DNA from: a virus | Lineage: Duplodnaviria > Heunggongvirae > Uroviricota > Caudoviricetes | Virus record (IMG/VR): IMGVR_UViG_2534681604_000014 | Span: 1 to 52,506 of that record | Reading direction: 5' to 3' (one strand) | DNA: 52,506 nt | Shown: piece by piece, positions 1 through 52,506 of the stretch | How the letters are laid out: every line of letters starts with the position of its first letter | Position numbering within the stretch: the stretch's first letter is position 1 | The notes under the pieces: model-generated | Seen by the model: only the letters and a program-made list of their open reading frames with translations | Databases searched by the model: none | What the model was told of the DNA's origin: nothing | Position numbers and translations under genes: made by a program

Positions 1-222
1 ATGCAATCCATTAACTTCCGTACCGCGCGCGGCAACCTTTCTGAAGTGCTCAACAATGTTGAAGCCGGGGAAGAGGTTGAAATCACCCGCAGAGGCCGTG
101 AGCCAGCAGTAATTGTCAGCAAGGCTACTTTCGAAGCCTACAAAAAAGCGGCGCTGGATGCTGAATTTGCATCCCTGTTTGACACCCTGGACTCCACCAA
201 CAAGGAACTGGTTAACCGATAA
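1..222 (+). CDS. phd: Phd antitoxin (prevent-host-death)
   Basis: 73-aa ORF whose sequence I recognise as P1 Phd; stop overlaps the doc start (TAATG at 220-224). Confidence 0.95.
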
Positions 223-602
223 TGAGGCATATATCACCGGAAGAACTTATTGCGCTTCATGATGCGAATATAAGCCGCTACGGCGGCCTGCCGGGAATGT
301 CAGATTCGGGTAGGGCAGAGGCCATTATCGGGAGAGTTCAGGCCAGAGTTGCCTACGAAGAGATCACCGACCTTTTCGAAGTCTCCGCCACCTACCTGGT
401 GGCTACAGCGAGAGGGCATATATTCAATGATGCCAATAAGCGTACCGCGCTAAACAGTGCGCTGCTATTTCTACGCCGTAACGGGGTGCAGGTATTTGAT
501 TCACCTGAACTGGCAGACCTTACTGTAGGCGCTGCGACTGGCGAGATATCTGTATCTTCTGTCGCCGCCACGTTACGTAGATTGTATGGTTCTGCGGAGT
601 AG
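222..602 (+). CDS. doc: Doc toxin (Fic-fold)
   Basis: 126-aa ORF with Fic-type motif [11 protein letters not shown]; translationally coupled to phd. Confidence 0.95.
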
Positions 603-606
603 ATTA

Positions 607-786
607 ATGGCACGCAAATACAACAAATTGTCCCGTGAAGCGTTAAAGATGCTTCTTGATGGCGTGAGTCGCCGCAAGGTAAAGCAATACCTGGTTGGTA
701 AGCAAATTGGAGTCAGGACCGCTATTGCTGTGTTATGCCGTCAGGAAATGGTTGTGCTTAAACAGAGAATGCCGGGCAGCAGATAA
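607..786 (+). CDS. pdcA: small post-doc protein (PdcA-like)
   Basis: 59-aa ORF from ATG 607 with GGAG about 8 nt upstream; the 586 start in the ORF track would overlap doc. Position matches P1 pdcA. Confidence 0.45.
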   Translation: MARKYNKLSREALKMLLDGVSRRKVKQYLVGKQIGVRTAIAVLCRQEMVVLKQRMPGSR

Positions 787-813
787 AGCCCAATCAGTGA
801 TTAAAGGTGTGAT

Positions 814-1857
814 GTGAAAGCCGTAATTACTCCCTTTGTACAGAAAGAGCTTGGCCTCGCCACGTTCAAAGTGGATCAGGAGGTCAGAAAGCTGGTGGAG
901 GCTGGCCGTAAATTTATTATGGAGCCGGTGCCGCGTGAGTTAATCGAGCACATGGAAGACGGCCTCGTTGTTACCGAGCAAACCATGGCAACAAATGAGG
1001 CGTTGCAGCCGTTTTTTAACAGCGATGAACTGTTTCGCCGTATTGGTGGAATTGACGCGCTGGTGGCGTGGTTGCGTAGGAAAGAGGGTCAATGCCAGGC
1101 CGCAGATCGTAGTTGGTGTGACAACCATATTGTCCACGCTGAACGAGACAATAGCGCGGTGTTGTTGTGCTGGCATCACGATAACCATTACCGGATGCGT
1201 GGTTTTAATGAGCTGAAAGAAACGCTGCACAATAATCGCGTTAACTGGATACTGGATGTCGCCCGTCAGGAAATGGGCCTTTCAAATAGCCATGATTTAA
1301 GTATTCAGGAGCTGTGCTGGTGGGCTTTCATGCGCAACATGATGCACCTGATGCCGGAAGAAGTCTGCCGCATATCAATAAATAAGATGAAGGCTACTCC
1401 GCAGGATAGCGGACCTCTGAAAGAGGCGGATATTCGCCCGTATGACGATCGCGCTACAGCATATGTTCAGATGATGGAAGAACGCGCCGCGCCGATGCGT
1501 GCAAAAGTATGCCCTGTGGATGTTGACTCCGACCCAGGTATGGCGCATTTCAAAATACCAAAACTTCAATCGCTAAAATTGCCCGAGTACATGGACTTTG
1601 TGGCTTCCCGTCCATGCTGTGGCTGTGGAGCTGCGGGAGCTGGCGCTCACATTACGCCTTATATCGTTCGTCATAGTCGATTATGCGCGCATGACATTTA
1701 TGCTATTCCTCTGTGCCAGTCATGCCAGCGTGATATTGAGCGTGACCGCGATAATTGGGAGAAGACGCACGGTAGGCTGGCGATGCATCAACGATTGTTC
1801 TTTGATTACGCGCTTGGAGTCGGCGCTATCACAAGTCATTCGTCGAGCGTTAGATAA
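814..1857 (+). CDS. pdcB: post-doc protein PdcB-like, Cys/His-rich C-terminus
   Basis: 347-aa ORF, GTG start preceded by AAAGG; C-terminal CCGCG...H...C..C..C cluster; position as in P1. Confidence 0.55.
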
Positions 1858-1858
1858 A

Positions 1859-1875
1859 ATTGCTCTAATGTATTG
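1859..1875 (+). promoter_or_regulatory. C1 operator-like 17-mer upstream of lpa
   Basis: ATTGCTCTAATGTATTG; matches the ATTGCTCTAAT core of the P1 C1 operator consensus ATTGCTCTAATAAATTT. Confidence 0.6.
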
Positions 1876-1945
1876 CTATTTATTTAATCGATGGTATTAT
1901 ATTCGACGTTGATTAGTTGACATGGGCTAATCAGTAGGTGACAGG

Positions 1946-2398
1946 ATGTTACTTAACTGGCAGGGACGCCACTTCATGGAAATAAATCACTCACGAATAA
2001 CATCGTACGAGATTGCGGATTACATGATCCGCACTAAATCTCTTCTATCAGCGAAAGAACTCGCAGCAATTCTTGAAAAGGAATACCCGCATCTGGATGT
2101 CGATAAGCGCGATGTTTATCTGCGCTTAAAGGCTATCGCTGTGTCTAAGTATTCGTCTGTTTTGATTGATGACAGTACACGCCCACGTAGATTTCAGATC
2201 CACTCTCTGAATCCTGAATTCTTTCGCCGCAGCCGCGCGCCGCGCCGGTTTGATGAAAAACTCCAGAACGAACTCTATATGACGCAGGACGAAAAGGAAC
2301 GCCGGGAGCACCAGCCTTGGGTAATGGCGCGTCAACTTTTCAATAAGGTGGTCCGTCAGCACCGTCATTACGGTAATGCCACATCCGCACGTATCTGA
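1946..2398 (+). CDS. lpa: late promoter activator Lpa (gp10)
   Basis: 150-aa ORF between pdcB and pacA as in P1, preceded by a C1 operator; alternative start at 1976. Confidence 0.7.
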   Translation: MLLNWQGRHFMEINHSRITSYEIADYMIRTKSLLSAKELAAILEKEYPHLDVDKRDVYLRLKAIAVSKYSSVLIDDSTRPRRFQIHSLNPEFFRRSRAPRRFDEKLQNELYMTQDEKERREHQPWVMARQLFNKVVRQHRHYGNATSARI

Positions 2399-2484
2399 TT
2401 GATTGCTTGCCCGTTCCGGGCCTTTTGACATGTGACTTTCGTTACCCTCGCGTCAAAAAGAGTTTTATACGAAAGGAAGCATAA

Positions 2485-3678
2485 GTGACCTGGGACGATC
2501 ACAAGAAGAATTTTGCTCGCCTGGCGCGAGATGGTGGTTACACCATCGCACAGTATGCCGCCGAGTTTAATCTTAACCCTAATACCGCACGTCGTTATCT
2601 CCGTGCCTTCAAAGAAGACACCAGGACAGCGGACAGCCGCAAGCCAAATAAGCCAGTCAGGAAGCCACTAAAAAGCATGATCATTGATCACTCTAATGAT
2701 CAACATGCAGGTGATCGCATTGCGGCTGAAATAGCGGAAAAACAAAGAGTTAATGCTGTTGTCAGTGCCGCAGTCGAGAACGCTAAGCGCCAAAATAAGC
2801 GCATAAATGATCGTTCTGATGATCATGACGTGATCACCCGCGCCCACCGTACCTTACGTGATCGCCTGGAACGCGACACCCTGGATGATGATGGTGAACG
2901 CTTTGAATTCGAAGCTGGCGATTACCTGATAGATAACGTTGAAGCGCGGAAGGCCGCGCGCGCTATGTTGCGTCGGTCCGGGGCCGATGTTCTGGAAACC
3001 ACTCTTCTGGAAAAGTCTCTTTCTCATCTCCTTATGCTGGAGAACGCCAGGGATACGTGTATTCGCCTGGTGCAGGAAATGCGCGATCAGCAAAAAGACG
3101 ATGATGAAGGTACTCCGCCTGAATACCGTATCGCGAGCATGCTAAACAGCTGTTCCGCGCAGATAAGCAGCCTGATCAACACCATTTACAGCATCCGGAA
3201 TAACTATCGAAAAGAAAGCCGGGAGGCGGAAAAGCACGCTTTGTCTATGGGGCAAGCTGGCATTGTTAAGCTGGCATACGAACGAAAGCGTGAAAATAAC
3301 TGGTCAGTGCTGGAAGCAGCTGAATTCATCGAGGCGCATGGCGGGAAAGTGCCGCCCCTGATGCTGGAGCAAATCAAAGCCGATCTGCGTGCTCCTAAGA
3401 CCAATACCGATGATGAGGAAAGGCAAACAGCCGTCGGTGGCCCTTCTCTTGAAGATCTGGACAAAGTTGCGCGAGAACGGGCCGCCAACCGCCGCGCCGA
3501 TGCCGCATTGTGGATTGAGCAGCGTAGGGAAGAAATCGCCGATATCGTTGATACAGGCGGTTATGGAGATGTTGATACTGAAGGTGTATCAAACGACCCA
3601 TGGCTGGAACAAGACCTGGACGAAGACGAGGAGGAAGACGAAGAAGTTACCCGCAAGCTATACGGGGATGATGATTAA
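2485..3678 (+). CDS. pacA: terminase small subunit PacA
   Basis: 397-aa ORF, GTG start; sequence recognised as P1 PacA; contains the pac site. Confidence 0.95.
2678..2836 (+). other. pac packaging site (4 + 3 TGATCA/G hexamers, Dam GATC sites)
   Basis: Hexamers at 2678, 2685, 2697, 2712 and at 2808, 2820, 2831 flank an AT-rich centre inside pacA; this is the P1 pac architecture. Confidence 0.9.
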
Positions 3679-5162
3679 TGGCCAGAAGTTGCGTAACGGA
3701 CCCACGTTGGCGCGAGCTGGTGGCGCTATATCGTTATGACTGGATTGCGGCCGCTGATGTTTTGTTCGGCAAAACACCTACCTGGCAGCAGGATCTGATT
3801 ATTGAGTCTGTGCAGGAACAGGGTAGCAAGACATCTGTTTCGTCTGGTCACGGTACCGGGAAATCAGACATGACTTCTATCATGATCATGTTGTTCATAA
3901 TCATGTATCCCGGTGCCCGCGCCATTATCGTTGCGAACAAAATTCAGCAGGTAATGACCGGTATTTTCAAGTACATCAAGATAAACTGGGCTACTGCCAC
4001 CAGCCGTTTTCCATGGCTTGCTGATTATTTTGTTCTGACAGAAACCGCTTTCTATGAGGTTACTGGTAAAGGGGTATGGACAGTTGTACCGAAGGGCTTT
4101 CGTCTGGGAAGTGAAGAAGCTCTCGCAGGTGAACACGCAGATCATCTTCTGTATATTATCGATGAAGCCTCCGGTGTCAGTGATAGAGCTTTCGGTATCA
4201 TCACCGGTGCTCTTACCGGACAGGATAACCGCATCTTATTGCTGTCACAGCCTACACGCCCAAGCGGCTATTTCTACGATACTCACCATAAACTGGCCAA
4301 GCGTCCTGGTAACCCTGATGGCGTTTATACGGCGATCACGCTTAACAGTGAGGAATCACCGCTGGTAACGCCAGCATTTATCAAAATGAAGCTGGCGGAG
4401 TACGGCGGGCGTGATAACCCTATGTACATGATTAAGGTACGCGGCCTATTCCCTAAATCACAGGATGGCTTCCTTCTTGGACGTGATGAGGTTGAACGCG
4501 CAACGCGGCGGAAAGTCAAGATTGCCAAAGGATGGGGCTGGCTTGCATGTGTGGACGTTGCTGGTGGTACGGGACGGGATAAGTCCGTTATCAATATCAT
4601 GATGGTGTCCGGCCAGCGAAATAAACGCCGTGTAATCAACTATCGAATACTGGAATACACAGACGTTACAGAAACGCAGCTTGCCGCCAAAATTTTCGCA
4701 GAATGTAATCCTGAGCGATTCCCAAATATCACCATAGCGATAGACGGCGATGGCCTGGGTAAAGCAACGGCGGATCTGATGTACGAGTATTATGGTATTA
4801 CCGTACAGCGTATACGCTGGGGTAAAAAGATGCATAGCCGTGAAGATAAGAGCCTGTACTTTGATAAACGTGCTTATGCCAACGTTCAAGCCGCAGAGGC
4901 CGTAAAATCTGGTCGTATGAGACTGGATAAGGGTAATGAAACTATTGAGGAAGCGTCGAAAATTCCTGTAGGGATTAACTCCGCAGGTCAATGGAAGGTG
5001 ATGAGTAAGGAGGATATGAAGAAAAAACTCAACCTGCACTCACCAGACCATTGGGATACATATTGTTTCGCTATGCTGGCGGATTATGTTCCCCAGGATG
5101 AAGTGCTTAGCGTCGAAGACGAAGCGCAGGTTGATGAAGCTCTGGCATGGCTTAATGAATGA
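3678..5162 (+). CDS. pacB: terminase large subunit PacB
   Basis: 494-aa ORF, start overlaps the pacA stop (TAATG); P-loop-like GHGTGKS. Confidence 0.95.
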
Positions 5163-5165
5163 ATA

Positions 5166-5182
5166 TTTGCTCTAATAAATTG
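5166..5182 (+). promoter_or_regulatory. C1 operator-like 17-mer
   Basis: TTTGCTCTAATAAATTG, 15 of 17 to consensus, immediately after the pacB stop. Confidence 0.6.
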
Positions 5183-5313
5183 TGTTTTTTAGCTACCGAT
5201 GTTACATTGAACCTGACCTCTTGCGCCTTGAGGCATTTTCGGTTTATGCTTATCAGGCACCTCATTAAAACGGGTGCCGGGATTGGAACCCCGGATAATG
5301 CAAAAGGCGACAC

Positions 5314-5337
5314 AGACGCCAAAAGCGTCTTTTTTTG
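5314..5337 (+). terminator. intrinsic terminator-like hairpin
   Basis: agacgc-caaaa-gcgtct followed by TTTTTTT. Confidence 0.6.
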
Positions 5338-5521
5338 TGTCATGCCATCGCACAGCCATACGTAGCACATAGCTCCGAGATCAATGGTAGTGCTGGCTGG
5401 GCTGCCGAAAGGCAGGCCGGTTCCCTTTTGCGCCGGTAGTTCCAACCCAGTCAGTGCTACCGCCATTGAGATTGGAACCTCACGCGGTAGCTCCTTAAGT
5501 TAGCAAAAGGAGGCTGCCATT

Positions 5522-5743
5522 ATGGCTACTATCCCTACCCCAACTCACCCTGAATTTATCTGGCGCTTTTACTCCTGCCAGAAACGTCACTATCACTTCG
5601 TTATCGCAACAACAGAAGATGAGGCCCGCTCTCAGCTTCCTGACGCCCCATGTATTTTCTCTGCCCGTTTTTCCACTGATTCACGCAATTCTCTCAGTTA
5701 CTGGTGTCTCCCTGTTAACGCTTCTGCTCAGGAGGGAGTATGA
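5522..5743 (+). CDS. small protein, icd-like (translationally coupled to antirepressor)
   Basis: 73-aa ORF; strong SD AAAGGAGG 8 nt upstream; 4-nt ATGA overlap with the next ORF; matches the P1 icd-ant layout. Confidence 0.5.
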   Translation: MATIPTPTHPEFIWRFYSCQKRHYHFVIATTEDEARSQLPDAPCIFSARFSTDSRNSLSYWCLPVNASAQEGV

Positions 5744-6855
5744 GAACGTCATTAGTCACCCGTGAAGAAATGATTGAGGCAATTGAACAGCACACAGCCT
5801 GTATCAGTACCAGGGATATACCGGGCGTTATTGCCAACTACTTCATGATCACCAAACAACTTTACCGGAGAAAGGACAAGAACGCGGTTCACCGCATTCT
5901 GCTAACCGATATCCGTGAATACCTGCTCGAACAGGGTCATCTGAATTACGCAACCGTCGCAGCCGAAGCACGCAAGGAGGCACACAGAATGAAAGCAACT
6001 AACGTTAAATCAGAAAAAATTCATGCAACTTCAGTTCAGGAATCAGAGCTGGTGGTTGTTCAGAATCAGTCTGATGAAATTCCCGTTCTGGAATGGCTGG
6101 GAGTGCGTGTAGTGACAACCAAGATCCTTGCTAAGGGGTATGGGACCGATGCGGATAACATCAAGAAGAACTTTTCCCGTAATGCCGAACGTTTTTGTGA
6201 AGGCAAGCATTTCTATAAAGTTATTGGAGATGATTTGAACAATTTGCGGGTGACTTTAAGTAACTCACAAAATCCCATCTCTCCTAAAGCCCGTTCACTC
6301 ATCCTCTGGACAGAACGCGGCGCTGCCCGTCACGCTAAAATGCTCGAAACCGATCAGGCATGGGCATTCTTTGAAAAACTGGAAGACAGCTACTTCCGGC
6401 AAAAAGAACAGCAACCGGTTGCAATCCCCCAAACATTACCAGAAGCCCTACGCCTGGCTGCCGAACTGGCTGAACAAAAGCAGCTTCTGGAACAGAAAGC
6501 CCACCAGCTAAATCAGCAGCTGGTAGCCGCCGCTCCTAAGGTCGATTTTGCCGACCGGGTATCAGTAGCTAAAGGGATCCTGATTGGGAATTTTGCAAAG
6601 GTTGTTGGACTTAAGCAAAACGCGCTGTTTGCCTGGTTACGGGAGAACGGCATCCTGATAGCGTCCGGCGGACGTAAAAATGTGCCATTCCAGCAGTACA
6701 TCAACGCCGGGTATTTCACTGTGAAAGAAGTGGTGCTAGATGATGAAGATGGCTACCAGATACGGCTGACGCCTCAATTAACGGGGAAAGGCCAGCAGTG
6801 GTTGACGCGTAAGCTGCTCGATGCTGGCTTGTTAAAACCGGTGGCGGCTGAATAA
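5740..6855 (+). CDS. antirepressor (AntA/ORF6N-like N-domain, KilAC-like C-domain), Ant1/Ant2-like
   Basis: 371 aa (about 42 kDa); internal in-frame ATG at 5989 with SD AAGGAGG gives 288 aa (about 32 kDa); C-terminal region looks like a KilAC/ANT domain. Confidence 0.65.
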   Translation: MRTSLVTREEMIEAIEQHTACISTRDIPGVIANYFMITKQLYRRKDKNAVHRILLTDIREYLLEQGHLNYATVAAEARKEAHRMKATNVKSEKIHATSVQESELVVVQNQSDEIPVLEWLGVRVVTTKILAKGYGTDADNIKKNFSRNAERFCEGKHFYKVIGDDLNNLRVTLSNSQNPISPKARSLILWTERGAARHAKMLETDQAWAFFEKLEDSYFRQKEQQPVAIPQTLPEALRLAAELAEQKQLLEQKAHQLNQQLVAAAPKVDFADRVSVAKGILIGNFAKVVGLKQNALFAWLRENGILIASGGRKNVPFQQYINAGYFTVKEVVLDDEDGYQIRLTPQLTGKGQQWLTRKLLDAGLLKPVAAE

Positions 6856-6887
6856 TGGAAGAATGCCCGGTTGATGCCGGGCATAAT

Positions 6888-7739
6888 TTATTGCGCGCTT
6901 TCGGGGTTGTCGTTTACTGGCTGCCCCTTCTTAGTTTTACGGCTGCGCGTAACTGATGCGGCTGACTTAACCTTTTTCTCTTCGCGAGTGATGGCAATTT
7001 GTTTTTTTACATTTTCAATATCTGCCAGGCGATATATTTTTGCCTGCGGCCAGCGGTCGCAGATGATCGGTTCTATGGAGTCATAAAGGCTAAATTTTGC
7101 TTTCTCGAATTCACCGTTGATGATGATTCCATCACGGAGAGTTTCATCGCAGATAAACACGCCACACAGCGGCACATGGTAACTAACTGATTTACCGTTA
7201 TTGTAGTTAGGACTACTGGAGATGTAGTGAACGCGCAGCATTGTTTCGCTAAAGCCGTGTACGCGCATACGGAATTTTTCATCCTCCGGGTACTGCTTCA
7301 TTAGCTCTTTTGTTGCTTCCAGGTTCTCTATGTATTTCGCACTGTGCTCATTGAACCCCGCGCTTTTTTGGATGCGAATGTCCTTATCAATCAGATGAAT
7401 AATGCGGCCAGCGGTCATGTTGACGCTGTTTACAGCTTCTGTCTGATAGGTCGTAACCTTACGCACACCGCGAAGGATGTTAGGCACAGGATATAAAATA
7501 GTCTTTGGGATATTGAGGTCTGGGTACTGTTCCAGTTCCCGCGCCATTAAAGTCCATTTATCAATTTCAGCCTGAATGCTGTCCGTTTCTTTGAACGGCA
7601 GAACGACAACCGGGCGTACAGGACGACCGTCGCTGGCGGCATCAACGTGTTGGGCGCGTGCAACAGCTTTTTTTAGAAAGAGATCCCTGAAGCTGACGAA
7701 CTCCTGGTACAGTTGTTCGCCGTAGACATAATTTATCAT
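6888..7739 (-). CDS. c1: C1 repressor of lysis
   Basis: 283-aa ORF recognised as P1 C1 (MINYVYGEQLYQEF...); strong SD GGAGGAGG upstream. Confidence 0.95.
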   Translation of the reverse strand: MINYVYGEQLYQEFVSFRDLFLKKAVARAQHVDAASDGRPVRPVVVLPFKETDSIQAEIDKWTLMARELEQYPDLNIPKTILYPVPNILRGVRKVTTYQTEAVNSVNMTAGRIIHLIDKDIRIQKSAGFNEHSAKYIENLEATKELMKQYPEDEKFRMRVHGFSETMLRVHYISSSPNYNNGKSVSYHVPLCGVFICDETLRDGIIINGEFEKAKFSLYDSIEPIICDRWPQAKIYRLADIENVKKQIAITREEKKVKSAASVTRSRKTKKGQPVNDNPESAQ

Positions 7740-7833
7740 TGATCCTCCTCCAGAATTGACATGGTCAATAACGCCCGGCTGAGAAAACCGGTCATTACTG
7801 ACCTATATTATAGAGGGAACAGACAAAAATAAT

Positions 7834-7850
7834 AGATTTATTAGTGCATT
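7834..7850 (-). promoter_or_regulatory. weak C1 operator-like site between c1 and coi
   Basis: AGATTTATTAGTGCATT, 14 of 17 to the reverse-complement consensus. Confidence 0.3.
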
Positions 7851-8059
7851 TATTGTGAGTCTAACTGGTTAGTTGCCATGAGATATTCGATTGTGTCAGT
7901 GAGATCATCCAGGTCGTCTGGGGTGATGCGGTACTCCTGATTGGATATCTTTGAGTAGTGTTCAGCAATGGCGCGAGCAGCGTCGGTTTCGGCGGGGTCT
8001 ACAGATAAAGCGTTAGAGCAATGTCTAACATCGTCGATGGTTGGTGGAATGAAAGCCAT
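7850..8059 (-). CDS. coi: Coi (C1 inactivator)
   Basis: 69-aa ORF directly upstream of c1 on the same strand, as in P1 ImmC. Confidence 0.8.
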   Translation of the reverse strand: MAFIPPTIDDVRHCSNALSVDPAETDAARAIAEHYSKISNQEYRITPDDLDDLTDTIEYLMATNQLDSQ

Positions 8060-8297
8060 AATTATGCCTCACTGTATTGACAACACAGAGCCTGAAGCTC
8101 TGACCTACTGTTTCACCCATGTTCCATGCTGGGGTTATCTATCAACATTGCGCTGTGTGTAAGATGAGCAATGCATAGCGATAATGCCGTTGTATAAGGT
8201 TTCCCTGTTTGCTCATTTCCTTCTGAGCCGCTCTACAACGCTGAAGACACATTAAGTAGTGAGTCCAAAGTCGTATTACGAAACGGCGGCAAAACTA

Positions 8298-8314
8298 TAA
8301 TTTATTAGAGCAAT
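8298..8314 (-). promoter_or_regulatory. C1 operator (Op99-like)
   Basis: Reverse complement is ATTGCTCTAATAAATTA, 16 of 17 to consensus. Confidence 0.75.
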
Positions 8315-8380
8315 TGTCAAACAACTATGAAAAACAATCCAGTATTTGGCTGGTGGAGTGGGATTTTTCTCTCAAATTTT

Positions 8381-8397
8381 ATTGCTCTAATAATTCT
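8381..8397 (+). promoter_or_regulatory. C1 operator (Op99-like)
   Basis: ATTGCTCTAATAATTCT, 15 of 17 to consensus. Confidence 0.65.
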
Positions 8398-8440
8398 TGA
8401 TTTTTATGCGCAGCTGGACGTAGACTCCTCTTCGGACCTA

Positions 8441-8474
8441 ATAGCTTCGTATAGCATACATTATACGAAGTTAT
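8441..8474. other. loxP-like Cre recombination site with one arm substitution
   Basis: ATAGCTTCGTATA-GCATACAT-TATACGAAGTTAT; canonical loxP arm is ATAACTTCGTATA, so one arm has G at position 4. Confidence 0.9.
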
Positions 8475-8572
8475 CTTAAGGGTTATTGAACATGATCAAT
8501 TTACCTGTAAATCCATACAGTTCAATACCTTATCAGGTCAAATAGTGATCACTTGATCATTTGATCAAGGTT

Positions 8573-8631
8573 GCGCTACGTAAAATCTGTGAAAAGTTGG
8601 CGGTGTTAGTCCTACAGATTTCGCGTAGCGC
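8573..8631. repeat. 18-bp imperfect inverted repeat (stem-loop) between loxP and the cre-side ORFs
   Basis: GCGCTACGTAAAATCTGT ... ACAGATTTCGCGTAGCGC, one mismatch, 23-nt spacer. Confidence 0.6.
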
Positions 8632-8663
8632 ACTTAGCACCACCAATCAATCAGAGGTGAAAA

Positions 8664-8885
8664 ATGGGATATTCAGCTGCTAAAGTGTCCACTCATCTTG
8701 AGCTTGAGAAAAACCGTGGTTACTGGCGGGCAAAAGGCTTTGAGCGTGATAGTTACCAACTGTCATTATCTCGCGGTGAAGAGAAAATAGAACGCACGCG
8801 CGGTCGCTGGCGTTTCTATGACGAGAACCATAACCAGGTAAAGGCAGAGCCGATCCTGTACACTCTGCTGAAAACAATAATTTAA
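8664..8885 (+). CDS. hypothetical protein (position of P1 cra)
   Basis: 73-aa ORF between loxP and cre. Confidence 0.4.
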   Translation: MGYSAAKVSTHLELEKNRGYWRAKGFERDSYQLSLSRGEEKIERTRGRWRFYDENHNQVKAEPILYTLLKTII

Positions 8886-8904
8886 CTTGATTATGAGGTG
8901 ATGA

Positions 8905-9300
8905 ATGTTTAATGGCCTGACAGATGCCAAGGTAAACGCCTTACTGAACGACGCAAAACAAAAAGCTGCTAACCCTGGAACGAATGAAAATGAACGTGCT
9001 ATGGCTGTTGCAATTTGGGAGTTAGCAGAAGAAGTAAAGCGAAACCGCTTACTATACACTCGGGTTTACCAGCAATTTGATGGTGCGAGCTGGATAGATA
9101 TCGAAGAGGCTGAATATGCAACATGCAAAAAAGAAAAAAAGATTGTTCGGATTTTGCATAAAGCAGCAACCCCAATCACTGTAGAAATCCCCGATCACAG
9201 ATATTTCGAGAACGATGATCTACCAGGGGATGTGATTCGAATTATTGATGAGATACTTCATGAACAAGGCTTAACTGTTAAAATTACGCATAATAAATGA
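8905..9300 (+). CDS. hypothetical protein, overlaps cre start
   Basis: 131-aa ORF; 4-nt ATGA overlap with cre; no recognisable motif. Confidence 0.45.
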   Translation: MFNGLTDAKVNALLNDAKQKAANPGTNENERAMAVAIWELAEEVKRNRLLYTRVYQQFDGASWIDIEEAEYATCKKEKKIVRILHKAATPITVEIPDHRYFENDDLPGDVIRIIDEILHEQGLTVKITHNK

Positions 9301-10328
9301 CTAATTCGTTAACCGTTCACCAAAATTTGCCTGCATTGCCGGTCGATGCAACGAGTGATGAGGTTCGCAAGAACCTGATGGATATGTTCAGGGATCGCCA
9401 GGCGTTTTCTGAGCATACCTGGAAAATGCTTCTGTCCGTTTGCCGGTCATGGGCGGCATGGTGCAAGTTGAATAACCGGAAATGGTTTCCGGCAGAACCT
9501 GAAGATGTTCGCGATTATCTTCTATATCTTCAGGCGCGCGGTCTGGCAGTAAAAACTATCCAGCAACATTTGGGCCAGCTAAACATGCTTCATCGTCGGT
9601 CCGGGCTGCCACGACCAAGTGACAGCAATGCTGTTTCACTGGTCATGCGACGGATCCGAAAAGAAAACGTTGATGCCGGTGAACGTGCAAAACAGGCACT
9701 GGCGTTCGAACGCACTGATTTCGACCAGGTTCGTTCACTCATGGAAAATAGCGATCGCTGCCAGGATATACGTAATCTGGCATTTCTGGGGATTGCTTAT
9801 AACACCCTGTTACGTATAGCCGAAATTGCCAGGATCAGGGTTAAAGATATCTCACGTACAGACGGTGGGAGAATGTTAATCCATATTGGCAGAACGAAAA
9901 CGCTGGTTAGTACCGCGGGTGTTGAGAAGGCACTTAGCCTGGGGGTAACTAAACTGGTCGAGCGATGGATTTCTGTCTCTGGTGTGGCTGATGATCCGAA
10001 TAACTACTTGTTTTGCCGTGTCAGAAAAAATGGCGTAGCTGCGCCATCTGACACCAGCCAGCTATCAACTCGCGCCCTGGAAGGGATTTTTGAAGCAACT
10101 CATCGATTGATTTACGGCGCTAAGGATGACTCTGGTCAGAGATACCAGGCCTGGTCTGGACACAGTGCCCGTGTCGGAGCCGCGCGAGATATGGCCCGCG
10201 CCGGAGTTTCAATACCGGAGATCATGCAAGCTGGTGGCTGGACCAACGTAAATATTGTCATGAACTATATCCGTAACCTGGATAGTGAAACAGGGGCAAT
10301 GGTGCGCCTGCTGGAAGATGGCGATTAG
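9297..10328 (+). CDS. cre: Cre tyrosine recombinase
   Basis: 343 aa, near-identical to P1 Cre from residue 6 onward; N-terminus is MTNSL rather than MSNLL. Confidence 0.97.
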   Translation: MTNSLTVHQNLPALPVDATSDEVRKNLMDMFRDRQAFSEHTWKMLLSVCRSWAAWCKLNNRKWFPAEPEDVRDYLLYLQARGLAVKTIQQHLGQLNMLHRRSGLPRPSDSNAVSLVMRRIRKENVDAGERAKQALAFERTDFDQVRSLMENSDRCQDIRNLAFLGIAYNTLLRIAEIARIRVKDISRTDGGRMLIHIGRTKTLVSTAGVEKALSLGVTKLVERWISVSGVADDPNNYLFCRVRKNGVAAPSDTSQLSTRALEGIFEATHRLIYGAKDDSGQRYQAWSGHSARVGAARDMARAGVSIPEIMQAGGWTNVNIVMNYIRNLDSETGAMVRLLEDGD

Positions 10329-10345
10329 CCATTAACGCGTAAATG

Positions 10346-10362
10346 ATTGCTCTAATTCTTTG
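10346..10362 (+). promoter_or_regulatory. C1 operator-like site (core only)
   Basis: ATTGCTCTAATTCTTTG; perfect 11-nt core, divergent 3-prime half. Confidence 0.4.
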
Positions 10363-10378
10363 ATATTTATGGTGACAT

Positions 10379-10690
10379 ATGAGAAAGGATTTCAACATCG
10401 ACGGAAAATATGTAGTGCTGTCTGTAAGCACTAATATTCAGTCGCCAGCCGTCATTGTCACTGTAAAGCTGAGCGATAGAATGCCTGATATTGATTCAAT
10501 ATCCATTGCGTTCCCTGTCAAAAGTATGCGTGGTGCTGAACATTTCGTGATGAATGCCACCGAGGAAGAAGCACGGCGCGGTTTTGCTAAAGTGATGTCT
10601 GAGTTTGGCGAATTTTTGGGGCACGTTGACAAAGCCCTCTCAATCAGTTCAGCAAGGTCCAAAGCGTTAACAGCTTCCATGATGAAATAA
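10379..10690 (+). CDS. hypothetical protein (c8 position)
   Basis: 103-aa ORF between cre and ref. Confidence 0.4.
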   Translation: MRKDFNIDGKYVVLSVSTNIQSPAVIVTVKLSDRMPDIDSISIAFPVKSMRGAEHFVMNATEEEARRGFAKVMSEFGEFLGHVDKALSISSARSKALTASMMK

Positions 10691-10716
10691 AAAAAAGCCT
10701 GGCAAGGAGCCAGGCT
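10688..10716 (-). terminator. intrinsic terminator for leftward transcription
   Basis: 8-bp stem AGCCTGGC/GCCAGGCT (10696-10716) followed on the minus strand by T8 (10688-10695). Confidence 0.6.
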
Positions 10717-10822
10717 GCACAAAAGAGTGGGTTTGTATTCCGCATCCAATCAATCAAGAAGGAGTATAGCACACAGGTACTGAAGTGAAAAAATGTGATT
10801 AGCGATAAACAAAATATCTATC

Positions 10823-10846
10823 ATTGCTCTAATTGCTTGCTATAAT
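10823..10846 (+). promoter_or_regulatory. C1 operator overlapping the ref promoter
   Basis: ATTGCTCTAATTGCTTG followed by TATAAT at 10841-10846, upstream of ref. Confidence 0.6.
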
Positions 10847-10937
10847 TGAGCCGCAGTTTTTGTCAACTACGAAGACGTTGCCATTACTTCACTCCTTGAC
10901 ATCATTGGCGGCCATTAGGCCGCCTTTTTTTTGCCAT

Positions 10938-11498
10938 ATGAAAACAATCGAACAAAAAATTGAACAGTGCCGCAAGTGGCAGAAGGCAGCCAGAGAACGA
11001 GCGATCGCTCGGCAACGGGAGAAGTTGGCTGATCCGGTCTGGCGAGAATCTCAATATCAGAAAATGCGGGATACTCTCGACCGCCGTATCTCTAAACAGA
11101 AAGAGCGCCCACCAGCCAGCAAAACGCGGAAAAGCGCGGTAAAAATAAAATCTCGTGGCTTGAAGGGGAGAACACCAACGGCGGAGGAACGGCGCATCGC
11201 CAATGCTCTTGGCGCTCTCCCCTGCATTGCCTGCTATATGCATGGAGTAATATCTAATGAGGTGTCTCTGCACCATATCGCCGGTCGTACCGCGCCGGGT
11301 TGTCATAAAAAGCAATTGCCACTTTGTAGATGGCACCACCAGCATGCAGCTCCGGCTGAAGTAAGAGCAAAATACCCCTGGCTGGTCCCTGTTCATGCCG
11401 ATGGTGTGGTTGGAGGCAAGAAAGAATTCACCCTGCTGAACAAGTCAGAGATGGAGTTGCTGGTTGACGCCTATGAGATGGCAAACATCATGCACTAA
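10938..11498 (+). CDS. ref: Ref recombination enhancement function (HNH endonuclease)
   Basis: 186 aa from the internal ATG (MKTIEQKIEQ...), recognised as P1 Ref; the 10833 start in the ORF track is rejected. Confidence 0.85.
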   Translation: MKTIEQKIEQCRKWQKAARERAIARQREKLADPVWRESQYQKMRDTLDRRISKQKERPPASKTRKSAVKIKSRGLKGRTPTAEERRIANALGALPCIACYMHGVISNEVSLHHIAGRTAPGCHKKQLPLCRWHHQHAAPAEVRAKYPWLVPVHADGVVGGKKEFTLLNKSEMELLVDAYEMANIMH

Positions 11499-11687
11499 TA
11501 AATATATTATTTTTAATCTTAAATGATTGACAACTGACAAGTGACTTCAGTCAGAATCATCACACGCCCGGTACGGATGGATCCCTTTTCAAATATTCCA
11601 TGGACGGCACAGTCTGAGTACCGGGCGCTACCTTCAGTTGTATTGCTAAACCGCCGCGGGTGGCTTTTCTTTTTTGTAGGGGGCGCT

Positions 11688-12329
11688 ATGGATAAGAAAA
11701 TATGCGTTGTTTCGATGAGCGTCGGCAAACCGGCGTCAATGGCTGCTGCATGGATCAACAACGAGCTGATAATGGCTGAGCGGACCAGCTACCCTGAACG
11801 CCGCCGCGACATGGAACTCCAGCTGCTGCGCGAATTGCGAGAAAAAGAGGAAAAGGGTTTTATCGTGCTGGTGGAAGAGGAAAACAGCTTTATTACTGGT
11901 CGAGTTGGCCAGCGTGTAAGGTTGCGCGATCCCTTCATGAACGGCAGGCCGGTACTGATTGAAGCAATGCAGATTTACAAGGAGCTGGAACGCCAGAAAG
12001 CGATCAAGTTACCGCGCAAGGAATCCGGCAAATACATCCTCCACCAAAGCATCTTCGATTCCGAACACGATAAAAAAGGCGATGAATTTTTCAACATCAA
12101 CTGGAGTGAAATAACGACAGAGTATGTACTGACGTTACTATGTTGCTTTGCGACGGAATACAACAACGTTGCCAGCGCCGACTACATCAGGGCAATGGCT
12201 GGAGAAGTTGAGGCACGCCAGGAACCATCGTTACTAAGCCCTCTCATTAACATAATTCGGGGCACACAGAAACTTGCAGAAAAAAGAGTTCCTCATGGAA
12301 TCTTAACTGGAGAGGGGAACTATTTTTAA
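11688..12329 (+). CDS. mat: Mat-like protein
   Basis: 213 aa from ATG 11688 (MDKKICV...); lies between ref and res as P1 mat does. Confidence 0.5.
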   Translation: MDKKICVVSMSVGKPASMAAAWINNELIMAERTSYPERRRDMELQLLRELREKEEKGFIVLVEEENSFITGRVGQRVRLRDPFMNGRPVLIEAMQIYKELERQKAIKLPRKESGKYILHQSIFDSEHDKKGDEFFNINWSEITTEYVLTLLCCFATEYNNVASADYIRAMAGEVEARQEPSLLSPLINIIRGTQKLAEKRVPHGILTGEGNYF

Positions 12330-12370
12330 CGGCCTAAACGCCACTTCTTTCAGGTCGTGTAGGATGTCAA

Positions 12371-12394
12371 AAAAGGAGGTTTTCACCTCCTTTT
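12371..12394. terminator. bidirectional stem-loop between convergent mat and res
   Basis: 10-bp perfect stem AAAAGGAGGT / ACCTCCTTTT with loop TTTC. Confidence 0.6.
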
Positions 12395-12403
12395 AAACTA
12401 GAA

Positions 12404-15316
12404 TTATGGTAATGCGCTCTTGATTAACTGATAAATATCATCATTAGCAAACTGCGTTCTGAATTCAACTTTAACAGACTGACTTATTTGATTGAAAAGC
12501 GCTTGGGCATGTTCAATTTTCCGTTTTTCTTCAAGCCGTAAACTATCCTTACTATCTACGTTTTTTGTTTCAATGATAAAGTTAAGATAATCACCTTCCG
12601 CTGTTTTTACAACATAAGCAAAATCGGGTGAGTAAGTGTATCCACCAGCTACCGGGATCTTAATAGAATTCTTCGGTATCTTTGAAAAAACAACAACAGA
12701 CTGGATCTCTCTATCTGTTATATTACGCCTTTCAAGCTCTGAATCATAAAAAACTTCTTCAAAAAGATAAGTATCTAATGGTGCTTTTGCATTATCCTGC
12801 AATACACCAAGATCACTTGATAATACCTCGCCTAGAGGATTACCATCAGCATTTGTGAACTTTGTAGGATGAATTGAACCCGAAATCAAATTATATCCGA
12901 GGCTGAATTTGTTAAACGAATTGTGCAACAAATACTTACTAAAACCAGATTTAATTTTTCTGATTGTTTGAATATTAAGGTATTCAGTGATATTAATAGT
13001 GTCTTTTATATCACAAAAAACTTTATGTAAAGTACCGTGTTTAACAAAAATAGTTTGTGATAAGTTATCGAGAAACTCTCGATAGCTCATTGTGTTTAGC
13101 TTAGCAAAGTCATCGTCATCACTGACAATGCTTTTCGACATTGCCATATCATTGTGGATGTAAATTTTATCAATGCGAGTATGAACGCCTGATTTGGTAA
13201 ATCGTTCTGTTTCTTCGAGCATGAATGACTTGAAAATGGATAAAAATTCACTTTCACTGTTTATTTTGTACTCAATCACCGCTTTTTGATTGATCAAATC
13301 CCATAGTTCTTTCAGCTCACTGAACTTACCAACACGCATTTTAGTGCGTCTTTTTCCATCAGTAGCTTTTTTGATTTTACCAGGTTTCACTCCTATAGGG
13401 AATGCTGCTGGATATTTGGATTTTAAGCGGCTATAGGCATCTGAATCTTTGAAATTATCATTGTCATCAATGATTTCATCATTGAAAAGTTCATTCATTA
13501 GTGCTCTGGATGAAAGCTCAGGATACTGAGCCCTGATTTGTTCCTTAAGCTCTTGAGTAAACTTACTTGGAACCCTTTCTTTGAAAGAACTCTCGTTGAC
13601 CTCTTTAACAAGTGAGTCAACAAAATCCTTTTCTGTAAAATCAACATAATATTTAAGGGTAAAATTGCGGTCTTTCACTCGACACATGTATTCATTCACA
13701 GGAAGACGCAAACCGCGCCCTACCTCTTGAAGCTTAGATGTGGTACTACCGCTCGAACGGAGCTTACAGATCTGAAAGACATTAGGATTATCCCACCCCT
13801 CACGCAACGTCCATTTTGAGAAAATAAACCGACGGGGATTATCTAAAGACAGCAAAAGCTCTTTGTCATGAAGGATTTCGTTGATTTCCTGCTCGATTTT
13901 ATCATCCTTATCACTGTTATCTTTTGAGAAATAACCACCATGAACGGAAGATATATTTTTGACTGTTTTTTCAAGATAGTTTTTATAAAACGCATCATGC
14001 TCTGTTTTTAACAGTTCATTAGCTTCTGCCAGAACGTATTCTTCGAATTTGGTCTTCAGGCTTCCGGCAATATCATTACCGTCACGATAGCCTTCAATAT
14101 CGTCAATAAAGAAAAGAGTAAGAGGCTTTATGCGTGGCCTTTGTGTCAGAAGTTCTTTTTCTAACTTAAAGTGTTCTTTGACAGCCTTACGCATCATGTT
14201 ATCAGCGAGTGTCTGATCGTAAGAATAGGGATTTATTGAGCTACCAATCTTCAACTCAATACCATTACTCAACACTGCTGTGCTCTTGTTTAAAGCATCA
14301 AGAGTTAAATCATGGATCGCACTATGCGTCTTAGACAGCGATTCACCTTTAGCTAACTTAAACGATTTTTTTTTGTTGTTTTCATTCAGTTCAAATGTAG
14401 CTTCCTTTCCGTCAGATTTGACGAATTTGAGGTTTGCGTTACCATCGCCGACTATATCCTCAATATATGCATCAATACCTTTAACGAGATCTTCGTTAAA
14501 TGCGTCCACGGCTGTAAGACGATAAACCAGGTTCTTATAGCCTTCGCTAAAGGTTGCGCCATAGCGGATAATATATTGTGCGTTAAATTTCTCTATGTTT
14601 TCCCATGTTTTTTTACCAGTAGGAAATCTATGTGGTTCGTCAATGATGATAAATGGTTTTACAGCTCTGAGCGCGTCAACTGGAGTATTAAACTGATTAT
14701 CAAGCAAGCCAGTATCGTAAGTATCCGTTAAAGACTTAGAGTTGATCATTCCTGAGTTAATAACAAGAACGTGTATATATTTTTTATTGAAGTTACTTGC
14801 TTCAACAAAATCATGTATAGCCTGAGGCATATACGATTTTGTATTTTTGCCAGAGTTTTTCTGACTTTCAACAACGTAAGTTCTCAGCTCACGCTCGTAA
14901 TCATCCCGGAAATGTTCTTTTAAAGCATCACTTTTTAAAAAGTTAACGGTTCCGGCCTTGATAGATAGAGTCGGAACAATGATGATAAACTTGTTAATAC
15001 CAAATGATTTATTCAGGTCAAAAATAGTTTTGGTATAGGTGTACGTCTTGCCTGTACCTGTCTCCATAGAAACATCAATGATGTTGCTTTTAGCATTGTG
15101 ATTATCTTTTGAGTGCGCAATACCATTGAACGCCTGAACATTTTTTATATTGTTGTAGTATTGTTGTTCAGACAGCTTCAGTTCTGGATTAGCTAAAAGG
15201 CGAACAGCAACATTATCCGTCAGGTGAGGTGTTGCGGAAACAAAAACATTCATCACCGCATCGACTCCTGCTTTCTGATGCGGCAAGTTCTTTTCGAGAG
15301 TGAACCCTTTTGACAT
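12404..15316 (-). CDS. res: type III restriction enzyme Res subunit
   Basis: 970 aa; helicase Walker A GTGKT, motif II DEPH, C-terminal PD-(D/E)xK-like YSPDF...IIETK; low GC. Confidence 0.9.
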   Translation of the reverse strand: MSKGFTLEKNLPHQKAGVDAVMNVFVSATPHLTDNVAVRLLANPELKLSEQQYYNNIKNVQAFNGIAHSKDNHNAKSNIIDVSMETGTGKTYTYTKTIFDLNKSFGINKFIIIVPTLSIKAGTVNFLKSDALKEHFRDDYERELRTYVVESQKNSGKNTKSYMPQAIHDFVEASNFNKKYIHVLVINSGMINSKSLTDTYDTGLLDNQFNTPVDALRAVKPFIIIDEPHRFPTGKKTWENIEKFNAQYIIRYGATFSEGYKNLVYRLTAVDAFNEDLVKGIDAYIEDIVGDGNANLKFVKSDGKEATFELNENNKKKSFKLAKGESLSKTHSAIHDLTLDALNKSTAVLSNGIELKIGSSINPYSYDQTLADNMMRKAVKEHFKLEKELLTQRPRIKPLTLFFIDDIEGYRDGNDIAGSLKTKFEEYVLAEANELLKTEHDAFYKNYLEKTVKNISSVHGGYFSKDNSDKDDKIEQEINEILHDKELLLSLDNPRRFIFSKWTLREGWDNPNVFQICKLRSSGSTTSKLQEVGRGLRLPVNEYMCRVKDRNFTLKYYVDFTEKDFVDSLVKEVNESSFKERVPSKFTQELKEQIRAQYPELSSRALMNELFNDEIIDDNDNFKDSDAYSRLKSKYPAAFPIGVKPGKIKKATDGKRRTKMRVGKFSELKELWDLINQKAVIEYKINSESEFLSIFKSFMLEETERFTKSGVHTRIDKIYIHNDMAMSKSIVSDDDDFAKLNTMSYREFLDNLSQTIFVKHGTLHKVFCDIKDTINITEYLNIQTIRKIKSGFSKYLLHNSFNKFSLGYNLISGSIHPTKFTNADGNPLGEVLSSDLGVLQDNAKAPLDTYLFEEVFYDSELERRNITDREIQSVVVFSKIPKNSIKIPVAGGYTYSPDFAYVVKTAEGDYLNFIIETKNVDSKDSLRLEEKRKIEHAQALFNQISQSVKVEFRTQFANDDIYQLIKSALP

Positions 15317-15318
15317 GA

Positions 15319-17256
15319 TTAGTTCCTCACCACCAAATCTAACTCAATAGATTTTTTATTAGCATAACTTTTCAGGGCTTCATTGAGTTCCATTTGTTTT
15401 GCGCTATCAAAATTACAGCCATAAAACACAACTTTGTGTGGTGCAAAGTCTTTGTCTGAATCCAGCTTTTGAAGTAATGCTTTCAGTGCTTCGCTGGTAA
15501 AATTAGTTTCGATCAAATACAAACGACTATCGCACAAATGTGCTTTGTAGCCACTAAGATCAACATCTTTAATCGGTGTTGTTAGCAGGCTGCCATCATA
15601 CAGACACCATGTAGTCAATAAGGCATCATACTGTTCAGGAGTTAATACTACATCATCAAAGAATGTATGATTAGACAGCGTAAGTTCTGACTCATCTTTG
15701 ATGCGAAAATCTGTCATTAATTGGTAAATTTTAAAGCCAAACTTACCGCTTCCCTCACAAACTCTAATTAATCTTTCTTTGGTTAGGTCATAAATGGTTT
15801 TAAAACCATGCTTAAAAGCGTCAGAATTATCTTTTGTATCCTCATCTAATTGAACAGTTATGAATTGATAATTCATGCCTTTTTCTTTGTTTAAGTTTAA
15901 AATAGCATGCGCTGTTGTACCCGAACCTGCAAAAAAATCCAATACAATACCTTTGCCATCACATGCAAAAGAGATCAATTCTTCAAGTAGTTTAATGGTT
16001 TTAGGGTTAGTGAAAGGCTTAGTCATTTCAGGGAAAATTGCTTTTAGCTCATTAGCCCCGGCTCGACCATCAATATTAATAACAGAACTTAACTTCTGCT
16101 TATAATCTTTAGCATAAACCTTTATTTCCACTAATTTATTTTCATCTTCACCAAAGATAATCCGCCCATCATCAATCATTTTTAGCATAGTAGCTTCAGG
16201 GAAGCGATATCCCATCAAAGGCTGCTTGCAAGGTTTCTTTGTTATTGGATGAATAATATCATACCGATATCCTTCTTTACCGGGGTTATGAATCCCCCTC
16301 TCCCCAGAATATACACCTTTACGGTCTATAAACTTATAATTTTCCAGAGGCCATAATTGACTTTTGTTTTCTCTAAACCACTTTGTGTACTCTTCCTGTA
16401 ATTTTTCGTCATCTTTTATGTCATTAATTAATGAATCGCCTACTTCAACAAGCAAATCCTTTACATCTGAGATGTTTGACTTCCACTCAGTTTCAATTAA
16501 TTCTTTATTTCTAGCATAAACAACAATATATTCATGTTCTACAGCAATGTTCGAAGGATTGTTATCTGTAACATTTTTCCAGACGATGTCTCCGATGTGA
16601 TTTTGTTCACCAAAAATCTCATCGCAAACTAGCTTTAATTGACTAAACTCATTGTCATCAATAGAAATAAAAATAGTCCCATCTTCTCTCATTAATTCAC
16701 GAGCAATATAAAGGCGTGGGTAAATGAATGTCAGCCATGCACTATGACTGCTTGACCCCTTGGTGGTAAATTCTAATATGCGTTTAGCCTCATCGAGGTC
16801 GATGCCTGCTAGTTCAGAAAGCTGCTCAGGTGTAAATTTGCGATCATCATTATAAACGAACCCATCCTTACCTGTATTGTATGGTGGGTCAATGTAAATC
16901 ATCTTCACCTTTTCAGCGTAAGCATTAACCATATGCTTCAATACTTCGAGATTATCCCCTTTGATTAACAGGTGTTGACTGTTCTTGTTCTCTTCTTGTT
17001 GGTTATGAGTTTTATCTTCTGCCAACAACGTTTTCGGTGGTAGATTGGCCAACAAACGGGCATAAGATTTACCCAGCCAGTTCAAGCTGTATGATTCTTT
17101 AGAGAGTTCAACTTCCGATGCCCTAATAATCTCAAGCAATTTTTCTTGAATGAAGGCTCCGTTTTTATCAAAACACTGAGGGAAATTAGCTTTCAACACA
17201 GCCAGTTGCTTGCTGTTAGCCGTTTCTACTTCGGAAAAAATCGTTTCTTTTTTCAT
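15319..17256 (-). CDS. mod: type III Mod N6-adenine methyltransferase
   Basis: 645 aa from ATG 17256 (MKKETIF...); DPPY motif before the FAGSGTT motif (beta-class order); an upstream in-frame ATG at 17277 is possible. Confidence 0.9.
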   Translation of the reverse strand: MKKETIFSEVETANSKQLAVLKANFPQCFDKNGAFIQEKLLEIIRASEVELSKESYSLNWLGKSYARLLANLPPKTLLAEDKTHNQQEENKNSQHLLIKGDNLEVLKHMVNAYAEKVKMIYIDPPYNTGKDGFVYNDDRKFTPEQLSELAGIDLDEAKRILEFTTKGSSSHSAWLTFIYPRLYIARELMREDGTIFISIDDNEFSQLKLVCDEIFGEQNHIGDIVWKNVTDNNPSNIAVEHEYIVVYARNKELIETEWKSNISDVKDLLVEVGDSLINDIKDDEKLQEEYTKWFRENKSQLWPLENYKFIDRKGVYSGERGIHNPGKEGYRYDIIHPITKKPCKQPLMGYRFPEATMLKMIDDGRIIFGEDENKLVEIKVYAKDYKQKLSSVINIDGRAGANELKAIFPEMTKPFTNPKTIKLLEELISFACDGKGIVLDFFAGSGTTAHAILNLNKEKGMNYQFITVQLDEDTKDNSDAFKHGFKTIYDLTKERLIRVCEGSGKFGFKIYQLMTDFRIKDESELTLSNHTFFDDVVLTPEQYDALLTTWCLYDGSLLTTPIKDVDLSGYKAHLCDSRLYLIETNFTSEALKALLQKLDSDKDFAPHKVVFYGCNFDSAKQMELNEALKSYANKKSIELDLVVRN

Positions 17257-17421
17257 ATCCATTTTAAACCAGATCATTTAGCAACAAAGCGCCGCCTCCC
17301 CAGCCCACTAGAGCCAGAAGTTGTCACACTTATACGAGGGCACTATCACTATCTATATGTTTGAATAATCGTTTTTCTTTGAGCGATGCTCGGCGAGCAA
17401 ACAGCCATAATTTGGGGAAGT

Positions 17422-17670
17422 TTAATCCGCATTGAGAAGCAATGCATTATCTATGATGATCTGCTCCCATTCTTCGAATGCCCGATCGCGGACCCCCTGG
17501 GGAACACTGTTTGTTTTGAAATCAACGACTGTCCGCCATTTCCCGTCCGGACGGTACATGCGCAGAGCTTTACTGCCCCCTTCCCTTCGCACCTCAACGT
17601 TATGCTTGTCAGCAAACTCTTGTAATGCTCGTAGCGTCCCATGCTTTACTGTGTAGTATCGCTTTTTCAA
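17422..17670 (-). CDS. lxc: Lxc/Bof C1 co-repressor
   Basis: 82-aa ORF (MKKRYYTVKHG...) upstream of ulx-darB as in P1. Confidence 0.65.
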   Translation of the reverse strand: MKKRYYTVKHGTLRALQEFADKHNVEVRREGGSKALRMYRPDGKWRTVVDFKTNSVPQGVRDRAFEEWEQIIIDNALLLNAD

Positions 17671-18107
17671 GTTTTCTCTCCAGCCTGTGCCAAGGCTTCA
17701 ACTTCCAAATCGTAAGACTCAAACTCATAGTCTTGGTCGTCAACTTCTTCAGGCACTGGCAGTAAATGCCAGGCTGAGTATATCTGACCATTATCAAAAC
17801 GCTCCTGGCTGTAGAGCGTCGCGGCTATGAGTGTTAGCGCCGGGCGGTCATAACGGTAAATTTTGCGAACGTCACGGTCAACGAGACGACCGAAATTACC
17901 ATAACCGCGCTCCAGTAATAATTTTTTAATTTCCGGCCAGTATGGGCCATAGCTGCGGTACAGGCGGGGATTTTTAAGCAATCGCCCGCGTAGCCCTGAC
18001 AGGAAGAAATCAACGTATTCGTCTTCTGTCTTTCCTAACAACGCCGTACGCAGTACCGCCTCAAGATATGTTTTATTCGGTTTTATTGTATCAGATAGTG
18101 TGGACAT
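17667..18107 (-). CDS. ulx: Ulx
   Basis: 146-aa ORF between darB and lxc; 4-nt overlap with lxc. Confidence 0.6.
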   Translation of the reverse strand: MSTLSDTIKPNKTYLEAVLRTALLGKTEDEYVDFFLSGLRGRLLKNPRLYRSYGPYWPEIKKLLLERGYGNFGRLVDRDVRKIYRYDRPALTLIAATLYSQERFDNGQIYSAWHLLPVPEEVDDQDYEFESYDLEVEALAQAGEKT

Positions 18108-18140
18108 ATTATGCGACGCCCGGCGAACCGGGCGCTCCTG

Positions 18141-21100
18141 TTATGCGTATTGTTGGATGACGGCCAGAACGTCCGCCACGTTGTGTTTTGTCTCGATAAT
18201 CCACCAGTTACCCGGGAAATCGCTGTTCTTCGCCTTCGCTGGCAGCCAGCGAGCGCCGAATTTCGCCTTGATTGCGTCTTTCGCACGGAAAAGAATGCCT
18301 TTCATGCCGGACGCCTCCTGAAGCCCAAATACCTCGCCAGCGGCGAATTTTGGTGCGTACATCATCTTCAGGTCGGCGGTGGATACGCGATAATTCAGCC
18401 CAAGAGACTGAGCTATGCTGGTGGCATCACCCTGTATTGATGATAACTCTTCTTGTTTCTCGTTTCTGGCGGCAATTTCTTCCTCCGTGATGTTGCCTAG
18501 GGCCAGGTTTATCCGATCAGCGTCGGCCTGTTTCTCTTCATCGGTGCGTCCGGCAAGAACCGTGTTAATTCTCTGCAATATCTCCACATGATTCTTGCGC
18601 ATGCTGAGCAATTCCGGCGTAACCTCGTTAAGGTCCACCAGCCCAAGGATGGCAAGGTCGGAAAACATTGATACCAGGTTGTAGGTCATGCGATAGCTGA
18701 GTTGGCCATAGGCTGATGGCAACTGCACCGAATCCATTTTATAGGCATCCATAAATTTAGAGCCGTCGTTTACGACTTCCGCAATTGCAGGTGTGATTTT
18801 CCCTGTGGTGGCGGCCTCCCTGATTGCTGTTACCCACGATTGAGTCAGCGCGGCGACTGCATGATTCAGATTGGCTTTCCGTTCTGCTGCAATGCGCGCG
18901 CTTGCAGCGTCCATTGCCTGCTTGATCTCGTCTTTATTGCTGTAAATGCCAATGGTGCCAAACTGTGCTGTGGTGATCTCAAAGTCTGACGCCCGGAACT
19001 CATTAATACCGAAAATGGCATTGGTGACCTCAAGTTCAGAATCACCGTTACGGGTAGCCCCCTGGCTTGTTTTCTCCGGCATTCTGGCGATCGCATCCGC
19101 TATTTTCTCCTGAATTGCTTCAGGGGATAGCGTATCTCCGTATGACGCGATTACATCGCCATAATTGGAGCCAAACAGTTCAGTCAGGAATACTTCTGCC
19201 AAACGGACCTGGCGGTTATTCCCTTCCGACATCATACCAAGCACCCATTTAGCAATTGACGACTTCAGGGCGCCGTCACGGCGATCCGGATAAACCGCAT
19301 GCTTCAGCGGGTCCGTATAGGTACCAACAAAATCAATGCTGTAGCCTGACTCTGTAGTCTGAACGCCGTATGAGTCAGTGATTTTGATCATGCCGCGCTG
19401 CTGGAAACGGTAGAAATCGTCACAGGAAATGATGTCGTTAATCCCGGCGATGGAGACGCCACCACTGATTTTCTGCATAACAGCATCTTCATCGGGAGTT
19501 ACATCCACCTGTTTATCCAGCGTCTTCACATCCCAGTTACCCGATTTGGTACCTTTGAAGGTAAAGATAATCTCCACGTCTGCGCGCTGGCTGTCGAAGT
19601 CCAGCGACTTAATGCGAACGATATCACCGGCACAATCGTAGTATTGGCCTACACGCCATGAGCGATCGCCGATAACAAGGAACTCATTCGCATGGTTAAC
19701 CAGATCAGGATCAACATCCAGAATGCCTTTATTTATTGCATCCTCCACCAGCGGGCGCAGGCGTTTGATATCCGTCGCGGCCTTCTGAGTACGGTTCAAT
19801 AATTTCTCATAACGGGAGATGGCCTGAGAGATATTAGCCTTGCGCTGAATGGCGCTTTTCAACGACGCGCGATACTGTGCTAACAACGTACGGTCTGTGT
19901 GATGGACGCTACCCCAGCGGGCCTTCCAGTCTGCGTTATCAGCTGCTTTGGCCATTGCCGCCTGTTTGAATTTAGCTACCTCGGCGGTGGTCTTTTCAAG
20001 TTCCGCTTTGCTTCGCTCTAATTCAGCGGTAAGTACCTCCACATCCTCGCCAGCTGCGTGCTGCGCCTTGATGTAGTTCTGAAGGTCGATAGTAGCCTGT
20101 TCTTTCTGGCGAGCGCGTTGCGCGGCTTTCGCCTTATCCATTTGAACCTGCATCATTGCCAGACGTTCGCCGTCATCCTTCGCGGTATACATCTGCATTT
20201 CGATCATGTCATTGGCGTCGGCGTTCTCCATTTCTGACTTATCTGAACGGAGGATATCGGAGATCCAGCCTGCTTTACGCTTCAGCGTCTTCAGTCGGTA
20301 TTCATCGAAAGAACCCTTGCCGCAGTAGTAGTGAACGCGAACGCTTGCACGGTTGGAGCCAACTCGGGCACCGCGACCGTTTCGTTGCGCAATACTGGCT
20401 GGAGTCCATGGCAACGTCAGATGATGGATGTCAGTCGTTCCTCGATGCAGGTTGATACCCACCTCTGCCTTTTTGTTGCAGATGATGATCGGAGTCCGGC
20501 CCTCCTGGAAGTCGGCTGCAATCTTTTCCAGACCGCCCAACGACATTTCATTTTGCTGCGCGATATAGGCGTCATACAGAGCCATTTGCTCGTTGTATTT
20601 CGCTATCTGTGCATCTGTTGGTTCATCCGATAACTCTTTCGGCGGTTTAACCGCTTTCAGTTTCTTACCGGTTTTACCTGCCTCGGCAACCGTCTGAGCA
20701 TTCAGGATCCCCACCTTTGAAGGTTCAAGGTTAAGAGCATTGCAGATAATGCGCTTGAGTTTCTGGTGCTGCGTTTTTTCGTCCGTGAAGATGATTTGCT
20801 TACCTTCCGGGAAAAACTCCTTCAGCGTGGCGATCAGCTTCGCGTATTTGGGTGTAACGGGGTGAGTTACGGTCTGTTCGTCAATGCCAAACCTGGCCAG
20901 GCGCTTATTCACTTCCTGCTCGAACGCTTCCGGAACCTGCAACTGAATAAACTCGCCCTTATCTATCAGGGAGTATTGCGATTGCTGCGTGATTGAATCA
21001 TCACTGTCGTCGTCTTCGCTGGTGGCTTGTTTAGGCAAACTGTCCGCCAGCTGCTGCACCGCATCGGCGTACTCCGGCAGGAAACGATAGGTGATCCGGC

Positions 21101-24100
21101 GATAGTACAGGTCCATGTCAGTACATACGCGGTCCATATCCCTGATTATTGAGAAGATCGGACGGGCTTTCTCGTGCTCAATCACGCCGTCTTCATTGAC
21201 CGAGGTCGTTACGCCATTGTTGGCTTTTGCTGCCGCTTCCGCCTGCTGACGCAATTCTTCATACGCCGCCAGTTGTTCTTCAGTAAGTGGTGCATCCTGC
21301 TGGTGTTCGTCCAGTTCCGGGATCTCCACGGTATCCTTAACGTCTTCCGCCGTTTTAAGCGTTGTCCAGCGATGGAATATGCCGCGCAGCGCATCAAGGT
21401 TTTCAAAACCCACCAGCGCCATTTTTTCTTCAACTTCACCGCTGATTTTCTGTACCGTTTCCAGCCTGGTCTTGCCGAAGAATTTAACGAAGTCATCAGG
21501 ACCGTAGATCCCCATCTTCTGCCAGTATTCCTTCGGCAGAACATGAGAAAGCATGTTGTATGCATCGATCGGGGTGTTAACGACTGGCGTTGCAGTCAGG
21601 AGAACCGGTCCGCGCCCGCCATTCTTTTTCATCAGGTACGCGTTTTTGATTGCCATATCTCGCGCCGATTGCGCCACCGCGCTGGTGGGCAGATAGGCCA
21701 GCTGTGACGCTTCGCGACCATTTTTATAGCTATTGCGGTAGTTGTGGCCTTCGTCAGCAATCACGCTGTCGAAGCCCATATCCTCAAAGTACGGATACTT
21801 CTCTGCTTTTTCGGTACCGGTATCTGAATACTCCGACAATACCCGGCGACGCGCCGCCTCTTTGCGGTGGGAGTCGGAGTCCATTGCGCTGGCTACGCGC
21901 CCGGCAGCAACGAAGTCATAAAGCATATCCTGTGCATGCTCATCTACGGTGTCATCACGTAGCGGAATGCGGGCGTATTGTTCTTTGGTAAACACGACTG
22001 CACGGTAATTTGAGTGCGGGATCGCATTCATCCGCGCCGTGATAGTGGCTTCATCTGCCAGTTTAAGGGCATCGCGCATAACTGGAGTACCATCAGTACC
22101 AAGAACAGGTTTACCGTTCTCATCGAGCACCGGCACCTGGCGAATCTGATCGCTGTCCATCAGTACATCCAGACCGACGAACAGGTAGTTACTGAAGGCT
22201 TCTTCACTCAGGAACTCTTTTGCTTCGTAATACCAGTTTTCCAGCACTGATTTAGGCACTACATAAGCAGTACGGGTGGAGCGACCGTTCTCATAGTTGA
22301 ACGCCTCAAGCGCCAGCGCGGTCGTGGTTTTACCCAGCCCGGTACCGAAGCCCAGGATGCCGCGCCCATCTTCGGACAGTCTGCGCACCTCGCTATTCTG
22401 GTAATCAAATGGCTGTCGCTTACCGCTTAATCCCTTCAACCCAAGCGGATCGCCAGAGTGTTCATACGGGATATTGCTATTGAAAACATCGTTGTATTTG
22501 GCAACCAGCTCATCGTAGCGATCGTGCGTCTTGATCCACTTATTGAACTGGTCCTCAAGCAGTGCCATCTGCTCGCGGTAGCCGTTCGCCGTCGCGCTAT
22601 CTTTTCCACCGATACGCGCACCATTGAGATACTTTTCCAGCTGTGCCGGGAACCCGGTCGCGTTTTCACCTGATTTACGGTCCCACTCGTAGCGGATCTC
22701 GCCTGTTTCTTTATCCTTGCGCTGGACGACACCGTATCGGTGCCCGACGAACAGACCATCACCACCGTGATAGGTGTCAGAAACCATTTCGTCGCCTTCC
22801 AGCTGCACTGACTGCACATAGCGCAGATCCGGATAGCCGTTTTCCTGCAAAAACTCCAGAATGACGGAGCGGTCGAACCAACGGCTATTGAGCTTAAAGC
22901 GGATATTCTCTGCTGGCGTCTTGATGCGCTTCTCTTCGATCGCTGCCAGCTGATTAAGGACGTTGTTCTTTACTGGACCGTCGGGGAGTGTGGCAAGGAA
23001 TTCCTGTTTTGGAGCCACTATCTCGTTAATGTCGCCGCTGGTGGCGCGGGCGAACGGAACAATCCCGCCATACGGTGAAACCGCAATACCAGGGGTGCTG
23101 GCCAATAAATTAAGCAACTCTTCATCACTGGCTGGCAGTTCGCCGGTAAACGCAAGGCGGAAATCATCGAGCTGGATTGGATCGCGGGTAAGATCGCTAT
23201 AGAGATAACGCAGGGTGTCCTGATAGCTGGTGGAGTCATAACTGGCGCTGGAATCATGCGTAACCAGCTTTCCTGTCAGCTCGTCAGAAATAGTGCCATC
23301 CAGCTTAATTGCACCACGGAAAGCAAACCAGGCGCGCGCACCGCTTCCCGATAATTTAGCTATCGGACCGCGACCGGGGTTACCAAAACGGTCAATCTCT
23401 GCCTGCAAACGGGATACCAGAGAAAGGCGCTGCTGTTCGATTTGTTCAGCACTATGCCCGGCGGCCTTCATGTCCTGATATTCAATTAACATCCGGCCAA
23501 TCATCGCCCCGCGATACAAGCGTTCACGGTATTTTTCAGGCTGGCTGTTAATCCAGTCCACCAGCTGCACCATATCGTCGCTGATTGATGTGGTGTACTT
23601 ATCGCGGACATTTGCCATCTGGGTAAATGTCATACCGAGACGGCCTTCTGTTGTAGTCAGGTTACGCTGAAGAGCCTCCCAGCTATCCGCGCCATAACTG
23701 GCAGCATCAATCTTAAGCTCCTTACCAGCATCAGCTTCAATCCAGCGACCACCAGCATATTTTTGCCATACGCCATTAATCAGGCGCATTTCCCCTTCAT
23801 CAACAACATCTGCGGTCGGTGACGGTTCAGCCATATCGAGCAAAGACCAGTCGATACGACTTTCGAAACGATGAATCAGCTTCGCTTTAAGAGCCTGGTT
23901 ATCAATCTGCCCGTCGGCACGAACCTCAATACGCCCCTGGAATCCCTTCTCCTGGGTGCCATGAACAAACCGGCGGCCGTCCTTTTCAAACCACTTGCCA
24001 GAAATAAACGTTGGCCAAAGCACATTTGCCGATTCAAGAGTGCTTTTATCCACCAGGGGGATTTTCTCAGCCATCTCTGCCGAATGTTTGCGCATCAGCA

Positions 24101-24908
24101 CCACATCAACGACTGTACTGGTCCCGTTTGCGTCAAAAGTACCGGTAGGCAAGCGGTGAGCGCCAAGAAATTCAGCTTTCCGTGATAGGCGCAGGCGTAA
24201 CCGCTTCATGTTTGAACCTGAAACAATGGACGGCGGCACAATCACACACATGAATCCGCCTGGCTTTATCTTGTCCAGCATGCGGAGCATGAAGTAAGAC
24301 CCCATGTCCGTTTCTTCTGCGTAAGGCTTATCGATGTTGCGTGTGTTATCACGACCGCCGAACGGAACGTTACCCACAACATGGTCGAATGAATCGTTAG
24401 GCGTGCTTACAGCCAGTTGTTCGAACGGGGAAATCTGTACGCTGTCTTCCGGATGTAACAGCTGGTTTATACGACCGGAAACACTGCTGATCTCAGTCGC
24501 GGTCATCACCGTACCAACCGGTTTTGTCTCATTAAAAACGCCGGTGCCCGCCGATGGTTCCAGAGTGTTACCTACGTCCGCGCCGTAGAGCTTCATGATC
24601 TCCCAGACACCTTCAGCGATCGGCTTTGGTGTGTAATATTCGGAGACGGACCCGCCAATGCCGCCTTCACCAGTGTACCCGGCCAGGATCTGGCGCTGTT
24701 CATCTGTCAGTGTCGCGCCGTCCACCAGTGAATTAAGCAAATCTATCGCCTTCTGATTCGCCTCCCGGCGCAGTCGGTCATAGCTTTTGCCTTCCACCTT
24801 TTCCACGCCGTATTTAATCGGCGCTCGGTGAGATGCTATTGCCCTAATGTATTTCAATATTTCGCTGACACTTGAACAGCGAAACACCCCCATAGATAGC
24901 TTGTTCAT
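18141..24908 (-). CDS. darB: DarB anti-restriction protein (N6-adenine MTase plus SF2 helicase)
   Basis: 2255 aa; MTase motifs EPSAGTG and NVPFGG; helicase GLGKT and DEGH. Confidence 0.9.
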   Translation of the reverse strand: MNKLSMGVFRCSSVSEILKYIRAIASHRAPIKYGVEKVEGKSYDRLRREANQKAIDLLNSLVDGATLTDEQRQILAGYTGEGGIGGSVSEYYTPKPIAEGVWEIMKLYGADVGNTLEPSAGTGVFNETKPVGTVMTATEISSVSGRINQLLHPEDSVQISPFEQLAVSTPNDSFDHVVGNVPFGGRDNTRNIDKPYAEETDMGSYFMLRMLDKIKPGGFMCVIVPPSIVSGSNMKRLRLRLSRKAEFLGAHRLPTGTFDANGTSTVVDVVLMRKHSAEMAEKIPLVDKSTLESANVLWPTFISGKWFEKDGRRFVHGTQEKGFQGRIEVRADGQIDNQALKAKLIHRFESRIDWSLLDMAEPSPTADVVDEGEMRLINGVWQKYAGGRWIEADAGKELKIDAASYGADSWEALQRNLTTTEGRLGMTFTQMANVRDKYTTSISDDMVQLVDWINSQPEKYRERLYRGAMIGRMLIEYQDMKAAGHSAEQIEQQRLSLVSRLQAEIDRFGNPGRGPIAKLSGSGARAWFAFRGAIKLDGTISDELTGKLVTHDSSASYDSTSYQDTLRYLYSDLTRDPIQLDDFRLAFTGELPASDEELLNLLASTPGIAVSPYGGIVPFARATSGDINEIVAPKQEFLATLPDGPVKNNVLNQLAAIEEKRIKTPAENIRFKLNSRWFDRSVILEFLQENGYPDLRYVQSVQLEGDEMVSDTYHGGDGLFVGHRYGVVQRKDKETGEIRYEWDRKSGENATGFPAQLEKYLNGARIGGKDSATANGYREQMALLEDQFNKWIKTHDRYDELVAKYNDVFNSNIPYEHSGDPLGLKGLSGKRQPFDYQNSEVRRLSEDGRGILGFGTGLGKTTTALALEAFNYENGRSTRTAYVVPKSVLENWYYEAKEFLSEEAFSNYLFVGLDVLMDSDQIRQVPVLDENGKPVLGTDGTPVMRDALKLADEATITARMNAIPHSNYRAVVFTKEQYARIPLRDDTVDEHAQDMLYDFVAAGRVASAMDSDSHRKEAARRRVLSEYSDTGTEKAEKYPYFEDMGFDSVIADEGHNYRNSYKNGREASQLAYLPTSAVAQSARDMAIKNAYLMKKNGGRGPVLLTATPVVNTPIDAYNMLSHVLPKEYWQKMGIYGPDDFVKFFGKTRLETVQKISGEVEEKMALVGFENLDALRGIFHRWTTLKTAEDVKDTVEIPELDEHQQDAPLTEEQLAAYEELRQQAEAAAKANNGVTTSVNEDGVIEHEKARPIFSIIRDMDRVCTDMDLYYRRITYRFLPEYADAVQQLADSLPKQATSEDDDSDDSITQQSQYSLIDKGEFIQLQVPEAFEQEVNKRLARFGIDEQTVTHPVTPKYAKLIATLKEFFPEGKQIIFTDEKTQHQKLKRIICNALNLEPSKVGILNAQTVAEAGKTGKKLKAVKPPKELSDEPTDAQIAKYNEQMALYDAYIAQQNEMSLGGLEKIAADFQEGRTPIIICNKKAEVGINLHRGTTDIHHLTLPWTPASIAQRNGRGARVGSNRASVRVHYYCGKGSFDEYRLKTLKRKAGWISDILRSDKSEMENADANDMIEMQMYTAKDDGERLAMMQVQMDKAKAAQRARQKEQATIDLQNYIKAQHAAGEDVEVLTAELERSKAELEKTTAEVAKFKQAAMAKAADNADWKARWGSVHHTDRTLLAQYRASLKSAIQRKANISQAISRYEKLLNRTQKAATDIKRLRPLVEDAINKGILDVDPDLVNHANEFLVIGDRSWRVGQYYDCAGDIVRIKSLDFDSQRADVEIIFTFKGTKSGNWDVKTLDKQVDVTPDEDAVMQKISGGVSIAGINDIISCDDFYRFQQRGMIKITDSYGVQTTESGYSIDFVGTYTDPLKHAVYPDRRDGALKSSIAKWVLGMMSEGNNRQVRLAEVFLTELFGSNYGDVIASYGDTLSPEAIQEKIADAIARMPEKTSQGATRNGDSELEVTNAIFGINEFRASDFEITTAQFGTIGIYSNKDEIKQAMDAASARIAAERKANLNHAVAALTQSWVTAIREAATTGKITPAIAEVVNDGSKFMDAYKMDSVQLPSAYGQLSYRMTYNLVSMFSDLAILGLVDLNEVTPELLSMRKNHVEILQRINTVLAGRTDEEKQADADRINLALGNITEEEIAARNEKQEELSSIQGDATSIAQSLGLNYRVSTADLKMMYAPKFAAGEVFGLQEASGMKGILFRAKDAIKAKFGARWLPAKAKNSDFPGNWWIIETKHNVADVLAVIQQYA

Positions 24909-24974
24909 TGGTAATCCTTAACAAGTGACTAGTGTTAAATTCCGTTAAAACACGATGCGAATTATTCTAATTAA

Positions 24975-27706
<2,732 letters not shown>

Positions 27707-27717
27707 CCACCAAAAAT

Positions 27718-27739
27718 AACCCCGGCGGCTGCCGGGGTT
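27718..27739 (+). terminator. stem-loop after pro
   Basis: AACCCCGGC-GGCT-GCCGGGGTT. Confidence 0.5.
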
Positions 27740-27997
27740 CTCGTTAACTATTATCGCCTTCGTCTGCGTGCCATATATTTGCGCACCGCTCGACGTGGGC
27801 AATCTGAAGCGGTTTCTTTCTGCTGCATCAATCTTGCAGCCATGCTCAAAAATGTCAGGCACAGCCGAAGCCCGGCATATAATAGCGGTTCCAGTGGCCA
27901 CGTCTCATTGAGCACATATACCGCCATGAAAATCGAGTCGAAAACTATCGCCGCCAGCGATAACTTCATTGTCGAAAGTCGGCGGAGCTGCCGGAGT

Positions 27998-28555
27998 TTA
28001 TTCATTGACTAGCCCCGTCAGGCAAAGCTGGCGTTCTTTTTCACGGCGAATCTTTAAACCTCGCAAGGGCACGCCGTTACTGTTCACGAAATCAGGGAGA
28101 TGGTTACACATATTCACCCATTCCCCTTTCTGCGCCCACTTGTGGATGGACGTTTCGACTCGCATGCCTCGCGCTTTGCTGTAGTAGGTCCGTAAACTAT
28201 TGCATCCCATATTGAATGCCGCGCTTGTCATTGCGCTGAAGGCATTATCGGGCATGTTTTTGCCCCGGAAGTGCTGATTAATACAGCGTTCAGCGATCAG
28301 GATATTCTTTTCCCAATCAGCGGCGATTTGCTGGTCTGTTTTTCGCACACCCGGCGTTACCCCGTGTGTATTACCGATCCCGTCAGTCCATACCCCCGCC
28401 GGGCACATGTATGGATCACGTCGGCAACCTTCAGCGTTACCAATCAGCTCAAGCCCCGCCTGGTTGGTTCGCACATTGCCATTACCCATCACGATGGTAA
28501 TCATCACCGCGATAGCGCAAATTGCACCGCCTCCTGCGGCTGTTTTTCCCTTCAT
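27998..28555 (-). CDS. lyz: SAR endolysin Lyz
   Basis: 185 aa from the internal ATG (MKGKTAAGGGAICAIAVMITIVMG...), a Gly/Ala-rich signal-anchor-release segment. Confidence 0.85.
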   Translation of the reverse strand: MKGKTAAGGGAICAIAVMITIVMGNGNVRTNQAGLELIGNAEGCRRDPYMCPAGVWTDGIGNTHGVTPGVRKTDQQIAADWEKNILIAERCINQHFRGKNMPDNAFSAMTSAAFNMGCNSLRTYYSKARGMRVETSIHKWAQKGEWVNMCNHLPDFVNSNGVPLRGLKIRREKERQLCLTGLVNE

Positions 28556-28688
28556 AAAGACCTCATAAGCGAATTTTTTACGCTCCAGGACAAACACTAA
28601 TTCACAGCCAATACTGACTGACTCGATCCCTTTAGAAGGCACAGGATAATGCAAATCACTTGTTAGCTACGTTTCAAAGATATACATT

Positions 28689-28705
28689 ATTGCTCTAATT
28701 AATTT
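28689..28705 (+). promoter_or_regulatory. C1 operator upstream of ssb
   Basis: ATTGCTCTAATTAATTT, 16 of 17 to consensus. Confidence 0.7.
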
Positions 28706-28724
28706 CCTTTATTAGGTAAGATAA

Positions 28725-29213
28725 GTGGCACAACGCGGTGTAAACAAAGTCATCCTGATTGGTACCCTGGGGCAAGACCCGGAGATCAGGTATATACCAA
28801 ATGGCGGAGCGGTCGGAAGACTCAGCATCGCAACGAATGAATCATGGCGCGACAAGCAAACGGGCCAACAGAAAGAGCAAACAGAATGGCATAAAGTCGT
28901 TTTGTTCGGAAAACTTGCTGAAATTGCGAGTGAGTATTTACGAAAAGGTTCTCAGGTCTACATCGAAGGGAAACTTAAAACCCGTAAGTGGACAGATGAC
29001 GCCGGTGTAGAACGTTACACGACGGAAATTATCGTCAGCCAGGGCGGCACCATGCAAATGATCGGCGCTCGCCGTGACGATTCACAGTCCTCAAATGGCT
29101 GGGGGCAATCAAACCAACCTCAAAACCACCAGCAATACAGCGGTGGTGGTAAACCTCCGAGCAACACCAATAACGAACCTCCAATGGACTTTGACGACGA
29201 TATTCCGTTTTGA
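28725..29213 (+). CDS. ssb: single-stranded DNA-binding protein
   Basis: 162 aa, GTG start, OB-fold-type sequence, acidic tail DFDDDIPF. Confidence 0.9.
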
Positions 29214-29500
29214 GAGGACTGGAAGCAGCTAGATTGCTTAGGGAGAATATATTCCGTGCGAATGAATTTGATCAGAACATTACCTGCACAATGCGTGCTG
29301 AAGTTCAAACTGTAGCCATAGTCAATACCAGAAGCCTGTTCAGTGAACTCTTGATAACATGTGAACTTTATTTAATCGCTATTTTTAGCGTTAAAAATAA
29401 CATTGCCTAGCTGGTGTGAAAAAATGGGCGCAACAAAGCGCCCCAACAGTAGAGTATTCAAATCAATAAAAGGGTAATAAATAACATGAAGTTAAATTGA

Positions 29501-29525
29501 GAAGAGGCAAGGTTATTGCCTCTTC
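29501..29525 (-). terminator. stem-loop downstream of the porin gene
   Basis: GAAGAGGCAA-GGTTA-TTGCCTCTTC, 10-bp stem. Confidence 0.5.
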
Positions 29526-29601
29526 AAAAGGTGACATGAGGGTGCCACCTATATGCGGGCAGTGACATTACTTCCTTCCCGCATATTCTTACCTAACCAA
29601 A

Positions 29602-30717
29602 TTAGAATTGGTAGGTCATACCAACAGCAACGATGTTGTCGGTTGCAACTTTAGATTCTTTGGTAAAGTCACTTTCATCAATCAGGTTGATCTTGTAGTC
29701 AACGAAAGCGGACATATTTTTGTTGAAGTAATAAGTCGCACCCAAGTCGATGTATTCAACCAGATCCTGGCTGCCGAACTCACCAATATTTTCACCGCGA
29801 GAGTGCAGATAAGCGATGGACGGACGCAGGCCGAAATCAAACTGGTATTGAGCAACAGCTTCAAAGTTTTTCGCCTTGTTCGCGATAAAGTCATCACCGA
29901 AGACAGTCATATTCTGAGTTTCAGAATAAGTTGCAGCCAGGTAAATGTTATTTGCGTCATATTTCAGGCCAGTAGCCCATACTTCAGCAGTTTTACCAGA
30001 AGCATTCAGAGGATCTTTTTTAGCATAGGATTCCTGCCCATCAGTACGATCAGATTTTGCATAGGTTGCACCAACGCCAAATCCTTCATAATCGTAAGTA
30101 GCAGACAGACCAAAGCCATCACCATTAGATTCAACTACGTCGTCACGGCCTTTCCAGTTGTTCACTTTTGCAGCACTATCATTTTTACCTTGATACTGCA
30201 AAGCAAAGTTCAGACCATCAACCAGGCCGAAGAAATCATTGTTACGGTAGGTGGCTACGCCAGTAGCACGCTGGGTCATAAATACATCGGTCTGAGTCCA
30301 GGTATCTCCACCAAACTCAGGCAGCACGTCAGTCCAAGCGCCAATATCATAAGCTACACCATAGTTGCGACCATAGTCGATTGAACCATAATCAGCAAAA
30401 CGGAGGCCAGCAAATGCAAGACGAGTTTTATCTTTATCAGAGCCCTCAGATTCAGTACGGTTACCTTTAAATTCGTACTCCCACTGACCAAAACCGGTTA
30501 ACTGGTCATTAATCTGAGTTTCACCTTTGAATCCCAGACGAGCATAAGTCTTATCTCCGTCATCACTAGCTGAAGAAGAGAAGTAATGTTCTGCGTTAAC
30601 TTTGCCGTACAGATCCAGTTTATTACCGTCTTTGTTGTAGATTTCAGCTGCTTGCGCAGACATTGCCATCAGGACAGATGCTGCAACCGCAGAGAGTGCC
30701 ACTGTGATTTTTTTCAT
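29602..30717 (-). CDS. outer-membrane general porin (OmpC/OmpF/PhoE family)
   Basis: 371 aa; signal peptide ending AQA-AEIYNK; conserved porin blocks ([68 protein letters not shown]); C-terminal YQF. Confidence 0.9.
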
Positions 30718-30829
30718 TTTTTTTGCCCTTTAGATTGAACTTTTCAGTAGAAAAGAGGTCACTGCGGACAAATGTTTATCTTTTTTGGATTCGTGTTTCA
30801 AGTTTTGCAAATAAAAAACAAGATATTTT

Positions 30830-30845
30830 TGTGATCAAAATCACA
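30830..30845. promoter_or_regulatory. CRP-like palindrome upstream of the porin gene
   Basis: TGTGA-TCAAAA-TCACA, 113-128 bp upstream of the porin start. Confidence 0.4.
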
Positions 30846-31548
30846 AATAATGCCCTTAAAAATCCAATGGGCTATTGGAAAAATCTCAATTTACAGAATA
30901 AAAACTGACAAAACAGTTCAAAATACAATCAATAATAAGAGCAAGATAACTCACAATTAAATTAGCATAAAAATAATAACCACAAGAATAGATAGCATGT
31001 TAATTAACAAGGCAATTTTATTGGATGTAGATTTGAAATCTACTTAAAAAATATAATCAATTTAATTACGGTCCATTAGGTATTAAACTGAATCTATATT
31101 GTGAGAATTAAAGACGATGTGTTTTAGTTATACATGTTATTCCCTGGAAAAGAGACTTGCCTCATCGAATTCTTATTAATAACGAACCAAGTCAATTCAT
31201 TTTAGTATGTGTATCTATTTGCTCCCTGAATATGCAATGATGGTTAGACAAGTAAGATAGTGAGAATTAAAATTAATCAGGAGTCACTTGTTAATAAATG
31301 CAACTTAATTTTAACATCTCACACTGATTATAATATTTCCTGGAAGCCTTATGAATACATATTCTGATAACATACACAACCTTATCGATATAGCCAAATT
31401 AGCTGTAGCCATGAGGGAACATGGCTATTTTTTTCGCACTTCGTCGAGGAATAGATGTTAATTTTTGTGCTGATTTAAACGGGAGTGGCACACAAGGGAT
31501 ATTCATAAGAAAAAAAGTTTTAACGCGTATGAGCCAAGTTTTATTGAA

Positions 31549-31956
31549 GTGATTTTCGAACCCACTCATAAAAACGATGATTCATTTCTATACGAAGAGG
31601 ACCTTACTACCGATCAACGAAAAGACTACGAACCTAGTATTAACAGAGGAAAACATCGATTCGTTGCCCGACGTGCTAAGCTAAATCTCGACTGGGACAG
31701 TAATGAAATCCACCAATGGCGTTTGGATATTGAGCGACTTACTAAACCACACAACACTCTTAATGACTGGTTAAAAAATGATTCAGAGATAATGATAATA
31801 CATCGCTGCGGCGGTTATAGGTTCCGTGAACCTGTGATTCTCTCTCAAAGAGACATTAAACAATATGTAGCTTCAGGATTGACTCTGGAAGATTTAAAAA
31901 ATCGGCTAAAGTGCTCAATATGTGGTGAGCGAAACGCCAAAATTAAAGTTTTTTGA
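31549..31956 (+). CDS. hypothetical protein in AT-rich island
   Basis: 135-aa ORF, GTG start without a clear SD; C-terminal CxxC. Confidence 0.3.
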   Translation: MIFEPTHKNDDSFLYEEDLTTDQRKDYEPSINRGKHRFVARRAKLNLDWDSNEIHQWRLDIERLTKPHNTLNDWLKNDSEIMIIHRCGGYRFREPVILSQRDIKQYVASGLTLEDLKNRLKCSICGERNAKIKVF

Positions 31957-32067
31957 TCTACTTTAATAGCAAATGGCTTGCTTCCATAACCTAAAGCAAG
32001 CCACTACACATTTACCTTAAGTACACAATAACATACCAGAACAGGTTATTTTTGCACTATCAGGGAG

Positions 32068-32376
32068 TTAATATACTATCTGGTCTACATGATCACCAAA
32101 ATCATCGTCGTCGTCCTCATCGCCACCATCTACTGCTGGCCAATCAACAAACCAGCCAGCGTAAAGATGCAGCGTTCGGAGAACATCACTTGCGGGGGCA
32201 TCAAGGGTGTTAACGAATCCCATATAGCTATTGGGATTTGCTCCAGCTATGGCTTCAGCGATCATGTCCTCGGTAATGTCACCGGAGATAATGCTTAAAC
32301 GCCCGGAAACTTCTTCATTATCATCAAATTCTATAATGGCATCTCCGCCTAATGGCGCTGCGATTTTAATCTGCAT
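32068..32376 (-). CDS. hypothetical acidic protein (Asp-rich C-terminus)
   Basis: 102-aa ORF overlapping the upstream gene by 11 nt; GGDEDDDDDFGD tail. Confidence 0.4.
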   Translation of the reverse strand: MQIKIAAPLGGDAIIEFDDNEEVSGRLSIISGDITEDMIAEAIAGANPNSYMGFVNTLDAPASDVLRTLHLYAGWFVDWPAVDGGDEDDDDDFGDHVDQIVY

Positions 32377-34054
32377 TATTTAGCTCCTTTGCCACACCTA
32401 ATAACAGTTCCAGCAATCCGTCACCATTCATCAGTGATGCGGCAGCGGCCTCTTTGTCATGATACAACTGAAGAGCCATAGAGAATACTTCCGTTGCTGA
32501 CGTTTTGGAAATAGTCGGTGATTTCTGCCGAATTTTCCCGGAATTACTCACTGAGGCTGACGGGTATACCTTCGCCATATAAATATTACTCAATCGAGAT
32601 CTGAAGCACCATTCGGGCTTGCCACGCCCACCGATATTGACGAAAGATGGCTTATCCCCTTCAACATTGGCCTTCAGGAATGACCTGGCTTTCTCTAACA
32701 GACCAGGGTTACTGTACTCAAGATGATGACCCAGCTCGTGCCACAGTGCACTTGCATTTTTATCGTTCAAATTGACAGCAACAACACCATTAAGATTTGC
32801 ATATGCCCTTCCCTGGTGGTGAACCACCTTTGATAAGGTCGAAATTTTACCGCCGGTCAGGCGATAAATATCAGCAAGTTCCTTGCGCAGGTCTATCCCA
32901 CCATTCTGTCCAGCGCGGGCTTCTTCCACTTCTTCCGTGATAAAAGAGTCGGCCCACTCAAGAGCTTTTTCTTCAGATACGGATGAGTTGGCGATCGCAC
33001 TGTTCATGGCAGATAACACTTTCTCGTGGACCGAACCCATACTTTGCTGATTCATTTGCCAGCGTGTCTGCGGGTTATATGAGAATCGCTTAAGTAGTTG
33101 GTCAAGATGCTCAAGTTCTTCTTCACTGACATACTTTTTAGCCTCACCAATAATGCCAGGGAGAATATTGCCGTTAGGATTAAAGGCTCGCGAAAGGAAG
33201 AGTTTCAGCGCCCCCATGCCCTCCGATGCTTCAATATCACCAATAACCCGGTTAACAATGGCCGCACTCTTCGGATTAGCATCCGCCAACGCCCTGGCTA
33301 CAATTTGCAGGGACGATACGACCTCACGCTGCATATCCGTCCTGATCTCATCAATAAACTCTGGCGTTATGCCGTGCTCTTTAAGGATATCCCTGCCTTC
33401 CGCCGTTACCCCATCGATATCACCGACATGTTTATTAACCCGACTTTGCAATGCCTTAAATGCCTTCAGAATTCCACGGGCATCATCCGCTTTACTAACG
33501 GCCTTCCTGAATGCTGGCAAGAAGTCAGAGTTAACCTCATTTTGTTGATCGGCCCACTGAATGGAGGCTTCTTTCATCTCGTCCAGAGTCAGATCACCCA
33601 ACGCGGTATGGTCTGTGAATATGAGCGACAACCTCTGAACCATTTCTGCCAATGGTGATGCCGAATGCGCCGCGCTAAGGAATGCTTTCACCCTGGTTGG
33701 GCGAATGGAAAACCAGTCAATAGCTGGTGGCATATCTCCGTTTTTTATCGCCTGCGCTATCTCGTCAAAGCCATCGCGCCCAAGGGAGGATGCGTGATTT
33801 AACAAGCCGCGAAGTAACGAATTGCTGATACAGAATAATCGGCACCATTTTTTCACGTCGGCAACAGGCATTCGGACAAAATGCGCAAGCACTTGTACCA
33901 GCTGTTCATCCTGGAGATCTGTGCGGGAAAGCAGCCGGATCAGGTGAATAATATCTTTGATGCCGGATGCCCGATGTAATAACAAGCTGGTATATGGCGC
34001 AACACCGTTGTATCCGCTGCTGGTGGTCATAACTATCTGATCGTTTAAACTCAT
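32366..34054 (-). CDS. dar-operon protein with HExxH metallopeptidase-like motif
   Basis: 562 aa; WHELGHHLEY motif; sits directly downstream of ddrA where P1 has ddrB. Confidence 0.5.
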   Translation of the reverse strand: MSLNDQIVMTTSSGYNGVAPYTSLLLHRASGIKDIIHLIRLLSRTDLQDEQLVQVLAHFVRMPVADVKKWCRLFCISNSLLRGLLNHASSLGRDGFDEIAQAIKNGDMPPAIDWFSIRPTRVKAFLSAAHSASPLAEMVQRLSLIFTDHTALGDLTLDEMKEASIQWADQQNEVNSDFLPAFRKAVSKADDARGILKAFKALQSRVNKHVGDIDGVTAEGRDILKEHGITPEFIDEIRTDMQREVVSSLQIVARALADANPKSAAIVNRVIGDIEASEGMGALKLFLSRAFNPNGNILPGIIGEAKKYVSEEELEHLDQLLKRFSYNPQTRWQMNQQSMGSVHEKVLSAMNSAIANSSVSEEKALEWADSFITEEVEEARAGQNGGIDLRKELADIYRLTGGKISTLSKVVHHQGRAYANLNGVVAVNLNDKNASALWHELGHHLEYSNPGLLEKARSFLKANVEGDKPSFVNIGGRGKPEWCFRSRLSNIYMAKVYPSASVSNSGKIRQKSPTISKTSATEVFSMALQLYHDKEAAAASLMNGDGLLELLLGVAKELNNAD

Positions 34055-34066
34055 CCCTGTTACGCC

Positions 34067-34432
34067 TTATACCGCCTCTTTAATATTGGCGGCTATCCAT
34101 GCCGCCGTGTGCTGTTTAACCTGGTCCAGGTCGATGTATGTGCCAACATATTGACTCAAGTCCTGCAAGGTACCGATAAATGCATCTGTGCTCTGATCGA
34201 CGAATTTATCAGCCAGGAAATCAGCAACCAGTTTTGGCACACCATCATGTACCGAAGGTTGTTTTTCCTCGCCACTACTGCCGCCGGATGCACCGTACCC
34301 CATCTGTTGCATGATCTGGTCAATTTCATCGCTGATATCCAGCAACTCCATGCCACTCGCGGTAGCCGCTTTGGACATCAGAGCATCCAACTTATCGCTG
34401 AGATCCATTAACTCAATAGCTGATAGTGTCAT
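34067..34432 (-). CDS. ddrA: DdrA-like protein
   Basis: 121 aa, immediately downstream of darA with a 4-nt overlap. Confidence 0.55.
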   Translation of the reverse strand: MTLSAIELMDLSDKLDALMSKAATASGMELLDISDEIDQIMQQMGYGASGGSSGEEKQPSVHDGVPKLVADFLADKFVDQSTDAFIGTLQDLSQYVGTYIDLDQVKQHTAAWIAANIKEAV

Positions 34433-36348
34433 GCCGCTACCCCCGCTTTCTGGATTGCTACCAACAGATCAGCCAGGTGGCGAGCTGCGCCGTTAACCAG
34501 CTCTTCGTTTTCCTCAAAACGTCCGGCAGCCTGAAGGGCTGCAATCGCTTCCCGGACATTGCCCCGGGCGTTACGGATCTCCGCCATGTCAGTGCTTTGC
34601 ATATCCATCACGTTATTGAGATATTCAATGGCTTTATTAGCCTCTGCATCTGCTTCGCTAACCGTTTCATCAGGCTGTTCCGGGACCGGTTCTGGTTGAG
34701 TAATCTGACCGACTTCGGCCTGCAATGCATTGATCATGCTCTGCACCATTTTCTCGGTGCCAGCGCCCCCAGGAAACGCAATATTGGGGAAAGTTTTTTG
34801 AAACTGAGTTTTCAGCATTACGCGGAACTCGTCTGGTGAGCTGGTGGCCAGCTCCAGAGCTTTTTGTGCAAATTTGCCAAACGGACCATTAGTAAGTGTC
34901 TTCGCCAGGAAGTCGAAAGAATCCTCGCGAGGCAATAACTTCAGGTCGTACTCACTCATTTGCTGATCAGAAAGCGGGGTATCGTAAGTAGCAATGCCGT
35001 AGCGTGCATATTCATAATACGGGTCACCTTCATCAGGGCGCGGCAGAATTGCTTTGTTACCTTCAGGTATTGCGCCAGGGGCCGCCGGACGCATTTGCAG
35101 GGCATATCGATATGCACCTACAGAGACTTCTGGTTCAGGCGAAGAGCTACCGGTATCCTCCGCTGGTTCAGGCTCGACGTTTTCCGGTTTATGTTCTTCT
35201 GGTTGGACCAGGTATTCCGATACATTACCCGCTTTATAGGCTTTAAACAGCTTGCCGATCGCATCTGCCATGTCCACACCCTGTATGGATTTAGCCTTGA
35301 TCATGTACACGCTGCCATCCGAATCGGTTAACTGGATATACCCTTCGCCATCCCCAATGAATTGCTTCATTGATGCACCATTACTGAGCGTCACTTCCCC
35401 GTTCATATGCATACGATTTTTGATGCTGGCAAGGCGATCCGTCAGCGCGCGAGAGTGCCCACCAGTCATCCCCGCTGGAGCAATGGTATCGCGCCCACCA
35501 GTGCGATTGAGCTGATCAATCTCCGCCTGCAAACGCTCATTTTCTTGATAAAGAGAATCTGCTTCCGAAGCAACCGCGTTAATTTTCTGCTCCAGATCTG
35601 CCTTCTGGCCTTCTACCGCTGCCACCTGATCCGCGAGGTCGCTCATAGCATCCTCTTTCTGGTCACTGTCAGCCTGTAGTTGGGTTATTTCATCAACCAG
35701 GGCTTTTTTCTTCTTCTGCGCACGCTGGAATTTTGCCGAGTTTTTCTCTGCAAGGTTGGCAAGTTTCATGGTGACCTGCGCCAGCGTCATATCACGGCCA
35801 CTCATCGGAGCAACGGTGTGAGTAACGTCTTTTTTATTCAGTAAGAACTGGAAAGCAACCAGCGTATCGCTATTGGTGATCCGGTTTTCCGCTGTCGGGC
35901 TATGAAACAAAATGCTGATAGTCTGACCATCACTGAGCGGAATAATGGCTGGCAGGACCGGCAGACCATTAACGTTACGTGCCCGGCCAATTTCAGCGCC
36001 GCCGATCGCGCGCGCGCCGCTCTGGGCCACATCCCCCGTTTTATCACTCCCCGCAGAGATTCCGGTACCATTCAGCTTCTGGTTCAATGCCCGGACAAAT
36101 GCCTGCATAGTCCGGTGTAACTGCAAACGAGTAGAGCTAATCGCCTCCAGTAAATCCGTAGCACACCAGTGGATCGGCGTGTCATAGAAGAACGTAGCCT
36201 CGATTTCCTCCAGGGTGTTGGATTCCGTCATCAGATAGCGGTCCTCACCGGCCATTAATGCGCGATATTCATCATCAGTCACCGGCGGGGGAAGCACGTC
36301 AAGCCCAGGCTTAATCGTCACCCCTTTATTGATATTGAACTGTTCCAT
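34429..36348 (-). CDS. darA: DarA (packaged anti-restriction protein)
   Basis: 639 aa, size and position match P1 DarA. Confidence 0.75.
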   Translation of the reverse strand: MEQFNINKGVTIKPGLDVLPPPVTDDEYRALMAGEDRYLMTESNTLEEIEATFFYDTPIHWCATDLLEAISSTRLQLHRTMQAFVRALNQKLNGTGISAGSDKTGDVAQSGARAIGGAEIGRARNVNGLPVLPAIIPLSDGQTISILFHSPTAENRITNSDTLVAFQFLLNKKDVTHTVAPMSGRDMTLAQVTMKLANLAEKNSAKFQRAQKKKKALVDEITQLQADSDQKEDAMSDLADQVAAVEGQKADLEQKINAVASEADSLYQENERLQAEIDQLNRTGGRDTIAPAGMTGGHSRALTDRLASIKNRMHMNGEVTLSNGASMKQFIGDGEGYIQLTDSDGSVYMIKAKSIQGVDMADAIGKLFKAYKAGNVSEYLVQPEEHKPENVEPEPAEDTGSSSPEPEVSVGAYRYALQMRPAAPGAIPEGNKAILPRPDEGDPYYEYARYGIATYDTPLSDQQMSEYDLKLLPREDSFDFLAKTLTNGPFGKFAQKALELATSSPDEFRVMLKTQFQKTFPNIAFPGGAGTEKMVQSMINALQAEVGQITQPEPVPEQPDETVSEADAEANKAIEYLNNVMDMQSTDMAEIRNARGNVREAIAALQAAGRFEENEELVNGAARHLADLLVAIQKAGVAA

Positions 36349-36349
36349 G

Positions 36350-36961
36350 TTAATTTCCTGCTTTCAGTTGCTTAAGACGGCGTTTTAGTTCGCCATTTCG
36401 GGCCTTTTCGTTATTGAGTCGGCCCGTCTCCTTATCCAGCTTCGCCCGCAAATCGGTGATCTGCTGTTGATTGAAAGACACCGAGTTCTGCGCGGACTTA
36501 TAAGCGGCAGCCACCTGAGCATTCCTCTGTTTTGCCTCTTGAAGGCGCTGAAAATTGGATTTAACTGCCGGTTTCTTGTCTACCGGATTGGCAACACGTT
36601 TCGCTTTGGCGATCAGTGATTTCTGGAATTTTGCGGAGTTTTTGCGGGCCGCTTGCCCCATGACGGCACCAAGCGTCTTGATATCCGGCGACTGAGCGTT
36701 AGGAATAGCTTTTCCATTCAGTTTCACAGACGATATATCGCCAGTATCGTTTACCTGTATGGCAAGAATTTGTCCGTCGTTAAGAACCAGCTTTGCGGTT
36801 TTAACTTTAACGCCATCTTTCGTTGTTGCGCGGTTGCTGGAGTCAACCTCAATCACCGTCACACCGGTTTTATTGATCGCCGTGATAAGGGATTTCAGCC
36901 CCTTTTCATTAACCTGGTCAAAATCGACCGTTGCATACTTATTTTTCGTCATCTGACACAT
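36350..36961 (-). CDS. hdf: Hdf (head morphogenesis, dar operon)
   Basis: 203-aa ORF immediately upstream of darA. Confidence 0.6.
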   Translation of the reverse strand: MCQMTKNKYATVDFDQVNEKGLKSLITAINKTGVTVIEVDSSNRATTKDGVKVKTAKLVLNDGQILAIQVNDTGDISSVKLNGKAIPNAQSPDIKTLGAVMGQAARKNSAKFQKSLIAKAKRVANPVDKKPAVKSNFQRLQEAKQRNAQVAAAYKSAQNSVSFNQQQITDLRAKLDKETGRLNNEKARNGELKRRLKQLKAGN

Positions 36962-37382
36962 CCTGTGCGAGATTTATTACGTAACTTCTGCGGATTTGCT
37001 GAGTAACAGGGAAAATCCGATACAACGGGTTAATGAACGAGTCGCCATGCGTAACCATGACGTTGAAATGCCACAGCCGTTCTCCTTTACCCATATATTC
37101 AGTGGGTATGTATAACCATTCGCTGTTTTCGCCCTGTTCAGCCGATGTCAGACAACGTTGCTCGCCTTCAATCACTGTCGTCGGCTTCTGAACATCGCGG
37201 ATCCAATACCTGACCGTTGCGCCGCGCAAAAAAGGAAATTTGGACCGGTATTTGAACGGCACCCGGATGAAGCCCGGTTTAATTTCCACTTCACCAAGCT
37301 CTAAATTCGTGATGTCCTTGCGTTTTAGCAAATAGCGATCGGCTAAGGCTAACGCAAGAGCGCATACACCCCAGCCAATCAT
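36939..37382 (-). CDS. lydB: LydB antiholin
   Basis: 147-aa ORF downstream of lydA with a 4-nt overlap. Confidence 0.6.
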   Translation of the reverse strand: MIGWGVCALALALADRYLLKRKDITNLELGEVEIKPGFIRVPFKYRSKFPFLRGATVRYWIRDVQKPTTVIEGEQRCLTSAEQGENSEWLYIPTEYMGKGERLWHFNVMVTHGDSFINPLYRIFPVTQQIRRSYVINLAQDVSDDEK

Positions 37383-37708
37383 TTCCCGCCTCCCTTTTTC
37401 ACCAAACTTGTAAGAACATTCAGAATGCTATCGATATTCACTCGTTTCATCCCTGAAATCACCTCATGACCGTTATTGCTGGCTATCGTTACCATTAAGT
37501 ACGTAATTGATAACTCCCAGCCCTCGTGTTGCCCCAATAGGTACGCCACCGCGCCAGCTGTCACTGCAACAAAGATCTCCGTAACCAATCCCAACAAATT
37601 GCCAGACTGGCGACCGTCTCGGACATCCATCAGGAACGTGCCTATCCCACCAATTACTGAAAGCAGGAGCGCAATAGCAACTGGAGCTAATTCCTGTGTG
37701 TCAAGCAC
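37379..37708 (-). CDS. lydA: LydA holin
   Basis: 109 aa with hydrophobic transmembrane segments and a basic C-terminus. Confidence 0.65.
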   Translation of the reverse strand: MLDTQELAPVAIALLLSVIGGIGTFLMDVRDGRQSGNLLGLVTEIFVAVTAGAVAYLLGQHEGWELSITYLMVTIASNNGHEVISGMKRVNIDSILNVLTSLVKKGGGK

Positions 37709-37775
37709 AAGTTCCCTCCTACGTTGTCAGGAGGTAATGGTATGCAAAGTAACTTCTCAACCGGTCATTTGTTGC

Positions 37776-38126
37776 TTAAGAGGCATTTCTATTGAGGTAC
37801 GAATCGATAAGCCTTTGTAACCTTTCAAGAATGAGCCTGTGATTGACGCTGCAAATAAGAATCACGCAATTCTGAAGGCTTTCATCCATCCCCTTATATT
37901 CCGCGAAATACATGCCTATAAAGCCTGCAAGTACGGCGGAAATACACTCGGCCAACAATTGCCTGCATGACGCTTCGTAACGTTTTTCACGAACCCCATT
38001 CAGAAACGAATTCACTCCGCCAAAGATAGATATAAATAAAATTGTTAAGTCAAACATAAAAACCTTGCCAATTTTGAGTTGAACATCATTGGGGAACGGT
38101 ATGCACTTTGTGATTTCCACACACAC
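37776..38126 (-). CDS. small membrane protein (holin-like)
   Basis: 116-aa ORF with hydrophobic segments; first gene of the lyd/dar operon. Confidence 0.4.
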   Translation of the reverse strand: MCVEITKCIPFPNDVQLKIGKVFMFDLTILFISIFGGVNSFLNGVREKRYEASCRQLLAECISAVLAGFIGMYFAEYKGMDESLQNCVILICSVNHRLILERLQRLIDSYLNRNAS

Positions 38127-38184
38127 TGGTTTTTGTTAATTAAAATCCGCAGCTTGCTATAAATAACGATAGTGAGCAGAAAAT

Positions 38185-38424
38185 ATGCTAATAGGCTATG
38201 TACGCGTATCAACAAATGAACAAAACACTGCTTTGCAACGAAATGCCCTTAAAAGCGCAGGATGTGAGCTAATTTTTGAGGATAAGGCGAGCGGCAAAAA
38301 GGCTGAACGCCCTGGGTTAAAAAAGGTTCTGCGTATGCTTTCCAGAGGTGACACCCTGGTCGTATGGAAGTTAGAGCGTCTTGGGCGCAGCATACGTCAC
38401 TTGGTTGTGCTGGTGGAAGATTGA
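38185..38424 (+). pseudogene. cin: truncated cin invertase (N-terminal 79 aa only)
   Basis: MLIGYVRVSTNEQNT...DTLVVWKLERLGRS is the catalytic N-terminus of a Hin/Gin/Cin serine invertase; ends after about 79 of about 186 aa, so the DNA-binding C-domain is missing. Confidence 0.8.
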
Positions 38425-38660
38425 AAAGTTAGCAGTTATCACAGCTACCCGATCACTATCCGGAGCAATGAAGAAGATAGCGAGAATGGAAGAAAACACC
38501 TAACAATTTGATACATGATATTTTTACACGAAGAGCGAAACTCCTTTTGCAGGAAATGGTCGCAATTACCTTTATGATGAAGGGTTGTCAACAGTTATTC
38601 TATTTTTTATAATCCACAAAAAACAATTCAGGGTATTTTATATAAAAGTCAAGGCAACAT

Positions 38661-39203
38661 ATGGATATTGATTTTCTTAAAGAGTGTCTCCTAGTTGAAG
38701 TTATTGGTGGGGGTAATAAACAATTCTCATGGCCTCGCGCCATTCGCCATGCCTGGCGGCAACCTAAACGCAGGTTTCTTTTTTGGTGGCGTATAGCATC
38801 TTATCTATATGATATGGACAACAAATATCTAAAAAAACTCGGAAAGAAAATTAACAGAAATTTATCCTTTAAATACAATACTGATATTGAACTTGGAGCA
38901 TCAATAGCTCCTGGATTATATATTGGACATTATAGTGGTATTGTTATTACAAGATATGCAACGATTGGTAGAAATTTTAATATAAGGCAAAACACAACTA
39001 TTGGTTTAAAAAATTCTAACACTAACAGAGTTACTATTGGAGATAATGTTAATATTGGAGCAAACTCCTGTATAATCTCAGACCACATCACTATAGGTGA
39101 TAATGTAAAAATAGGGGCTTTTACCTTTGTAAATAAAGATATACCTTCAAATTCAACTTATTACACCAAGAAAATCAATATATGCAAGGAAAGGGAGGCG
39201 TAG
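38661..39203 (+). CDS. hexapeptide-repeat O-acetyltransferase
   Basis: 180 aa; left-handed beta-helix hexapeptide repeats; GC content clearly lower than flanking sequence. Confidence 0.75.
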   Translation: MDIDFLKECLLVEVIGGGNKQFSWPRAIRHAWRQPKRRFLFWWRIASYLYDMDNKYLKKLGKKINRNLSFKYNTDIELGASIAPGLYIGHYSGIVITRYATIGRNFNIRQNTTIGLKNSNTNRVTIGDNVNIGANSCIISDHITIGDNVKIGAFTFVNKDIPSNSTYYTKKINICKEREA

Positions 39204-39224
39204 CCCCCCCTTCTTTACTATTTG

Positions 39225-39620
39225 ATATGAATCGGTATAGGTTCTGGCGACAAATTCAGCCGCATGAATATGTGAGGCGGTATTAACCTGATAGGTGTCT
39301 TCTCCAAGAAGGTATCTTCCCTTCAGCACAATTGCATATTTTTTGCCTGCACTAAGTGCAAGGGAGATATCCTTACGGTGTTGAATAGTTACCTGATAGA
39401 ATTCGCCAATAACCACTGACGCCGCGCCAGCGGTTTTATCACCATCCAGTGAGGTGATTAACAGGTTCATCCCACCGCCAGGCTTCGGCAGGAAACCGGC
39501 ATAAAATCCTGGATCAACAATTCCCCTGAATTTTCGGTTTAGCGCGGCTGACAGATATGGTTCGTGGTATTGCACATCAGCCACCAGAGCCAGTGACTCG
39601 GGCGATGGGTAAGTAACTGA
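39225..39620 (-). pseudogene. orphan 5-prime fragment of tail-fibre gene S (codons about 10-140)
   Basis: About 88-90 percent nucleotide identity to 42843-43241; lacks the S start codon region and diverges after ...TYTDSYQ. Confidence 0.8.
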
Positions 39621-39718
39621 TTAAACTCAACATCACAATTTTCCTATGGTGTATCTGACGGTTCGTCGGGATCTATTTTTGCGAGCGGGGTTTACTGGAT
39701 AGCAATTGGATACTAATT

Positions 39719-40144
39719 ATGAAAGAAGAGAACATTTATTATTATAGTGCTGAAAACAATGCATTTTATCCATTAGTTCTAAAACCTGATTATGAGGATG
39801 CAGGAACTTGGCCTTCTGACGCTGTTCCTATATCTCACTCATGGTATACGCAGTTGTTAGAGCAACAGGCAAATGGACAAGTCATTAAACCGAATGAATA
39901 TGGACAACCTGTTCTTACCGATCCTCCGCCCCCTTCAGTTGAAGATTTAAAACGACAGGCGGAAAACATTAAGGTACAACTCCTTGCTGAGGCTGAATCT
40001 GCCATATTACCGCTGGAACGAGCCGTCAGACTGAATATGGCAACAGATGAGGAACGTATAAGACTTGAGTCATGGGAACGCTACAGCGTTCTGGTCAGTC
40101 GTGTGGATACTACAAATCCTGAATGGCCTGATAAACCGGAGTAA
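39719..40144 (+). CDS. tail fibre assembly chaperone (U-prime-like)
   Basis: 141 aa; convergent with U; no tail-fibre ORF upstream of it. Confidence 0.65.
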
Positions 40145-40152
40145 GCTTATAG

Positions 40153-40175
40153 GGCAGGCTGAGCCTGCCTTTCTT
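40153..40175 (+). terminator. stem-loop between convergent tail fibre assembly genes
   Basis: GGCAGG-CTGAG-CCTGCC followed by TTTCTT. Confidence 0.5.
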
Positions 40176-40184
40176 ATTCACACA

Positions 40185-40709
40185 TCACACGTCAGGTGAT
40201 ACGGGCCATTCAATTGTATTGTAAGTCTGCTCATCGGTTATTCCGATAAAATCCATAGACTCTAAACTCTGGATATACAACATCCAGTTAAGTAACTTTT
40301 CTTTATCGCTTTCACTTATTATTCCAAGAGACAGATATGTCTTCCAGTTTGAGACTCTGCTTTCGGCCTCCACAAGTAACTCTTTGCGTTTACTTTCAGC
40401 TTTCTCTGTATAATTAACAGGGATTGGCTTTATTTCATTTTCATCGAAATACCAACCTTTATTTATATCGAAATCCTCCGGCAAATAATCTGTTTCCACA
40501 ACACTGAAACCATTAGGAAATAGTCTGGAAACATCCTCTGAAATAGAGTGAATCACTCCGGTAACTGGATGCACACAAAATTTGTATTTTTTTGTGAATT
40601 TGTCTAATGATTCATAAAAATCTTGACCATCTTCACTTTGAAAATACTGTACCCCTTCACCATATGGCATGTCATCGGGATAATATCGTGAAATATTTTT
40701 TAGTTCCAT
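40185..40709 (-). CDS. U: tail fibre assembly protein U
   Basis: 174 aa from ATG 40709 (MELKNISRYY...), directly downstream of S. Confidence 0.65.
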   Translation of the reverse strand: MELKNISRYYPDDMPYGEGVQYFQSEDGQDFYESLDKFTKKYKFCVHPVTGVIHSISEDVSRLFPNGFSVVETDYLPEDFDINKGWYFDENEIKPIPVNYTEKAESKRKELLVEAESRVSNWKTYLSLGIISESDKEKLLNWMLYIQSLESMDFIGITDEQTYNTIEWPVSPDV

Positions 40710-40719
40710 TCCTGACTCT

Positions 40720-43263
40720 CTATCCGGTAATTGTTCGCCATGCACCATTAATATAAATCTGTATGGGTTTATATTTAATGAAGTCCATTTTATCGCCACC
40801 ATCAACGAATGTTACAACACAACCAGCCGGAGCAGTTGTTGCATGTTGCACTTCCGCTCCTAATTGAATATTTTGTATATATCTCGAATCAAAATTACCA
40901 TAATCAGTGGGCGTCACTCTGCCTGTGACATTGATTGGCTTATTACTTTGGAGTGCTCCTGGCTGGAAACGGAATACATGCTGGCTATTTGCATAAACAT
41001 CAAGAATGCCATCACCGTTCTGTTTAAAGCCCGTGTCATTATCGCCTAAAACGATAGAGTTTCCGCCGAGAGCGTTCGCTACCCCCAGTCCAACGCCACC
41101 ATTAATTACAGCCCCATTATTAATATCAACGCCATTTCCAAGCGCCACTCGCCCTGTGTCATTTCTAAACGAAAACGGGCGCAAGCTATTCCATCCACCA
41201 AGCTGATCACCTGATGCTGTAACTAATAAATATGTTAATGAGCCGTCATTTCGAAGGAATACTCCGTAATTTCCGTATACGGCACGGAATGCATTTGCAG
41301 TCCTGGAAACCACCTCGCCATTAACACTCATTGTAATAGAGTTATCAGTGTTTCTCTGGCTGTAAAAGTGATATCCCTTCTCATCTTTTAATTCAATAAC
41401 CGTTGGCCTTGATGAACTACCCCATATTTGCATATAAGTATTCAGTGACAGAGTTTCAGTAGTCTGCACCCTGAACACTTTCCCGTTTGAATTTTGAAAA
41501 CCAAGTGGTCCGGTTAAAGTTCCTCCGGTTAATTTCAAAAAGAGCGCATCAATCCAGCCCTCAAATCCAGCTTTCTTGATATACAGGTTGCCATCATTCG
41601 CCAGAATGCCACCACCTGGCGTTCTTAATGGTTGCGATATATTAGCCAAAGTCAGCAATCCCGTCATTGAATCGCCATCCCGACTGAAATCGCGTCTCCA
41701 TCCTGGCGCATAAGCGTCACCGTGGTTGATGTAGGTAAACTGAGCCTTGACAGTTCCACCATTGGTTGCCGTCGTAGGGGTAGTGATGCGAATCGTCATA
41801 GCACCCCGAACCCCCATAACCTCAACTACAGCGCCAGAAAGTTGTATATTCCCACAACCGGTATCCGTGATGATTTTATTGGCAGCGTAAGCCCAGGAGC
41901 CTTTGCACATCCAGTATGGATGATTGAACGCCCCTTGAGACTCCAGCCACTCGATAAATTGCGCCGTCGTCCAGTTATTGCTGTCTCCTCCGATGCTGAT
42001 ATTGCCGCTGGCAGCTTTTGCTGCACCAATATTTCTGACAAATAAATTTTTGTCGGGAATATCTGCGCCGTTCTGGTTTTTCTGCAATGCGCCAGACGCC
42101 AGGTTGACTGATTCTCCTAAACCAAGGTATTGGATAATGGCCTGGGTACTACTTTTAGCAAGAATATCCCGTCCAACTGGCGTCAAATCAGTCTGAGCAA
42201 CAGTATCTTTTCCTGTAAAGTAAGGAAGTTTATTTGCACCTGTTGGTAAACCAGCCAAAGCAGTTAACGTCGCATCCAAAGGCTGTTTACCTGCCAGGGC
42301 ATTTGTCATCGTGGTAGCAAAGTTCGGATCATTGCCAAGCGCCTCAGCTAACTCATTCAGAGTATCCAGAGCTTCAGGCGATGAACCGACCAATGCAGAT
42401 ATAGCAGCTCTTACATAAGCGGTTGTAGCAATCTGCGTATTGTTCGTACCCTGTGCCGCAGTAGGCGCGGTTGGCGTTCCTGTCAGACTCGGGCTTTCTA
42501 TTGGCGCTTTGGTATCAGCAAGATCTTTTACAGACTTAACGGCTTTAGGGGTCGCCGCCATTGTTTCGCTGTCGCTGTTAGTTTCGCTACTGAGCTGAAC
42601 TAATCCCTTTTGCGTTGTGCTTGCATCCTGCGCCGTATACTTGCTTTTCGCCAGATCGTAGGCTTTTTTAACCGCCAGCGAACTTGCAGCAACATCACTT
42701 CTGGTACTGGTTACAGAGTCTGAAATATCAATGCCGATCGTACGGTTGATACGCTCGGATGTATCAATCATCTCCTGGGTAATGGCAGATACACCAGCAG
42801 GAATATTCACCGTACAAACAAGCAGCTCTCCATCTCCTAACTGATATGAATCGGTATAGGTTCTGGCAATAAATTCAGCCGCATAAATATGTGACGCTGT
42901 ATTAACCTGATAGGTATCTTCTCCAAGGAGGTATCTTCCCTTTAGCACAATTGCATATTTCTTACCTGCGCTAAGTGCAAGAGAAATATCCTTACGATGC
43001 TGAATAGTTACCTGGTAGAATTCACCAATATCCACTGACGCTGCGCCAGCAGTTTTATCACCATCCACTGAGGTGATTAACAGGTTCATCCCACCACCAG
43101 GCTTAGGTAAGAAACCGGCATAAAATCCAGGATCAACAATTCCCCTGAATTTTCGGTTTAGCGCGGCTGACAGATATGGTTCGTGGTATTGCACATCAGC
43201 CACCAGAGCCAACGACTCGGGTGATGGGTAAGTAACCGATGTGACAACTGTAACGTCATTCAT
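40720..43263 (-). CDS. S: tail fibre protein S
   Basis: 847 aa from ATG 43263 (MNDVTVVTSVTYPSPESLALVADVQYHEPYL...), RBS AAGGA upstream; the 40720..43350 ORF-track start is rejected. Confidence 0.85.
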   Translation of the reverse strand: MNDVTVVTSVTYPSPESLALVADVQYHEPYLSAALNRKFRGIVDPGFYAGFLPKPGGGMNLLITSVDGDKTAGAASVDIGEFYQVTIQHRKDISLALSAGKKYAIVLKGRYLLGEDTYQVNTASHIYAAEFIARTYTDSYQLGDGELLVCTVNIPAGVSAITQEMIDTSERINRTIGIDISDSVTSTRSDVAASSLAVKKAYDLAKSKYTAQDASTTQKGLVQLSSETNSDSETMAATPKAVKSVKDLADTKAPIESPSLTGTPTAPTAAQGTNNTQIATTAYVRAAISALVGSSPEALDTLNELAEALGNDPNFATTMTNALAGKQPLDATLTALAGLPTGANKLPYFTGKDTVAQTDLTPVGRDILAKSSTQAIIQYLGLGESVNLASGALQKNQNGADIPDKNLFVRNIGAAKAASGNISIGGDSNNWTTAQFIEWLESQGAFNHPYWMCKGSWAYAANKIITDTGCGNIQLSGAVVEVMGVRGAMTIRITTPTTATNGGTVKAQFTYINHGDAYAPGWRRDFSRDGDSMTGLLTLANISQPLRTPGGGILANDGNLYIKKAGFEGWIDALFLKLTGGTLTGPLGFQNSNGKVFRVQTTETLSLNTYMQIWGSSSRPTVIELKDEKGYHFYSQRNTDNSITMSVNGEVVSRTANAFRAVYGNYGVFLRNDGSLTYLLVTASGDQLGGWNSLRPFSFRNDTGRVALGNGVDINNGAVINGGVGLGVANALGGNSIVLGDNDTGFKQNGDGILDVYANSQHVFRFQPGALQSNKPINVTGRVTPTDYGNFDSRYIQNIQLGAEVQHATTAPAGCVVTFVDGGDKMDFIKYKPIQIYINGAWRTITG
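42843..43241. repeat. direct repeat copy (5-prime end of S) matching 39225-39620
   Basis: Same-orientation homology of about 395 bp, with a run identical over about 70 bp (43141-43210 and 39520-39591). Confidence 0.8.
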
Positions 43264-43274
43264 CAAGCATATCC

Positions 43275-43709
43275 TTATGCTGTAGTCGTGTTTATGGCCA
43301 TAACTGCGGTATATGTTTTGCCCACATACAGCGAGTCTTCCTGGACACAAATAATGGCGATTGGCTTGTTCTCGTTATCCAGAACAACCAGAGTGTTGAA
43401 TGGGTAGTTTTTCCCTTCCTGCAACTGGCTTTGATCAAGGTCCATTCGGACAGTAATTATCCCACCTGAGTAGGTTGGCACGAGGTTGATGGTGCAAAAT
43501 TGACTGGTTAGTTCTGCCAGATCGAAAGCCTTTGGCAGTTCTCCAATCTCATAAGTGCCATCTCCTTTCTTAGTAACCAGCGAACTGGTACCGAAAACGG
43601 CCTTGCTGATTAAAAATCGAGAGCCTTTGTTAATGGACGATTCAGCGCGCCGCTGATAGTAATAGTCCAACAACTGACTCTTATAGAGGTTTGTTGAGAC
43701 GTCAGACAT
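43275..43709 (-). CDS. R: tail fibre structural protein R
   Basis: 144-aa ORF immediately upstream of S. Confidence 0.6.
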   Translation of the reverse strand: MSDVSTNLYKSQLLDYYYQRRAESSINKGSRFLISKAVFGTSSLVTKKGDGTYEIGELPKAFDLAELTSQFCTINLVPTYSGGIITVRMDLDQSQLQEGKNYPFNTLVVLDNENKPIAIICVQEDSLYVGKTYTAVMAINTTTA

Positions 43710-43787
43710 GATTTTCCCTAATCAATGTTGTGAAGCCTCATTGTAAGATAAGTAACTTGTCACCCCGCCCTACGGACGGGGTGATTG

Positions 43788-44627
43788 TCAGGCGTCGCTA
43801 TCCAGCAACAAATCATCTGCGCGTGTGCGATCAAACGTAGGTGTCGCTTTCACAATAGTGCCACCAGGCGTTGCGGTGATCGGGGCGCTAATCGACGTAA
43901 CTCCAGTAAGCGAAGTTGTATCCGAAGTTTCAAACCAGCAGAATGCTTTTTCGGTATCAGAAATCTCGTTCAAAGTGATCATGTCGGCCTGTTCATTTAC
44001 AACAACCGACAAATAGAGCGTAAGCCCATCAAACACTATATGCAGTGGCAGTAGAGGCTTTACGAACTGATTAAACTTTCTGAGAATTTCTTCTGTAATT
44101 GCAGACTGATCTATCGTGCCAGTAATACCCATTGTCCTGGCCAGGTCGTTTATGGGAATACTGATCATCCCTCTGGAAGTCAGAAACATCTCGCCGAATG
44201 TGCCGCCGGTAGTCTCCAGTGTGCTTTCTGGTATTAGAACTGTGCCATAGGGATGACGCTCAAGGTCCACCGGTGCATATATCGGATCCCATAAAACAGA
44301 AATACCGTTAAATTCGCGGTAAATTGTCTGGTTTATAGGACGTTCAGTTCCCTTAAAGTGGATCTCATCAAGCCGCTGTTGTAACAACATCGGAACGGAA
44401 GATGAGTTCGAGGTTCTGATAGTAAAGAACTGGCCAAGTTCATTTGTCCTGGTCTCCAGATCCTCCTTGCTCATGGAGAAAATAGACTTCCGGTTGGTAA
44501 TTCGCTCCAACCATGGGTCAACAAAGGTGTCCATCATTGACTGAACCAAATCAGCCAATGATTTATAGAGCAATGACTTTTGCTTAGCTGATGTAAGCCG
44601 GTTATTAAACCAGGAACGCTGCATCAC
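43788..44627 (-). CDS. baseplate/tail morphogenesis protein
   Basis: 279 aa; 4-nt overlap with the upstream gene. Confidence 0.55.
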   Translation of the reverse strand: MMQRSWFNNRLTSAKQKSLLYKSLADLVQSMMDTFVDPWLERITNRKSIFSMSKEDLETRTNELGQFFTIRTSNSSSVPMLLQQRLDEIHFKGTERPINQTIYREFNGISVLWDPIYAPVDLERHPYGTVLIPESTLETTGGTFGEMFLTSRGMISIPINDLARTMGITGTIDQSAITEEILRKFNQFVKPLLPLHIVFDGLTLYLSVVVNEQADMITLNEISDTEKAFCWFETSDTTSLTGVTSISAPITATPGGTIVKATPTFDRTRADDLLLDSDA

Positions 44628-46057
44628 TCCTCCTCATACGAAATATTAAAGGTGGAGTTTTCTGTATCCAGATAAACGAAATCGTAAAAGCCGTTGGACT
44701 CATTCCACTCGACAAATTCCAGATAAAAAGTCGCGGAAATAACCCAGCGTTTCGATAAACGCCCAAACGTCTTTTTCTTAATCAGGATGTACTTTCCGAC
44801 GCGGTTCGGATCAAAGAAAGTTGAGTCGCGCCCAAATTTTGTTTCCAGTGCCGACTTCAGCTCATCGGTCACATTCTCAATGGTCAGGCTTGCCGATATC
44901 CGTCCGGTGATGGTTATCTTAAATGGTAGTTTTCTGACCTCTTTATAAGAGAATTTCTTGTTCAACTCATTCGGCACCTTCTTAAAGGCAGCCAGGATCA
45001 TTTCTTCAAGCTCTGACTGGCTTTTATTTGGATGCCATCCTGAAATAAATATCTTATTGATATTCTGAACATTATAAGCACCATCTAATTTCTCTTGCTG
45101 GCCTTCGCCCCATGCCTTTACCCAGGACAGTCCCGGGATGTTACGCACCAGAAAATACGTATAGTCCCCGCCCCATACGACCTGATCATCATAGGCAAGG
45201 TAATATTGTGCACGGTTACGTGTGATCTCCGTTGTTTCGGCATCGGTACCGGCGGTTATAGGTGTCGTTGTCTTAACTGAAATCGAGTTGGCTAAATTAG
45301 CCGCAGAATCGACAGGCGTCAGGTTTTGGCCAGCAACAAGGGTTATATCTCCGTTGGTGCACCATACCTTAAGTGTAATGGTCGAGCCTTCTGGCGGTAT
45401 TTGCCCAATTAGCCCATCACCGAATCGAACCCCCAACTGCTCGGATGGTTTATAAAACTCAACGTAGACCTGGCTTTTACTACCGGCTAACCGGAACATA
45501 GTGCTGGAAGACCACTGCGTGGTCTTACCATCGGTCGTCACGAATACTTCCAGCTTATAGCAGACAGCAGTGAGAGCCTTTGATAACACGACTTCCAGAA
45601 ATTCTTTGGCTGCCGTAACGGTATATGTCACCTCCTGGATTTCCAACTGTGCCACTTCTACCGTACCGGTGCCGTCAACCAACCTGCATACATCCATAGT
45701 CATGTAAGGGTACTGGTCGTCAGATATTAAAGGCATGTTTTTGGGGATTACCGCTGGGGCATCTTCACTTGTGGCGGTGATCTCAATCATCCCCGATGAC
45801 GGTGTTGGCTTGGTACCAACGTAACTATTCGTTTCTGCCGCTGCCAGGATAGAGGAACGCCGCGTCGCGGTCGATATAAAGCCTTCAGCCAGCGCCGCAT
45901 CGGCATACTGAAAGCACCTGTAGACAATCTGGGTAATAAACAATGTCAGCATCGAGACAAATTGAGAGCCGACAAACTTCGACCAGAATGAATCTTTCTC
46001 GACAAGCTCTTCAAACTCTGCACGAATACTGTCTTTAGTCGGTGTTGTTTTACTCAT
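44624..46057 (-). CDS. baseplate J-like protein
   Basis: 477 aa; operon position between the gp25-like gene and the tail fibre genes. Confidence 0.55.
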   Translation of the reverse strand: MSKTTPTKDSIRAEFEELVEKDSFWSKFVGSQFVSMLTLFITQIVYRCFQYADAALAEGFISTATRRSSILAAAETNSYVGTKPTPSSGMIEITATSEDAPAVIPKNMPLISDDQYPYMTMDVCRLVDGTGTVEVAQLEIQEVTYTVTAAKEFLEVVLSKALTAVCYKLEVFVTTDGKTTQWSSSTMFRLAGSKSQVYVEFYKPSEQLGVRFGDGLIGQIPPEGSTITLKVWCTNGDITLVAGQNLTPVDSAANLANSISVKTTTPITAGTDAETTEITRNRAQYYLAYDDQVVWGGDYTYFLVRNIPGLSWVKAWGEGQQEKLDGAYNVQNINKIFISGWHPNKSQSELEEMILAAFKKVPNELNKKFSYKEVRKLPFKITITGRISASLTIENVTDELKSALETKFGRDSTFFDPNRVGKYILIKKKTFGRLSKRWVISATFYLEFVEWNESNGFYDFVYLDTENSTFNISYEEE

Positions 46058-46413
46058 AGCACCACGTCCTGTGTGATAGTTATATCCCTGATACGAATGG
46101 ATATTTTCAACTTATCAAAAGCATCTCCCTCGGCTACTGACAAGCCAGAAATCGGTATGTCAGGTAAATCTACCGTCAGTTTTTGCAACAGCATTGCCTC
46201 AACCGCAATTTGAACATGCGACAAGTTGGTCGGTTCGTGTTTAAACTGCGGTAAAACATTGCCCCATGACGGATCTCCGTATACCTCACCCTGATAAGTG
46301 TTTAGCCACTCATATAAACGAGCGCCCCAGGCCTCCTCCTGGGACTCATACGTTTTTACGCCGGATAACTCCAGCGTCAGCAAAGGATCAATTTCGTTAT
46401 TGTTGGCCATCAA
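46054..46413 (-). CDS. small baseplate protein (gp25/GPW-like)
   Basis: 119 aa; 4-nt overlaps with both neighbours. Confidence 0.45.
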   Translation of the reverse strand: MMANNNEIDPLLTLELSGVKTYESQEEAWGARLYEWLNTYQGEVYGDPSWGNVLPQFKHEPTNLSHVQIAVEAMLLQKLTVDLPDIPISGLSVAEGDAFDKLKISIRIRDITITQDVVL

Positions 46414-49400
46414 TCAACTCTCGCGTAGTCATTCATCAACGGATCATCAATTGACAGTGGTACCGTGCGCATAACGCCCGGCTGAGGCGTGCTGACCTTT
46501 ACGACAGTTCCCTGGCCTTTCGCCGAGTCTTTGGTGTGCTCTTCAATCCTGGCAAGCAATGAGGTCATCTGCGCAAACAGCCGCTTCGTTTCACCATCAA
46601 GTGAAACGGTATTATCAGCCAACTGCATTGTCGGCTTGGCACCGGAACCGCCAAGGTCACTAATAACCTGCCCGTCTATCTGCATACGACCAGTTGGTTG
46701 CTGCAAATCGTTGACGGCAGTCGTCACCTGGGACGTGGAGGCTGGTTGAGGAGAATTATTTGAGCGCATTCCCCGGGCATTAATGAGTTTGTCATACAGC
46801 CCATCAATCCCCATTTGTGCACCGAGTTGGTCAAAGTAACTTGAGTTGTTTGCTACCGGACGTGCCTCTTCAACTGGCATAGGTGTATCAACATACACAT
46901 TGCCAGCAGCCGTTGCGGTCCCCTTCCCTCGTGCACGTTCTTCGAGCGTTCCCTGAACGACTTCCCGACGCATCCCCCGGCCATTCATGAATTTGTTGAC
47001 CAGATCGTTAACGCCAACAGTATTGCCGATTTTGTCTACCAGACCGCCCTTCTCAAACGGACTATCACCAGGGGTAAACGCCAGACCAGTAGACTGATCG
47101 ATAACGGCGTTATCAGGCAGTGCCCCCCTTATTCCATATTGCGCTCCACCCTGTGCTCCTGCTCCAGGTGTATAGATTTCACCACCTAAATAGCGAGCAC
47201 GATGAGTATTGACCTTGATCGCATACTCACGGTTTTCCTTCGATAAGTCACCTGTGCCTTTTTTCCAGTTGTTAATAGTCCTAAAACCAGCGTTATATGC
47301 GGTGATGGCCTCGTTCCAATCTCCCTTTGCTTGTTTCAAATACTTGCTCATGAGAAGAGCAGCAGCTTCTGCCGATTTTTCCGGATTAAACGAATCTTCC
47401 CGGGATAATCCAGTTTCCTTACGAGCAATGTCCGTAAACTGAAACATTCCTAGCGCACCAGTTTGAGATTTTGCATACGGATTGCCATTAGATTCAGTAG
47501 CTGCAATAGAATGAAGAGTGCCTTCTGGAAGACCATATTTATTCTCTAGTTCAGCAAAATACGGAGCCAACTTATCGAGATTTGCCTTACCTTCAGCGCC
47601 AAGACTTCCGACTTTCACATCCAAGTTGCCATTGTTGTAGGTATCCGCAGCTTTCTGAATGTCATTCCTGGTGCCAGTGGTATTAAGCGATGATGATGAC
47701 GAGCTATTTTGACCAATAGCATTATCAATTTTCTGCAACGCGCTATTGCCCGTTTCTACGGCATTTGCATTGATAATCTGATTAGCAGTTTCTTTAACTG
47801 TTTTATTGCTATCTTTCGCCATATCCAGGGCCGCATTTATCACGCGGGCAGCAATATTAGTCTGTTTGGCATTAGATTTAGTTTTAGAATCAGATGTCCC
47901 CTGGTGGCTATTAACCGGAGTTTTTAACTCTGGCGTGATTTCTTTTGCATTAGCCTCGCCGATCGGATTGGGTATTTTTGATACAATCATTGCCGCAGGG
48001 GTATTTTTAACGGCATCAACCGCTGCATCTAATGCTTTACCGGGTAAATTTTTAACCCCATTCCAAATATTACCAGCCGCCTCTTTAATGTGTTTCCCTG
48101 GGTTCTTAATGAAATCAATTTCACTATCAATTGCATCACTGAAAACCTGTTTCAGGTTATCGACAGTAAAGAAGTCTTTGATGGCATCCAGCTTTTCAAG
48201 CAGCTTATTAGATGTATCGCTAAACCATGCTGAAACAGCATCACCAATCTTTGCTGTATAATCATCGAACTTGGTAGAAATGGTGTCGCCAAGGTTAGAA
48301 ATATATGTTTCTAAGTTGGTAATCCCACTATCAATGGCCTGGGCAATACTTTCCGTCGAAAATGATTGCAACATATTGCCGATCTCCTCAAATCCAAGTG
48401 ATTTGAGAACCTCACCAATGGCACTGCTAATGCCAGATACCAGTCCTCCCATATCGAGAACGTTAGCCAGTGTATAAGCCGCTTTTTGCTGAAAAGATGG
48501 GTCTTCCCCACCCTTAAGCCCAAAGATCCGGCGTTGCGCTTCTGTATCATTCCAACCGGTTACCGCATCATAAATACCTCCAGCCACTGTGCCGACTAGG
48601 GGAATTGCACGTAACGCCCCTTTACCAACAGCCTTTAACCCCAGTTTACCAGCTGCCCGGGCAGCCAAATCTCCGCCTTCATGGGCGAGAGTCTTCTTGC
48701 CACCACCGCGTAGCATTCCTACAAGTTTCTTTACCCCCAGAGCGCCAAAAGCGAGTGCTCCAGCTTTTTTCAGCATGCCACGCCCCATTAACAACGACGC
48801 GACGCCACCGGCCCCCTTCCCTAACAGGCTAAATAGTTTGGACAGCAAGCCGCCCTTCTTTTTCCCGGTGTTTTTGGCTATCTGATCAAGGGCGCTGAGA
48901 ATCTTGTCATTGCCCTCTTTAATTTCGCTGGTCTGCTCCTGAAGTTCCTGAACCGTCCGTTTTTGGGTGTTAACCTGAACGACATCGGCACTATTTTGCG
49001 ATTTACGCCTAAAAAAACCTTTTCTACGGCTGTTATCGTCATTGCCACGAATCACATCGGCAATAGACTTTCTGGCACCATTAAGCGATCCACCAACTTC
49101 TTTTGATATCCCGCCAAGCTCCTTCCCTGCAGCCCACAATGGGCCAGCCACGGCATAACCTAACGCATCGACGGCACGAGTCTCTGAAGGGTTTCCTATG
49201 CCTTCAGCTACTTTTGACAGTTTTTTTAATAAACCTGATTCAGCATTTAGACGCTCATCATCCTCTTTTCGCCTGGCCTTTTCTGCTCGTTCAGCACGGG
49301 CATCTTCCGCTGCGGCCTTACTCCCTGACTTTCCAATAAAACGACCACGCGCATCTCGTTGGTTTTGGCTTTTTTGCGCACCGCCTTTTTGACCGAACAT

Positions 49401-49802
49401 TTCGCGAGCGTGTTCGGCTGCTTCGGTCCGTTGTGCCTTTACATTCTCAGGTATAGCCTTCCTGCGTCGTTTTTTACTCTTTGGTGTAGTTGATTTGGCC
49501 TGCTGTTCCTGTTGAGCAACATCCTCCTGAACTACACGAGAAACATCCCCTAAATTAAGCCGTTTCATTGCGTCAACAATAGGATCTACTGATGGCGCTT
49601 TAGCCACAAAGTCAGGCCGGGAATTTTCGATTGTGCGATTTAATGCCGACACACTGCGAGAGACAGGATCAACAGTTGCAACGCGTCCCCTTTTCAAATC
49701 TTCAACAGCTTCCCGGATACCTGCAAGCTCTTCCAGCTCTTTTGCGCTGGCGGTTTCAACTGTCCTTATAACATCGTCAATGTTGGCGTTTTTTCTTTCC
49801 AT
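46410..49802 (-). CDS. sit: Sit tape-measure / injection transglycosylase
   Basis: 1130 aa; lytic transglycosylase motif ATESNGNPYAKSQTGALGMFQF; Gly/Ala/Lys-rich repeats. Confidence 0.85.
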   Translation of the reverse strand: MERKNANIDDVIRTVETASAKELEELAGIREAVEDLKRGRVATVDPVSRSVSALNRTIENSRPDFVAKAPSVDPIVDAMKRLNLGDVSRVVQEDVAQQEQQAKSTTPKSKKRRRKAIPENVKAQRTEAAEHAREMFGQKGGAQKSQNQRDARGRFIGKSGSKAAAEDARAERAEKARRKEDDERLNAESGLLKKLSKVAEGIGNPSETRAVDALGYAVAGPLWAAGKELGGISKEVGGSLNGARKSIADVIRGNDDNSRRKGFFRRKSQNSADVVQVNTQKRTVQELQEQTSEIKEGNDKILSALDQIAKNTGKKKGGLLSKLFSLLGKGAGGVASLLMGRGMLKKAGALAFGALGVKKLVGMLRGGGKKTLAHEGGDLAARAAGKLGLKAVGKGALRAIPLVGTVAGGIYDAVTGWNDTEAQRRIFGLKGGEDPSFQQKAAYTLANVLDMGGLVSGISSAIGEVLKSLGFEEIGNMLQSFSTESIAQAIDSGITNLETYISNLGDTISTKFDDYTAKIGDAVSAWFSDTSNKLLEKLDAIKDFFTVDNLKQVFSDAIDSEIDFIKNPGKHIKEAAGNIWNGVKNLPGKALDAAVDAVKNTPAAMIVSKIPNPIGEANAKEITPELKTPVNSHQGTSDSKTKSNAKQTNIAARVINAALDMAKDSNKTVKETANQIINANAVETGNSALQKIDNAIGQNSSSSSSLNTTGTRNDIQKAADTYNNGNLDVKVGSLGAEGKANLDKLAPYFAELENKYGLPEGTLHSIAATESNGNPYAKSQTGALGMFQFTDIARKETGLSREDSFNPEKSAEAAALLMSKYLKQAKGDWNEAITAYNAGFRTINNWKKGTGDLSKENREYAIKVNTHRARYLGGEIYTPGAGAQGGAQYGIRGALPDNAVIDQSTGLAFTPGDSPFEKGGLVDKIGNTVGVNDLVNKFMNGRGMRREVVQGTLEERARGKGTATAAGNVYVDTPMPVEEARPVANNSSYFDQLGAQMGIDGLYDKLINARGMRSNNSPQPASTSQVTTAVNDLQQPTGRMQIDGQVISDLGGSGAKPTMQLADNTVSLDGETKRLFAQMTSLLARIEEHTKDSAKGQGTVVKVSTPQPGVMRTVPLSIDDPLMNDYARVD

Positions 49803-49883
49803 GATCTTATCGCCTACCGTTTCGGTTTAAGTTTTTCTTCCAGCTTCTCCAACAGGAAAAACGCATAGGATTCAGTGAGCCTT

Positions 49884-50765
49884 TCAGCGTCTTGAATCGG
49901 TATACCCCCATACAAAACCAGGTTGGACACTAAGGTCTGATAGCTTTTCAATCCCCACCTGTGGAATGAAGTCGGTAGCCCGAAAGGGCACCCACAGACG
50001 GGTATACGCACCCTCTGTGGACTCCTTTTTATCCTGGTTTGGGCATTTATGCGGCGGGAGACGAAGACGCATTTCGCCTTTATCTATGTAGCACGGTAAT
50101 CCATGTTCGAGCTTTTCATGAGCCAGTCGGATGTTTGCCGCCAGCTTCATAAATTCAGTATCAATGGCCATCCGTTTAATCGTTTCATAACGACGCTCAG
50201 CCTGATCTTCACGAGTACCGCTAACATCGTTATAAAGCTCACACTGATAAGCGAATTCCCAAAAACGCAAATCAACGATCGCTTCTTTGAATTCCGCGTC
50301 GTCTTCAGGTGGCAATGCTGCACGGCGCATCTCCAGCATTTCCATTGCCCAACCATCAAGCGGCACGATACGCCATTGATAGGGTACGCCCTCTACAGAC
50401 ACCTCAATATCGTCAATGAACGGTTCCGCTTCCAAGACCTGGATATCTTCAGCCAGAGCATTCATATCGCAATCGTAATAATGCTCTTTACCGCAATGTT
50501 TACAGGTGTAGGTGAATGTCTCGACCGGTGTTTCACGGGAGCCGGTAAATATCCACCATAACGAGGTAATTCGGTCCTGCGCCGTCCATGTCAGGGGATC
50601 ATGTTTCGCGGGTTCAGCCAGCAAGGCTTTTAAATACGCCGTTGTCTGTTGTTCTTGTTCCTCCGGTGTTATCGAGTTGAAACGCATCGCATCAGCAATA
50701 TTTGGCTGACGGAACTGGATCAATTCAGTTGGCCGCGATGGTAGCGGGAAAAGAGGTAAAAGCAT
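49884..50765 (-). CDS. late morphogenetic protein
   Basis: 293-aa ORF upstream of sit. Confidence 0.5.
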   Translation of the reverse strand: MLLPLFPLPSRPTELIQFRQPNIADAMRFNSITPEEQEQQTTAYLKALLAEPAKHDPLTWTAQDRITSLWWIFTGSRETPVETFTYTCKHCGKEHYYDCDMNALAEDIQVLEAEPFIDDIEVSVEGVPYQWRIVPLDGWAMEMLEMRRAALPPEDDAEFKEAIVDLRFWEFAYQCELYNDVSGTREDQAERRYETIKRMAIDTEFMKLAANIRLAHEKLEHGLPCYIDKGEMRLRLPPHKCPNQDKKESTEGAYTRLWVPFRATDFIPQVGIEKLSDLSVQPGFVWGYTDSRR

Positions 50766-50779
50766 CCTTGCTCCTTAAT

Positions 50780-51391
50780 TCAAAGAGAAAAGCTAAAGCC
50801 CAGAAGGGAAGCCAAAGAACTTGAGGATTGGTTAAACGTGCTGTGCAATGCGAAGGTCATTGGGAATGACTTAAATTCAGTAACCTGATCCCGCGCATAG
50901 GTGACATCGCCGGTAGTGACCGGGAATACCGTCATCTCATTTTCCAGTTTGGTTAAACCGGAAGACAGCAACCGATAAATACGCGCATTGAGCAAATATT
51001 TAGACGGTATATTCACGGTGCCGTCAGGATTGATCACCCGACTTTTTGCCGTATTAAACCAGTCAAAAACAAGGCCATCACCGGTATCCCTGACCATCAT
51101 TGTTATCTGCCCAGGAGAACGCTCCGTTGGCTGAAGGATATTCCCTCCGCCGATTTTAATCGTTTCATATTCGATGCTGTAATCGTGGTAGGTAATGTCT
51201 TTGGCAAAGAAGTCTGCCCCCTCCAGTCCATCAACTTCGACAGAGAACTGCCATCCTTGCGCGAACAGCATTTTGTTCATGATGATTGACGTCAGCTTAC
51301 CAACTTCCCGCTCACCAACGCCGGAGCCAAATAATGTCGTCGTTAATGCCGAAGATACATAAGACTTTACTGATGCAACATTAAGTCCCAT
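50780..51391 (-). CDS. tail-associated structural protein (possible tail tube)
   Basis: 203-aa ORF in the late operon. Confidence 0.45.
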   Translation of the reverse strand: MGLNVASVKSYVSSALTTTLFGSGVGEREVGKLTSIIMNKMLFAQGWQFSVEVDGLEGADFFAKDITYHDYSIEYETIKIGGGNILQPTERSPGQITMMVRDTGDGLVFDWFNTAKSRVINPDGTVNIPSKYLLNARIYRLLSSGLTKLENEMTVFPVTTGDVTYARDQVTEFKSFPMTFALHSTFNQSSSSLASLLGFSFSL

Positions 51392-51401
51392 ATCAACGAC
51401 C

Positions 51402-52009
<608 letters not shown>

Positions 52010-52175
52010 TAGTCATTTGTCCATTGAGTGGGAATATTGCCGTCTGGGAGCAATATGGTATCATTAAGTTAGAGTAGGTAGTGTAGATGGAATGAGGAGT
52101 ATCATATGGTTATCACACAATCAGGTTGCTTTGAGTCAGGTTGTTTTGAGTAAAACAATAAAACGCCCTTTAATG

Positions 52176-52506
52176 GGTGATGCTGCCAACTTACTGATTT
52201 AGTGTATGATGGTGTTTTTGAGGTGCTCCAGTGGCTTCTGTTTCTATCAGCTGTCCCTCCTGTTCAGCTACTGACGGGGTGGTGCGTAACGGCAAAAGCA
52301 CCGCCGGACATCAGCGCTATCTCTGCTCTCACTGCCGTAAAACATGGCAACTGCAGTTCACTTACACCGCTTCTCAACCCGGTACGCACCAGAAAATCAT
52401 TGATATGGCCATGAATGGCGTTGGATGCCGGGCAACAGCCCGCATTATGGGCGTTGGCCTCAACACGATTTTACGTCACTTAAAAAACTCAGGCCGCAGT
52501 CGGTAA
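52176..52506 (+). mobile_element. IS1 left end (partial, runs off the window)
   Basis: GGTGATGCTGCCAACTTACTGATTTAGTGTATGATGGTG is the IS1 terminal inverted repeat, followed by insA. Confidence 0.95.
52231..52506 (+). CDS. insA: IS1 InsA
   Basis: 91-aa ORF, GTG start, [21 protein letters not shown]...; stop at the window end. Confidence 0.95.

Follow-up and report, generated by a model that had tools for sequence, protein, structure and literature searches.

The window, by which we mean the whole 52,506-nt stretch of DNA analysed here, carries phd-doc, pdcB, lpa, pacA, pacB, c1, loxP and cre, in this order from its start. The gene pacA (2485..3678, plus strand) encodes the pacase subunit that recognises pac, a protein of 397 aa with a match to the terminase family phrog_1711; over its full length it is 96.2% identical to P1 pacA at the nucleotide level and 96.5% identical at the amino-acid level, and for pacA of phage RCS47 the identity is 98.8%. 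The adjacent gene, pacB (3678..5162, plus strand), encodes the large terminase-like pacase subunit of 494 aa; its product matches phrog_2, the terminase large subunit family, and aligns with P1 PacB without gaps over 494/494 residues at 88% identity. Both genes are full length and stand, as is typical for the P1-type arrangement, behind an Lpa-dependent late promoter. This promoter, LPpac, with its -22 box and -10 (2430..2448, plus strand), is the same as the LPpac annotated in P1 at 90475-90493; the late promoter activator needed for pacAB expression is encoded by lpa (1946..2398, plus strand; Pfam PF25716, E = 2e-57).

The recombinase gene cre was found at 9297..10328 on the plus strand (343 aa; Pfam Phage_integrase, E = 5e-33), and the megablast matches over this stretch were genes annotated as cre in P1-like phages. 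A 131-aa ORF (8905-9300; a phrog_20152 match, no Pfam match) sits between cra (8664-8885) and cre, its stop and the start of cre overlapping; the gap from cra to cre in P1 is 8 bp. The region 10400-35000 produced one P1 match and one P7 match, with 86-93% coverage and 96% identity. Together with the gene order from phd-doc to cre, this similarity to P1 and P7 indicates a P1-like phage-plasmid of the genus Punavirus.

Inside pacA we observed a complete pac site homologous to that of P1 (2678..2836, plus strand; 159 bp), bounded exactly by the outer ends of hexamers 1 and 7. In a plus-strand scan for TGATCR, the hexamers fell into two sets separated by a gap of 90 bp (2718-2807): HEX4 (2678..2717, plus strand) with TGATCA at 2678, 2685 and 2697 and TGATCG at 2712, and HEX3 (2808..2836, plus strand) with TGATCG at 2808 and TGATCA at 2820 and 2831. 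An earlier, sequence-only reading of this DNA had reported four plus three TGATCA/G hexamers within 2678-2836, each carrying a Dam GATC; direct reading of the letters gave the same count and the same positions, with GATC present in 7/7 hexamers. As five of the seven hexamers are the palindromic TGATCA, strand orientation is carried by hexamers 4 and 5 only. The site occupies codons 65-118 of the 397-codon pacA; thus, it lies in the 5′ part of the gene, as a P1-type pac site does. An eighth hexamer, TGATCG at 2859, is located just beyond the pac span; P1 has it too, and Cronobacter phage JK004 is without it.

The plus strand has 49 TGATCR sites across the 52.5-kb window, which corresponds to 0.14 sites expected per 159-bp span; finding seven hexamers in 159 bp against this expectation has a Poisson P of ∼2e-10. 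TGATCR clusters reached at most 4 members when the window was simulated 500 times with a second-order Markov model. Chance formation of the hexamer cluster is therefore excluded. When a second pac-like cluster was sought in the window, the next densest group was one of 4 hexamers at 8493-8567, in the cre regulatory region.

The pac site of P1 has been described as a 161-bp sequence with seven TGATCA/G repeats arranged as HEX4 and HEX3, an IHF site and a central cleavage site (PMC10028697). The counterparts of the last two elements could be predicted in the window. The predicted IHF binding site, AAACAAAGAGTTA (2740..2752, plus strand), has the same letters as the IHF protein_bind feature annotated in P1 at 90784-90796; it differs from the consensus WATCAANNNNTTR by one mismatch and nothing else in 2650-2880 comes within one mismatch of this consensus. 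The predicted cleavage zone, TGTCAGTGCC (2760..2769), where staggered primary cuts on both strands are expected, is equal to the P1 sequence that bears the annotated primary cleavage positions 90804/5, 90806/7, 90810/1 and 90812/3 (AF234172), and lies midway along the 159 bp. Thus, a predicted IHF site and a predicted central cleavage zone lie between the two hexamer sets, as in a P1-type pac.

The sequence-only reading had called this core AT-rich. The G+C content of the whole 90-bp core (2718-2807) is 45.6%, compared with a window average of 46.5% and a pacA value of 51.6%, and only the stretch 2730-2759, the one with the IHF site, is AT-rich (33% G+C); the stretch 2760-2789, which starts with the predicted cleavage zone, has 60% G+C. 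The description is correct locally and does not hold for the core as a whole, which is close to the window average. We rejected it as a general term on the basis of G+C content and prefer to speak of an ‘IHF-site-containing core’.

The P1 record AF234172 (pac at ∼90722-90880) served as the reference for an ungapped alignment to the window. The two pac sequences are identical at 154 of 159 bases, with five substitutions (positions 2717, 2757, 2781, 2784 and 2817); all seven hexamers are kept and none is lost, and so the claim of an intact P1-type pac inside pacA was borne out. Only the substitution at 2717 touches a hexamer: hexamer 4, TGATCA in P1, is TGATCG here and still fits the consensus, TGATCG being the native form of hexamer 5. 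The G allele is nonsynonymous (2716-2718), with PacA codon 78 reading CGC (Arg) versus CAC (His) in P1. The substitution at 2757 (C in P1, T here), 3 nt from the cleavage zone, is common to RCS47 and SJ46. Judging from the letters, every defining feature of a P1-type pac that can be tested in a sequence is present, and we see nothing in the sequence that would argue against the pac identity. We are therefore highly confident that 2678-2836 is the pac packaging initiation site of a P1-like phage-plasmid of the genus Punavirus.

We considered close relatives of the site in two collections. Among 80 IMG/VR contigs encoding PacA at 97-100% identity (64 distinct pacA sequences), hexamers 1, 2, 3, 5, 6 and 7 were invariant in 80/80; hexamer 4 was TGATCA in 77 contigs, TGATCG, the form seen here, in 2, and TAATCA in 1. 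The rare TGATCG form (2/80) was also found in the Escherichia fergusonii plasmid pHNCF11W-130kb, which is 100% identical to the window over 301 bp around pac. In PLSDB, 571 plasmids had the pac region at an identity of at least 90%; no PLSDB record matched the whole first 25 kb of the window exactly, the best one having 94% coverage and 96.5% identity. The plasmid pHNCF11W-130kb, at 130 kb, exceeds the P1 headful. Its positions 1-5016, directly upstream of phd-doc, contain the nitrate reductase genes narZ and narU and an ISKpn26-family transposase.

The loxP site was located at 8441..8474 on the plus strand, in the P1 orientation, with 5,763 bp separating it from the first base of hexamer 1; this agrees with the sequence-only reading, in which loxP stood about 5.7 kb downstream of pac. 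The predicted cut and the lox centre are ∼5.69 kb apart, versus a pac-lox distance of 3.99 kb in P1 (90806 to 94800/1). The distance is 5.7 kb rather than 4.0 kb because a 1.7-kb immI-like module is situated between pacB and c1 (5257-6855). This module includes an isrK-like sRNA (5257-5335), a C4 antisense RNA (5380-5467; Rfam RF01695, 76.7 bits), an icd-like ORF (5522-5743) and a gene for the antirepressor Ant (5740-6855). The P1 record has nothing between pacB and c1; the c4-icd-ant genes of P1 itself lie elsewhere, in its immI region. An antirepressor gene is also present between pacB and c1 in RCS47 and in pHNCF11W-130kb, in the latter along with an icd-like gene.

The site departs from the canonical loxP at a single base, the fourth of its left 13-bp arm, where A is replaced by G (ATAGCTTCGTATA for ATAACTTCGTATA); its spacer and right arm show no change. 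Both P1 and pHNCF11W-130kb have the canonical left arm. In the cre regulatory region (8494-8566) we saw four GATC sites, at +37, +90, +98 and +106 from the lox centre; the Dam methylation sites annotated in the P1 cre region are three, at +37, +98 and +106. The extra GATC, at 8547, corresponds to TGACCA changed to TGATCA, a change common to pHNCF11W-130kb.

The P1 pac site was reportedly the subject of work by Sternberg and Coulby in 1987 and 1990 and by Skorupski et al. in 1992 and 1994. Packaging of P1 is said to proceed from pac towards loxP, with lox placed in the terminal redundancy of the first headful, as reported by Bächi and Arber in 1977, Sternberg et al. in 1986 and Sternberg and Coulby in 1987. 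PacA and PacB bind the repeats of P1 pac, and IHF and HU bend the site; it has been proposed that pacase binds to hemimethylated pac and that further methylation promotes cleavage (PMC10028697). Dam methylation of pac is required by P1 and its own dmt gene is thus essential in dam- hosts (PMC12707154). The statement of the sequence-only reading that adenine methylation of the hexamers controls P1 pac cleavage is in line with this published account (PMC10028697, PMC12707154). Sequencing of packaged P1 DNA identified two main termini, 6 nt apart, which are the Sternberg and Coulby sites, with coverage being higher after the site (PMC5557969). The capacity of the P1 head is ∼112% of the genome, or roughly 105 kb (PMC10999674); with a head of ∼105 kb, the element described here would have to be shorter than ∼99 kb if its first headful is to include two lox copies.

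If the work on P1 is a guide for protein binding, methylation control, cleavage positions and packaging direction, the sequence of events at this locus would be as follows. In late lytic growth Lpa would activate LPpac, leading to production of PacA and PacB. The pacase would bind to HEX4 (2678-2717) and HEX3 (2808-2836), and IHF, aided by HU, would bend the DNA at 2740-2752, thus joining both hexamer sets. Upon methylation of GATC adenines on both strands, by the host Dam or by the phage Dmt, the DNA would be cut at 2760-2769, within ∼10 bp. Of the two new ends, the one facing pacB would then enter the prohead, and ∼105-110 kb would be packaged by the headful mechanism. The first headful of a series would carry loxP at both ends, and Cre could circularise the DNA after injection. 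The sequence-only reading had taken the site to confirm headful packaging capacity and orientation; both are indeed predicted by the sequence, although a sequence alone can predict them and not confirm them.

One could argue that a pac site intact in sequence may nevertheless be nonfunctional: the prophage-plasmid could be defective or too large for a headful, or the hexamer-4/His78Arg allele could impair cleavage. The visible portion of the element is only 52.5 kb, cargo-bearing P1-like plasmids can exceed the headful, and pHNCF11W-130kb, whose pac region is identical, does have a length of 130 kb, with nar genes and an IS beside phd-doc and pac; TGATCG at hexamer 4 is, moreover, rare (just 2 of the 80 contigs). 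On the other hand, pacA, pacB, lpa and LPpac are full length and near to those of P1, the similarity to P1 and P7 extends over 10400-35000 (86-93% coverage, 96% identity), and TGATCG counts among the accepted hexamer forms and is native at hexamer 5. We consider a loss of function unlikely and retain the assignment of 2678-2836 as the pac site of the element. One could further speculate that the rare hexamer-4 allele and the A4G change in loxP mark a lineage with slightly shifted pacase-pac or Cre-lox specificity. If true, such a shift could give partial isolation in packaging or recombination from co-resident P1-like elements; we regard it as a very improbable scenario.

Since the pac site is inside a gene, its hexamers might also be seen as a by-product of the PacA codons (for Asp-His, Asp-Gln and Asp-Arg) rather than as a DNA signal. 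In fact, six of the eight hexamers (the seven of pac and the one at 2859) are in the same register, xxT GAT CRx, and are read as Asp followed by His, Gln or Arg. The pattern of variation does not follow the protein, however. In the 80 contigs no part of pacA varies more than the pac segment (38/159 variable sites versus 181/1194 gene-wide), yet within it variation at the hexamers is significantly below that of the adjoining sequence: 2 of their 42 positions vary, compared with 36 of 117 elsewhere in pac (Fisher p = 5e-4).

A similar picture was seen at a larger evolutionary distance. PacA of the distant P1-like Cronobacter phage JK004 is 70% identical overall; in residues 65-118 identity falls to 18/54 (33%), and the N-terminal flank reaches 80% and the C-terminal flank 76%. 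In this least conserved segment hexamers 2-7 of JK004 nevertheless keep their gene positions unchanged (201, 213, 228, 324, 336 and 347), and the hexamers always use GAT and never GAC. Hexamer 1 is missing in JK004, and an inverted copy is present 19 bp upstream of that position. The stretch 6175-6352 of JK004 is recognisable as a pac site, with 3 + 3 hexamers and the inverted one upstream; it is unannotated, all genes being hypothetical. A search for further distant PacA homologues, conducted over one genome per species with the single protein and then with a three-sequence alignment, yielded no confirmed relatives, and JK004 is thus the sole distant comparator; the search patterns fell on low-complexity acidic stretches.

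Moreover, synonymous mutations in the hexamers lowered the phage titre of wild-type P1 ∼9-fold (PMC10028697). The JK004 positions, the variability among the 80 contigs and this published experiment effectively refute the by-product explanation, which we see as extremely unlikely; the hexamers are under purifying selection at the DNA level and not at the protein level. Their preservation inside the least conserved stretch of PacA illustrates neatly, on a small scale, how a DNA signal constrains an overlapping reading frame, though the comparison adds no new mechanism. The overlap of pac with the fastest-evolving segment of PacA might allow co-evolution of the site and the protein.

That the GATC cluster is mainly a Dam/SeqA-sensitive element for timing of transcription or replication, similar to the smaller TGATCA cluster at 8493-8567 in the cre regulatory region, where Dam sites are annotated in P1, and not a packaging site, has in our view a negligible probability, given that in P1 the cleavage termini of the homologous sequence have been mapped and its functional limits defined; a secondary regulatory role of the pac GATC cluster, in addition to packaging, may exist.

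With 2678-2836 taken as pac, the window belongs to a P1-like phage-plasmid whose module for initiating packaging looks complete. The use of this result is in annotation only; it is relevant to predicting whether the element, with whatever cargo it may have, could spread as phage particles and bring about generalised transduction.

Pac-type headful sites inside small-terminase genes occur in other phages, e.g. P22 and SPP1. The likeness to these systems is in a site embedded in the gene of the recognition subunit and in processive headful packaging from a single cut; to our knowledge, P22 and SPP1 are without the P1-type traits, i.e. the two Dam-methylated hexamer sets, the dependence on IHF and HU, and the methylation-gated cleavage. 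The likeness to P1 itself is much more detailed: the position in pacA, the 4 + 3 layout with identical spacing, the letters of the IHF and cleavage sites, the neighbours lpa, LPpac and pacB, and loxP and cre downstream on the same strand. The differences from P1 are the five substitutions in pac, hexamer 4 as TGATCG with His78Arg, the pac-lox distance of 5.69 versus 3.99 kb, and the mismatch in the loxP arm. Other carriers of Punavirus pac regions are RCS47, SJ46, P7, JL22 and pHNCF11W-130kb; among them, the pac site described here is an already known, extremely common and ordinary feature.

Follow-up and report, generated by a model that had tools for sequence, protein, structure and literature searches.

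The 1.7 kb of DNA that separates pacB from c1 in this P1-like lineage is probably a complete and functional immunity/antirepressor cassette of the immI type. It occupies positions 5161–6886 of the window (the whole stretch of 52,506 nucleotides that was analysed), and is absent from reference P1 and P7, in which 24 nt separate the stop codons of pacB and c1. In the initial annotation, 5163–6870 was read as an icd/ant-like antirepressor module of the immI type, and the sequence supports this reading. All the features listed there (operator, leader, the ORFs of 73 and 371 residues, and the internal ATG at 5989) are present at the positions given for them (Table 1). Alignment to P1 and P7 finds both of them without these genes at the pacB–c1 site, and in an HMM search the 371-residue protein matches Pfam ANT/KilAC (1.4e-31) and ORF6N (4e-18). 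The layout of P1 is likewise as given in the initial annotation: c1 adjoins pacB, and immI, at 48.1–49.7 kb, lies about 45 kb from the pacB–c1 junction.

Two points need correction. The placement is not unusual: it is annotated in RCS47, is mentioned for pTZ20_1P (PMC6906374), and is found in hundreds of plasmids. The arrangement is therefore common, already annotated and already in print, and what is described here is an incremental point on a known system, not a new kind of system. It had also been suggested that repressor and antirepressor form one block under operator control. This goes beyond the evidence, since ant and c1 are convergent and have a terminator-like hairpin between them. 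The canonical immI of P1 is also operator-controlled, and adjacency to c1 therefore adds no demonstrated regulatory link.

Table 1. Features of the pacB–c1 region, in window coordinates.
Feature	Position	Strand	Details
pacB stop	5160–5162
C1 operator-like 17-mer	5166–5182	+	TTTGCTCTAATAAATTG; 15/17 match to the C1 operator consensus ATTGCTCTAATAAATTT
Putative sigma-70 promoter, weak	5180–5208	+	-35 TTGTGT, 17 nt, -10 TACATT; operator overlaps
Possible second promoter, weak	5221–5250	+	TTGCGC, 18 nt, TATGCT; sequence reading
IsrK-family leader RNA	5257–5337	+	Rfam RF01394 (isrK, 5257–5335), 62.4 bits vs gathering score 50
a1 and b1	5283–5289 and 5300–5307	+	TTGGAAC and GCAAAAGG; within the IsrK-family leader RNA
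Intrinsic terminator-like hairpin	5314–5330	+	End of the IsrK-type leader, then a T7 run
C4 antisense RNA	5380–5467	+	Rfam RF01695, 76.7 bits vs gathering score 45
C4 recognition loops b' and a'	5424–5431 and 5439–5445	+	CCTTTTGC and GTTCCAA
C4 target sites	5472–5513	+	a2 5472–5478, b2 5503–5510; exact reverse complements of a'/b'
icd homologue	5522–5743	+	73 aa; Shine-Dalgarno AAGGAGG 5507–5513
ant (Ant1-type)	5740–6855	+	371 aa, 41.9 kDa; Ant1-specific N-terminus, ORF6N, KilAC/ANT
Predicted Ant2-type product	5975–6855	+	288 aa, 32.3 kDa; Shine-Dalgarno AAGGAGG 5975–5981, in-frame ATG 5989
Terminator-like hairpin between ant and c1	6863–6884	.	9 pairs, 6 G-C
c1 repressor gene, presumed Ant target; outside the insert	6888–7739	-	280/283 residues identical to P1 C1.100

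Anatomy and homology of the cassette

The window contains seven C1 operator-like sites at three mismatches or fewer, against 0.32 expected. One of these directly follows the pacB stop, as the initial annotation had it. It aligns with Oc4 of P1, and is the positional homologue of Oc4/Op51; the remaining sites coincide with known P1 operator places, according to the P1 annotation. An operator-like site is found upstream of the module in all of the 59 pacB-site modules, as a variant with two or three mismatches, and C1 would be expected to control the cassette through it. The promoter candidate that the operator overlaps is by alignment the positional homologue of the annotated P1 promoter P2c4/P51a. 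The second candidate would start transcripts close to 5257, which is the first base of the Rfam isrK match. A consensus promoter scan of the leader picked up no promoter, and it is only tentatively that we suggest the use of both.

The region between the operator and icd was initially described as an untranslated structured leader, and this is what is found. There is no coding sequence in the icd or ant frame within 5183–5521, which is strongly structured, with a fold of -113 kcal/mol over 5257–5530 (z = -5.1). The leader contains two recognisable RNAs, an IsrK-family RNA ending in a terminator-like hairpin and a C4 antisense RNA, the consensus fold of which has compensatory changes in the stem. 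By analogy, C4 would be processed in this cassette. The leaders of P1 and P7 type match RF03163 (c4-a1b1), not isrK, and the same terminator scan run on the P1 leader found no terminator-like site. In relatives, the only ORF that overlaps C4 is a 40-residue 'ash family' call. Small ORFs called by pipelines on the RNA gene ('ash family protein') should be replaced by the C4 and IsrK-type RNAs.

The Icd homologue is 79% identical to P1 Icd across 66 aligned residues, and matches the NCBIfam model phage_ICD_like (NF033153; 50 bits vs 25). It is intact, at 73 residues, in 58/59 pacB-site modules. Its strong Shine-Dalgarno sequence and its ATGA overlap with the 371-residue ORF are as first annotated, the overlap (5740–5743) coupling the icd stop to the ant start.

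The product of ant matches PHROG 63, 'anti-repressor Ant', at 2.7e-134. Two domains are identified in it by Pfam: ORF6N at residues 117–201 (PF10543, 65.9 bits vs 27.8) and KilAC/ANT at residues 259–360 (PF03374, 109.5 bits vs a gathering score of 25.3). Identity to P1 Ant1 is 55% overall, being 64% over the N-terminal 83 residues, 21% over a swapped middle, and 87% over the C-terminal KilAC part. The gene is full length (370–372 residues) in 45 of the 59 pacB-site modules and runs off the locus in 6 more, while a minority of related modules have a truncated ant. The in-frame ATG from which a 288-residue product had been predicted is offset by 249 nt, exactly as the annotated ant2 of P1. Of the 55 related modules whose locus includes the position, 53 keep this ATG and its Shine-Dalgarno sequence, and so does P1; two proteins, of Ant1 and Ant2 type, would be expected from the one reading frame.

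The presumed target of Ant is C1, which is 99% identical to P1 C1. Judged from its sequence, Ant would bind and inactivate this repressor. Homology to the pacB–c1 spacer of P1 restarts inside the hairpin that separates ant from c1.

Covariation of the recognition sequences

The site b2 overlaps the Shine-Dalgarno sequence of icd. The a-N-b motif pair is present exactly three times in 52.5 kb (chance expectation 0.00), as a1–b1, as the complement of b'–a', and as a2–b2. The three copies were compared in 25 distinct related leaders. Loops a'/b' pair with a2/b2 in 375 of 375 cells, and a1/b1 pair with a'/b' in 375 of 375 as well, compared with 25–56% paired in the slid alignments that served as control. 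Both-sided (compensatory) changes are seen in 7 of the 15 C4–target pairs.

Window-type leaders fall into five recognition classes, and within each class the three copies match one another as pairing partners. In the commonest class they are identical save for one G-U wobble position per helix. The recognition sequences of the window are unlike those of P1 (TTGACAG/GTTAGTGA) and those of the canonical immI of related genomes, and the cassette would therefore represent an independent immunity specificity. Wherever a pacB-site module and a canonical immI were found together, in more than 30 contigs or isolate genomes, the two modules never had the same C4 recognition sequences. The P1/P7-type leader has 2 a-alleles and 6 b-alleles, of which 11 combinations are observed. 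Two of these points seem to be undescribed in the literature searched, namely an additional immI with recognition sequences always unlike those of the co-resident canonical immI, and the combinatorial variation of the recognition loops.

Comparison with known systems and distribution

With an operator-like site over a putative promoter, then a1/b1, C4, a2/b2, icd and ant, the cassette has the same order of parts as the immI of P1 and P7. Also shared are the location of b2 on the icd ribosome-binding site, the length of icd, the ATGA overlap, and the ant2 start 249 nt downstream. The differences are of four kinds. The P1 immI is between sim and kilA/repL and the window cassette is between pacB and c1, which is a positional and not a functional feature. 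The leader of P1 is of the c4-a1b1 family, while that of the window is of the IsrK family and has an intrinsic terminator. The recognition sequences differ, as noted above. Finally, the middle of Ant has been replaced by ORF6N, and the protein is 24 residues longer than that of P1.

Position and gene content are as in the window in RCS47, pTZ20_1P, JL22 and vB_EcoM-673R5. The module of pTZ20_1P (MN510447) is 100% identical to that of the window over 1851 nt, and the genome is rearranged elsewhere. Its authors reported an inserted ant and two short ORFs between pacB and c1, like RCS47 (PMC6906374); the short ORFs are given as hypothetical, and the C4 RNA, the operator and the identity of icd are unrecorded at this site. 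The RCS47 record (NC_042128) has ant only at the pacB–c1 site, with the C4 RNA, the operator and the identity of icd again unrecorded. The RCS47 module is 96% identical to that of the window. It differs in its C4 recognition (TTGAGAC/GTCAAAGG), and a1, a2, b1 and b2 are changed to match. These genes go unmentioned in the JL22 paper (PMC9603915), pacB appears only within the gene inventory of the SJ46 paper (PMC5241659), and a 2026 STEC preprint (PMC13596339) contains nothing on pacB, icd or a pacB–c1 antirepressor module. An IMG/VR contig (2711768036_000004) encodes Icd and Ant proteins identical to those of the window in DNA that is only 93% identical.

The leader also resembles that of the isrK-orf45-anrP locus of Salmonella Gifsy-1, where the RNA is likewise of the IsrK family and has a Rho-independent terminator (PMC4825925). 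In Gifsy-1, read-through leads into a short ORF that is AUGA-coupled to the antirepressor, and a processed C4-like RNA, STnc1160, is found downstream of IsrK (PMC4825925). However, orf45 of Gifsy-1 overlaps the C4-like region, whereas the coupled ORF of the window is a separate 73-residue Icd homologue following a full C4. The window, unlike Gifsy-1, has a P1 C1 operator-like site upstream, and its antirepressor is an Ant1/Ant2 homologue with C1, not the Gifsy repressor, as its presumed target. In phage D6, the leader, C4 and the start of icd are 93% identical to window 5256–5584. D6 has a second c4–icd region, of P1 type, and a second antisense-RNA and icd region has been noted in the D6-like pYU39_89 (PMC6799933). 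D6 differs in that the window-type module is between ref and pmgF, away from c1, and in that its Ant is different and shorter.

The module is carried by about 300 PLSDB plasmids. It, or a related leader sequence, is present in 287 of 5426 complete E. coli genomes (287 chromosomal places), and also in Stx phages. Across P1-like genomes, modules are found at at least four sites. The canonical immI site of the present genome is beyond the IS1 that lies at about 52176, at the window end, and thus outside the window. Related complete contigs that carry the pacB-site cassette nearly always retain the canonical immI too, so that in these relatives the cassette is mostly an addition rather than a relocated immI; in the present genome it may be either a second immI or the only one. 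The last part of the window has a 99.7% match in pZ1323CEC0010-3, in which neither module is present. With 25 kb as the query, no record exceeded about 97% identity.

Proposed mechanism and alternatives

We hypothesise that the cassette works as follows. Transcription would start from the promoter overlapped by the C1 operator-like site, and perhaps also from the second candidate, which lies shortly before 5257. Many transcripts would end at the terminator that follows a1/b1 in the IsrK-type leader, and the RNAs that read through would carry C4, icd and ant. The a' and b' loops of C4 would then pair with a2 and b2. As b2 lies over the ribosome-binding site of icd, this pairing would keep icd untranslated, and since ant is coupled to icd by ATGA, no antirepressor would be made while cognate C4 is abundant. 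In P1, the dependence of ant on icd is also exerted through polarity. Lack or titration of cognate C4, either on entry into a cell that has none or through an excess of a1/b1 decoy, would allow the synthesis of Icd and of both in-frame products of ant; Ant would inactivate C1, and the lytic genes would be derepressed.

The regulatory sign of a1/b1 is uncertain here, because the IsrK-type leader of Gifsy-1 is a trans-activator (PMC4825925). The short terminated a1/b1 RNA (5257–5337) might work in trans against C4 or against the RNA structure and turn on the translation of icd and ant, in which case the cassette would be a stress-responsive induction trigger. Such activation overlaps the mechanism just described and is not exclusive of it. 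In Gifsy-1, the short IsrK raises translation of the coupled ORF and the antirepressor more than 100-fold (PMC4825925), and the window leader is of the IsrK and not the c4-a1b1 family, has the clear intrinsic terminator that the scan did not find in P1, and has an a1/b1 that pairs perfectly and co-varies with a'/b'. However, what is coupled to ant is a genuine homologue of Icd, preceded as in P1 by a complete C4 gene, with no orf45 overlapping C4, and the upstream operator-like site would link the cassette with the repressor circuit of P1. We therefore consider activation of this type to be a serious but on balance unlikely alternative.

It is less likely still that Ant acts mainly on a target other than C1, such as the repressors of co-resident lambdoid prophages or, via ORF6N, DNA, and that the cassette is a mobile accessory module outside P1 immunity. 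The exchange of the middle domain for ORF6N (21% identity to P1 Ant1) would fit this, as would the annotation of the JL22 homologue as a Roi DNA-binding protein, the related leader or module sequences found in Stx phages and at 287 places on E. coli chromosomes, and the several sites (at least four) occupied in P1-like genomes. Against it, the N-terminal and KilAC parts of Ant remain 64% and 87% identical to P1 Ant1, a C1 operator-like site is upstream in 59/59 modules, and C1 itself is 99% identical to that of P1.

A third possibility, that the 1.7 kb are inert or decaying, a recombination remnant from another prophage with no present function, is very improbable: its absence from P1 and P7 does make it dispensable for the phage life cycle, and some relatives have a truncated ant, but icd is intact in all but one of the 59 modules, ant has its full length in 45 and extends past the end of the locus in another 6, the three recognition copies co-vary with zero broken pairs, and about 300 plasmids still carry the block.

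The preferred reading thus remains that of an immI-type cassette controlled by its C4 RNA, and the annotation of window 5163–6870 can be considered settled in this sense: it is no oddity. P1-like phage-plasmids are vehicles for resistance genes, and their coexistence, exclusion and mutual induction depend on immI specificity. About one third of sequenced P1-like plasmids have a second immI that would be orthogonal to the first, and the canonical immI alone is therefore insufficient to infer immunity groups. More generally, P1-like prophages may carry several mutually orthogonal antirepressor cassettes with combinatorial loops, among which the one at pacB–c1 would serve as a second key to immunity, though we lean slightly against this at present. 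If it is true, the second key would widen both the range of relatives that a resident prophage excludes and the range of resident immunities that an incoming phage breaks, and the IsrK-type terminated decoy RNA might make the pacB–c1 cassette inducible in trans.

Organisation of the module between pacB and c1

Judged by its sequence, the window backbone is that of a P1-like (Punavirus) phage-plasmid, and 280 of the 283 residues of C1 are the same as in P1 C1.100. The initial annotation read the block between pacB and c1 as an immI-type module. This reading is correct and the feature is real: the block has a C4 RNA, Icd and Ant homology to P1 and the P1 ant2 offset, and all features named were found in place in the sequence and ORF map.

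Features of the window and of the corresponding P1 locus (window positions unless noted)
Feature	Position	Remarks
phd-doc	1-602	in first 10 kb of window; then pdc-like ORFs, lpa
pacA	2485-3678
pacB	3678-5162
C1-operator-like 17-mer TTTGCTCTAATAAATTG	5166-5182	15/17 match to consensus ATTGCTCTAATAAATTT
isrK	5257-5335	Rfam 62.4 bits, gathering score 50
a1 TTGGAAC; b1 GCAAAAGG	5283; 5300	upstream of C4; exact complements of a'/b'
Terminator-like hairpin, then seven T	5314-5330	end of a1/b1 element
C4 antisense RNA	5380-5467	Rfam 76.7 bits, gathering score 45
b' CCTTTTGC	5424-5431	position homologous to P1 b'
a' GTTCCAA	5439-5445	position homologous to P1 a'
a2 TTGGAAC; b2 GCAAAAGG	5472; 5503	downstream of C4; exact complements of a'/b'
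73-aa ORF (icd homologue)	5522-5743	AAGGAGG ahead; overlaps next ORF by ATGA
371-aa ORF (ant)	5740-6855	41.9 kDa predicted
Internal in-frame ATG	5989	AAGGAGG 5975-5981; 288 aa, 32.3 kDa predicted
c1	6888-7739	minus strand
coi	7850-8059	minus strand
cre	9297-10328
P1 immI	48.1-49.7 kb of P1	~45 kb away; annotated Oc4, two promoters, a1, b1, c4, a2, b2, icd, ant1, ant2

In P1 (NC_005856), pacB and c1 adjoin, with 24 nt separating their stop codons, and immI lies far off. In a megablast of 5100-6950 against phage records, P1, P7 and SJ46 match both flanks only (7% of the query), and the block is missing from P1 and P7. The left junction is the pacB stop codon, TAA in P1 and TGA here, and the right junction falls within a hairpin just ahead of the c1 stop. 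These positions place the insert at about 5161-6886 and make the operator-like site part of it.

The window has seven C1-operator-like sites of up to three mismatches, where 0.32 would be expected. Those other than the 17-mer of the block lie at the positions of annotated P1 operators near c1, coi and cre; more exactly, this applies to several of the six further 17-mers (1-3 mismatches; 1859, 7834(-), 8298(-), 8381, 24838 and 28689), with no assignment for 24838 and 28689. The cassette promoters are weak candidates, placed by alignment to annotated P1 promoters; a consensus promoter scan of the leader did not pick them up. There is no support for the proposal that lying next to c1 places ant and c1 in one jointly operator-controlled block: the two genes converge, a terminator-like hairpin separates them, and canonical immI (the P1 site between sim and kilA) has its own C1 operator anyway.

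The 73-aa protein has 79% identity to P1 Icd (also 73 aa) over 66 aligned residues, and passes the NCBIfam Icd-like model. An HMM search of the 371-aa protein found both ORF6N (aa 117-201) and KilAC/ANT (aa 259-360), and it matches PHROG 63 'anti-repressor Ant' (2.7e-134). The similarity to P1 Ant1 (347 aa) is a mosaic: overall identity is 55%, made up of 64% over the 83 N-terminal residues that only Ant1 has, 87% over the C-terminal part, and 21% between the two. A Pfam search of the P1 Ant1 middle region found no domain, so in the window Ant an ORF6N domain has replaced this region. The internal start has the same offset as P1 ant2, 249 nt into ant1; P1 retains its Shine-Dalgarno sequence and ATG, as do 53 of the 55 related modules whose locus includes that position.

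Leader RNA and its recognition sequences

The untranslated leader, described as structured and about 340 nt long, measures 339 nt between operator and icd homologue and is strongly structured (z = -5.1 for 5257-5530). Apart from C4 and IsrK, an Rfam scan of the whole window found no family at or above its gathering score. The P1 C4 loops are a' CTGTCAA and b' TCACTAAC, with targets TTGACAG (a1/a2) and GTTAGTGC and GTTAGTGA (b1/b2). In the window, b2 overlaps the icd Shine-Dalgarno sequence, and the a-spacer-b pair occurs three times, exactly at the tabulated sites, and never in shuffles. RefSeq records of relatives carry a 40-aa 'ash family protein' CDS over the C4 RNA gene (window ~5384-5503; pTZ20_1P 127060-127179, L010 9061-9180); this CDS is probably an artefact of annotating a non-coding RNA as protein.

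The family matched by the a1/b1 element is IsrK, whereas the canonical leaders of P1 and of RCS47, a P1-like element with the same module, match c4-a1b1. The same scan found no terminator-like site in the P1 leader. IsrK of Gifsy-1 terminates at such a site and read-through yields a translationally silent mRNA; acting in trans, the short IsrK switches on translation of AnrP, an antirepressor, and of the short ORF to which it is coupled (PMC4825925). By analogy, the a1/b1 RNA of the window may be a C4 decoy, a rival reading that overlaps with that of an immI-type module.

Distribution of the module and its relation to canonical immI

The module is already known, as an annotated and recorded, ordinary variant of the P1 immunity architecture. 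The RCS47 record (NC_042128) has 'ant' between pacB and c1, and the 1851-nt query has a 100% identical match in pTZ20_1P, whose paper describes ant and two short ORFs inserted between pacB and c1, as in RCS47 (PMC6906374). RefSeq-derived records call the matched genes 'Icd-like' and 'phage antirepressor Ant' or 'KilAC domain-containing'. About 300 PLSDB plasmids contain 80% or more of the query, as do 287 of the 5426 complete E. coli genomes, and both flanks are covered in all 40 plasmid matches listed. The literature searched, with the RCS47 and D6 papers outside it, contains no description of the C4/IsrK anatomy at the pacB site, of its orthogonality to canonical immI or of a combinatorial a/b repertoire.

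The window ends within IS1 (52176-52506; left inverted repeat ~52176, insA from ~52231), just past pmgC, at the spot where P1 sim and canonical immI would begin; whether the module is extra or moved was therefore judged from relatives. Both modules are present in RCS47, JL22 and vB_EcoM-673R5. When IMG/VR was scanned again, with P1 Icd, and loci were paired by contig or isolate genome, more than 30 cases of a pacB-site and a canonical module together emerged, and their recognition sequences differ in all. The canonical site can also hold a window-type leader, and the pacB site a P1-type Ant, which indicates that module parts recombine.

Other arrangements were seen. P1-type-leader modules lie at further sites in L073, L077, L082 and L088 (flanks homologous to window 11490-12330 and 17424-18357) and in L123 (insertion at window ~27750); L077 has two in opposite orientation, and one further site has the module in place of the res-mod restriction genes, as RD-1 of pSvP1 (PMC6906374). 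Tandem modules at the pacB site were seen in L018, where both copies (3501 and 5067) are window-type and share one class, and in L167, where a window-type module is followed by a P1-type one (2505 and 3501). The P1-like pZ1323CEC0010-3 (NZ_CP148447.1; L007, L008) has no immI, with c1 directly adjoining pacB, IS1 and a second IS in place of sim-c4-icd-ant upstream of kilA-repL, and no Rfam C4 in L007/L008. Phage D6 (NC_050154) has two c4-icd regions (L170, 70617-79944, and ~20.8 kb): one between ref and pmgF, with a leader 93% identical to that of the window, and one of P1 type. For D6-like plasmids, a second region with antisense RNA and icd is already on record (PMC6799933).

Diversification of C4 recognition

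An IMG/VR scan with the Icd protein gave 79 loci. Directly after pacB lie 59 modules with a window-type leader, with c1 next in nearly all. Window-type leaders form five recognition classes: four combine either of two a-alleles with either of two b-alleles, and the fifth uses G-U wobbles. Whatever the class, the three copies of a recognition sequence agree as paired partners, and they are identical except for one G-U wobble position per helix in the commonest class. Formal counting over 25 distinct leaders found 100% of 375 cells paired, both for the a'/b'-a2/b2 and for the a1/b1-a'/b' helices, with both sides changed in 7 of 15 pairs. Sliding the partners by 1-3 columns left 25-56% of cells paired. 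Because the sequences are related, shuffling exaggerates the significance; relatedness affects neither the slid control nor the finding that a and b alleles reassort independently. The long C4 stem also has compensatory changes in the consensus fold. Together, these comparisons are strong evidence for a functional C4-target interaction whose specificity is being diversified. Over 159 IMG/VR loci (L011-L169), the recognition loops of C4 make up a combinatorial repertoire: P1/P7-type leaders have TTGACAG or TTAGCAG as a, with six b-alleles, in 11 combinations, and IsrK-type leaders have the five classes.

Follow-up and report, generated by a model that had tools for sequence, protein, structure and literature searches.

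A P1-type immI module with a C4 antisense RNA gene and an IsrK-family leader between pacB and c1

The interval 5166-5521 of the window (the whole stretch of 52,506 nt that was analyzed) is very probably the leader that regulates a P1-type immI operon (c4-icd-ant), in which an antisense RNA of the C4 family and an upstream decoy RNA would together set the expression of an antirepressor. The explanation builds on family memberships, architecture, complementarities and co-variation. The window holds a complete and typical C4/immI module with an IsrK-type leader, of a kind that is already well known; what is new in comparison with the characterized P1 and P7 modules is the set of recognition alleles, the position and the status as a second copy. 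Its main significance is a correction of annotation: in RefSeq plasmids of the same sequence, the RNA gene is labelled "ash family protein".

The C4 gene and the reading frame on top of it

When the whole window was scanned with all Rfam models, two matches, C4 and isrK, exceeded the curated thresholds. The C4 antisense RNA (RF01695) occupies positions 5380-5467 of the plus strand, covers its model in full length (1-87) and scores 76.7 bits against a cut-off of 45, with an E-value of 2.5e-13. The original prediction had suspected a c4-type regulator at this place and suggested a search with a covariance model of the c4 family; the search was positive, well over the curated threshold, and the suspicion was borne out. 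The segment folds into a 17-bp closing helix around two hairpins with a minimum free energy of -46.4 kcal/mol (z = -5.5), and none of 200 shuffled sequences was as stable. The ctgcc-GAAA-ggcag stem-loop, noted previously as a GNRA hairpin, does exist and represents hairpin 1 of C4, although its place is 5402-5415 and not about 5407-5420, i.e., it had been set approximately 5 nt too far to the right. In the alignment of relatives, compensatory changes were found in 17 of the 27 pairs of the C4 helices; 92.4% of the C4 cells were paired, as against 30-56% in slid controls, and the observed values were reached by none of 500 shuffles. Since a scan of 5000-5800 with ARAGORN gave zero tRNAs, the identification of this segment as a tRNA gene was rejected. 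An open reading frame of 104 aa on the minus strand (5152-5466), which is called "hypothetical" in D6, had no Pfam or NCBIfam match and was treated as spurious.

By analogy with the annotated 77-nt C4 of P1, the mature RNA would extend from about 5386 to 5464/5465 and end in GCCA. The predicted +1 is indeed a G, and the closing helix is followed by GCCA as a tail. Both the putative RNase P cleavage site and the 3' end were placed here solely from the P1 annotation, and the processing by RNase P and the size of 77 nt for P1 C4 were themselves taken from the P1 GenBank annotation and general knowledge.

A 39-codon reading frame (5384-5503, plus strand) lies on top of C4. PGAP calls its product an "ash family protein", and RefSeq carries the same label at this position in identical plasmids. 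The translated sequence matches Pfam PF10554 (Phage_ASH) with 32.4 bits against a cut-off of 26, albeit only along profile positions 49-86 of 107, and has no NCBIfam match. From these annotations, one could take 5384-5503 to function by encoding a small protein of the Ash family, with the RNA structure being incidental. We consider this very improbable. The frame is broken in the relatives, with stops after 14 (P1), 28 (Klebsiella phage 020009) and 31 codons (P7), and the ash-type frame failed the conservation test among homologous loci; the compensatory base changes preserve the helices and not the codons. Furthermore, the P1 annotation gives c4 as an RNA of 77 nt whose targets are defined, and the three-way co-variation of recognition elements described below has no explanation at the protein level. 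Because the frame is interrupted in relatives and the variation keeps helices rather than codons, the Ash family looks like the shadow of an RNA gene, and the 39-codon frame in the window is probably such an annotation shadow. It may still serve as an upstream reading frame on unprocessed transcripts.

The upstream leader RNA and the recognition elements

The second Rfam match is an IsrK-family small RNA (RF01394) at 5257-5335, with 62.4 bits against a cut-off of 50, an E-value of 4.7e-11 and full coverage of the model (1-77). The leader RNA (5257-5336, plus strand) has the isrK hallmark of two 5' hairpins and a Rho-independent terminator. Hairpin 1 (5257-5277) shows compensatory changes in 4 of its 7 pairs. 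Hairpin 2 (5278-5293) displays the element a1 in an 8-nt loop, whereby in the relatives the stem is invariant and the loop variable, and it is followed by the single-stranded element b1. The terminator (5314-5336, plus strand) consists of a 6-bp stem (AGACGC and GCGTCT) with the 5-nt loop CAAAA and a T7 tract, and is kept in all relatives. A terminator-like hairpin with T7 had been predicted at 5314-5337, and the terminator scan confirmed it; what was overlooked is that this hairpin belongs to a separate upstream RNA of the IsrK family which carries a1 and b1.

The related c4-a1b1 motif (RF03163) gave only a sub-threshold score in the window, 23.1 bits against a cut-off of 46.7, at 5244-5297 in overlap with the isrK match. 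The leaders of P1 and P7 match the c4-a1b1 model (51 and 55.5 bits, respectively) and not isrK, the two models match the same place in Klebsiella phage 020009, and the seqA region of P4 matches isrK. Judging by these matches in the window, P1/P7, the Klebsiella phage and P4 as a whole, isrK and c4-a1b1 describe a single functional element, namely the leader with a1/b1 (seqA). To our knowledge, the role of a1/b1 in P1 has never been settled. In P4, the corresponding elements bring about transcription termination and do not serve as a decoy.

The leader RNA is preceded by a site resembling the operator of the C1 repressor (TTTGCTCTAATAAATTG, 5166-5182, plus strand), which departs from the 17-bp consensus of C1 operators at 2 positions. 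The site is the equivalent of P1 Op51/Oc4, given its collinearity with Oc4 in the P1 and P7 annotations; the window contains 7 such operator-like sites against 0.32 expected. Two promoter-like elements were placed on the plus strand by alignment with P1. The first (5180-5208; TTGTGT, 17 nt, TGtTACATT with an extended -10) overlaps the operator and would be the equivalent of P2c4/P51a. The second (5221-5250; TTGCGC, 18 nt, TATGCT) would correspond to P1c4/P51b and PisrK and would initiate transcription near 5257; it is collinear with TTGACC/TATAGT of P1, and the same element reads TTGCGC/TATATT in D6 and TTGACT/TATATT in F004. A generic sigma-70 scan found no promoter above threshold, so that both candidates are derived from the matching arrangement in P1, where the promoters are annotated. 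Between the terminator and c4, no promoter can be seen, and C4 synthesis would therefore depend on read-through. To yield C4 and the icd-ant mRNA, transcription would have to pass the terminator at 5314-5336, for which the precedent is the read-through demonstrated solely for Gifsy-1 IsrK (PMC4825925).

The C4 segment presents two elements for pairing, both on the plus strand: b' (CCUUUUGC, 5424-5431) in the 12-nt loop of hairpin 2 and a' (GUUCCAA, 5439-5445) in a single-stranded junction. Their complements occur twice on the same strand, namely inside the IsrK-like RNA as a1 (UUGGAAC, 5283-5289) and b1 (GCAAAAGG, 5300-5307), and downstream of C4 as a2 (UUGGAAC, 5472-5478), situated in the loop of a 4-bp mini-hairpin (5467-5482), and b2 (GCAAAAGG, 5503-5510), which overlaps the icd Shine-Dalgarno sequence AAGGAGG (5507-5513) by 4 nt. 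Counted from the 3' end of C4, the downstream sites lie at +4 and +35, and they are perfect complements of a' (7 bp) and b' (8 bp), respectively. For the motif TTGGAAC-N(5-30)-GCAAAAGG, 0.00 occurrences would be expected in the window, whereas three were found, namely a1-b1, a2-b2 and, in complement, b'-a'. Two of the previously described pairings fall into place here. The sequences gttccaa and ttggaac, presented earlier as a 7-bp stem, do exist, the former at 5439-5445 and not at 5449, the latter at 5472-5478; they do not form a local hairpin of the leader, being instead the antisense-target pair a'/a2. The complementarity between tcccttttgc (5422-5431) and gcaaaagg at the Shine-Dalgarno sequence (5503-5510) proved to be the genuine b'/b2 pairing, which co-varies across the relatives. 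All five sequence features of the original prediction exist, two of them with displaced coordinates and one not beyond chance. With intramolecular structure ignored, the predicted duplex of C4 with the icd leader has -25.5 kcal/mol and that with the IsrK-like RNA -35.6 kcal/mol; this stronger pairing with the upstream RNA is consistent with a decoy role of the latter.

Co-variation of these elements was followed in 80 viral contigs encoding close Icd relatives, searched with a covariance model made from six C4 sequences. A C4 gene precedes icd in every locus among them that has upstream sequence. The C4 genes fall into three helix "scaffolds"; within a scaffold, the recognition elements vary while the rest stays constant. 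On the scaffold of the window, the a alleles UUGGAAC and UUGAGAC and the b alleles GCAAAAGG and GUCAAAGG were found in all four combinations, whereby a matching 2-nt change in a'/a1/a2 or in b'/b1/b2 is concerted in all three copies at fixed offsets. In 19 distinct C4 types, which include the added P1, P7, P4, phiP27, Stx phages and a Klebsiella phage, C4 always matched its own a2 and its own b2 over 7 bp or more each (19 of 19), as compared to 12 of 342 non-cognate combinations, most of which share an allele. The elements a1 and b1 track the same alleles as a2/b2. The scan of bacterial genome contigs with a degenerate C4 pattern, which gives many chance matches in GC-rich genomes, yielded 28 further C4 loci from diverse bacterial genomes, and the same a/b co-variation is present in 27 of the 28 among the matches listed; no Salmonella was among them. 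The concerted 2-nt changes in three copies represent a natural experiment on RNA-RNA specificity, albeit without a new principle.

Proposed control of icd and ant translation

From these elements, the following course of events can be proposed. Transcription would start at the two promoter-like elements, one of which is overlapped by the C1 operator. Most transcripts would end at the terminator 5314-5336, giving an IsrK-family RNA of about 80 nt that shows a1 in a loop and b1 in single-stranded form. Read-through transcripts would carry C4, to be cut out as an RNA of about 80 nt by RNase P and 3' trimming if the analogy to P1 holds. Its loop b' (CCUUUUGC) and junction a' (GUUCCAA) would pair with a2/b2 on the mRNA of its own operon, thereby covering the icd Shine-Dalgarno sequence and blocking icd translation, and the synthesis of the antirepressor would also be blocked through the translational coupling to icd at ATGA. 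The a1/b1 leader RNA would compete for the same surfaces of C4 and so act as a decoy, or anti-antisense, which sets the threshold of repression. In this scheme, we infer the processing, the action in trans and the decoy role. With recognition sequences unlike those of P1 and P7, the module would constitute an immunity specificity separate from both.

The a1/b1 sites lie directly upstream of an intrinsic terminator, and an alternative would be an immunity of the P4 type, in which C4 pairs with a1/b1 (seqA) and a2/b2 (seqC) on nascent transcripts and causes mainly their premature transcription termination. The CI RNA of P4 matches the C4 model and its seqA matches the isrK model, with the same three-way complementarity. 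In P1, translational repression by C4 also lowers downstream transcription, as is generally known, which would agree with an effect of this kind. On the other hand, virtually all relatives have b2 overlapping the Shine-Dalgarno sequence, an indication that the contact under selection is ribosome exclusion, and the gene context is that of P1 immI (icd-ant with ATGA coupling) and not of the P4 alpha operon. A predominance of termination is therefore rather unlikely in our estimation.

The 39-codon frame is central to another explanation, modelled on Gifsy-1, according to which the C4 segment acts mainly in cis, within the unprocessed read-through transcript. Such a switch appears possible, although we would not favor it, and the same tentative standing applies to its details: the frame from AUG 5384 would be a translated upstream reading frame opening the leader for icd, and the short IsrK-like RNA would activate through base-pairing to a'/b' in the long transcript. 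The orf45 of Gifsy-1 begins at A107 in the isrK transcript, a position matching the AUG at 5-7 of the C4 model; its translation was seen with an SPA tag, it is required for anrP translation, and it is activated in trans by IsrK (PMC4825925). The frame in the window, besides its match to Pfam Phage_ASH, ends at 5501-5503 inside the Shine-Dalgarno hairpin, 18 nt before the icd AUG. However, P1 and Klebsiella phage 020009 have a stop in this frame after 14 and 28 codons, respectively, AUG 5384 sits in helix 1 of C4 and is preceded by just a weak GAG, and, in contrast to Gifsy-1, icd in the window is a separate gene with a strong Shine-Dalgarno sequence of its own that b2 overlaps. A cis switch would be largely compatible with the explanation by C4 antisense RNA, and both may run side by side.

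The icd Shine-Dalgarno sequence might also be controlled locally. As the original prediction had it, ctcctt (5491-5496) can pair with aaggag (5507-5512) and occlude it. These coordinates were exact, and the predicted helix is even longer: in the minimum free energy fold of the icd leader, 5486-5496 pairs with 5507-5518, so that in the hairpin 5486-5518 (plus strand) GGUAGCUCCUU is bound to AAGGA(G)GCUGCC with the 5' part of b2 in the loop, and the Shine-Dalgarno sequence is predicted to be 81% paired (19% unpaired). The occlusion, nevertheless, was no better than that in shuffled sequence. The stability of the leader 5466-5545 did not differ from that of shuffled sequences (z = -0.07), and shuffling the upstream part left the Shine-Dalgarno sequence 20% unpaired on average, with 59% of the shuffles occluding it at least equally. 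The local ctcctt/aaggag stem is limited to a few lineages, yet a similar CUCCUU...AAGGAG design with b2 in the hairpin loop recurs in three unrelated loci (L099, L111 and L131) among the matches listed. An alignment of 21 isrK-type leaders gave a consensus fold in which a conserved CUCC, placed immediately 3' of a2, is bound to the GGAG of the Shine-Dalgarno sequence, and these anti-Shine-Dalgarno pairs are formed in 19-21 of the 21 leaders, depending on the pair; in the window, the consensus CUCC reads CUCA, and a local CUCCUU stands in its place. Across the same 21 leaders the hairpin showed no co-variation because its Shine-Dalgarno side is invariant, and in the fold predictions for the P1 and P7 leaders the Shine-Dalgarno sequence is mostly open. 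Sequestration of the Shine-Dalgarno sequence is thus plausible as a theme of the family, with that in the window only a candidate. That the hairpin 5486-5518 is the chief control of icd, independent of any RNA acting in trans, is improbable.

Returning to C4 as the principal regulator, the module might be viewed in broader terms as a programmable switch of three RNAs (decoy, C4 and target leader) with interchangeable alleles. P1-like plasmids would stack two orthogonal copies of it, namely the one in the window and a P7-type immI, so that two independent antirepressors would each have to be silenced, and the terminated leader would be a dedicated high-affinity sponge (-35.6 vs. -25.5 kcal/mol) setting the threshold of induction. 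This generalization is speculative, and we offer it only tentatively; if true, it would account as well for the a1/b1 sites of P1, which have long lacked an explanation.

Genomic context and comparison with known systems

The leader is followed on the plus strand by an icd-like gene (5522-5743; 73 aa, 79% identical to P1 Icd, NCBIfam phage_ICD_like) and an antirepressor gene (5740-6855; 371 aa, with ORF6N and KilAC/ANT domains in Pfam), the stop codon of the former overlapping the start of the latter in ATGA (5740-5743). The Ant protein is 55% identical to P1 Ant1 overall and near-identical across the C-terminal ca. 140 aa, and a P1-like internal start for Ant2 is located at 5989 with its Shine-Dalgarno sequence at 5974-5980. 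This extra Ant may act on C1. The hallmarks of P1-type immI are present, namely the order c4-icd-ant1/ant2, the icd/ant overlap and the C1 operator-like site. The position is not the canonical one (sim - immI - kilA - repL), since the module lies between pacB (3678-5162), its upstream neighbor, and c1 (6888-7739), which follows the antirepressor gene on the opposite strand. Because the gap between pacB and c1 in P1 is only 24 bp, the stretch from operator to ant represents a 1.7-kb insertion. The one paper found to mention this insertion described it as "two short hypothetical orfs and ... ant" (PMC6906374).

A regulatory query of 611 bp (window 5150-5760) was 100% identical in several P1-like plasmids of E. 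coli and E. fergusonii, including pTZ20_1P (MN510447), 94% identical to phages RCS47 and JL22, and had matches in 451 PLSDB records. One of the plasmids with 100% identity over the query (NZ_CP099334, E. fergusonii) has, in addition, a canonical immI with a P7-type C4 adjoining kilA, and the predicted cross-pairing between the two modules is weak (-13 to -17 kcal/mol). The insertion is a complete second immI module with its own specificity (a = UUGGAAC, b = GCAAAAGG) on many P1-like resistance plasmids, and for this reason it bears on superinfection immunity, heteroimmunity and prophage induction.

Compared with immI of P1 and P7, the module belongs to the same RF01695 family with the same C4 fold, and follows the same order of C1 operator, two promoters, a1, b1, c4, a2, b2, icd and ant1/ant2, with b' in the loop of hairpin 2, a' in the junction, b2 at the icd Shine-Dalgarno sequence and the ATGA overlap. 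It differs in the recognition sequences, which for a are UUGGAAC in the window, UUGACAG in P1 and UUAGCAG in P7, and for b are GCAAAAGG, GUUAGUGA and GAUUGUGA, respectively. The C4 helices have the sequences of scaffold I and not of scaffold III as in P1/P7, and the leader matches isrK instead of c4-a1b1. The latter motif (RF03163; Weinberg et al., 2010, PMC2864571) covers the region with a1/b1 that precedes c4 and does not have the terminator part that is present in the isrK model. In contrast to P1, the module is situated between pacB and c1 and not by sim/kilA-repL, and its Ant has an ORF6N middle domain, unlike that of P1/P7 immI. The plasmid mentioned above, with its 100% identity to the 611-bp query, carries a canonical P7-type immI in addition to this module.

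The CI RNA of satellite phage P4 is similar in matching the C4 model (74.9 bits), with a seqA region matching isrK (60.8 bits), the a/b three-way complementarity and a GGAGGCUGCCAU(C/U)AUGGCU block downstream. The spacer from leader to antisense RNA, however, is 107 nt in P4 CI as compared to 44 nt for C4 in the window, and the gene context is the replication (alpha) operon in P4 and icd-ant in the window. P4 immunity operates by premature transcription termination of the replication operon (PMC4825925).

The likeness to the IsrK/STnc1160/orf45-anrP region of Gifsy-1 consists in a leader of the RF01394 family followed, in the window, by a C4-family RNA and an antirepressor gene. In both, the leader is complementary to a downstream structured RNA, and the terminator in the window implies short and read-through isoforms. 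In Gifsy-1, termination gives the short IsrK and read-through the long form, and a stable processed RNA, STnc1160, is made downstream of IsrK; the short IsrK, which binds Hfq, pairs with the long transcript in trans and activates antirepressor translation, with compensatory mutations at G28/C162 and G31/C159 (PMC4825925). Both IsrK and STnc1160 are abundant in lysogens (bioRxiv 10.1101/787010). The Gifsy-1 model did not invoke C4, and the downstream partner was named orf45 (PMC4825925). Judging by positions and not by alignment (G28/G31 falling in a1, C159/C162 in a', and the AUG at 107), the STnc1160/orf45 region would be equivalent to C4. Gifsy-1 differs in having no icd, the frame over the C4-like element (orf45) being directly coupled to the antirepressor. 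Overall, the comparison joins the C4, c4-a1b1 and isrK entries of Rfam and the literatures on P1, P4 and Gifsy-1 as one tripartite RNA system.

Protein annotations over the C4 gene

In the identical plasmids, RefSeq/PGAP places an 'ash family protein' on the plus strand at window positions 5384-5503, exactly over the gene of the antisense RNA C4. The 39-aa translation of this interval matches Pfam PF10554 (Phage_ASH) at profile positions 49-86, and it appears that translations of the genes for C4 and for CI, the P4 RNA matching the C4 model, are at least part of the basis of this family. In five relatives, namely F004, an IMG/VR P1-like contig, P4, phiP27 and an Stx1 phage (loci L005, L006, L088, L089 and L090, respectively), the ORF starting from the AUG in the C4 5' arm continues into the Icd-like ORF without a change of frame. 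Such continuity probably accounts for older annotations, among them the P4 137-aa 'cI gene product' and the long 'regulatory protein' calls across C4 in Stx phages.

The block at the icd start

The block GGAGGCUGCCAU(U/C)AUGGCU (window 5513-5530), extending from the SD through the third codon (Met-Ala-Thr), showed almost no variation in the aligned homologous leaders, from P4 to the Serratia and Photorhabdus prophages, whereas the recognition elements flanking it are hypervariable. A 3-bp GCC/GGC stem puts the AUG of the block in a loop.

Additional modules and their carriers

A weaker second C4-like match (43.7 bits with the covariance model built from six C4 sequences) was located in phage D6 at positions 2116-2195; the main C4 of this phage lies about 470 nt further downstream. 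The hairpin-2 loop of the weaker match is short, and 3 nt downstream of the match there is a 7-nt complement to its junction. It may represent a second antisense RNA, either in tandem or degenerate. In P1-like elements, stacked immI modules seem to be common: two c4-icd modules with differing recognition alleles share one viral contig in IMG/VR 651053023_000001 (L072/L085), 2648501186_000003 (L019/L077) and 2698536372_000019 (L013/L083), separated in one case by only some 2.2 kb.

A 3.7-kb contig (L142, at 3101-3188) from a 'Bacillota bacterium' MAG matches the window exactly in its C4 gene and leader; it is almost certainly a mis-binned fragment of an enterobacterial P1-like plasmid. In the P1-like plasmid NZ_CP099334 (L086), identical to the window across the 611-bp query, a nitrate reductase Z operon of chromosomal type (narU, narZ, narH, narW, narI; 5178-14287) adjoins an IS5-family element, and an ompC porin gene is present at another site. 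Both are phage-plasmid cargo out of the ordinary.

C1-operator-like sites

Six more C1-operator-like 17-mers, with 1-3 mismatches, are present in the window at 1859-1875, 7834-7850, 8298-8314, 8381-8397, 24838-24854 and 28689-28705. Those around 7834-8397 are the counterparts of the c1/coi operator cluster of P1.

Follow-up and report, generated by a model that had tools for sequence, protein, structure and literature searches.

Cre-lox is among the most widely used genetic tools, and the natural operon behind it is usually taken to consist of cra and cre only. For recombination in vitro and in heterologous cells, no protein other than Cre is needed. In the cra-cre operon of phage P1, which carries the promoters P3cre, P2cre and P1cre, the two genes are separated by a spacer of 7 nt (cra at 207–428 and cre at 436–1467 of NC_005856), and cre is preceded by a weak Shine-Dalgarno (SD) sequence. 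The window analysed here is the whole 52,506-nt stretch of a Caudoviricetes record (IMG/VR IMGVR_UViG_2534681604_000014). It shares with the P1 operon loxP, apart from one substitution, as well as cra, cre, the LexA box, the Dam sites and P3cre. However, in place of the 7-nt spacer it has 411 nt that include an additional gene, here called orf131. The cre gene of the window has no SD, and its start overlaps the stop of orf131. The last seven codons of cra and the first six to seven codons of cre are also of a foreign allelic type.

The same layout, cra-orf131-cre, is found in plasmid pO111_2 of Escherichia coli O111:H- 11128 (NC_013370), and the coding sequence of its orf131 (protein WP_000481733.1) is 100% identical to that of the window. 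The backbone of pO111_2 differs from the window, with nucleotide identities of 96.7% in cre and 84.6% in c8, and the cassette is therefore present in more than one P1-type background. The window itself is identical to no deposited plasmid. The gene product is already in the databases, as the 'hypothetical protein' WP_000481733.1 and as PHROG 20152, and records of pO111_2-like plasmids give orf131 no function. A literature search found no paper that mentions either orf131 or this accession.

Layout and predicted expression of the loxP–cre region

The features of the region are collected in Table 1. As in a P1-type Cre-lox module, the 34-bp loxP is followed by a co-oriented cra and, downstream, by the tyrosine-recombinase gene cre. 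Relative to P1 the amino acid identity is 95% for Cra and 98.8% for Cre, and the latter matches the Pfam Phage_integrase family with E = 4.8e-33. Between the end of loxP and the cre ATG there are 822 bp, as against 418 bp in reference P1 (NC_005856); counted from the centre of lox, the two values become 839 and 435 bp. Since 411 nt stand where P1 has a 7-nt spacer, the net gain is 404 bp. The first-pass annotation had put the interval at ~820 bp with two ORFs of 73 and 131 aa, against ~430 bp in P1, and had described the longer ORF as extra relative to P1 and as overlapping the cre start by ATGA. All of this is borne out: the two ORFs are cra and orf131, orf131 is absent from NC_005856, and the four bases of the overlap are common to both reading frames.

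Table 1. Features of the loxP–cre region, with positions counted along the whole window
Feature	Position	Strand	Remarks
loxP	8441–8474	+	33/34 bases match; one left-arm substitution: ATAGCTTCG in place of ATAACTTCG
P3cre (pR1) counterpart	8561–8586	+	Identical to the promoter annotated in P1; most upstream promoter of the cra-orf131-cre unit
cra, 73 aa	8664–8885	+	PHROG 804 (annotation gives no function)
P1cre (pR3) counterpart	8857–8881	+	Rests on the P1 annotation only; just upstream of orf131
Recombinant tract, minimum extent	8865–9317	+	JK004/Salmonella-type; backbone around the tract is P1-type
Inserted segment, 411 nt	8886–9296	+	Replaces the 7-nt cra-cre spacer of P1 and JK004
orf131 SD, GAGGTG	8895–8900	+	4 nt 5' of the ATG
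orf131, 131 aa	8905–9300	+	PHROG 20152
ATGA overlap of cre start and orf131 stop	9297–9300	+	Proposed termination/re-initiation site
cre, 343 aa	9297–10328	+	Tyrosine recombinase
c8	10379–10690		Downstream of cre

The loxP substitution replaces A with G at the fourth position of the left 13-bp arm (ATAGCTTCGTATA). Of 21 further fetched loci that span the site, 19 have the canonical 34-mer, some of them with a Cre only 81% identical. The exceptions are locus L010, which has a substitution in the spacer, and the Cronobacter phage JK004, which has A1T. The Cra family is confined to P1-like elements. The AlphaFold2 model of Cra reaches a pLDDT of 71 and has no fold match. Many Cra proteins carry the name 'creatininase' in NCBI/RefSeq (e.g. 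WP_282526074.1 in locus L002), which for the 73-aa Cra of P1-like elements is probably an annotation artefact.

Promoter activity was taken from the P1 record and mapped onto the window by sequence. The LexA box, Dam sites 1–3 and P3cre, all upstream of cra, are identical to those annotated in P1. The −35 element of P2cre (8740–8745) reads TTGAGC in the window and TTGATC in P1, with loss of a GATC (Dam) site. In the P1cre counterpart the −35 element TGTACA is kept and the −10 element is ATAAT in place of ATTAT. A consensus promoter scan of positions 8300–10450 found none, including at the P1cre counterpart, and no terminator was found on the + strand of the same interval, so none lies between cra and cre. 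With no consensus promoter or terminator of its own found, orf131 does not resemble an autonomous transcription unit of the moron kind. It would instead be transcribed from the cre promoters, as it has neither a terminator nor a strong promoter of its own, and be translated from its own strong SD. The earlier suggestion of an accessory gene riding on the cre transcript agrees with the lack of a + strand terminator between cra and cre and with the presence or absence of the gene between conserved neighbours.

The predicted ribosome-binding signals are unevenly distributed along the operon. The anti-SD duplex of orf131 has a free energy of −9.9 kcal/mol, next to −10.1 kcal/mol for cra, and the SD is conserved in all alleles. 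For cre the corresponding value is +1.0 kcal/mol in the window and +0.7 kcal/mol in JK004, neither of which has an SD at this gene, versus −3.0 kcal/mol for the weak SD of P1; the ORFs upstream of cre each have a strong SD. The window thus shows both features of a coupled gene pair, a downstream gene with no SD of its own and a start that overlaps the upstream stop. This ATGA overlap is invariant in all orf131 alleles of both lineages described below. Neither junction has RNA structure beyond the expectation from shuffled sequences.

Because cre has no ribosome-binding site of its own, in the window it is probably translated by re-initiation after orf131. Ribosomes that finish orf131 would re-initiate at the ATGA and continue into cre, forming a coupled chain from cra through orf131 to cre. 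The orf131 protein would then be made whenever Cre is made, that is, early in infection as well as, in small amounts, in the plasmid prophage. More generally, the locus suggests that translation of cre is normally coupled to the preceding ORF, whichever that is, and the simplest reading of the signals would be that it is read by ribosomes finishing cra in P1 and JK004 and orf131 in the window. With an SD of its own and an end that falls on the cre ATG, the cassette would fit this coupling logic.

The orf131 gene and its product

The orf131 family comprises seven distinct nucleotide alleles. Each consists of exactly 131 codons with no indel or internal stop, at nucleotide divergences of up to 11%. 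Between E. coli-type and Salmonella alleles, dN/dS (Nei-Gojobori) is 0.12–0.24, and at most 0.35 over all such pairs, with dS of 0.26–0.46. The closest allele pairs have dN/dS of 0.5–0.65. In a six-frame test, the orf131 frame has the lowest dN/dS in every comparison and contains zero stops, with 0.12–0.24 in frame +0 versus 0.96–2.8 in four other frames. Second lowest, as expected from its geometry, is the antisense frame whose third codon positions coincide with those of orf131, with dN/dS of 0.21–0.36, but this frame contains 5–6 stop codons.

Conservation is uneven along the protein. Residues 1–63 and 91–131 are conserved, and residues 64–90 form a variable patch in which 13 of 27 positions vary, compared with 13 of 104 elsewhere (Fisher p = 1.5e-4). 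Within the patch dN/dS is about 0.3–1.1, which indicates relaxed constraint, without demonstrated positive selection or an established arms-race signature. Outside the patch it is 0.07–0.20 in deep comparisons and 0.42–0.52 for the closest alleles, and the C-terminal 41 residues are almost invariant. Judged by this pattern of substitution, orf131 is a real protein-coding gene under purifying selection.

On the − strand, a 97-aa ORF (8766–9059) runs antisense to the 3' end of cra and to the first third of orf131; the Salmonella allele likewise has it open, over 81 aa. This ORF was rejected as a gene, since its length varies between alleles and its frame is the one with the 5–6 stops mentioned above, and it is regarded as a by-product of the sense gene. 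An RNA element in place of the ORF or within it was also considered and rejected: there are no credible Rfam matches and no tRNAs, and the junctions fold no more stably than shuffled sequence.

Two readings would deny the protein a function. One is that the ORF is spurious and lies in non-coding inserted DNA, for which the lack of homologues of known function and a low-confidence structure prediction could be cited. The six-frame dN/dS values, the seven alleles free of indels and stops in spite of their divergence, and the strong SD argue against this, and we consider it extremely improbable. The other is that the ORF is merely a translated leader delivering ribosomes to cre, as the combination of an SD-less cre, a strong orf131 SD and a conserved ATGA overlap might suggest. 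However, a leader of this kind does not account for the purifying selection on the amino acid sequence seen outside the patch in deep comparisons, for the invariant length or for the near-invariant C-terminus. Moreover, cra already delivers ribosomes across the 7-nt gap in P1 and JK004, so a leader of 131 codons would be unneeded. This possibility is therefore also very improbable, and a functional protein remains the preferred reading.

The protein is 15.0 kDa with a pI of 5.6, soluble, with one cysteine and without a hydrophobic segment. It matches PHROG 20152 over its whole length (E = 3.8e-92, residues 1–131 of a 131-position profile), a family whose annotation gives no function. Searches of Pfam and NCBIfam gave no match at E <= 1 beyond noise, and sequence and profile searches of the PDB gave none. 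PADLOC-DB 2.0 gave no significant match, and the sole one, to JetC (E = 0.01, 11.7 bits), involves a coiled-coil-like stretch and is considered noise. When 5.8 billion protein clusters were searched with a word index, six came back, each with at least 81% identity and all of them from E. coli and Salmonella. An exhaustive HMMER profile search of 1.84 billion representatives recovered nothing beyond the orf131 family, one truncated copy and a spurious repeat protein. Together the protein searches covered about 15 billion proteins and found near-identical copies only. The repeat protein P0008 was rejected as a distant homologue, as it matches only a short 'GASW' motif.

AlphaFold2 applied to an alignment of seven sequences predicts four helices followed by a strand-helix-strand unit, with a mean pLDDT of 53. 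A Foldseek search of this low-confidence model against the PDB and BFVD returned nothing below E = 0.6. The first-pass annotation had seen no known motif in the protein and had proposed structure prediction and a remote-homology search; both have now been carried out, and its view still holds after Pfam, NCBIfam, PADLOC, PDB and fold searches, none of which gave an informative match. No paralogue was found elsewhere in the window, and no diverged DNA relative or source was found in E. coli genomes or phages. The idea that orf131 arose by duplication and divergence of the Cre N-terminal domain was rejected, since BLASTP finds no similarity. By these searches orf131 is an orphan, without detectable relatives outside its small family.

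Distribution and probable recombination in two lineages

The additional segment occurs in no record of a 50,697-record phage collection searched with megablast, blastn and tblastn. The gene is absent from P1, P7, SJ46, phi456, RCS47, JK004 and every other phage record, and the P1-type 'empty' junctions of P1, P7, SJ46, phi456, 813R1 and 673R5 are virtually identical, with one synonymous difference (in P7) across 92 bases. Among 5,426 complete E. coli genomes cre is present in 695 and orf131 in 32. These 32 make up ~5% of the cre-positive genomes, and on this count orf131 is not a constituent gene of the P1-type Cre-lox module. Many of the carrier genomes are labelled O111:H8 and one O103:H2. 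The segment is also present in 14 PLSDB plasmids, all predicted to be non-mobilisable, and those inspected are P1-like. A scan of species-representative genomes found no copy.

The genomic context is strictly conserved. The order cra-orf131-cre, with the same spacing, is found in all 19 fetched loci that bear orf131, and no other context was seen; IMG/VR contains 10 orf131 loci, all in this context. The GC content of orf131 is 40.2%, versus 46.4% for cra and 50.3% for cre. Both its presence or absence between syntenic neighbours and its deviant base composition are as in a moron or accessory cassette.

The only chromosomal match to the cassette is in E. coli 06-00048 (NZ_CP015229.1, 1878335–1878765). 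In another assembly of this strain the cassette is on a 136-kb plasmid (NZ_CP012497.1), which points either to an integrated P1-like element or to an assembly difference. In one IMG/VR locus (L021, UViG_2534681832_000025, 431–1853) both orf131 and cre have several frameshifts in homopolymer runs, most likely because of errors in sequencing and not because of decay. Two truncated proteins, P0006 and P0007, resemble this case.

A second lineage is represented by Salmonella contigs of 91–96 kb, which carry a canonical loxP, a gene of 356 aa, cra (71 aa), orf131 and cre (342 aa), and by Cronobacter phage JK004 (MZ188976), which has orf356-cra-cre without orf131 and with the 7-nt cra-cre spacer of P1. 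The order of loxP, cra and cre is as in the window, and the Salmonella orf131 shares with that of the window its position, its SD and its ATGA overlap. However, the 356-aa gene between loxP and cra is absent from the window, and the flanking genes are only 57–71% identical to it at the nucleotide level. As JK004 lacks orf131 and its Salmonella relatives have it, two diverged lineages each have members with and without the gene, at one and the same nucleotide position. The comparison across P1-like phage-plasmids that the first-pass annotation had proposed thus finds orf131 in 32 of the 695 cre-positive E. coli genomes and variable at this one site in both lineages.

The 356-aa gene (PHROG 7674, with no function given in the annotation) is located at 2699–3769 in loci L005–L010 and at 1801–2871 in JK004 (L011). 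It overlaps the start of cra by 4 nt and is a second example of cargo between loxP and cre. It has no Pfam, NCBIfam, PADLOC or PDB sequence match.

Divergence between the window and the Salmonella lineage differs strongly from gene to gene. Nucleotide identity is 66–68% in cra, 71% in cre and 57% in c8, with proportions of synonymous differences (pS) of 0.60–0.61, 0.81 and 0.73–0.76, respectively. In orf131 it is 89%, with pS of 0.29–0.35. The corresponding inter-lineage dS of orf131 is 0.37–0.46, and the flanking genes are at or near synonymous saturation. Between two Salmonella elements the situation is reversed, as orf131 has dS of 0.31 and dN of 0.043 versus 0.12 and 0.003 for cre, and dN in orf131 is 0.04–0.09 between backbones whose Cre is 99% identical. 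One further copy (L020, 3001–3393; IMG/VR UViG_2713896905_000004) combines the N-terminal substitutions G4S, N15K and N27S of the AVS0578 type with a remainder of the window type, which indicates an intragenic recombinant allele. Because orf131 is more diverged than cre within Salmonella and less diverged between the lineages, and because of this recombinant, these comparisons show that the orf131 alleles have their own genealogy, separate from that of the flanking genes.

High inter-lineage similarity sets in within the last ~10 codons of cra and ends near codon 12 of cre. Over the last seven cra codons of the window (8865–8885), 7 of 21 bases differ from P1, all synonymously, and 3 of 21 differ from Salmonella and JK004; the first six to seven cre codons are likewise of the JK004/Salmonella type and not of the P1 type. 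Outside the tract in Table 1, the window is 94–99% identical to P1 and 57–71% to the Salmonella lineage, and inside it is about 89% identical to the latter. Since the junctions are of the JK004/Salmonella type and the backbone is of the P1 type, a tract of about 450 bp (about 8865–9317) was probably imported into the P1-type backbone by homologous recombination, with crossovers that would lie where cra ends and cre begins, in conserved sequence. The first-pass annotation had called the 131-aa gene an insertion. It is indeed extra relative to P1, but instead of a fresh insertion into P1 sequence the window has a ~450-bp recombinant tract with JK004-like junctions. The C-terminus of Cra, VKAEP(I/M)LYTLLK, is nearly invariant across lineages, and the crossover of the cassette falls there.

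The same tract bears on the Cre protein. Its N-terminus is MTNSLTV in the window and MSNLLTV in P1, and over the whole protein the substitutions relative to P1 Cre are S2T, L4S, A252D and L284Q. S2T and L4S are common to all P1-type carriers of orf131. The coincidence of the additional ORF with an altered Cre N-terminus, which had been pointed out earlier, is thus real, and is probably explained by import of the tract, within which both substitutions lie. The idea that Thr2 is forced by the ATGA overlap was rejected, as JK004 has ATGACC and a Cre that starts with M-T, with no orf131 upstream. Other orf131-bearing plasmids have A252S rather than A252D in Cre; residue 252 is presumably near the DNA-contacting region around R259/E262.

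Possible roles and comparison with known systems

On balance we lean towards the reading that orf131 is a genuine accessory gene, which a minority of P1-like phage-plasmids carry as a compact cassette between cra and cre. Its role would most likely be accessory and moron-like. Cre-lox probably does not need orf131, because only 32 of the 695 cre-positive E. coli genomes carry it. Two observations stand against the accessory reading. The gene is found only next to cre, which a Cre-related function would equally predict, and it has no promoter and terminator of its own, unlike classical morons, which carry both. In any case, orf131 is a real gene with clear limits, and the accessory slot that it occupies is of a known kind; it is worth recording but not surprising. 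The locus also makes clear that the short loxP–cre interval accepts extra genes in nature, namely orf131 here and the 356-aa gene in the sister lineage.

The leading guess for a specific role, which is a tentative one, is a putative part in phage-host or phage-phage conflict, as an anti-defence or exclusion protein; anti-defence cargo had also been suggested in the first-pass annotation. The low GC content, the shuffling of alleles across backbones and the variable patch are compatible with such a role without proving it. Comparison with anti-defence proteins (ArdA, Ocr, KlcA/ArdB, Acr etc.) gave no Pfam match and, for the pLDDT 53 model, no PDB or BFVD fold match, and the pI of the protein makes it mildly acidic only. 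The protein is small, soluble and mildly acidic, with helices and short strands in its predicted structure and no catalytic motif, and would probably act by binding another protein. If orf131 is conflict cargo, it would be a new orphan effector from a plasmid prophage of Shiga-toxin-producing E. coli O111 and Salmonella.

Two further explanations compete with a gained accessory cassette, one concerning its origin and the other its function. The gene could be ancestral to the whole P1/JK004 group and have been deleted in most lineages. It occupies the same position in two deeply diverged lineages, and its precise deletion would recreate the 7-nt spacer architecture. Furthermore, the start of orf131 agrees with the P1 cre start in 18 of 31 bases when anchored on the ATG (z about 3.5), the second best of 853 + strand ATGs. 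That similarity vanishes against JK004 (17 of 53 bases), and the start region is at most a possible duplicate of the cre start. More importantly, the inter-lineage dS of orf131 is far below that of the saturated flanks, so that the copies share a much more recent ancestor than the backbones do, and the junctions in the window are of foreign type. Ancestry followed by loss is thus quite unlikely.

The other explanation is a function in recombination itself. As a dedicated accessory factor of Cre-lox, orf131 could adjust recombination through binding to Cre, to Cra or to the lox region, for instance by shifting the balance of cyclisation against dimer resolution, or it could restrain off-target activity. 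Its restriction to the position between cra and cre in 19 of 19 loci, the invariance of its ATGA overlap with cre across lineages, its association with Cre proteins only 81% identical in lineages that use the same loxP, and its likeness to small genes immediately upstream of other tyrosine-recombinase genes would all fit. Against this, about 95% of cre-positive E. coli genomes do without the gene, Cre is established to suffice for recombination, and the protein is acidic with no DNA-binding motif. In addition, variation in orf131 is uncoupled from variation in Cre and Cra, and loxP is canonical in the other orf131-bearing elements examined, bar the spacer substitution in L010. We therefore regard a dedicated factor as unlikely. 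The more specific proposal, that orf131 is a natural partner of Cre-lox made in fixed proportion to Cre through coupling and modulating its activity, stability or site choice, appears rather improbable. Were it true, a recombinase considered to need no helper would have its first known accessory protein in orf131, and if orf131 acts on Cre it would offer a new handle on recombinase control.

The locus amounts to the P1 cra-cre operon plus one gene, and it can be set beside two further familiar arrangements. The gene order recalls xis-int of phage lambda, where a small gene is located immediately upstream of, and overlaps, the gene for a tyrosine recombinase; the likeness is in gene order only. 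Excisionases and other recombination directionality factors (RDFs) are DNA-binding proteins of basic character whose targets are asymmetric att sites; in the symmetric Cre-lox system no such factor is required. orf131 differs from such factors in being acidic (pI 5.6), and searches of Pfam and NCBIfam found no Xis/RDF match and no Xis, AlpA or HTH-type domain. From phage morons it differs in having no promoter or terminator of its own and in lying inside a predicted translationally coupled chain. It is like them, however, in its presence or absence between conserved neighbours, its GC content lower than that of the flanks, its dispensability for core function and its predicted expression in the prophage.

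Follow-up and report, generated by a model that had tools for sequence, protein, structure and literature searches.

An EcoP15I-like type III restriction-modification operon with a divergent Mod recognition domain in the mat-lxc slot of a P1-like phage-plasmid

The DNA analysed here, hereafter called the window, is a 52,506-nt stretch assigned to a Caudoviricetes virus (IMG/VR record IMGVR_UViG_2534681604_000014), and it is 100% identical to scaffold GL870861.1 of Escherichia fergusonii B253. It contains an intact, ordinary type III restriction-modification (R-M) gene pair, res and mod, on a P1-like phage-plasmid. To the left of the pair lies mat (11541-12329, plus strand; the start equivalent to that of P1 is the ATG at 11577), and to the right lies a minus-strand block (17422-18107) composed of lxc (17422-17670) and ulx (17667-18107), with darB (18141-24908) as the next gene. 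The names of these right-flank genes are taken from the aligned P1 and P7 records. Since the flanks align with both of these phages, the mat-lxc placement in a P1-like element, proposed in an earlier note on this DNA, is borne out. The window also holds a C4 antisense RNA and ORFs of the size of P1 cre (343 aa) and darB (2255 aa). The res-mod pair forms the lowest-GC 4.9-kb stretch within the window, with a GC fraction of 0.364 vs 0.476 in the remainder, in keeping with the note's description of a GC content markedly below that of the backbone.

The spacer between mod and lxc (17257-17421, minus strand) carries the mod leader and promoter region and has no insertion sequence. Its full length can be aligned to P1, P7 and a P15-type plasmid, and the sole difference is a 14-bp segment that is present in the window and in the P15-type plasmid but missing from P1 and P7. 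The P1 record annotates the promoters P1mod and P2mod in the counterpart of this spacer. The lxc stop (17422) is 144 nt from the first ATG of mod (17277) and 165 nt from the MKKE start, so the spacing of about 145 bp given earlier holds when it is measured from the first ATG. The absence of IS1 from the spacer, also noted earlier, is correct for the window, but it does not distinguish the window from P1, as P1, P7 and P15-type plasmids share the short spacer. Contrary to the earlier note, reference P1 does not have IS1 next to res-mod. In the P1 record AF234172, an IS5 is inserted within mod (the mod749::IS5 allele) and nothing lies between mod and lxc; the IS1 of P1 is at 22626-23393, between isaA and isaB and about 13 kb from mod.

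The mat and res genes converge on a hairpin (12371-12394, assigned to neither strand), a perfect 10-bp stem with a 4-nt loop whose inverted repeat arms are at 12371-12380 and 12385-12394, just as the earlier reading of a bidirectional hairpin had it. When folded as RNA, the res strand gives -16 kcal/mol (z = -3.9, with 0 of 200 shuffled sequences as good) and the mat strand gives -14 kcal/mol. The hairpin probably serves as an intrinsic terminator, with greater strength on the res strand. It is not special to the window: P1, the P15-type plasmid and the E. albertii plasmid pEA40_1 have an identical one, and a linear element of Klebsiella shares the GGAGG/CCTCC stem but not the loop.

The res gene (12404-15316, minus strand) encodes a protein of 970 aa composed of an SF2 helicase-like ATPase and a C-terminal PD-(D/E)xK nuclease. 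Pfam assigns ResIII to aa 61-257 and RE_endonuc to aa 849-954, and PADLOC identifies the protein as REase_III (1684 bits). The helicase and nuclease motifs that had been reported for a 970-aa Res can all be located: the Walker A sequence TGTGKT (aa 86-91; 15044-15061), DEPH (aa 226-229; 14630-14641), PDFAY (12614-12628, in which PD is aa 897-898) and IETK (aa 915-918; 12563-12574). Motif VI, QEVGRGLR, is present as well. Res is 99.0% identical to EcoP15I Res (PDB 4ZCF chain C; 960 of 970 residues, with 10 differences), all of its helicase and nuclease motifs are unchanged relative to that protein, and it is 93% identical to EcoP1I Res.

The mod gene (15319-17256, minus strand) encodes the modification and recognition subunit, a protein of 645 aa when counted from the MKKETIF start at 17256, which is the start used for EcoP1I and EcoP15I. 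Starts at two further in-frame ATGs, 17262 and 17277, would yield proteins of 647 and 652 aa, respectively, and the ORF from the first ATG is thus 15319-17277. The best match of Mod to a solved structure is EcoP15I Mod (4zcf_A), to which it aligns end to end with 84% identity overall. Pfam finds N6_N4_Mtase and T3RM_EcoP15I_C (114.8 bits) in it, and PADLOC calls it MTase_III (766 bits). Motif IV, DPPY (aa 123-126; 16879-16890), precedes motif I, FAGSG (aa 442-446; 15919-15933), with the target-recognition domain (TRD) between them. This is the β-class motif order, and it agrees with the earlier description of a 645-aa Mod with DPPY before FxGxG. The res gene begins 2 nt past mod on the same strand, as it does in P1. 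Thus, the locus has the make-up of a type III system, in which mod, encoding a β-class N6-adenine methyltransferase (MTase) with an internal TRD, is adjacent to and co-oriented with a following res, whose product fuses an SF2 helicase-like ATPase to a C-terminal PD-(D/E)xK nuclease. Its assignment to the EcoP1I/EcoP15I family, made in the earlier note, is supported alike by Pfam, PADLOC and the alignment of Mod to 4ZCF.

Relative to its closest known relatives, mod is a mosaic. A sliding 150-bp identity calculation over a MAFFT alignment delimits a diverged block (15340-16725, minus strand) in which DNA identity to the EcoP15I-type plasmid pMB3362_2 is 62-92%; in the flanking res gene and mod 5' end it is 98-100%. 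The pMB3362_2 Mod is 100% identical to the 4ZCF Mod over aa 216-520. In this plasmid, as in the window, 2 nt separate mod from res, the genes have the same order, and the hairpin of res and the leader of mod, with its 14-bp segment, are the same. At the protein level, aa 1-215 of Mod are 99.5% identical to EcoP15I and 94.4% to EcoP1I, and aa 521-645 are 92% and 88% identical, respectively. In contrast, aa 216-520 are only 69.5% identical to EcoP15I and 24% to EcoP1I. By domain, identity to EcoP15I is 100% in the N-terminal domain (NTD), 94.5% in the N-terminal MTase part, 62.6% in the TRD, 70.9% in the C-terminal MTase part and 90.6% in the C-terminal domain (CTD).

The same comparison sets the window apart from EcoP1I and from the P7 system (annotated EcoP7). 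These share with it the mat-lxc locus, the kind of phage-plasmid, the hairpin, the closely related Res and the Mod ends, but the centre of Mod is unrelated, with a TRD identity of about 15%, in the manner of the classic "non-homologous middle third". Accordingly, megablast against P1 and P7 leaves central mod unaligned (85% coverage in two pieces). Mod is thus far from being EcoP1I Mod throughout, with 58% identity overall, and the expectation that its recognition region would differ from the reference is upheld. The different specificities of EcoP1I and EcoP15I are themselves set by the non-homologous middle of mod (PMC3874151). With a near-identical Res, conserved Mod termini, an EcoP15I-type CTD and a variable centre, the system belongs to the EcoP1I/EcoP15I subfamily. 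Within that subfamily, the sequence comparisons identify it as being of the EcoP15I-type chassis specifically, rather than a generic relative of EcoP15I and EcoP1I.

The diverged block also bears on whether the operon might be a decayed or silent remnant, with Res unexpressed or with Mod serving as a Mod-only epigenetic module. The internal res promoters annotated in P1, P2res and P3res, map inside this block, and the -35 hexamer mapped for P3res, judged by eye, is not kept in the window. Furthermore, a promoter/terminator consensus scan found σ70-like sites no more often than in shuffled sequence, a scan that did not list the mat/res hairpin either. However, neither ORF is truncated or interrupted by a frameshift or stop, and Tandem Repeats Finder (minimum score 30) detects no simple-sequence repeat tract, a sign of phasevarions, in 12300-17450. 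The catalytic motifs are all intact, and upstream of mod the leader and promoter region is conserved in both P1 and P15-type elements, save for the 14-bp segment, which the window shares with the P15-type plasmid. As res starts 2 nt after mod, read-through transcription is possible. Finally, the identical protein pair is found on many independent contigs. A remnant is therefore very improbable.

The TRD (16102-16470, minus strand) comprises Mod aa 263-385, corresponding to aa 263-384 of EcoP15I, with boundaries taken from PMC4490356. The alignment of this region to EcoP15I and EcoP1I, which the earlier note had proposed as a check, shows that the 62.6% identity to EcoP15I is unevenly spread, at 47% in the proximal lobe, which has a one-residue insertion, and 71% in the distal lobe. 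In EcoP15I, R305 and R350 are base contacts that read guanines (PMC7544214). The second is retained in the window as R351, but Asn306 (codon at 16339-16341, minus strand) occupies the position of Arg305. A second difference is the loop SGERGI (aa 317-322; 16291-16308, minus strand), which lies directly before the HNPGKEGYRYD loop and replaces TGSQSV of EcoP15I. In the 4ZCF structure, Pro324, located in the loop adjoining this segment, contacts the orphan thymine (PMC4490356). The contact comparison was limited to residues named in the text of the two papers: N232, N233, P324, N416, K418 and DPPY (PMC4490356), and R305 and R350 (PMC7544214). Within this set, the window retains D123-Y126, N232, N233, P324, R350, N416 and K418, and with them the catalytic and adenine-pocket residues; R305 is the sole loss. 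The window TRD is consequently neither equivalent to that of EcoP15I, base-reading residues included, nor homologous to that of EcoP1I.

To what extent these changes matter can be judged from the pattern among relatives. A full-length Mod search of a collection of 5.8 billion proteins, followed by alignment, yielded 119 close homologues. (A TRD-only search of the same collection returned only matches of at most 538 aa and missed the query's own cluster, and is unusable as a census.) Across the 119 homologues, the residue at the Arg305 position co-varies with TRD type, and segments 303-307 and 316-321 form discrete combinations. LDRYK with TGSQSV is retained in 38 representatives, even where TRD identity to EcoP15I is down to 55%; LENYK with SGERG, the window type, is present in 26 representatives, Vibrio included. 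Such discrete combinations are the pattern expected of specificity determinants.

EcoP15I, of plasmid p15B of E. coli 15T-, recognizes CAGCAG, and EcoP1I, of phage P1, recognizes AGACC. One could argue that the window system is plain EcoP15I, with CAGCAG as its site, and that the TRD differences are neutral drift. The 99% identity of Res and the near-identity of the Mod N-terminus would fit, as would the two longest TRD loops, HNPGKEGYRYD and KKPCKQPLMGYRF, which are identical to those of EcoP15I, together with R350, P324, N232 and N233. However, drift does not readily account for a TRD at 62.6% next to 94-100% in the NTD and the N-terminal MTase half and 99% in Res. The sharp DNA breakpoint on the 5' side of mod indicates replacement instead, and the guanine reader R305 is Asn. 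In addition, TRDs that have drifted to 55% still have LDRYK and TGSQSV, whereas the window lineage consistently has LENYK and SGERG. Identity with EcoP15I thus appears unlikely. Given the Asn at the Arg305 position and the discrete residue and loop types, the recognition sequence is probably not CAGCAG; most likely, it would differ from CAGCAG at one of the two C:G pairs. The earlier note held that the specificity could not be read from sequence alone, but a TRD lineage that has lost the guanine-reading Arg305 is informative about it. Counts of the known sites are uninformative on specificity: CAGCAG occurs 15 times on the plus and 21 times on the minus strand of the window and AGACC 26 and 25 times, with no avoidance or strand bias for either.

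The allele is not confined to the window. Identical Mod proteins are present on at least 15 contigs, all in a cre-c8-ref-mat-res-mod-lxc context, which suggests that the allele is maintained rather than being a one-off error. Four E. albertii plasmids, pEA40_1 and three sisters, encode exactly this TRD (100% identity); unlike the window, pEA40_1 has an IS481-family transposase gene in place of mat. Over aa 216-520, E. coli pCUPF12A is 99.3% identical to the window Mod, and its EcoP15I-like CTD, 91% identical to that of the window, points to further mosaicism. The chromosomal copy of E. coli 2013C-3033 is 91.8% identical over the same residues but, unlike the window system, resides among conjugation-type genes (TraF, ArdC) rather than in a P1-like element. 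Among plasmids in PLSDB, 4 carry the window type, 11 the EcoP15I type and about 6 a fourth type; the other res-mod carriers have no TRD match and are only presumed to be of the EcoP1I type.

It is also conceivable that the allele has been characterised before, as an enzyme whose site is known, such as PstII of Providencia stuartii. P0151, a Mod from a P. stuartii chromosome, is 92% identical to the window Mod. However, PstII methylates the top strand at CTGATG (PMC6868433), and its Mod, at 63.7 kDa, has been described (PMC4005696) as "more distantly related" to EcoP15I; P0151 has 647 aa, or about 74 kDa by comparison with EcoP15I Mod (644 aa, 74.1 kDa). On the basis of Mod size and this distant relation, the identity with PstII through P0151, and with it CTGATG, was rejected. 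No paper in the library searched cites any of six accession numbers of the Mod allele, and the Klebsiella, Salmonella and STEC methylome papers examined do not mention a comparable type III enzyme. It is therefore quite improbable that the allele has been characterised under another name. GATCAG, considered as a Salmonella type III motif, was likewise discarded, as the literature gives GATCAG to the BREX/StySA PglX methylase.

Two-site, ATP-dependent cleavage and one-strand hemimethylation are established for EcoP15I (PMC4490356, PMC3874151). From the 84-99% identity to this solved and characterised enzyme, we infer a similar activity and mechanism for the window system. A Mod dimer would bind a short asymmetric site, with one protomer reading the bases through its TRD and the other flipping out one adenine and methylating it at N6, on one strand only. 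On an unmethylated site, a Mod2Res1 complex would hydrolyse ATP and then switch to sliding on the DNA; on encountering another complex, bound to a site in inverse orientation, it would cut about 25-27 bp from one of the sites. The ~1.4-kb mod block, which spans the TRD together with the C-terminal half of the MTase core, would represent a separate TRD lineage set on an otherwise EcoP15I-identical chassis. Taken together, the evidence argues strongly for a functional type III operon that belongs to the EcoP15I subfamily, occupies the variable slot between mat and lxc of a P1-like phage-plasmid and has a Mod TRD from a separate lineage; its site would probably be related to, but not identical to, CAGCAG. 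A bolder proposal, that the LENYK/SGERG lineage gives a recognition sequence of no characterised type III enzyme on a near-EcoP15I Res and Mod chassis, is put forward tentatively, as a possibility that we would not presently favour.

Type III systems with exchangeable Mod recognition regions at the P1 locus have been textbook knowledge since the 1980s. The window system is an uncharacterised allele within this familiar kind of system, and GenBank already lists it by a generic name; the exact Res/Mod protein pair has been there since the E. fergusonii B253 draft genome, and the practical import is small. Its Mod nevertheless carries a rare, uncharacterised DNA-recognition domain, and the window illustrates how P1-like elements shuffle Mod alleles. 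It amounts to a natural experiment, in which the EcoP15I chassis bears a TRD of another lineage that has a substitution at one of the two arginines published as guanine readers, and the site of its Mod would be a clean data point on how specificity is encoded in type III and β-class TRDs. If the LENYK/SGERG site proves to be new, the system would be a natural one-domain specificity swap for reading this code, and the change of Arg305 to Asn would be a candidate for the single determinant of specificity. The system might also add an enzyme with an EcoP15I-like reach of 25-27 bp and, if the site is new, possibly a second tag-generating enzyme with the long cleavage reach of EcoP15I.

[quoted passage not shown] Translation from the MKKETIF start at 17256, the start used by both EcoP1I and EcoP15I, gives a Mod of 645 aa. 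To the left lies mat (11541/11577-12329, plus strand); to the right lie lxc (17422-17670), ulx (17667-18107), and darB (18141-24908), all on the minus strand. These flanking genes are named after their counterparts in aligned P1 and P7 records. Overall, the window resembles a P1-like phage-plasmid: ORFs of 343 aa and 2255 aa correspond in size to P1 cre and darB, and Rfam matches to isrK (5257-5335) and the C4 antisense RNA (5380-5467), both features of the P1-type immI region, confirm the P1-like identity. Positions 12200-17625 are 100% identical to Escherichia fergusonii B253 scaffold GL870861.1, and the exact proteins are present in GenBank as EGC05093.1/WP_000637768.1 (Mod) and EGC05092.1/WP_000033407.1 (Res).

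The type III assignment made in the earlier note agrees with both the Pfam domains (N6_N4_Mtase, T3RM_EcoP15I_C, ResIII, and RE_endonuc) and the PADLOC families (MTase_III and REase_III). The motifs it described are also in place: the 970-aa Res carries helicase motifs (TGTGKT, aa 86-91; DEPH, aa 226-229) and a nuclease motif (PD, aa 897-898; ExK, aa 916-918), and in the 645-aa Mod, DPPY (aa 123-126) precedes FAGSG (aa 442-446). The low GC content is likewise borne out (0.364 in res-mod vs 0.476 elsewhere), and res-mod is the lowest-GC 4.9-kb stretch of the window. The res-mod region shows no repeat tract and hence nothing to suggest phase variation.

Of its 970 residues, Res shares all but 10 with EcoP15I Res (PDB 4ZCF, chain C), and the 10 substitutions lie outside the helicase and nuclease motifs; its identity to EcoP1I Res is 93%. 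Mod aligns with EcoP15I Mod from end to end, but the identity is uneven by domain. Within the boundaries of Gupta et al. 2015 (PMC4490356), it is 100% in the NTD, 94.5% in the N-terminal MTase half, 62.6% in the target-recognition domain (TRD; 47% in the proximal lobe and 71% in the distal lobe), 70.9% in the C-terminal MTase half, and 90.6% in the CTD. A Mod identical to EcoP1I throughout, the outcome that would have left nothing new at this locus, is not what is seen, as the TRD is only ~15% identical to that of EcoP1I. Compared as DNA, pMB3362_2, an EcoP15I-type plasmid whose Mod central region (aa 216-520) is 100% identical to the 4ZCF Mod, matches res and the mod 5' end at 98-100% identity, a figure that falls to 62-92% within a block at ~15340-16725. 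Such a mosaic is the classical pattern for the EcoP1I/EcoP15I family, in which mod is conserved at both ends and owes its specificity to the middle (Iida 1983 and Hümbelin 1988, related in PMC3874151).

Contact residues were compared for the few EcoP15I positions named in paper texts. These are the adenine pocket (DPPY, N416, and K418) and the residues that hold the orphan thymine (N232, N233, and P324), as described in PMC4490356, together with Arg305 and Arg350, which PMC7544214 describes as readers of non-target-strand guanines. All are kept in the window Mod except Arg305, which is replaced by Asn306. In an alignment of 119 close homologues, each representing one 90%-identity cluster, segments 303-307 and 316-321 form discrete combinations. 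LDRYK with TGSQSV, the EcoP15I type (38 representatives), is retained even where the TRD is only 55% identical to EcoP15I. LENYK with SGERG, the type found in the window (26 representatives), extends from Escherichia to Vibrio; LE[DN]YK with AGLRG is present in 21 representatives and the SKHYN/NKHYS types in 31. Fixed against a diverging background and switching jointly between types, these segments look, from the alignment, like specificity determinants. A changed site is therefore more likely than not, and the enzyme probably recognizes a sequence other than CAGCAG, with either of its two C:G pairs the most probable place of change. Recognition of an unchanged CAGCAG would be consistent with Arg350 and with both long TRD loops, which are the same as in EcoP15I, and set against it is the behavior of the signature segments, which favors a changed site.

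The Mod falls in a 90%-identity cluster of 137 proteins drawn from Escherichia, Salmonella, and Klebsiella, and the identical Mod is present on at least 15 contigs, every one in a cre-c8-ref-mat-res-mod-lxc context. In PLSDB, the window TRD occurs at 100% identity in four plasmids, all from E. albertii of wild birds; the EcoP15I-type TRD occurs in 11 and a fourth type in ~6. Megablast of the TRD DNA against 5,426 complete E. coli genomes gives matches in 3, on a plasmid in one case (99.3%) and on the chromosome in the other two (~89%), and no record in the phage collection carries either the window TRD or the EcoP15I-type TRD. A protein search with the TRD alone returned matches of no more than 538 aa and did not recover the 645-652-aa cluster to which the query belongs; full-length relatives may be under-reported by sub-domain queries in such a search. 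The literature search yielded no paper that gives the allele a recognition sequence. A Providencia stuartii Mod, 92% identical, was considered as PstII and rejected; the Mod of PstII has a mass of 63.7 kDa and is a more distant relative.

The E. coli 2013C-3033 chromosome (NZ_CP027323.1) carries, at 3698-8577, a res-mod pair of the window's TRD type, whose Mod central region is 91.8% identical to that of the window. Its neighbors are conjugation and anti-restriction genes (ArdC and TraF), and it apparently sits on an integrative element. Given this chromosomal copy, the allele passes from one type of mobile element to another. On its left, the slot is variable: res is adjoined by an IS481-family transposase gene in E. 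albertii pEA40_1, by a SIR2-family gene in E. coli pE2865-1, and by EAL-domain and HTH genes in E. albertii pEA18_2. In these three plasmids the right side is without ulx and darB, and the portal gene comes next after lxc. The slot of several phage records holds a RelA/SpoT-family gene and no res-mod. In some contigs with the identical Mod (L013, L014, and L019), darB is truncated or split, with products of 1035, 798+257, and 799+257 aa vs 2255 aa; L013 and L014 also have a ParE-toxin gene pair upstream of darB. An EcoP15I-type res-mod, with a TRD ~90% identical to EcoP15I, is located at 1492-6347 of K. pneumoniae AR_0109 plasmid unnamed1, a 42.2-kb record that is annotated linear and is not P1-like, and members of the window Mod cluster lie on many ~41-kb Salmonella and Klebsiella contigs. 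These ~41-42-kb records may constitute a second phage-plasmid family sharing the res-mod cassette.

The perfect 10-bp hairpin reported earlier at the mat/res junction is present at 12371-12394. Folded as RNA, it reaches -16 kcal/mol on the res strand, with none of 200 shuffles as good, and -14 kcal/mol on the mat strand. An identical hairpin is found in P1, the EcoP15I-type plasmid, and pEA40_1, and so it is not specific to the window. In pEA40_1 it is still present with the transposase gene at the expected place of mat, and in a linear element from Klebsiella the GGAGG/CCTCC stem is unchanged but the loop differs. Since the hairpin recurs across these elements, it travels with res, and it is best read as the terminator of res.

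The contrast with reference P1 drawn in the earlier note, in which an IS1 adjoins res-mod, is spurious. In P1 (AF234172) there is instead an IS5 inside mod ('mod749::IS5'), the mod-lxc interval is empty, and the IS1 is located at 22626-23393, flanked by isaA and isaB. The window mod-lxc spacer aligns end to end with those of P1, P7, and P15-type plasmids, and the sole difference is a 14-bp segment common to the window and the EcoP15I-type plasmid pMB3362_2. This segment, CTCGTATAAGTGTG (mod strand; window 17320-17333), lies in the mod leader/promoter region; pEA40_1 has it with one base changed, and neither P1 nor P7 has it. At 52176-52198, ~330 bp from the window end, the sequence exactly matches the IS1 terminal inverted repeat (GGTGATGCTGCCAACTTACTGAT). 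As none is expected by chance in the window, the element does contain an IS1 end, but one ~35 kb from res-mod.

Positions equivalent to P2res and P3res, the annotated internal res promoters of P1, fall at ~15750-15815, inside the diverged (replaced) block of mod, and the -35 hexamer of P3res, as mapped, is by eye not conserved in the window. Thus, transcription of res may come from read-through of the conserved mod promoters, from the P1res region, or from both.

From its homology to EcoP15I (PMC4490356, PMC11142916), a Mod2Res1 complex would bind an asymmetric site, with one Mod protomer reading the site through its TRD and the other flipping and methylating the target adenine. If the DNA is unmethylated, Res would hydrolyse ATP and so release the complex into one-dimensional sliding, and an encounter with a second complex, bound at an inverted site, would trigger cleavage ~25-27 bp away. 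Within a P1-like prophage, an R-M system of this kind would be expected to shield the lysogen from incoming unmodified DNA and to help retain the plasmid in the cell line. The system is otherwise ordinary; its single modestly interesting feature is the allele itself, a rare, uncharacterised TRD on an EcoP15I chassis.

Follow-up and report, generated by a model that had tools for sequence, protein, structure and literature searches.

Introduction

Ribosome binding sites in which an RNA structure brings a distant Shine-Dalgarno (SD) sequence close to its start codon are best described in phage T4. At gene 38 an RNA structure shortens the SD-AUG spacing from 22 to 5 nt, and at gene 25 from 27 to 11 nt (reviewed in PMC3014915). 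Destabilising mutations lower initiation at both genes, where the structure has been confirmed by reporter assays as well as DMS probing (PMC3014915). These hairpin-bridged sites are kept in close T-even phages and absent from distant ones (PMC3014915). The site at the junction of genes 26 and 25 was described as a "split" or "accommodated" ribosome binding site (Nivinskas et al. 1999; Malys & Nivinskas 2009, both as summarised in PMC3014915). Few natural hairpins between an SD and a start are known to aid initiation, and T4 genes 38 and 25 are the standard examples.

A second relevant system is the "split ribosome binding site" of Escherichia coli thrS (Sacerdot et al., discussed in PMC3936740), where the ribosome also accommodates a folded hairpin without melting it. 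There, however, the hairpin separates a single-stranded standby segment from an SD-AUG unit of normal spacing, and it serves as an operator bound by a repressor (PMC3936740).

Here we describe the junction between darB and ulx in a P1-type phage-plasmid. Ulx is a functional component of the Dar anti-restriction system (PMC12810830), and DarB-dependent protection against EcoB and EcoK restriction requires it (PMC12810830, PMC9024508). A literature search, which did not extend to the P1 genome paper (PMC523184), returned no description of the ulx ribosome binding site and no usable P1 transcript map.

Results

The window, that is the whole stretch of 52,506 nt that was analysed, is 98–99% identical to phages P1, P7 and RCS47 and to many P1-type plasmids, and its darB-ulx junction is 100% identical to that of E. 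coli plasmid NZ_CP104510.1. Both genes lie on the minus strand. The darB coding sequence, taken from the ORF list, occupies 18141..24908 (2255 aa; 98–99% identity to the annotated darB of P1, P7 and RCS47) and ends with a UAA at 18143-18141. The ulx coding sequence (17667..18107) encodes the 146 aa Ulx, also called OlxA. The 33 nt between the two genes correspond exactly to 18108-18140. In the P1 record this spacer carries no annotated feature and no terminator, and no promoter of its own is annotated for ulx between darB and the ulx start.

Read on the mRNA strand, the junction is gca-UAA-c-AGGAG-CGCCCGG-uucg-CCGGGCG-ucgcauaau-AUG. An initial annotation had placed an AGGAG right after the darB stop and a 7-bp stem between this motif and the ulx AUG, and both are present in the sequence. 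The AGGAG lies at 18135..18139, separated from the stop by a single c, and directly abuts the hairpin. The 5′ arm CGCCCGG (18128..18134), a UUCG tetraloop (18124..18127) and the 3′ arm CCGGGCG (18117..18123) form a perfect, all-G:C stem of 7 bp that spans 18134-18117. An A/U-rich spacer of 9 nt, ucgcauaau (18108..18116), connects the hairpin to the start codon at 18105..18107, which is the first start after an in-frame stop. The linear distance from AGGAG to AUG is 27 nt. The hairpin accounts for 18 of these, and 9 nt remain when it is looped out.

The best anti-SD duplex in the region is formed by the distal AGGAG (−6.6 kcal/mol). Closer to the start, in the 16 nt that precede the AUG, no duplex is better than −2.7 kcal/mol, and the one with this value falls inside the paired 3′ arm. 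The same annotation had stated that the ulx start lacks an SD at normal spacing, which agrees with these values.

We also considered where ulx begins. Alignments with Ulx homologues start at Met1 for identities down to 30%, and the frame upstream is either closed or not conserved, so an alternative or upstream-extended start was rejected. Ulx peptides have been detected in purified P1 virions by LC-MS/MS (PMC9024508). The in-frame stop ahead of it, the homologue alignments and the detected protein together support the annotated AUG at 18107 as the real start of ulx.

The 18-nt hairpin folds with −13.6 kcal/mol (z = −3.3), and a 76-nt context has an MFE of −19.3 kcal/mol (z = −2.3). When a 301-nt mRNA context was folded, each of the seven stem pairs had a probability of 0.96–1.00. 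The SD and the spacer are mostly unpaired in the folds. The exception is an optional G18135.U18116 pair, in which the last G of AGGAG joins U18116 as a G.U pair that forms the eighth pair of the MFE fold.

Such a hairpin is not a product of chance. The 52.5-kb window holds three perfect all-G:C hairpins of 7 bp with loops of 3–6 nt, whereas 200 dinucleotide-preserving shuffles average 0.08. The layout of SD, hairpin, spacer and start was found at one of 1143 candidate start codons in the window (those opening ORFs of at least 50 codons on either strand), namely that of ulx. With up to 3 mismatches tolerated, the window still contains just one copy of the 18-mer. It is present in 672 of 5426 complete E. 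coli genomes (∼12%), at a median of one place per genome, and among the E. coli records listed it always sits at the darB-ulx junction. A search of Rfam over 17600-18600 gave no relevant match at E-values up to 10.

We then compared the junction with the two T4 sites, which were read directly from sequence. The gene 38 site reads gcaUAAGGAG-AGGGGC-uucg-GCCCUU-cuaaau-AUG. Like the ulx junction it is intercistronic and non-coding, with a stop codon adjoining or overlapping (A)AGGAG, a G+C-rich hairpin with a UUCG loop immediately behind the SD, a short A/U-rich spacer and the AUG. Both folds add a weak outer helix in which CAUA before the stop pairs with UAUG at the start. The two differ in that the last two SD bases of gene 38 are drawn into the stem, whereas the SD of P1 stays essentially outside a perfect 7-bp G:C helix, and the remaining spacer is 5–6 nt in gene 38 compared with 9 nt in ulx. 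The genes and the phages are unrelated, and the mutational support belongs to T4; that for ulx is comparative.

The gene 25 site reads GAGG-c-CUCAAAG-aguu-CUUUGAG-uuacuaua-AUG. Its dimensions equal those of ulx: SD and AUG are 27 nt apart, and a 7-bp stem with a 4-nt loop takes up 18 nt of this distance. The gap between SD and stem is 1 nt in gene 25 and 0 in ulx, and 8–9 nt remain to the AUG in both. In both cases the structure is retained by close relatives and missing in distant ones. The gene 25 hairpin is A/U-rich and weak (−6.4 kcal/mol against −13.6 kcal/mol for ulx). It also lies within the coding sequence of gene 26, whose stop overlaps the gene 25 start (UAAUG), and is thus constrained by coding, whereas the P1 element is non-coding; only selection on RNA would therefore explain the P1 hairpin.

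The ulx element has every feature by which the class of T4 genes 38 and 25 can be recognised in sequence. The SD is more than ∼15 nt from the start (27 nt), and a stable hairpin lies wholly between the SD and the AUG. The spacing after excision of the hairpin is 9 nt, within the functional range of about 5–11 nt (9 nt by the same count in T4 gene 25, 5–6 nt in gene 38). The window has no competing proximal SD, and the hairpin is conserved through compensatory changes, as described below.

Ulx homologues were gathered from phage records, plasmids, GTDB genomes, IMG/VR and metagenomes, and the upstream junction of each was read. A first viral scan for Ulx returned almost exclusively 99%-identical copies from P1. 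Scanning the viral contigs with the Erwinia protein gave no match, and with the protein of Enterobacteriaceae B14 only the same contig. A metagenome scan with a highly degenerate pattern yielded 120 mostly random loci, from which local tblastn left 9 true Ulx loci.

The layout was kept in 130 of 131 enterobacterial-type Ulx loci, with 24 distinct hairpin variants; the sole exception (L103) has lost darB. A GGAG-type SD lies 0–2 nt before the stem in all 24 variants. The stems have 6–8 bp, are almost purely G:C and fold with −12 to −16 kcal/mol. The loops have 3–5 nt, usually 4, and are often UUCG or GNRA, with no conserved sequence. The spacer between stem and AUG is A-rich and 6–9 nt long in every variant, again with no conserved sequence. 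Linear SD-AUG distances were 24–28 nt in the 20 variants measured and about 22–27 nt in the metagenome variants. The intergenic region is 30–40 nt long, the darB stop lies 0–11 nt ahead of the SD in every variant, and the hairpin lies 6–13 nt past that stop.

The range of sequences that keep this layout is wide. JK004, whose Ulx is 87% identical to that of the window, has UAA-AGGAG-CGCCCGG-cggag-CCGGGCG-aauaaccgu-AUG, and Pantoea alvi (Ulx 72%) has UAAc-GGAG-CGCCCGG-gaag-CCGGGCG-aauaaac-AUG. In Enterobacteriaceae B14 (Ulx 56%) the junction is UAA-GGGGGG-GCGCCCC-aguc-GGGGCGC-aagcaaa-AUG. D6 (Ulx 47%) has UAAcagauA-AGGAG-CGGCCCC-aacc-GGGGCCG-aauuuga-AUG, and a Citrobacter locus (Ulx 49%) has UAAuuuucau-GGAGA-GGCCCAG-guga-CUGGGCC-aaaaagaa-AUG. 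Further variants are GGAG-CUGCCCC-gcaa-GGGGCAG-aaggcaa-AUG (L138), GGAG-CGGCCUC-gaaa-GAGGCCG-aauuaaa-AUG (L112), GAGGAau-GCGCUCA-gaaa-UGGGCGC-uaaagauug-AUG (L233, Ulx about 49%) and AGGAG-CGGCCC-gaaa-GGGCCG-ucacac-AUG (L149, Ulx about 47%).

The stem changes while its pairing does not. In a structural register of 19 distinct hairpins, standard pairs fill 99.2% of the cells, and 5 of the 7 pairs are altered on both sides. These 19 hairpins contain 34 doubly changed cells against 13.3 in shuffles, and their covariation score is 0.666 against 0.168, a value reached by none of 500 shuffles. Sliding the 3′ partner by 1–3 columns reduced pairing to 34–58%. The hairpins for this alignment were delimited by eye or by MFE fold, and trimming on hairpins favours structure. 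This bias was mitigated by the slid controls and by an alignment in the register chosen by MAFFT itself. With all 24 variants in that register, 91.6% of cells were paired, 6 of 8 pairs had double changes, and again 0 of 500 shuffles reached the observed value. The sequences share ancestry, so that more compensatory cells are counted than there were independent events, and the safer figure is that of about seven distinct stems; at least seven are present (CGCCCGG, CGGCCCC, GCGCCCC, CUGCCCC, CGGCCUC, GGCCCAG and GCGCUCA). Pairing persists across homologues whose Ulx is only 46–50% identical to that of the window.

Three variants carry wobble pairs, G.U in L010 and U.G in L013 and L233, and each of these pairs on the mRNA-sense strand only. 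Since the wobbles pair solely in sense-strand RNA, they favour a structure in the mRNA over a DNA cruciform or an antisense RNA. The comparative data show that the hairpin is kept by compensatory evolution as an RNA structure of the mRNA-sense strand.

Eleven more distant homologues (from Desulfovibrio, a Bacteroidales MAG, Marinobacterium, Spirochaetaceae, Aeromonas and Vibrio) have no such hairpin, and all of them have an ordinary SD 4–8 nt from the AUG. Two such junctions read UGA-AAGGAG-ccugaaaa-AUG, where the intergenic region measures 14 nt, and UAA-AGGAG-aaaaacu-AUG. The gene upstream is a long darB-like ORF where this was checked (the Desulfovibrio loci and a Vibrio plasmid). On an Aeromonas plasmid the upstream ORF is shorter, looks unrelated and overlaps the start of the ulx homologue.

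When the 18-nt hairpin is removed from the P1 junction, UAAc-AGGAG-ucgcauaau-AUG remains, a region of 15 nt with the layout of the hairpin-less junctions. The simplest reading is that a canonical junction acquired an 18-nt G:C hairpin, placed between its SD and its spacer, in the enterobacterial lineage. Since then the distances from SD to stem and from stem to AUG would have been held such that the folded site still works.

One of the distant loci deserves separate mention. In the Vibrio homologue a long and strong intercistronic hairpin lies upstream of the canonical SD.

Two relatives have lost darB. In E. albertii plasmid L006 and in contig L103 the breakpoints of the deletion lie inside or at the palindrome, and in L006 the ulx start is mutated to ACG. 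Neither of the two informs on the bridging model.

Discussion

The comparative data indicate that the hairpin between darB and ulx is a real and selected RNA element, whose function would lie in the ribosome binding site. We consider the darB-ulx intergenic region to be a hairpin-bridged, or "split"/"accommodated", ribosome binding site, with a probability of about 65%. In an extended mRNA the sole usable SD, the AGGAG 27 nt from the ulx AUG, would be too far away. With the stem folded and looped out of the spacer, the helix of SD and anti-SD and the AUG would be ∼9 nt apart, a normal distance at which a 30S subunit could initiate at the ulx AUG. The SD abuts the stem without a gap, so the SD-anti-SD helix could conceivably stack on the hairpin. 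We infer that the stem stays folded while the ribosome initiates and that efficient translation of ulx depends on it. The initial annotation had proposed that the hairpin may bring a distant SD into range, and that proposal gains support from the compensatory stems, the constant geometry, the hairpin-less relatives, whose proximal SD lies at roughly the spacing left by excising the hairpin, and the anatomy shared with T4. The geometry on which bridging depends stays constant while the sequences turn over.

An alternative is that the hairpin is mainly an element of intercistronic mRNA stability or processing, whose position in the ribosome binding site is merely tolerated. It could act as a 3′ barrier that protects the 6.8-kb darB message from 3′-5′ exonucleases, or it could set differential decay of the darB and ulx-lxc parts. 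The hairpin has the makings of such an element: it is all G:C with −12 to −16 kcal/mol, roughly double the stability of the equally sized hairpin at T4 gene 25, it lies in a non-coding spacer soon after the darB stop, and in the Vibrio homologue a strong intercistronic hairpin precedes a normal SD, which hints that the darB-ulx hairpin may have a function of its own. Stabilisation by itself, however, requires neither the abutting GGAG of all 24 variants, nor a fixed 6–9 nt to the AUG, nor the missing proximal SD of the P1-type junctions, and 3′ ends at the hairpin would leave ulx on a separate transcript without an SD. We regard it as unlikely to be the main role. It is compatible with bridging as a second function. 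Nothing forces a hairpin into a non-coding spacer, so that a second function, as a stabiliser of the darB 3′ end or in tuning the ratio of DarB to Ulx, is quite plausible. No coding constraint explains a hairpin here, unlike in T4 gene 25, and bridging may thus be a consequence of the hairpin rather than its purpose, the ribosome binding site having been built around it.

A more speculative proposal is that the hairpin is a dedicated module placed in an ancestral canonical stop-SD-AUG junction, one that caps and stabilises the very long darB message or sets the DarB:Ulx ratio and, in addition, stacks coaxially on the SD-anti-SD helix, giving an initiation complex of unusual stability that depends on the structure. 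An SD-abutting G:C tetraloop hairpin might in this case be a design used more than once, with separate origins in T4 (gene 38) and in P1/D6-type phage-plasmids, and is perhaps widespread but unannotated. We put this forward as a long shot.

A different possibility is that the hairpin inhibits ulx translation and enforces coupling, by termination and reinitiation after darB, and that in D6-type junctions ribosomes leaving darB unmask an SD-like G-run in the 3′ arm. The stop codon is 0–11 nt before the SD in every variant, as coupling would have it. Several D6-type 3′ arms contain GGGG or GAGG, which form anti-SD duplexes of −5 to −7 kcal/mol at 8–10 nt from the AUG, and in the L112 variant CCUC pairs with GAGG as a literal anti-SD/SD hairpin. 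In these D6-type lineages the 3′ arm may therefore represent a masked proximal SD of moderate strength that would be exposed if the hairpin melts. The 3′ arm CCGGGCG of the window and the P1-type variants, by contrast, is not SD-like (−2.7 to −2.9 kcal/mol; the Newport variant L008, with −6.4, is the exception). Except for the one optional G.U pair of the SD, neither the SD nor the AUG of the window is inside the stem, and a hairpin that sequesters either element there was rejected. Melting would also leave the distal GGAG 24–28 nt away and useless, and the universal conservation of this motif would go unexplained. As a general account coupling is improbable, and the data support it weakly, in the D6-type variants only.

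Programmed readthrough that would yield a DarB-Ulx fusion was also considered. The window, P1 and JK004 have the darB UAA and ulx in one reading frame, at a distance of 33 nt. Of the 18 hairpin-bearing junctions checked, however, 10 do not keep this relation, and in D6 and Erwinia an in-frame UGA stands shortly ahead of the ulx AUG. Because the frame is not conserved and these stops intervene, readthrough was rejected.

That the hairpin terminates or attenuates transcription between darB and ulx is very improbable. Rho-independent terminators and stabiliser hairpins share with the ulx element a G+C-rich stem-loop soon after a stop codon, and the other two all-G:C hairpins of the window are classic terminators followed by T-runs, one on the plus strand (10907-10924) and one on the minus strand (27720-27737). 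The ulx hairpin differs in its position, which is fixed relative to the SD and the start, and in having no U-tract on either strand, the tail being ucgcauaau on the mRNA strand and CTCCTGTTA on the other. It was not called by a terminator scan, the tails of its homologues are A-rich, no terminator is annotated there in P1, and the P1 record gives ulx no promoter of its own between darB and the start.

Least probable of all is a palindrome that acts at the DNA level, as a recombination or protein-binding site or as the relic of a mobile palindromic element, without a function in RNA; the breakpoints of the two darB-deleted relatives would suit it, but the palindrome is single-copy per replicon, its stem is free to change provided that pairing is kept, and opposite the wobbles a cruciform would have A.C mismatches in its other strand. 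A loop that is not conserved argues against recognition by a sequence-specific protein, and with the stem sequence not conserved either, an operator of this kind is unlikely. Dispersed palindromic repeats (REP/BIME-like or MITE) were rejected, the element being found once in the window and at a median of one place per E. coli genome.

As a hairpin-bridged ribosome binding site, the darB-ulx junction would add a third case to those of T4 genes 38 and 25, in a phage family that is unrelated to T4 and is carried by ∼12% of complete E. coli genomes. The comparative support is unusually clean, with many compensatory stems, a fixed geometry and hairpin-less homologues that serve as a natural control. 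Since the element is non-coding, it may lend itself better than T4 gene 25 to studying how a helix between SD and AUG is accommodated by the 30S subunit. The finding also bears on the annotation and engineering of P1-type elements. Where gene finders and RBS calculators put a penalty on long spacers or on structured ribosome binding sites, they would mis-score ulx. In P1 engineering, for instance when darB is deleted or a phagemid is designed, loss of the SD or of half the stem could silence ulx.

Reading frame and predicted outer helix at the junction

The darB UAA and the ulx AUG (18105-18143, minus strand) share a reading frame, with 33 nt and no stop codon between them; this also applies to P1, JK004 and some others. 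This shared frame is not a conserved feature: among 18 junctions with a hairpin that were checked, 10 have the two genes in different frames, and the D6 and Erwinia junctions carry an in-frame UGA. A DarB-Ulx readthrough fusion is therefore unlikely.

MFE folds of both the P1 darB-ulx and the T4 gene 37-38 junctions add a weak outer helix, in which (G)CAUA directly 5′ of the upstream stop codon pairs with UAUG(U) at the start of the downstream gene. This helix joins 18143-18147 with 18104-18108 on the minus strand of the window and 2619-2622 with 2649-2652 in the T4 locus (L264); CAUA/UAUG is common to the two junctions. In the predicted folds, such a helix would place the stop and start codons side by side. 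The likeness may nevertheless be chance, because the outer helix of JK004 is a different one of 5 bp and D6-type variants lack one altogether.

Directly 3′ of the start codon, ulx codon 2 in the window is TCC (18102-18104), giving the N-terminus MSTLS; P1 and nearly all relatives have GCC and MATLS. This change could influence initiation. Among E. coli records, NZ_CP104510.1 alone is 100% identical over the 61-nt junction.

Other Shine-Dalgarno arrangements in relatives

Some D6-type variants (L112/L208, L003 and others) have a hairpin that pairs an anti-SD-like CCUC/CCCC with an SD-like GAGG/GGGG located 8-10 nt from the AUG. Since the SD-like element is paired within the hairpin, these lineages may, judging from their sequences, carry an exposed distal SD together with a masked proximal one.

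The junction of a darB-like and an ulx-like gene on a Vibrio sp. plasmid (L005, NZ_CP046068.1, 947-1006) is arranged differently, the hairpin preceding the SD. Within its 60-nt spacer, an extended hairpin of about 13-17 bp (-29 kcal/mol with flanks) and then UUGUUU come before a canonical GGAGA-5 nt-AUG. CUGGAG is found in the 5′ arm of the hairpin and again as the proximal SD.

Relatives without darB

Two relatives have lost darB, and in both the deletion or rearrangement breakpoint falls in the hairpin palindrome or at its border. Homology restarts in the hairpin loop (TCGCCGGGCG...) in the E. albertii plasmid NZ_CP030784.2 (L006, about 975-1010) and at the second base of the stem in an IMG/VR contig (L103, 1-48). 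The ulx gene of the E. albertii plasmid looks like a pseudogene because its start ATG is mutated to ACG. Breakpoints may tend to form at this palindrome, or else the loss of darB and the SD may leave ulx to decay.

Other palindromes in the window

Besides the ulx hairpin, the window contains two all-G:C 7-bp hairpins, GGCGGCC-atta-GGCCGCC-TTTTTTTT (10907-10924, plus strand) and CCCCGGC-agcc-GCCGGGG-TTATTTTT (27720-27737, minus strand). Each has a T-run after the stem, and both look like canonical intrinsic terminators. A 10-bp perfect palindrome with A4/T4 flanks, AAAAGGAGGT-tttc-ACCTCCTTTT (12371-12394), lies between the ends of the convergent ORFs 11541..12329 (plus) and 15316..12404 (minus). 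One arm is an SD and the other the complement of that SD; the palindrome has the appearance of a bidirectional terminator.

The palindrome CTTCGTATAGCATACATTATACGAAG (8445-8470), which matches the loxP core, lies next to an ORF (9297-10328, plus strand) of 343 aa, the length of Cre. The loxP-like palindrome and the Cre-length ORF fit the P1 identity of the window.

Occurrence in E. coli

Of 5426 complete E. coli genomes, 672 carry the darB-ulx junction, at 661 plasmid and 18 chromosomal places. This count serves as a gauge of how frequent P1-type elements are.

Follow-up and report, generated by a model that had tools for sequence, protein, structure and literature searches.

In the window, by which we mean the whole 52,506-nucleotide stretch of viral DNA that was analyzed, an NmpC/Lc-type general porin gene lies between the backbone genes ssb and hxr, together with a structured region 3' of its stop codon, a candidate control region, an AT-rich spacer, and isaB (Table 1). 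Homology to P1 stops at the ssb stop codon (29213) and returns at 31220, immediately to the right of P1's IS1, which gives the junctions 29213/29214 and 31219/31220. The sequence-only reading had the porin standing in place of isaB and hxr. This was incorrect, since the cassette stands in place of isaA and IS1 of P1, while isaB is still present and hxr is intact. The non-backbone DNA that separates hxr from the end of ssb corresponds to RD-2, the isaA-IS1-isaB slot. RD-2 is a variable region of P1-like elements in which the nmpC gene of P7 has been noted (PMC6906374; region 2 in PMC9603915), it is low in G+C, and other P1-like elements hold unrelated cargo there.

Table 1. Features of the porin cassette and its neighbors, numbered along the window
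Feature	Position	Strand	Description
ssb, left-hand backbone marker	28725-29213	+	C1 operator Ossb at 28689-28705
isaA-like gene relic (3' end)	29253-29339	+	Inside spurious ORF 29210-29410
IpeX-like structured region	29419-29601	-	Directly 3' of porin stop; 183 nt; three stem-loops, conserved single-stranded stretch, Rho-independent terminator
Terminator of the IpeX-like region	Stem 29426-29443, then T run	-	G+C-rich hairpin
Candidate seed of the IpeX-like RNA	29471-29490	-	5'-UUCAUGUUAUUUAUUACCCU-3'
NmpC/Lc-type general porin gene	29602-30717	-	Intact ORF, 371 aa
Porin signal peptide	30649-30717 (codons 1-23)	-	Cleavage between ..SAQA and AEIYNK
Candidate sigma-70 promoter of porin	30773-30801	-	TTGAAA, 17 nt, TAAACA
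Perfect CRP consensus site	30830-30845		TGTGATCAAAATCACA; centered ~120 bp upstream of porin ATG
AT-rich spacer specific to P1-like elements	30846-31219		GC 0.27
isaB	31351-31956	+	606 nt, the same length as in P1; identity of 96-99% to the P1 gene and to that of an E. fergusonii plasmid
hxr (odaA in P7), right-hand backbone marker	32068-32376	-	Intact, 102 aa

The isaA relic showed 76% nucleotide identity to P1 isaA and 54% amino acid identity over 35 residues to positions 267-301 of IsaA, with the same outcome across plasmids. On the other side of the cassette, the ORF at 31549-31956 (135 aa), which had been described as adjacent and functionally unknown, makes up the 3' two-thirds of isaB. 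In the window, isaB is full-length, as it also is in about ten mostly E. fergusonii plasmids, yet two homopolymer length changes disrupt it, one of +1 (T7 at 31428-31434, T6 elsewhere) and one of -1 (A7 at 31510-31516, A8 elsewhere), with two in-frame stops between them. A 32-mer with the exact T7 variant was not found in genome or viral contig collections, and the pair of frameshifts may be either a real mutation or a sequencing error.

Because 31351-31956 is isaB, the AT-rich intergenic stretch upstream of the porin measures 633 bp (30718-31350) and not the 830 ORF-free bp first assigned to it. The suggestion that the composition differs from that of the backbone was borne out, with GC contents of 0.28 for the intergenic stretch, 0.44 for the porin coding sequence, and 0.38 for isaB, versus 0.48-0.49 for the flanking lyz-ssb and hxr-ddrB segments. 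Very AT-rich DNA of this kind is silenced by H-NS. The right end of the spacer coincides with the resumption of P1 homology at the right end of P1's IS1, and 96 of the 98 places where spacer homologues were found (84-99% identity) are on P1-like plasmids. A divergent small RNA or a hidden gene in the spacer was considered and dropped, as we found neither a terminator nor a conserved ORF there and the homologues are nearly all on P1-like plasmids.

The porin and its candidate upstream control region

The porin matched all 337 positions of the Pfam PF00267 (Porin_1) profile, scoring 494.8 bits (cutoff, 23.7; E 1.9e-148). It scored above the cutoff of the NCBIfam OmpC subfamily (529 versus 484 bits) and below those of the PhoE (493.5 versus 599 bits) and OmpF (453.3 versus 583 bits) equivalogs. 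Mature OmpC chains from the PDB aligned to it from residue 24 through the end, and it contains the PEFGG loop-3 motif and a C-terminal YQF, with the aromatic Phe last. A complete porin of the OmpC/OmpF/PhoE family with a signal peptide and this C terminus is what the sequence-only reading had described. A trimeric, 16-stranded beta-barrel channel in the outer membrane is predicted from the protein's 61-63% identity to K-12 OmpF and OmpC and from its alignment, over the full length, with solved structures of these two porins.

The porins of P1-like phages and plasmids are 98-99.5% identical to the window porin, and the gene lies between ssb and hxr in the P1-like phages JL22 and phi456 (98.4%). 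Identity was 99.5% to the porin of plasmid pRHB31-C17_2, 95.1% to P7 NmpC (AAQ07495), and 81.0% to PA-2 Lc. In contrast, K-12 OmpC, OmpF, PhoE, and OmpN, which have the same superfamily and fold (end-to-end alignment with solved OmpC, OmpF, and PhoE), reached only 61-65% (61-63% for OmpF and OmpC alone). The homology search proposed earlier against OmpC, OmpF, PhoE, and Lc therefore places the window porin in the NmpC/Lc group and upholds the supposed kinship with lambdoid phage porins, Lc and NmpC being its nearest relatives outside P1-like elements. The dN/dS ratios of the porin gene (0.07-0.12, with dS up to 1.9) point strongly to purifying selection. Between the window and P7 alleles, dS was 0.24, exceeding the divergence of the backbone.

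The CRP site upstream of the porin is the sole perfect match to the consensus in the window, where 0.06 would be expected. P7 has the same sequence here, and the CRP site given in the annotation of PA-2 lc (J02580) falls at the aligned position, which makes 30830-30845 a candidate site for catabolite (cAMP-CRP) control of the porin. The candidate sigma-70 promoter would set this site near position -71.5. The promoter block is kept in P7 and in chromosomal copies; in PA-2 and DLP12, TTGAAA is retained, the -10 element is TGAATA, and the spacer is different. The candidate promoter failed a simple promoter scan because its -10 element is weak. Control of the porin by the P1 C1 repressor or by the late activator was rejected, since 30718-31350 contained neither a C1 operator, with as many as 3 mismatches tolerated, nor, on the porin strand, a late -22 box.

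A structured 3' RNA region with complementarity to ompF and ompC

Downstream of the porin, the stretch marked in the sequence-only reading began at 29501 and was credited with a single hairpin. The G+C-rich hairpin with its T run is present, but it is the terminator of a larger element with three stem-loops that extends beyond that boundary to ~29419. This element shares homology with the sequences that directly follow nmpC in DLP12 and lc in PA-2 (identity to DLP12, 72% over 173 aligned positions; E 4e-13). The DLP12 region directly following the nmpC stop codon is reported to be ipeX. In later papers, IpeX is given a length of 167 nt and the DLP12/PA-2 RNA is reported to be released from the porin transcript and to lower OmpC and OmpF synthesis. 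Accounts of the mechanism conflict, one review holding that regulation is not by complementarity alone and others that it is Hfq and pairing dependent. The literature searched contained no mention of IpeX homologues on elements of the P1/P7 type.

The minimum free energy fold of the IpeX-like region was -62 kcal/mol (z -5.2), and P1-type and lambdoid-type copies folded independently gave the same stem-loop order (z -4.5 to -10.7). In the alignment, 87% of the cells were paired and 7 pairs carried changes in both partners (5 of 500 shuffles), a covariation that draws on two or three sequence types only. In helix 2, pairing was complete (100%) and 3 pairs were compensated. In the lambdoid copies, helices 1 and 3 pair in a shifted register, which the alignment misses and covariance-model realignment left uncorrected, so that the pair counts for these two helices understate the pairing. 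With the covariance model, matches were found only 3' of NmpC/Lc-type porins, and no such element was detected beside the K-12 OmpC, OmpF, PhoE, and OmpN genes. When 28600-32500 was scanned against Rfam, nothing rose above threshold, and GcvB (26.8 bits; gathering score, 42) and one snoRNA were chance matches. The GcvB match was driven by the terminator. The bona fide DLP12 ipeX region likewise had no match, indicating that Rfam is without an IpeX family and that its negative result on the window is uninformative.

We then compared the longest perfect complement of the candidate seed in porin mRNAs with that of shuffled sequences, which gave 7-nt matches on average. In K-12 ompF, a 14-nt run extending from the Shine-Dalgarno sequence to the AUG was perfectly complementary to the seed, a length that 0 of 300 shuffles attained. 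In K-12 ompC, the run was 11 nt long and lay around the AUG (3 of 300 shuffles). By this test, no comparable complementarity was present in phoE, ompN, or the cassette's own porin. The seed stretch is single-stranded in the folds and is the best-conserved unpaired part between P1-type and lambdoid-type copies. Relative to its PA-2/DLP12 counterparts, the window RNA has a 19-nt insertion, and its ompF match is 14 nt versus 9 nt in PA-2. Whole-length duplex energies for the 3' RNA paired with porin leaders reflected meaningless long-range duplexes and were dropped.

The seed also shares with MicF the 12-mer UUAUUUAUUACC, which pairs with the ompF ribosome-binding site. MicF, the antisense RNA of ompF, lies upstream of ompC, and in both cases the RNA is physically linked to the gene of a porin that would take over from OmpF. 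However, the two RNAs have no overall homology, and MicF has a gene of its own, transcribed divergently, whereas the window element makes up the 3' end of the porin mRNA itself. Convergence imposed by the common target could account for the shared 12-mer.

Distribution and interpretation of the cassette

In PLSDB, the module was present in 131 of 502 P1-like plasmids (~26%), and ten plasmids matched, at 97-99% identity, a full query covering the two junctions as well as the porin and isaB. Closely related cassettes (93% identity) occur on E. coli chromosomes, between IS elements. The sequence-only reading was to fall if reference P1 carried this porin at the same site. P1 has no porin there, but the novelty this implied did not hold, as P7, the sister phage of P1, has nmpC annotated in exactly the same ssb-hxr slot (AF503408). 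P1 may have lost its porin by an adjacent deletion mediated by IS1, with an endpoint equivalent to 31220. The porin at this slot is annotated as ompC, ompD, or nmpC in more than 100 sequenced P1-like plasmids. The porin cassette is therefore a known and common cargo of P1-like phage-plasmids. No functional study of the P1/P7 porin was found in the literature searched.

P7 (NmpC) and JL22, phi456, and pRHB31-C17_2 (annotated ompC/ompD) resemble the window in slot, orientation, and cassette organization (IpeX-like 3' region, porin, CRP site, and AT-rich spacer), with 95-99.5% protein identity. P7 differs in being without the DNA at 29241-29390 (isaA relic) and 31241-31847 (most of isaB). PA-2 and DLP12 share with the window the porin subfamily, the position of the structured 3' RNA, a CRP site ~120 bp upstream, and a terminator of the porin's own. 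They differ in their carrier, which is lambdoid with the porin in the Q-to-lysis late region, whereas the window is from a P1-like plasmid prophage. DNA identity to them is 74-75% and ends 64 bp upstream of the ATG, and the surface loops of the proteins differ, the window porin having a 7-residue insertion (VNNWKGRDD) and a divergent next loop.

We favor the reading, with a probability of about 0.6, that this is a P7-type nmpC cassette in RD-2, a self-contained, catabolite-controlled "porin swap" cargo gene (moron). It has the features of a moron, namely, its own terminator, a regulatory site and candidate promoter, a lower GC content, and absence from P1. Given the CRP-type site, the terminator, and the lack of a P1 operator or late box, the earlier proposal of lysogenic conversion is a reasonable one. 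A host-type, CRP-activated promoter would drive the porin from the plasmid prophage, independently of C1 and of late control, and the mRNA would yield a trimeric general porin of the NmpC/Lc/OmpD type, exported by Sec and inserted into the outer membrane. The 3' part of the transcript would be released as an IpeX homologue and, by pairing with the ribosome-binding regions of the two host mRNAs, would reduce synthesis of OmpF and OmpC. On balance, the phage porin would take the place of these two host porins, with altered permeability and loss of the receptors of other phages and colicins. That lysogens transcribe the cassette, that the 3' RNA is processed, that OmpF and OmpC are repressed, and that any phenotype results are inferences.

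Several observations count against expression of such a swap: the very AT-rich upstream region (GC 0.27-0.28), the weak -10 element, the quiescence ascribed to nmpC, and the conflicting accounts of IpeX. The porin is also dispensable for the element, being absent from P1 and, in pSvP1, broken by IS10 (PMC6906374). These same facts, save the -10 element and IpeX, would fit a silent passenger, an intact porin normally unexpressed (H-NS silenced, quiescent) in a recombination hot spot and with no role in the lysogen under ordinary conditions. So would the nature of the slot, a known low-GC variable region with unrelated cargo elsewhere, and a reference cited in PMC3333887 terms nmpC and ompN quiescent porins in laboratory E. 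coli. Nevertheless, strong purifying selection over such synonymous divergence, a CRP site conserved in position, conservation of the structured 3' RNA and its anti-ompF/ompC stretch, and carriage by about 26% of P1-like plasmids argue against silence, and we regard this explanation as unlikely.

Still less probable, in our judgment, is that the porin is expressed and its 3' region serves solely as a stabilizing 3' untranslated region and terminator, without action in trans, OmpF and OmpC being affected only through competition for assembly. The inconsistent reports on IpeX, the absence of a curated Rfam family, and the AT-richness of the anti-ompF stretch, for which even shuffles average 7-nt matches, are compatible with this. 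On the other side are the length of the ompF match, which no shuffle reached, the single-strandedness and conservation of the seed across P1-type and lambdoid-type copies, and the presence of the ompF-binding 12-mer of MicF. Misassembly of a chromosomal porin onto a P1-like contig, which the 93%-identical chromosomal cassettes and a few homopolymer length differences in the window (possible sequencing errors) might suggest, was rejected as having a negligible probability, as both junctions recur in P7 and in at least 10 complete plasmids and the window is collinear with pRHB31-C17_2 over 17424-34012 at 98.7% identity.

Beyond the porin-swap cargo gene itself, we advance tentatively, at somewhat less than even odds, the fuller picture of an active two-part device present in roughly one in four P1-like phage-plasmids. 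In it, the porin mRNA would encode an NmpC-type channel and, at its 3' end, an IpeX-like RNA silencing OmpF and OmpC, with an ompF seed longer than that of PA-2, and would thereby confer altered permeability and resistance to phages and colicins.

For annotation, the analysis corrects the map of the slot, establishes a signature of purifying selection on the porin, and adds two unannotated functional candidates, the CRP site and the IpeX-like 3' RNA. If the porin swap is real, lysogens would have a changed permeability to beta-lactams and other solutes and would resist phages and colicins that depend on OmpC or OmpF. Among E. coli, E. fergusonii, and Salmonella from farm animals, P1-like elements are common; they often carry and spread resistance genes, which would make a porin swap, if true, relevant.

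The porin gene and its upstream region

The ORF between ssb and hxr encodes a full-length general porin. Its product matched Pfam Porin_1 over the whole profile (E 1.9e-148) and scored 529 bits against the NCBIfam OmpC subfamily (cutoff, 484), while falling under the PhoE and OmpF equivalog cutoffs. Solved OmpC, OmpF and PhoE chains aligned with it from residue 24 to the C-terminal Phe; the signal peptide is therefore assigned to residues 1-23, with cleavage at AQA|AEIYNK. GC content was 0.44 in the CDS and 0.28 in the 633 bp upstream, below the 0.48-0.49 of the flanking backbone. The porin of atypical composition noted in the sequence-only reading was thus confirmed by profiles, structures and GC content.

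Protein identity was 99.5% to the porin of pRHB31-C17_2, an Escherichia fergusonii P1-like plasmid, 95.1% to P7 NmpC and to a chromosomal copy in E. coli GTEN_97, 83.0% to that of an O111:H8 strain, and 81.0% to Lc of phage PA-2. K-12 PhoE (65.2%), OmpN (64.4%), OmpC (63.1%) and OmpF (60.7%) were more distant. The porin is consequently of the NmpC/Lc (OmpD-like) type, as its suggested kinship to Lc had anticipated. Differences from PA-2 Lc gather in a 7-residue insertion ("VNNWKGRDD") and the next variable segment, which by alignment with OmpC are probably external loops.

Features between lyz and ddrB (positions in the window)
Feature	Position	Strand	Description
lyz	27998-28654	-	P1-like backbone gene
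C1 operator Ossb	28689-28705		perfect; adjoins ssb
ssb	28725-29213	+	P1-like backbone gene
isaA-like relic	29253-29339		diverged 3' end of isaA-like gene, by sequence homology
IpeX-like region	29419-29601	-	183 nt, porin stop codon to terminator T run, by homology
Candidate seed	29471-29490		best-conserved unpaired stretch of the IpeX-like RNA, 5'-UUCAUGUUAUUUAUUACCCU-3'
Porin ORF	29602-30717	-	371 aa
Candidate porin promoter	30801-30773		conserved block TTGAAA-17-TAAACA
CRP site	30830-30845		perfect consensus TGTGA-N6-TCACA, ~120 bp upstream of porin ATG
AT-rich spacer	30846-31219		GC 0.27; homologues almost only in P1-like plasmids; no recognisable feature found
PisaB	31245-31273		position of P1's predicted promoter
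isaB	31351-31956		606 nt as in P1; 96-99% identical
hxr	32068-32376	-	P1-like backbone gene
ddrB	32366-34054	-	P1-like backbone gene

The CRP site is the only perfect consensus in the window (0.06 expected). It is identical in P7 and near-identical in the chromosomal copies, and the PA-2 lc record annotates a CRP site that aligns with it. The candidate promoter, which has a weak -10 and was not listed by a simple promoter scan, would set this site near -71.5, a class I position. No C1 operator (up to 3 mismatches) was found in 30718-31350, nor a late-promoter -22 box on the porin strand there.

We favor, at a rough probability of 0.6, the reading that the cassette is a cargo gene for porin swapping, self-contained and under catabolite control. 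Should it instead be a silenced passenger, a possibility that we consider rather unlikely, its AT-rich upstream DNA and its dispensability would be as expected, but not the conservation of its regulatory and RNA elements or the purifying selection on the gene. Indeed, in comparisons with P7, PA-2 and the chromosomal copies, dN/dS was 0.07-0.12, showing that the gene is maintained by selection.

A predicted IpeX-like RNA 3' of the porin gene

The region directly 3' of the porin gene is homologous to that following DLP12 nmpC and PA-2 lc (72% identity, with a 19-nt insertion), which in DLP12 we take to be ipeX. Based on this homology, we identify it as an IpeX homologue; the DLP12 RNA is described as 167 nt long. 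A structured element thus lies where a single downstream hairpin had been proposed, but it has several stems. The window copy folded at -62 kcal/mol (z -5.2), and independent folds of P1-type and lambdoid-type copies (z -4.5 to -10.7) gave an identical order of elements: a long stem-loop, a 7-8-bp stem-loop with a CCCUCA loop, a 9-11-bp stem-loop, an unpaired A/U-rich stretch and the terminator. In a model-based alignment, which misses the shifted register in which lambdoid-type helices 1 and 3 pair, 87% of cells paired and seven pairs were altered on both sides (5/500 shuffles), with full compensation in helix 2. The covariance model matched only 3' of NmpC/Lc-type porins, with no match beside K-12 ompC, ompF, phoE or ompN. 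The region had no Rfam match, which is uninformative because Rfam has no IpeX family.

The candidate seed is perfectly complementary over 14 nt to K-12 ompF, spanning the Shine-Dalgarno sequence through the A of AUG (0/300 shuffles), and an overlapping part is complementary over 11 nt to ompC around its AUG (3/300 shuffles). Matches to phoE, ompN and the cassette's own porin leader stayed at background level. In contrast to the 14 nt of the window copy, complementarity to ompF extends over 9 contiguous nt in the PA-2 copy. The 5' part of MicF pairs with ompF, and the 12-mer UUAUUUAUUACC inside the seed also occurs there (micF 17-28). By complementarity, ompF and ompC are predicted targets of the IpeX-like RNA. 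Set beside these predictions, a porin gene with an inert 3' UTR seems to us improbable.

The slot between ssb and hxr

Positions 17424-34012 are collinear with pRHB31-C17_2 (98.7% identity). In pairwise blastn, P1 homology ended at the ssb stop codon (29213) and was back at 31220, the base just right of the P1 IS1 right inverted repeat. Therefore, the module (29214-31219) stands where P1 has isaA and IS1, and not, as the sequence-only reading had it, in place of isaB/hxr. Since the point at which homology returns coincides with the outer end of IS1, an IS1-mediated adjacent deletion would fit as the cause of porin loss in the P1 lineage. Misassembly is excluded, as identical junctions occur in P7 and in complete plasmids.

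The supposed AT-rich ORF of unknown function (31549-31956) turned out to be the 3' two-thirds of isaB. This gene is broken by a +1 change in a T7 run (31428-31434; T6 elsewhere) and a -1 change in an A7 run (31510-31516; A8 elsewhere). The two changes lie 83 bp apart and enclose two stop codons. The exact T7 variant, which had no match in two large sequence collections, is either a private mutation, in which case isaB is truly a pseudogene, or an error in sequencing the homopolymer. The T7 run doubles as the tail of a terminator-like hairpin (31405-31428), and a comparable +1/-1 pair occurs at 44729 and 44777.

Further along, the ddrB product is 562 aa long rather than 995 aa: residues ~13-447 of P1 DdrB are gone in frame (junction at 34012/34018 relative to pRHB31-C17_2), and the rest is 97% identical. 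Elsewhere, between a terminase-like ORF (3678-5162) and c1 (6888-7739), a 371-aa ORF (5740-6855, +) carries ORF6N and KilAC antirepressor domains; at the corresponding place, pRHB31-C17_2 has nothing equivalent to the stretch 5160-6889. The res-mod variable region (12404-17277, -) carries type III restriction-modification genes as in P1 (Res, 970 aa; Mod, 652 aa).

Distribution of the cassette and its meaning

P7 (AF503408) annotates "nmpC, NmpC precursor" in the same orientation between ssb and odaA, the P7 name of hxr. Its module showed 91.6% aligned identity to window 29391-31240 (pairwise blastn) but, unlike the window, P7 has no isaA relic and is missing the greater part of isaB. Synonymous divergence between the two porin genes (P7 sequence L001, 3048-4163) was 0.24, far above expectation from the flanking backbone (95-98% identical), which points to allele exchange by recombination inside the slot. 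In the P1-like phages JL22 and phi456, the porin shares 98.4% identity with that of the window. Ten plasmids, mostly from E. fergusonii, showed 97-99% identity to the full query, which covers both junctions as well as the porin and isaB. In PLSDB, the module was matched in 131 plasmids and the adjacent lyz-ssb backbone in 502, a share of about a quarter.

The cassette core (~29391-30850) is also present on E. coli chromosomes with IS elements on its flanks. The GTEN_97 (L006, 6001-7454) and O111:H8 (L007, 5001-6468) cores include the CRP site as well as the IpeX-like region, and have TnpB remnants and IS3, IS1, IS4 and IS110 elements around them. Their location between IS elements, outside any prophage, suggests IS-assisted movement of the cassette.

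The isaA-IS1-isaB segment is a described low-GC variable region of P1-like elements, in which P7 nmpC is mentioned, one copy being interrupted by IS10 (PMC6906374, PMC9603915, PMC5786510). No functional study of a P1/P7-type porin was found in the literature searched. Overall, what the sequence-only reading observed was confirmed in part, and its interpretation found partial support. The feature is already known, as P7-type nmpC in the RD-2 variable region, and the annotation added here (an IpeX homologue with an anti-ompF/ompC seed, a CRP site, exact junctions and the disruption of isaB) is a useful but modest addition. Under the porin-swap reading, an NmpC-type porin would be made from the prophage plasmid, and the same transcript would yield an IpeX-like RNA acting to reduce OmpF and OmpC.
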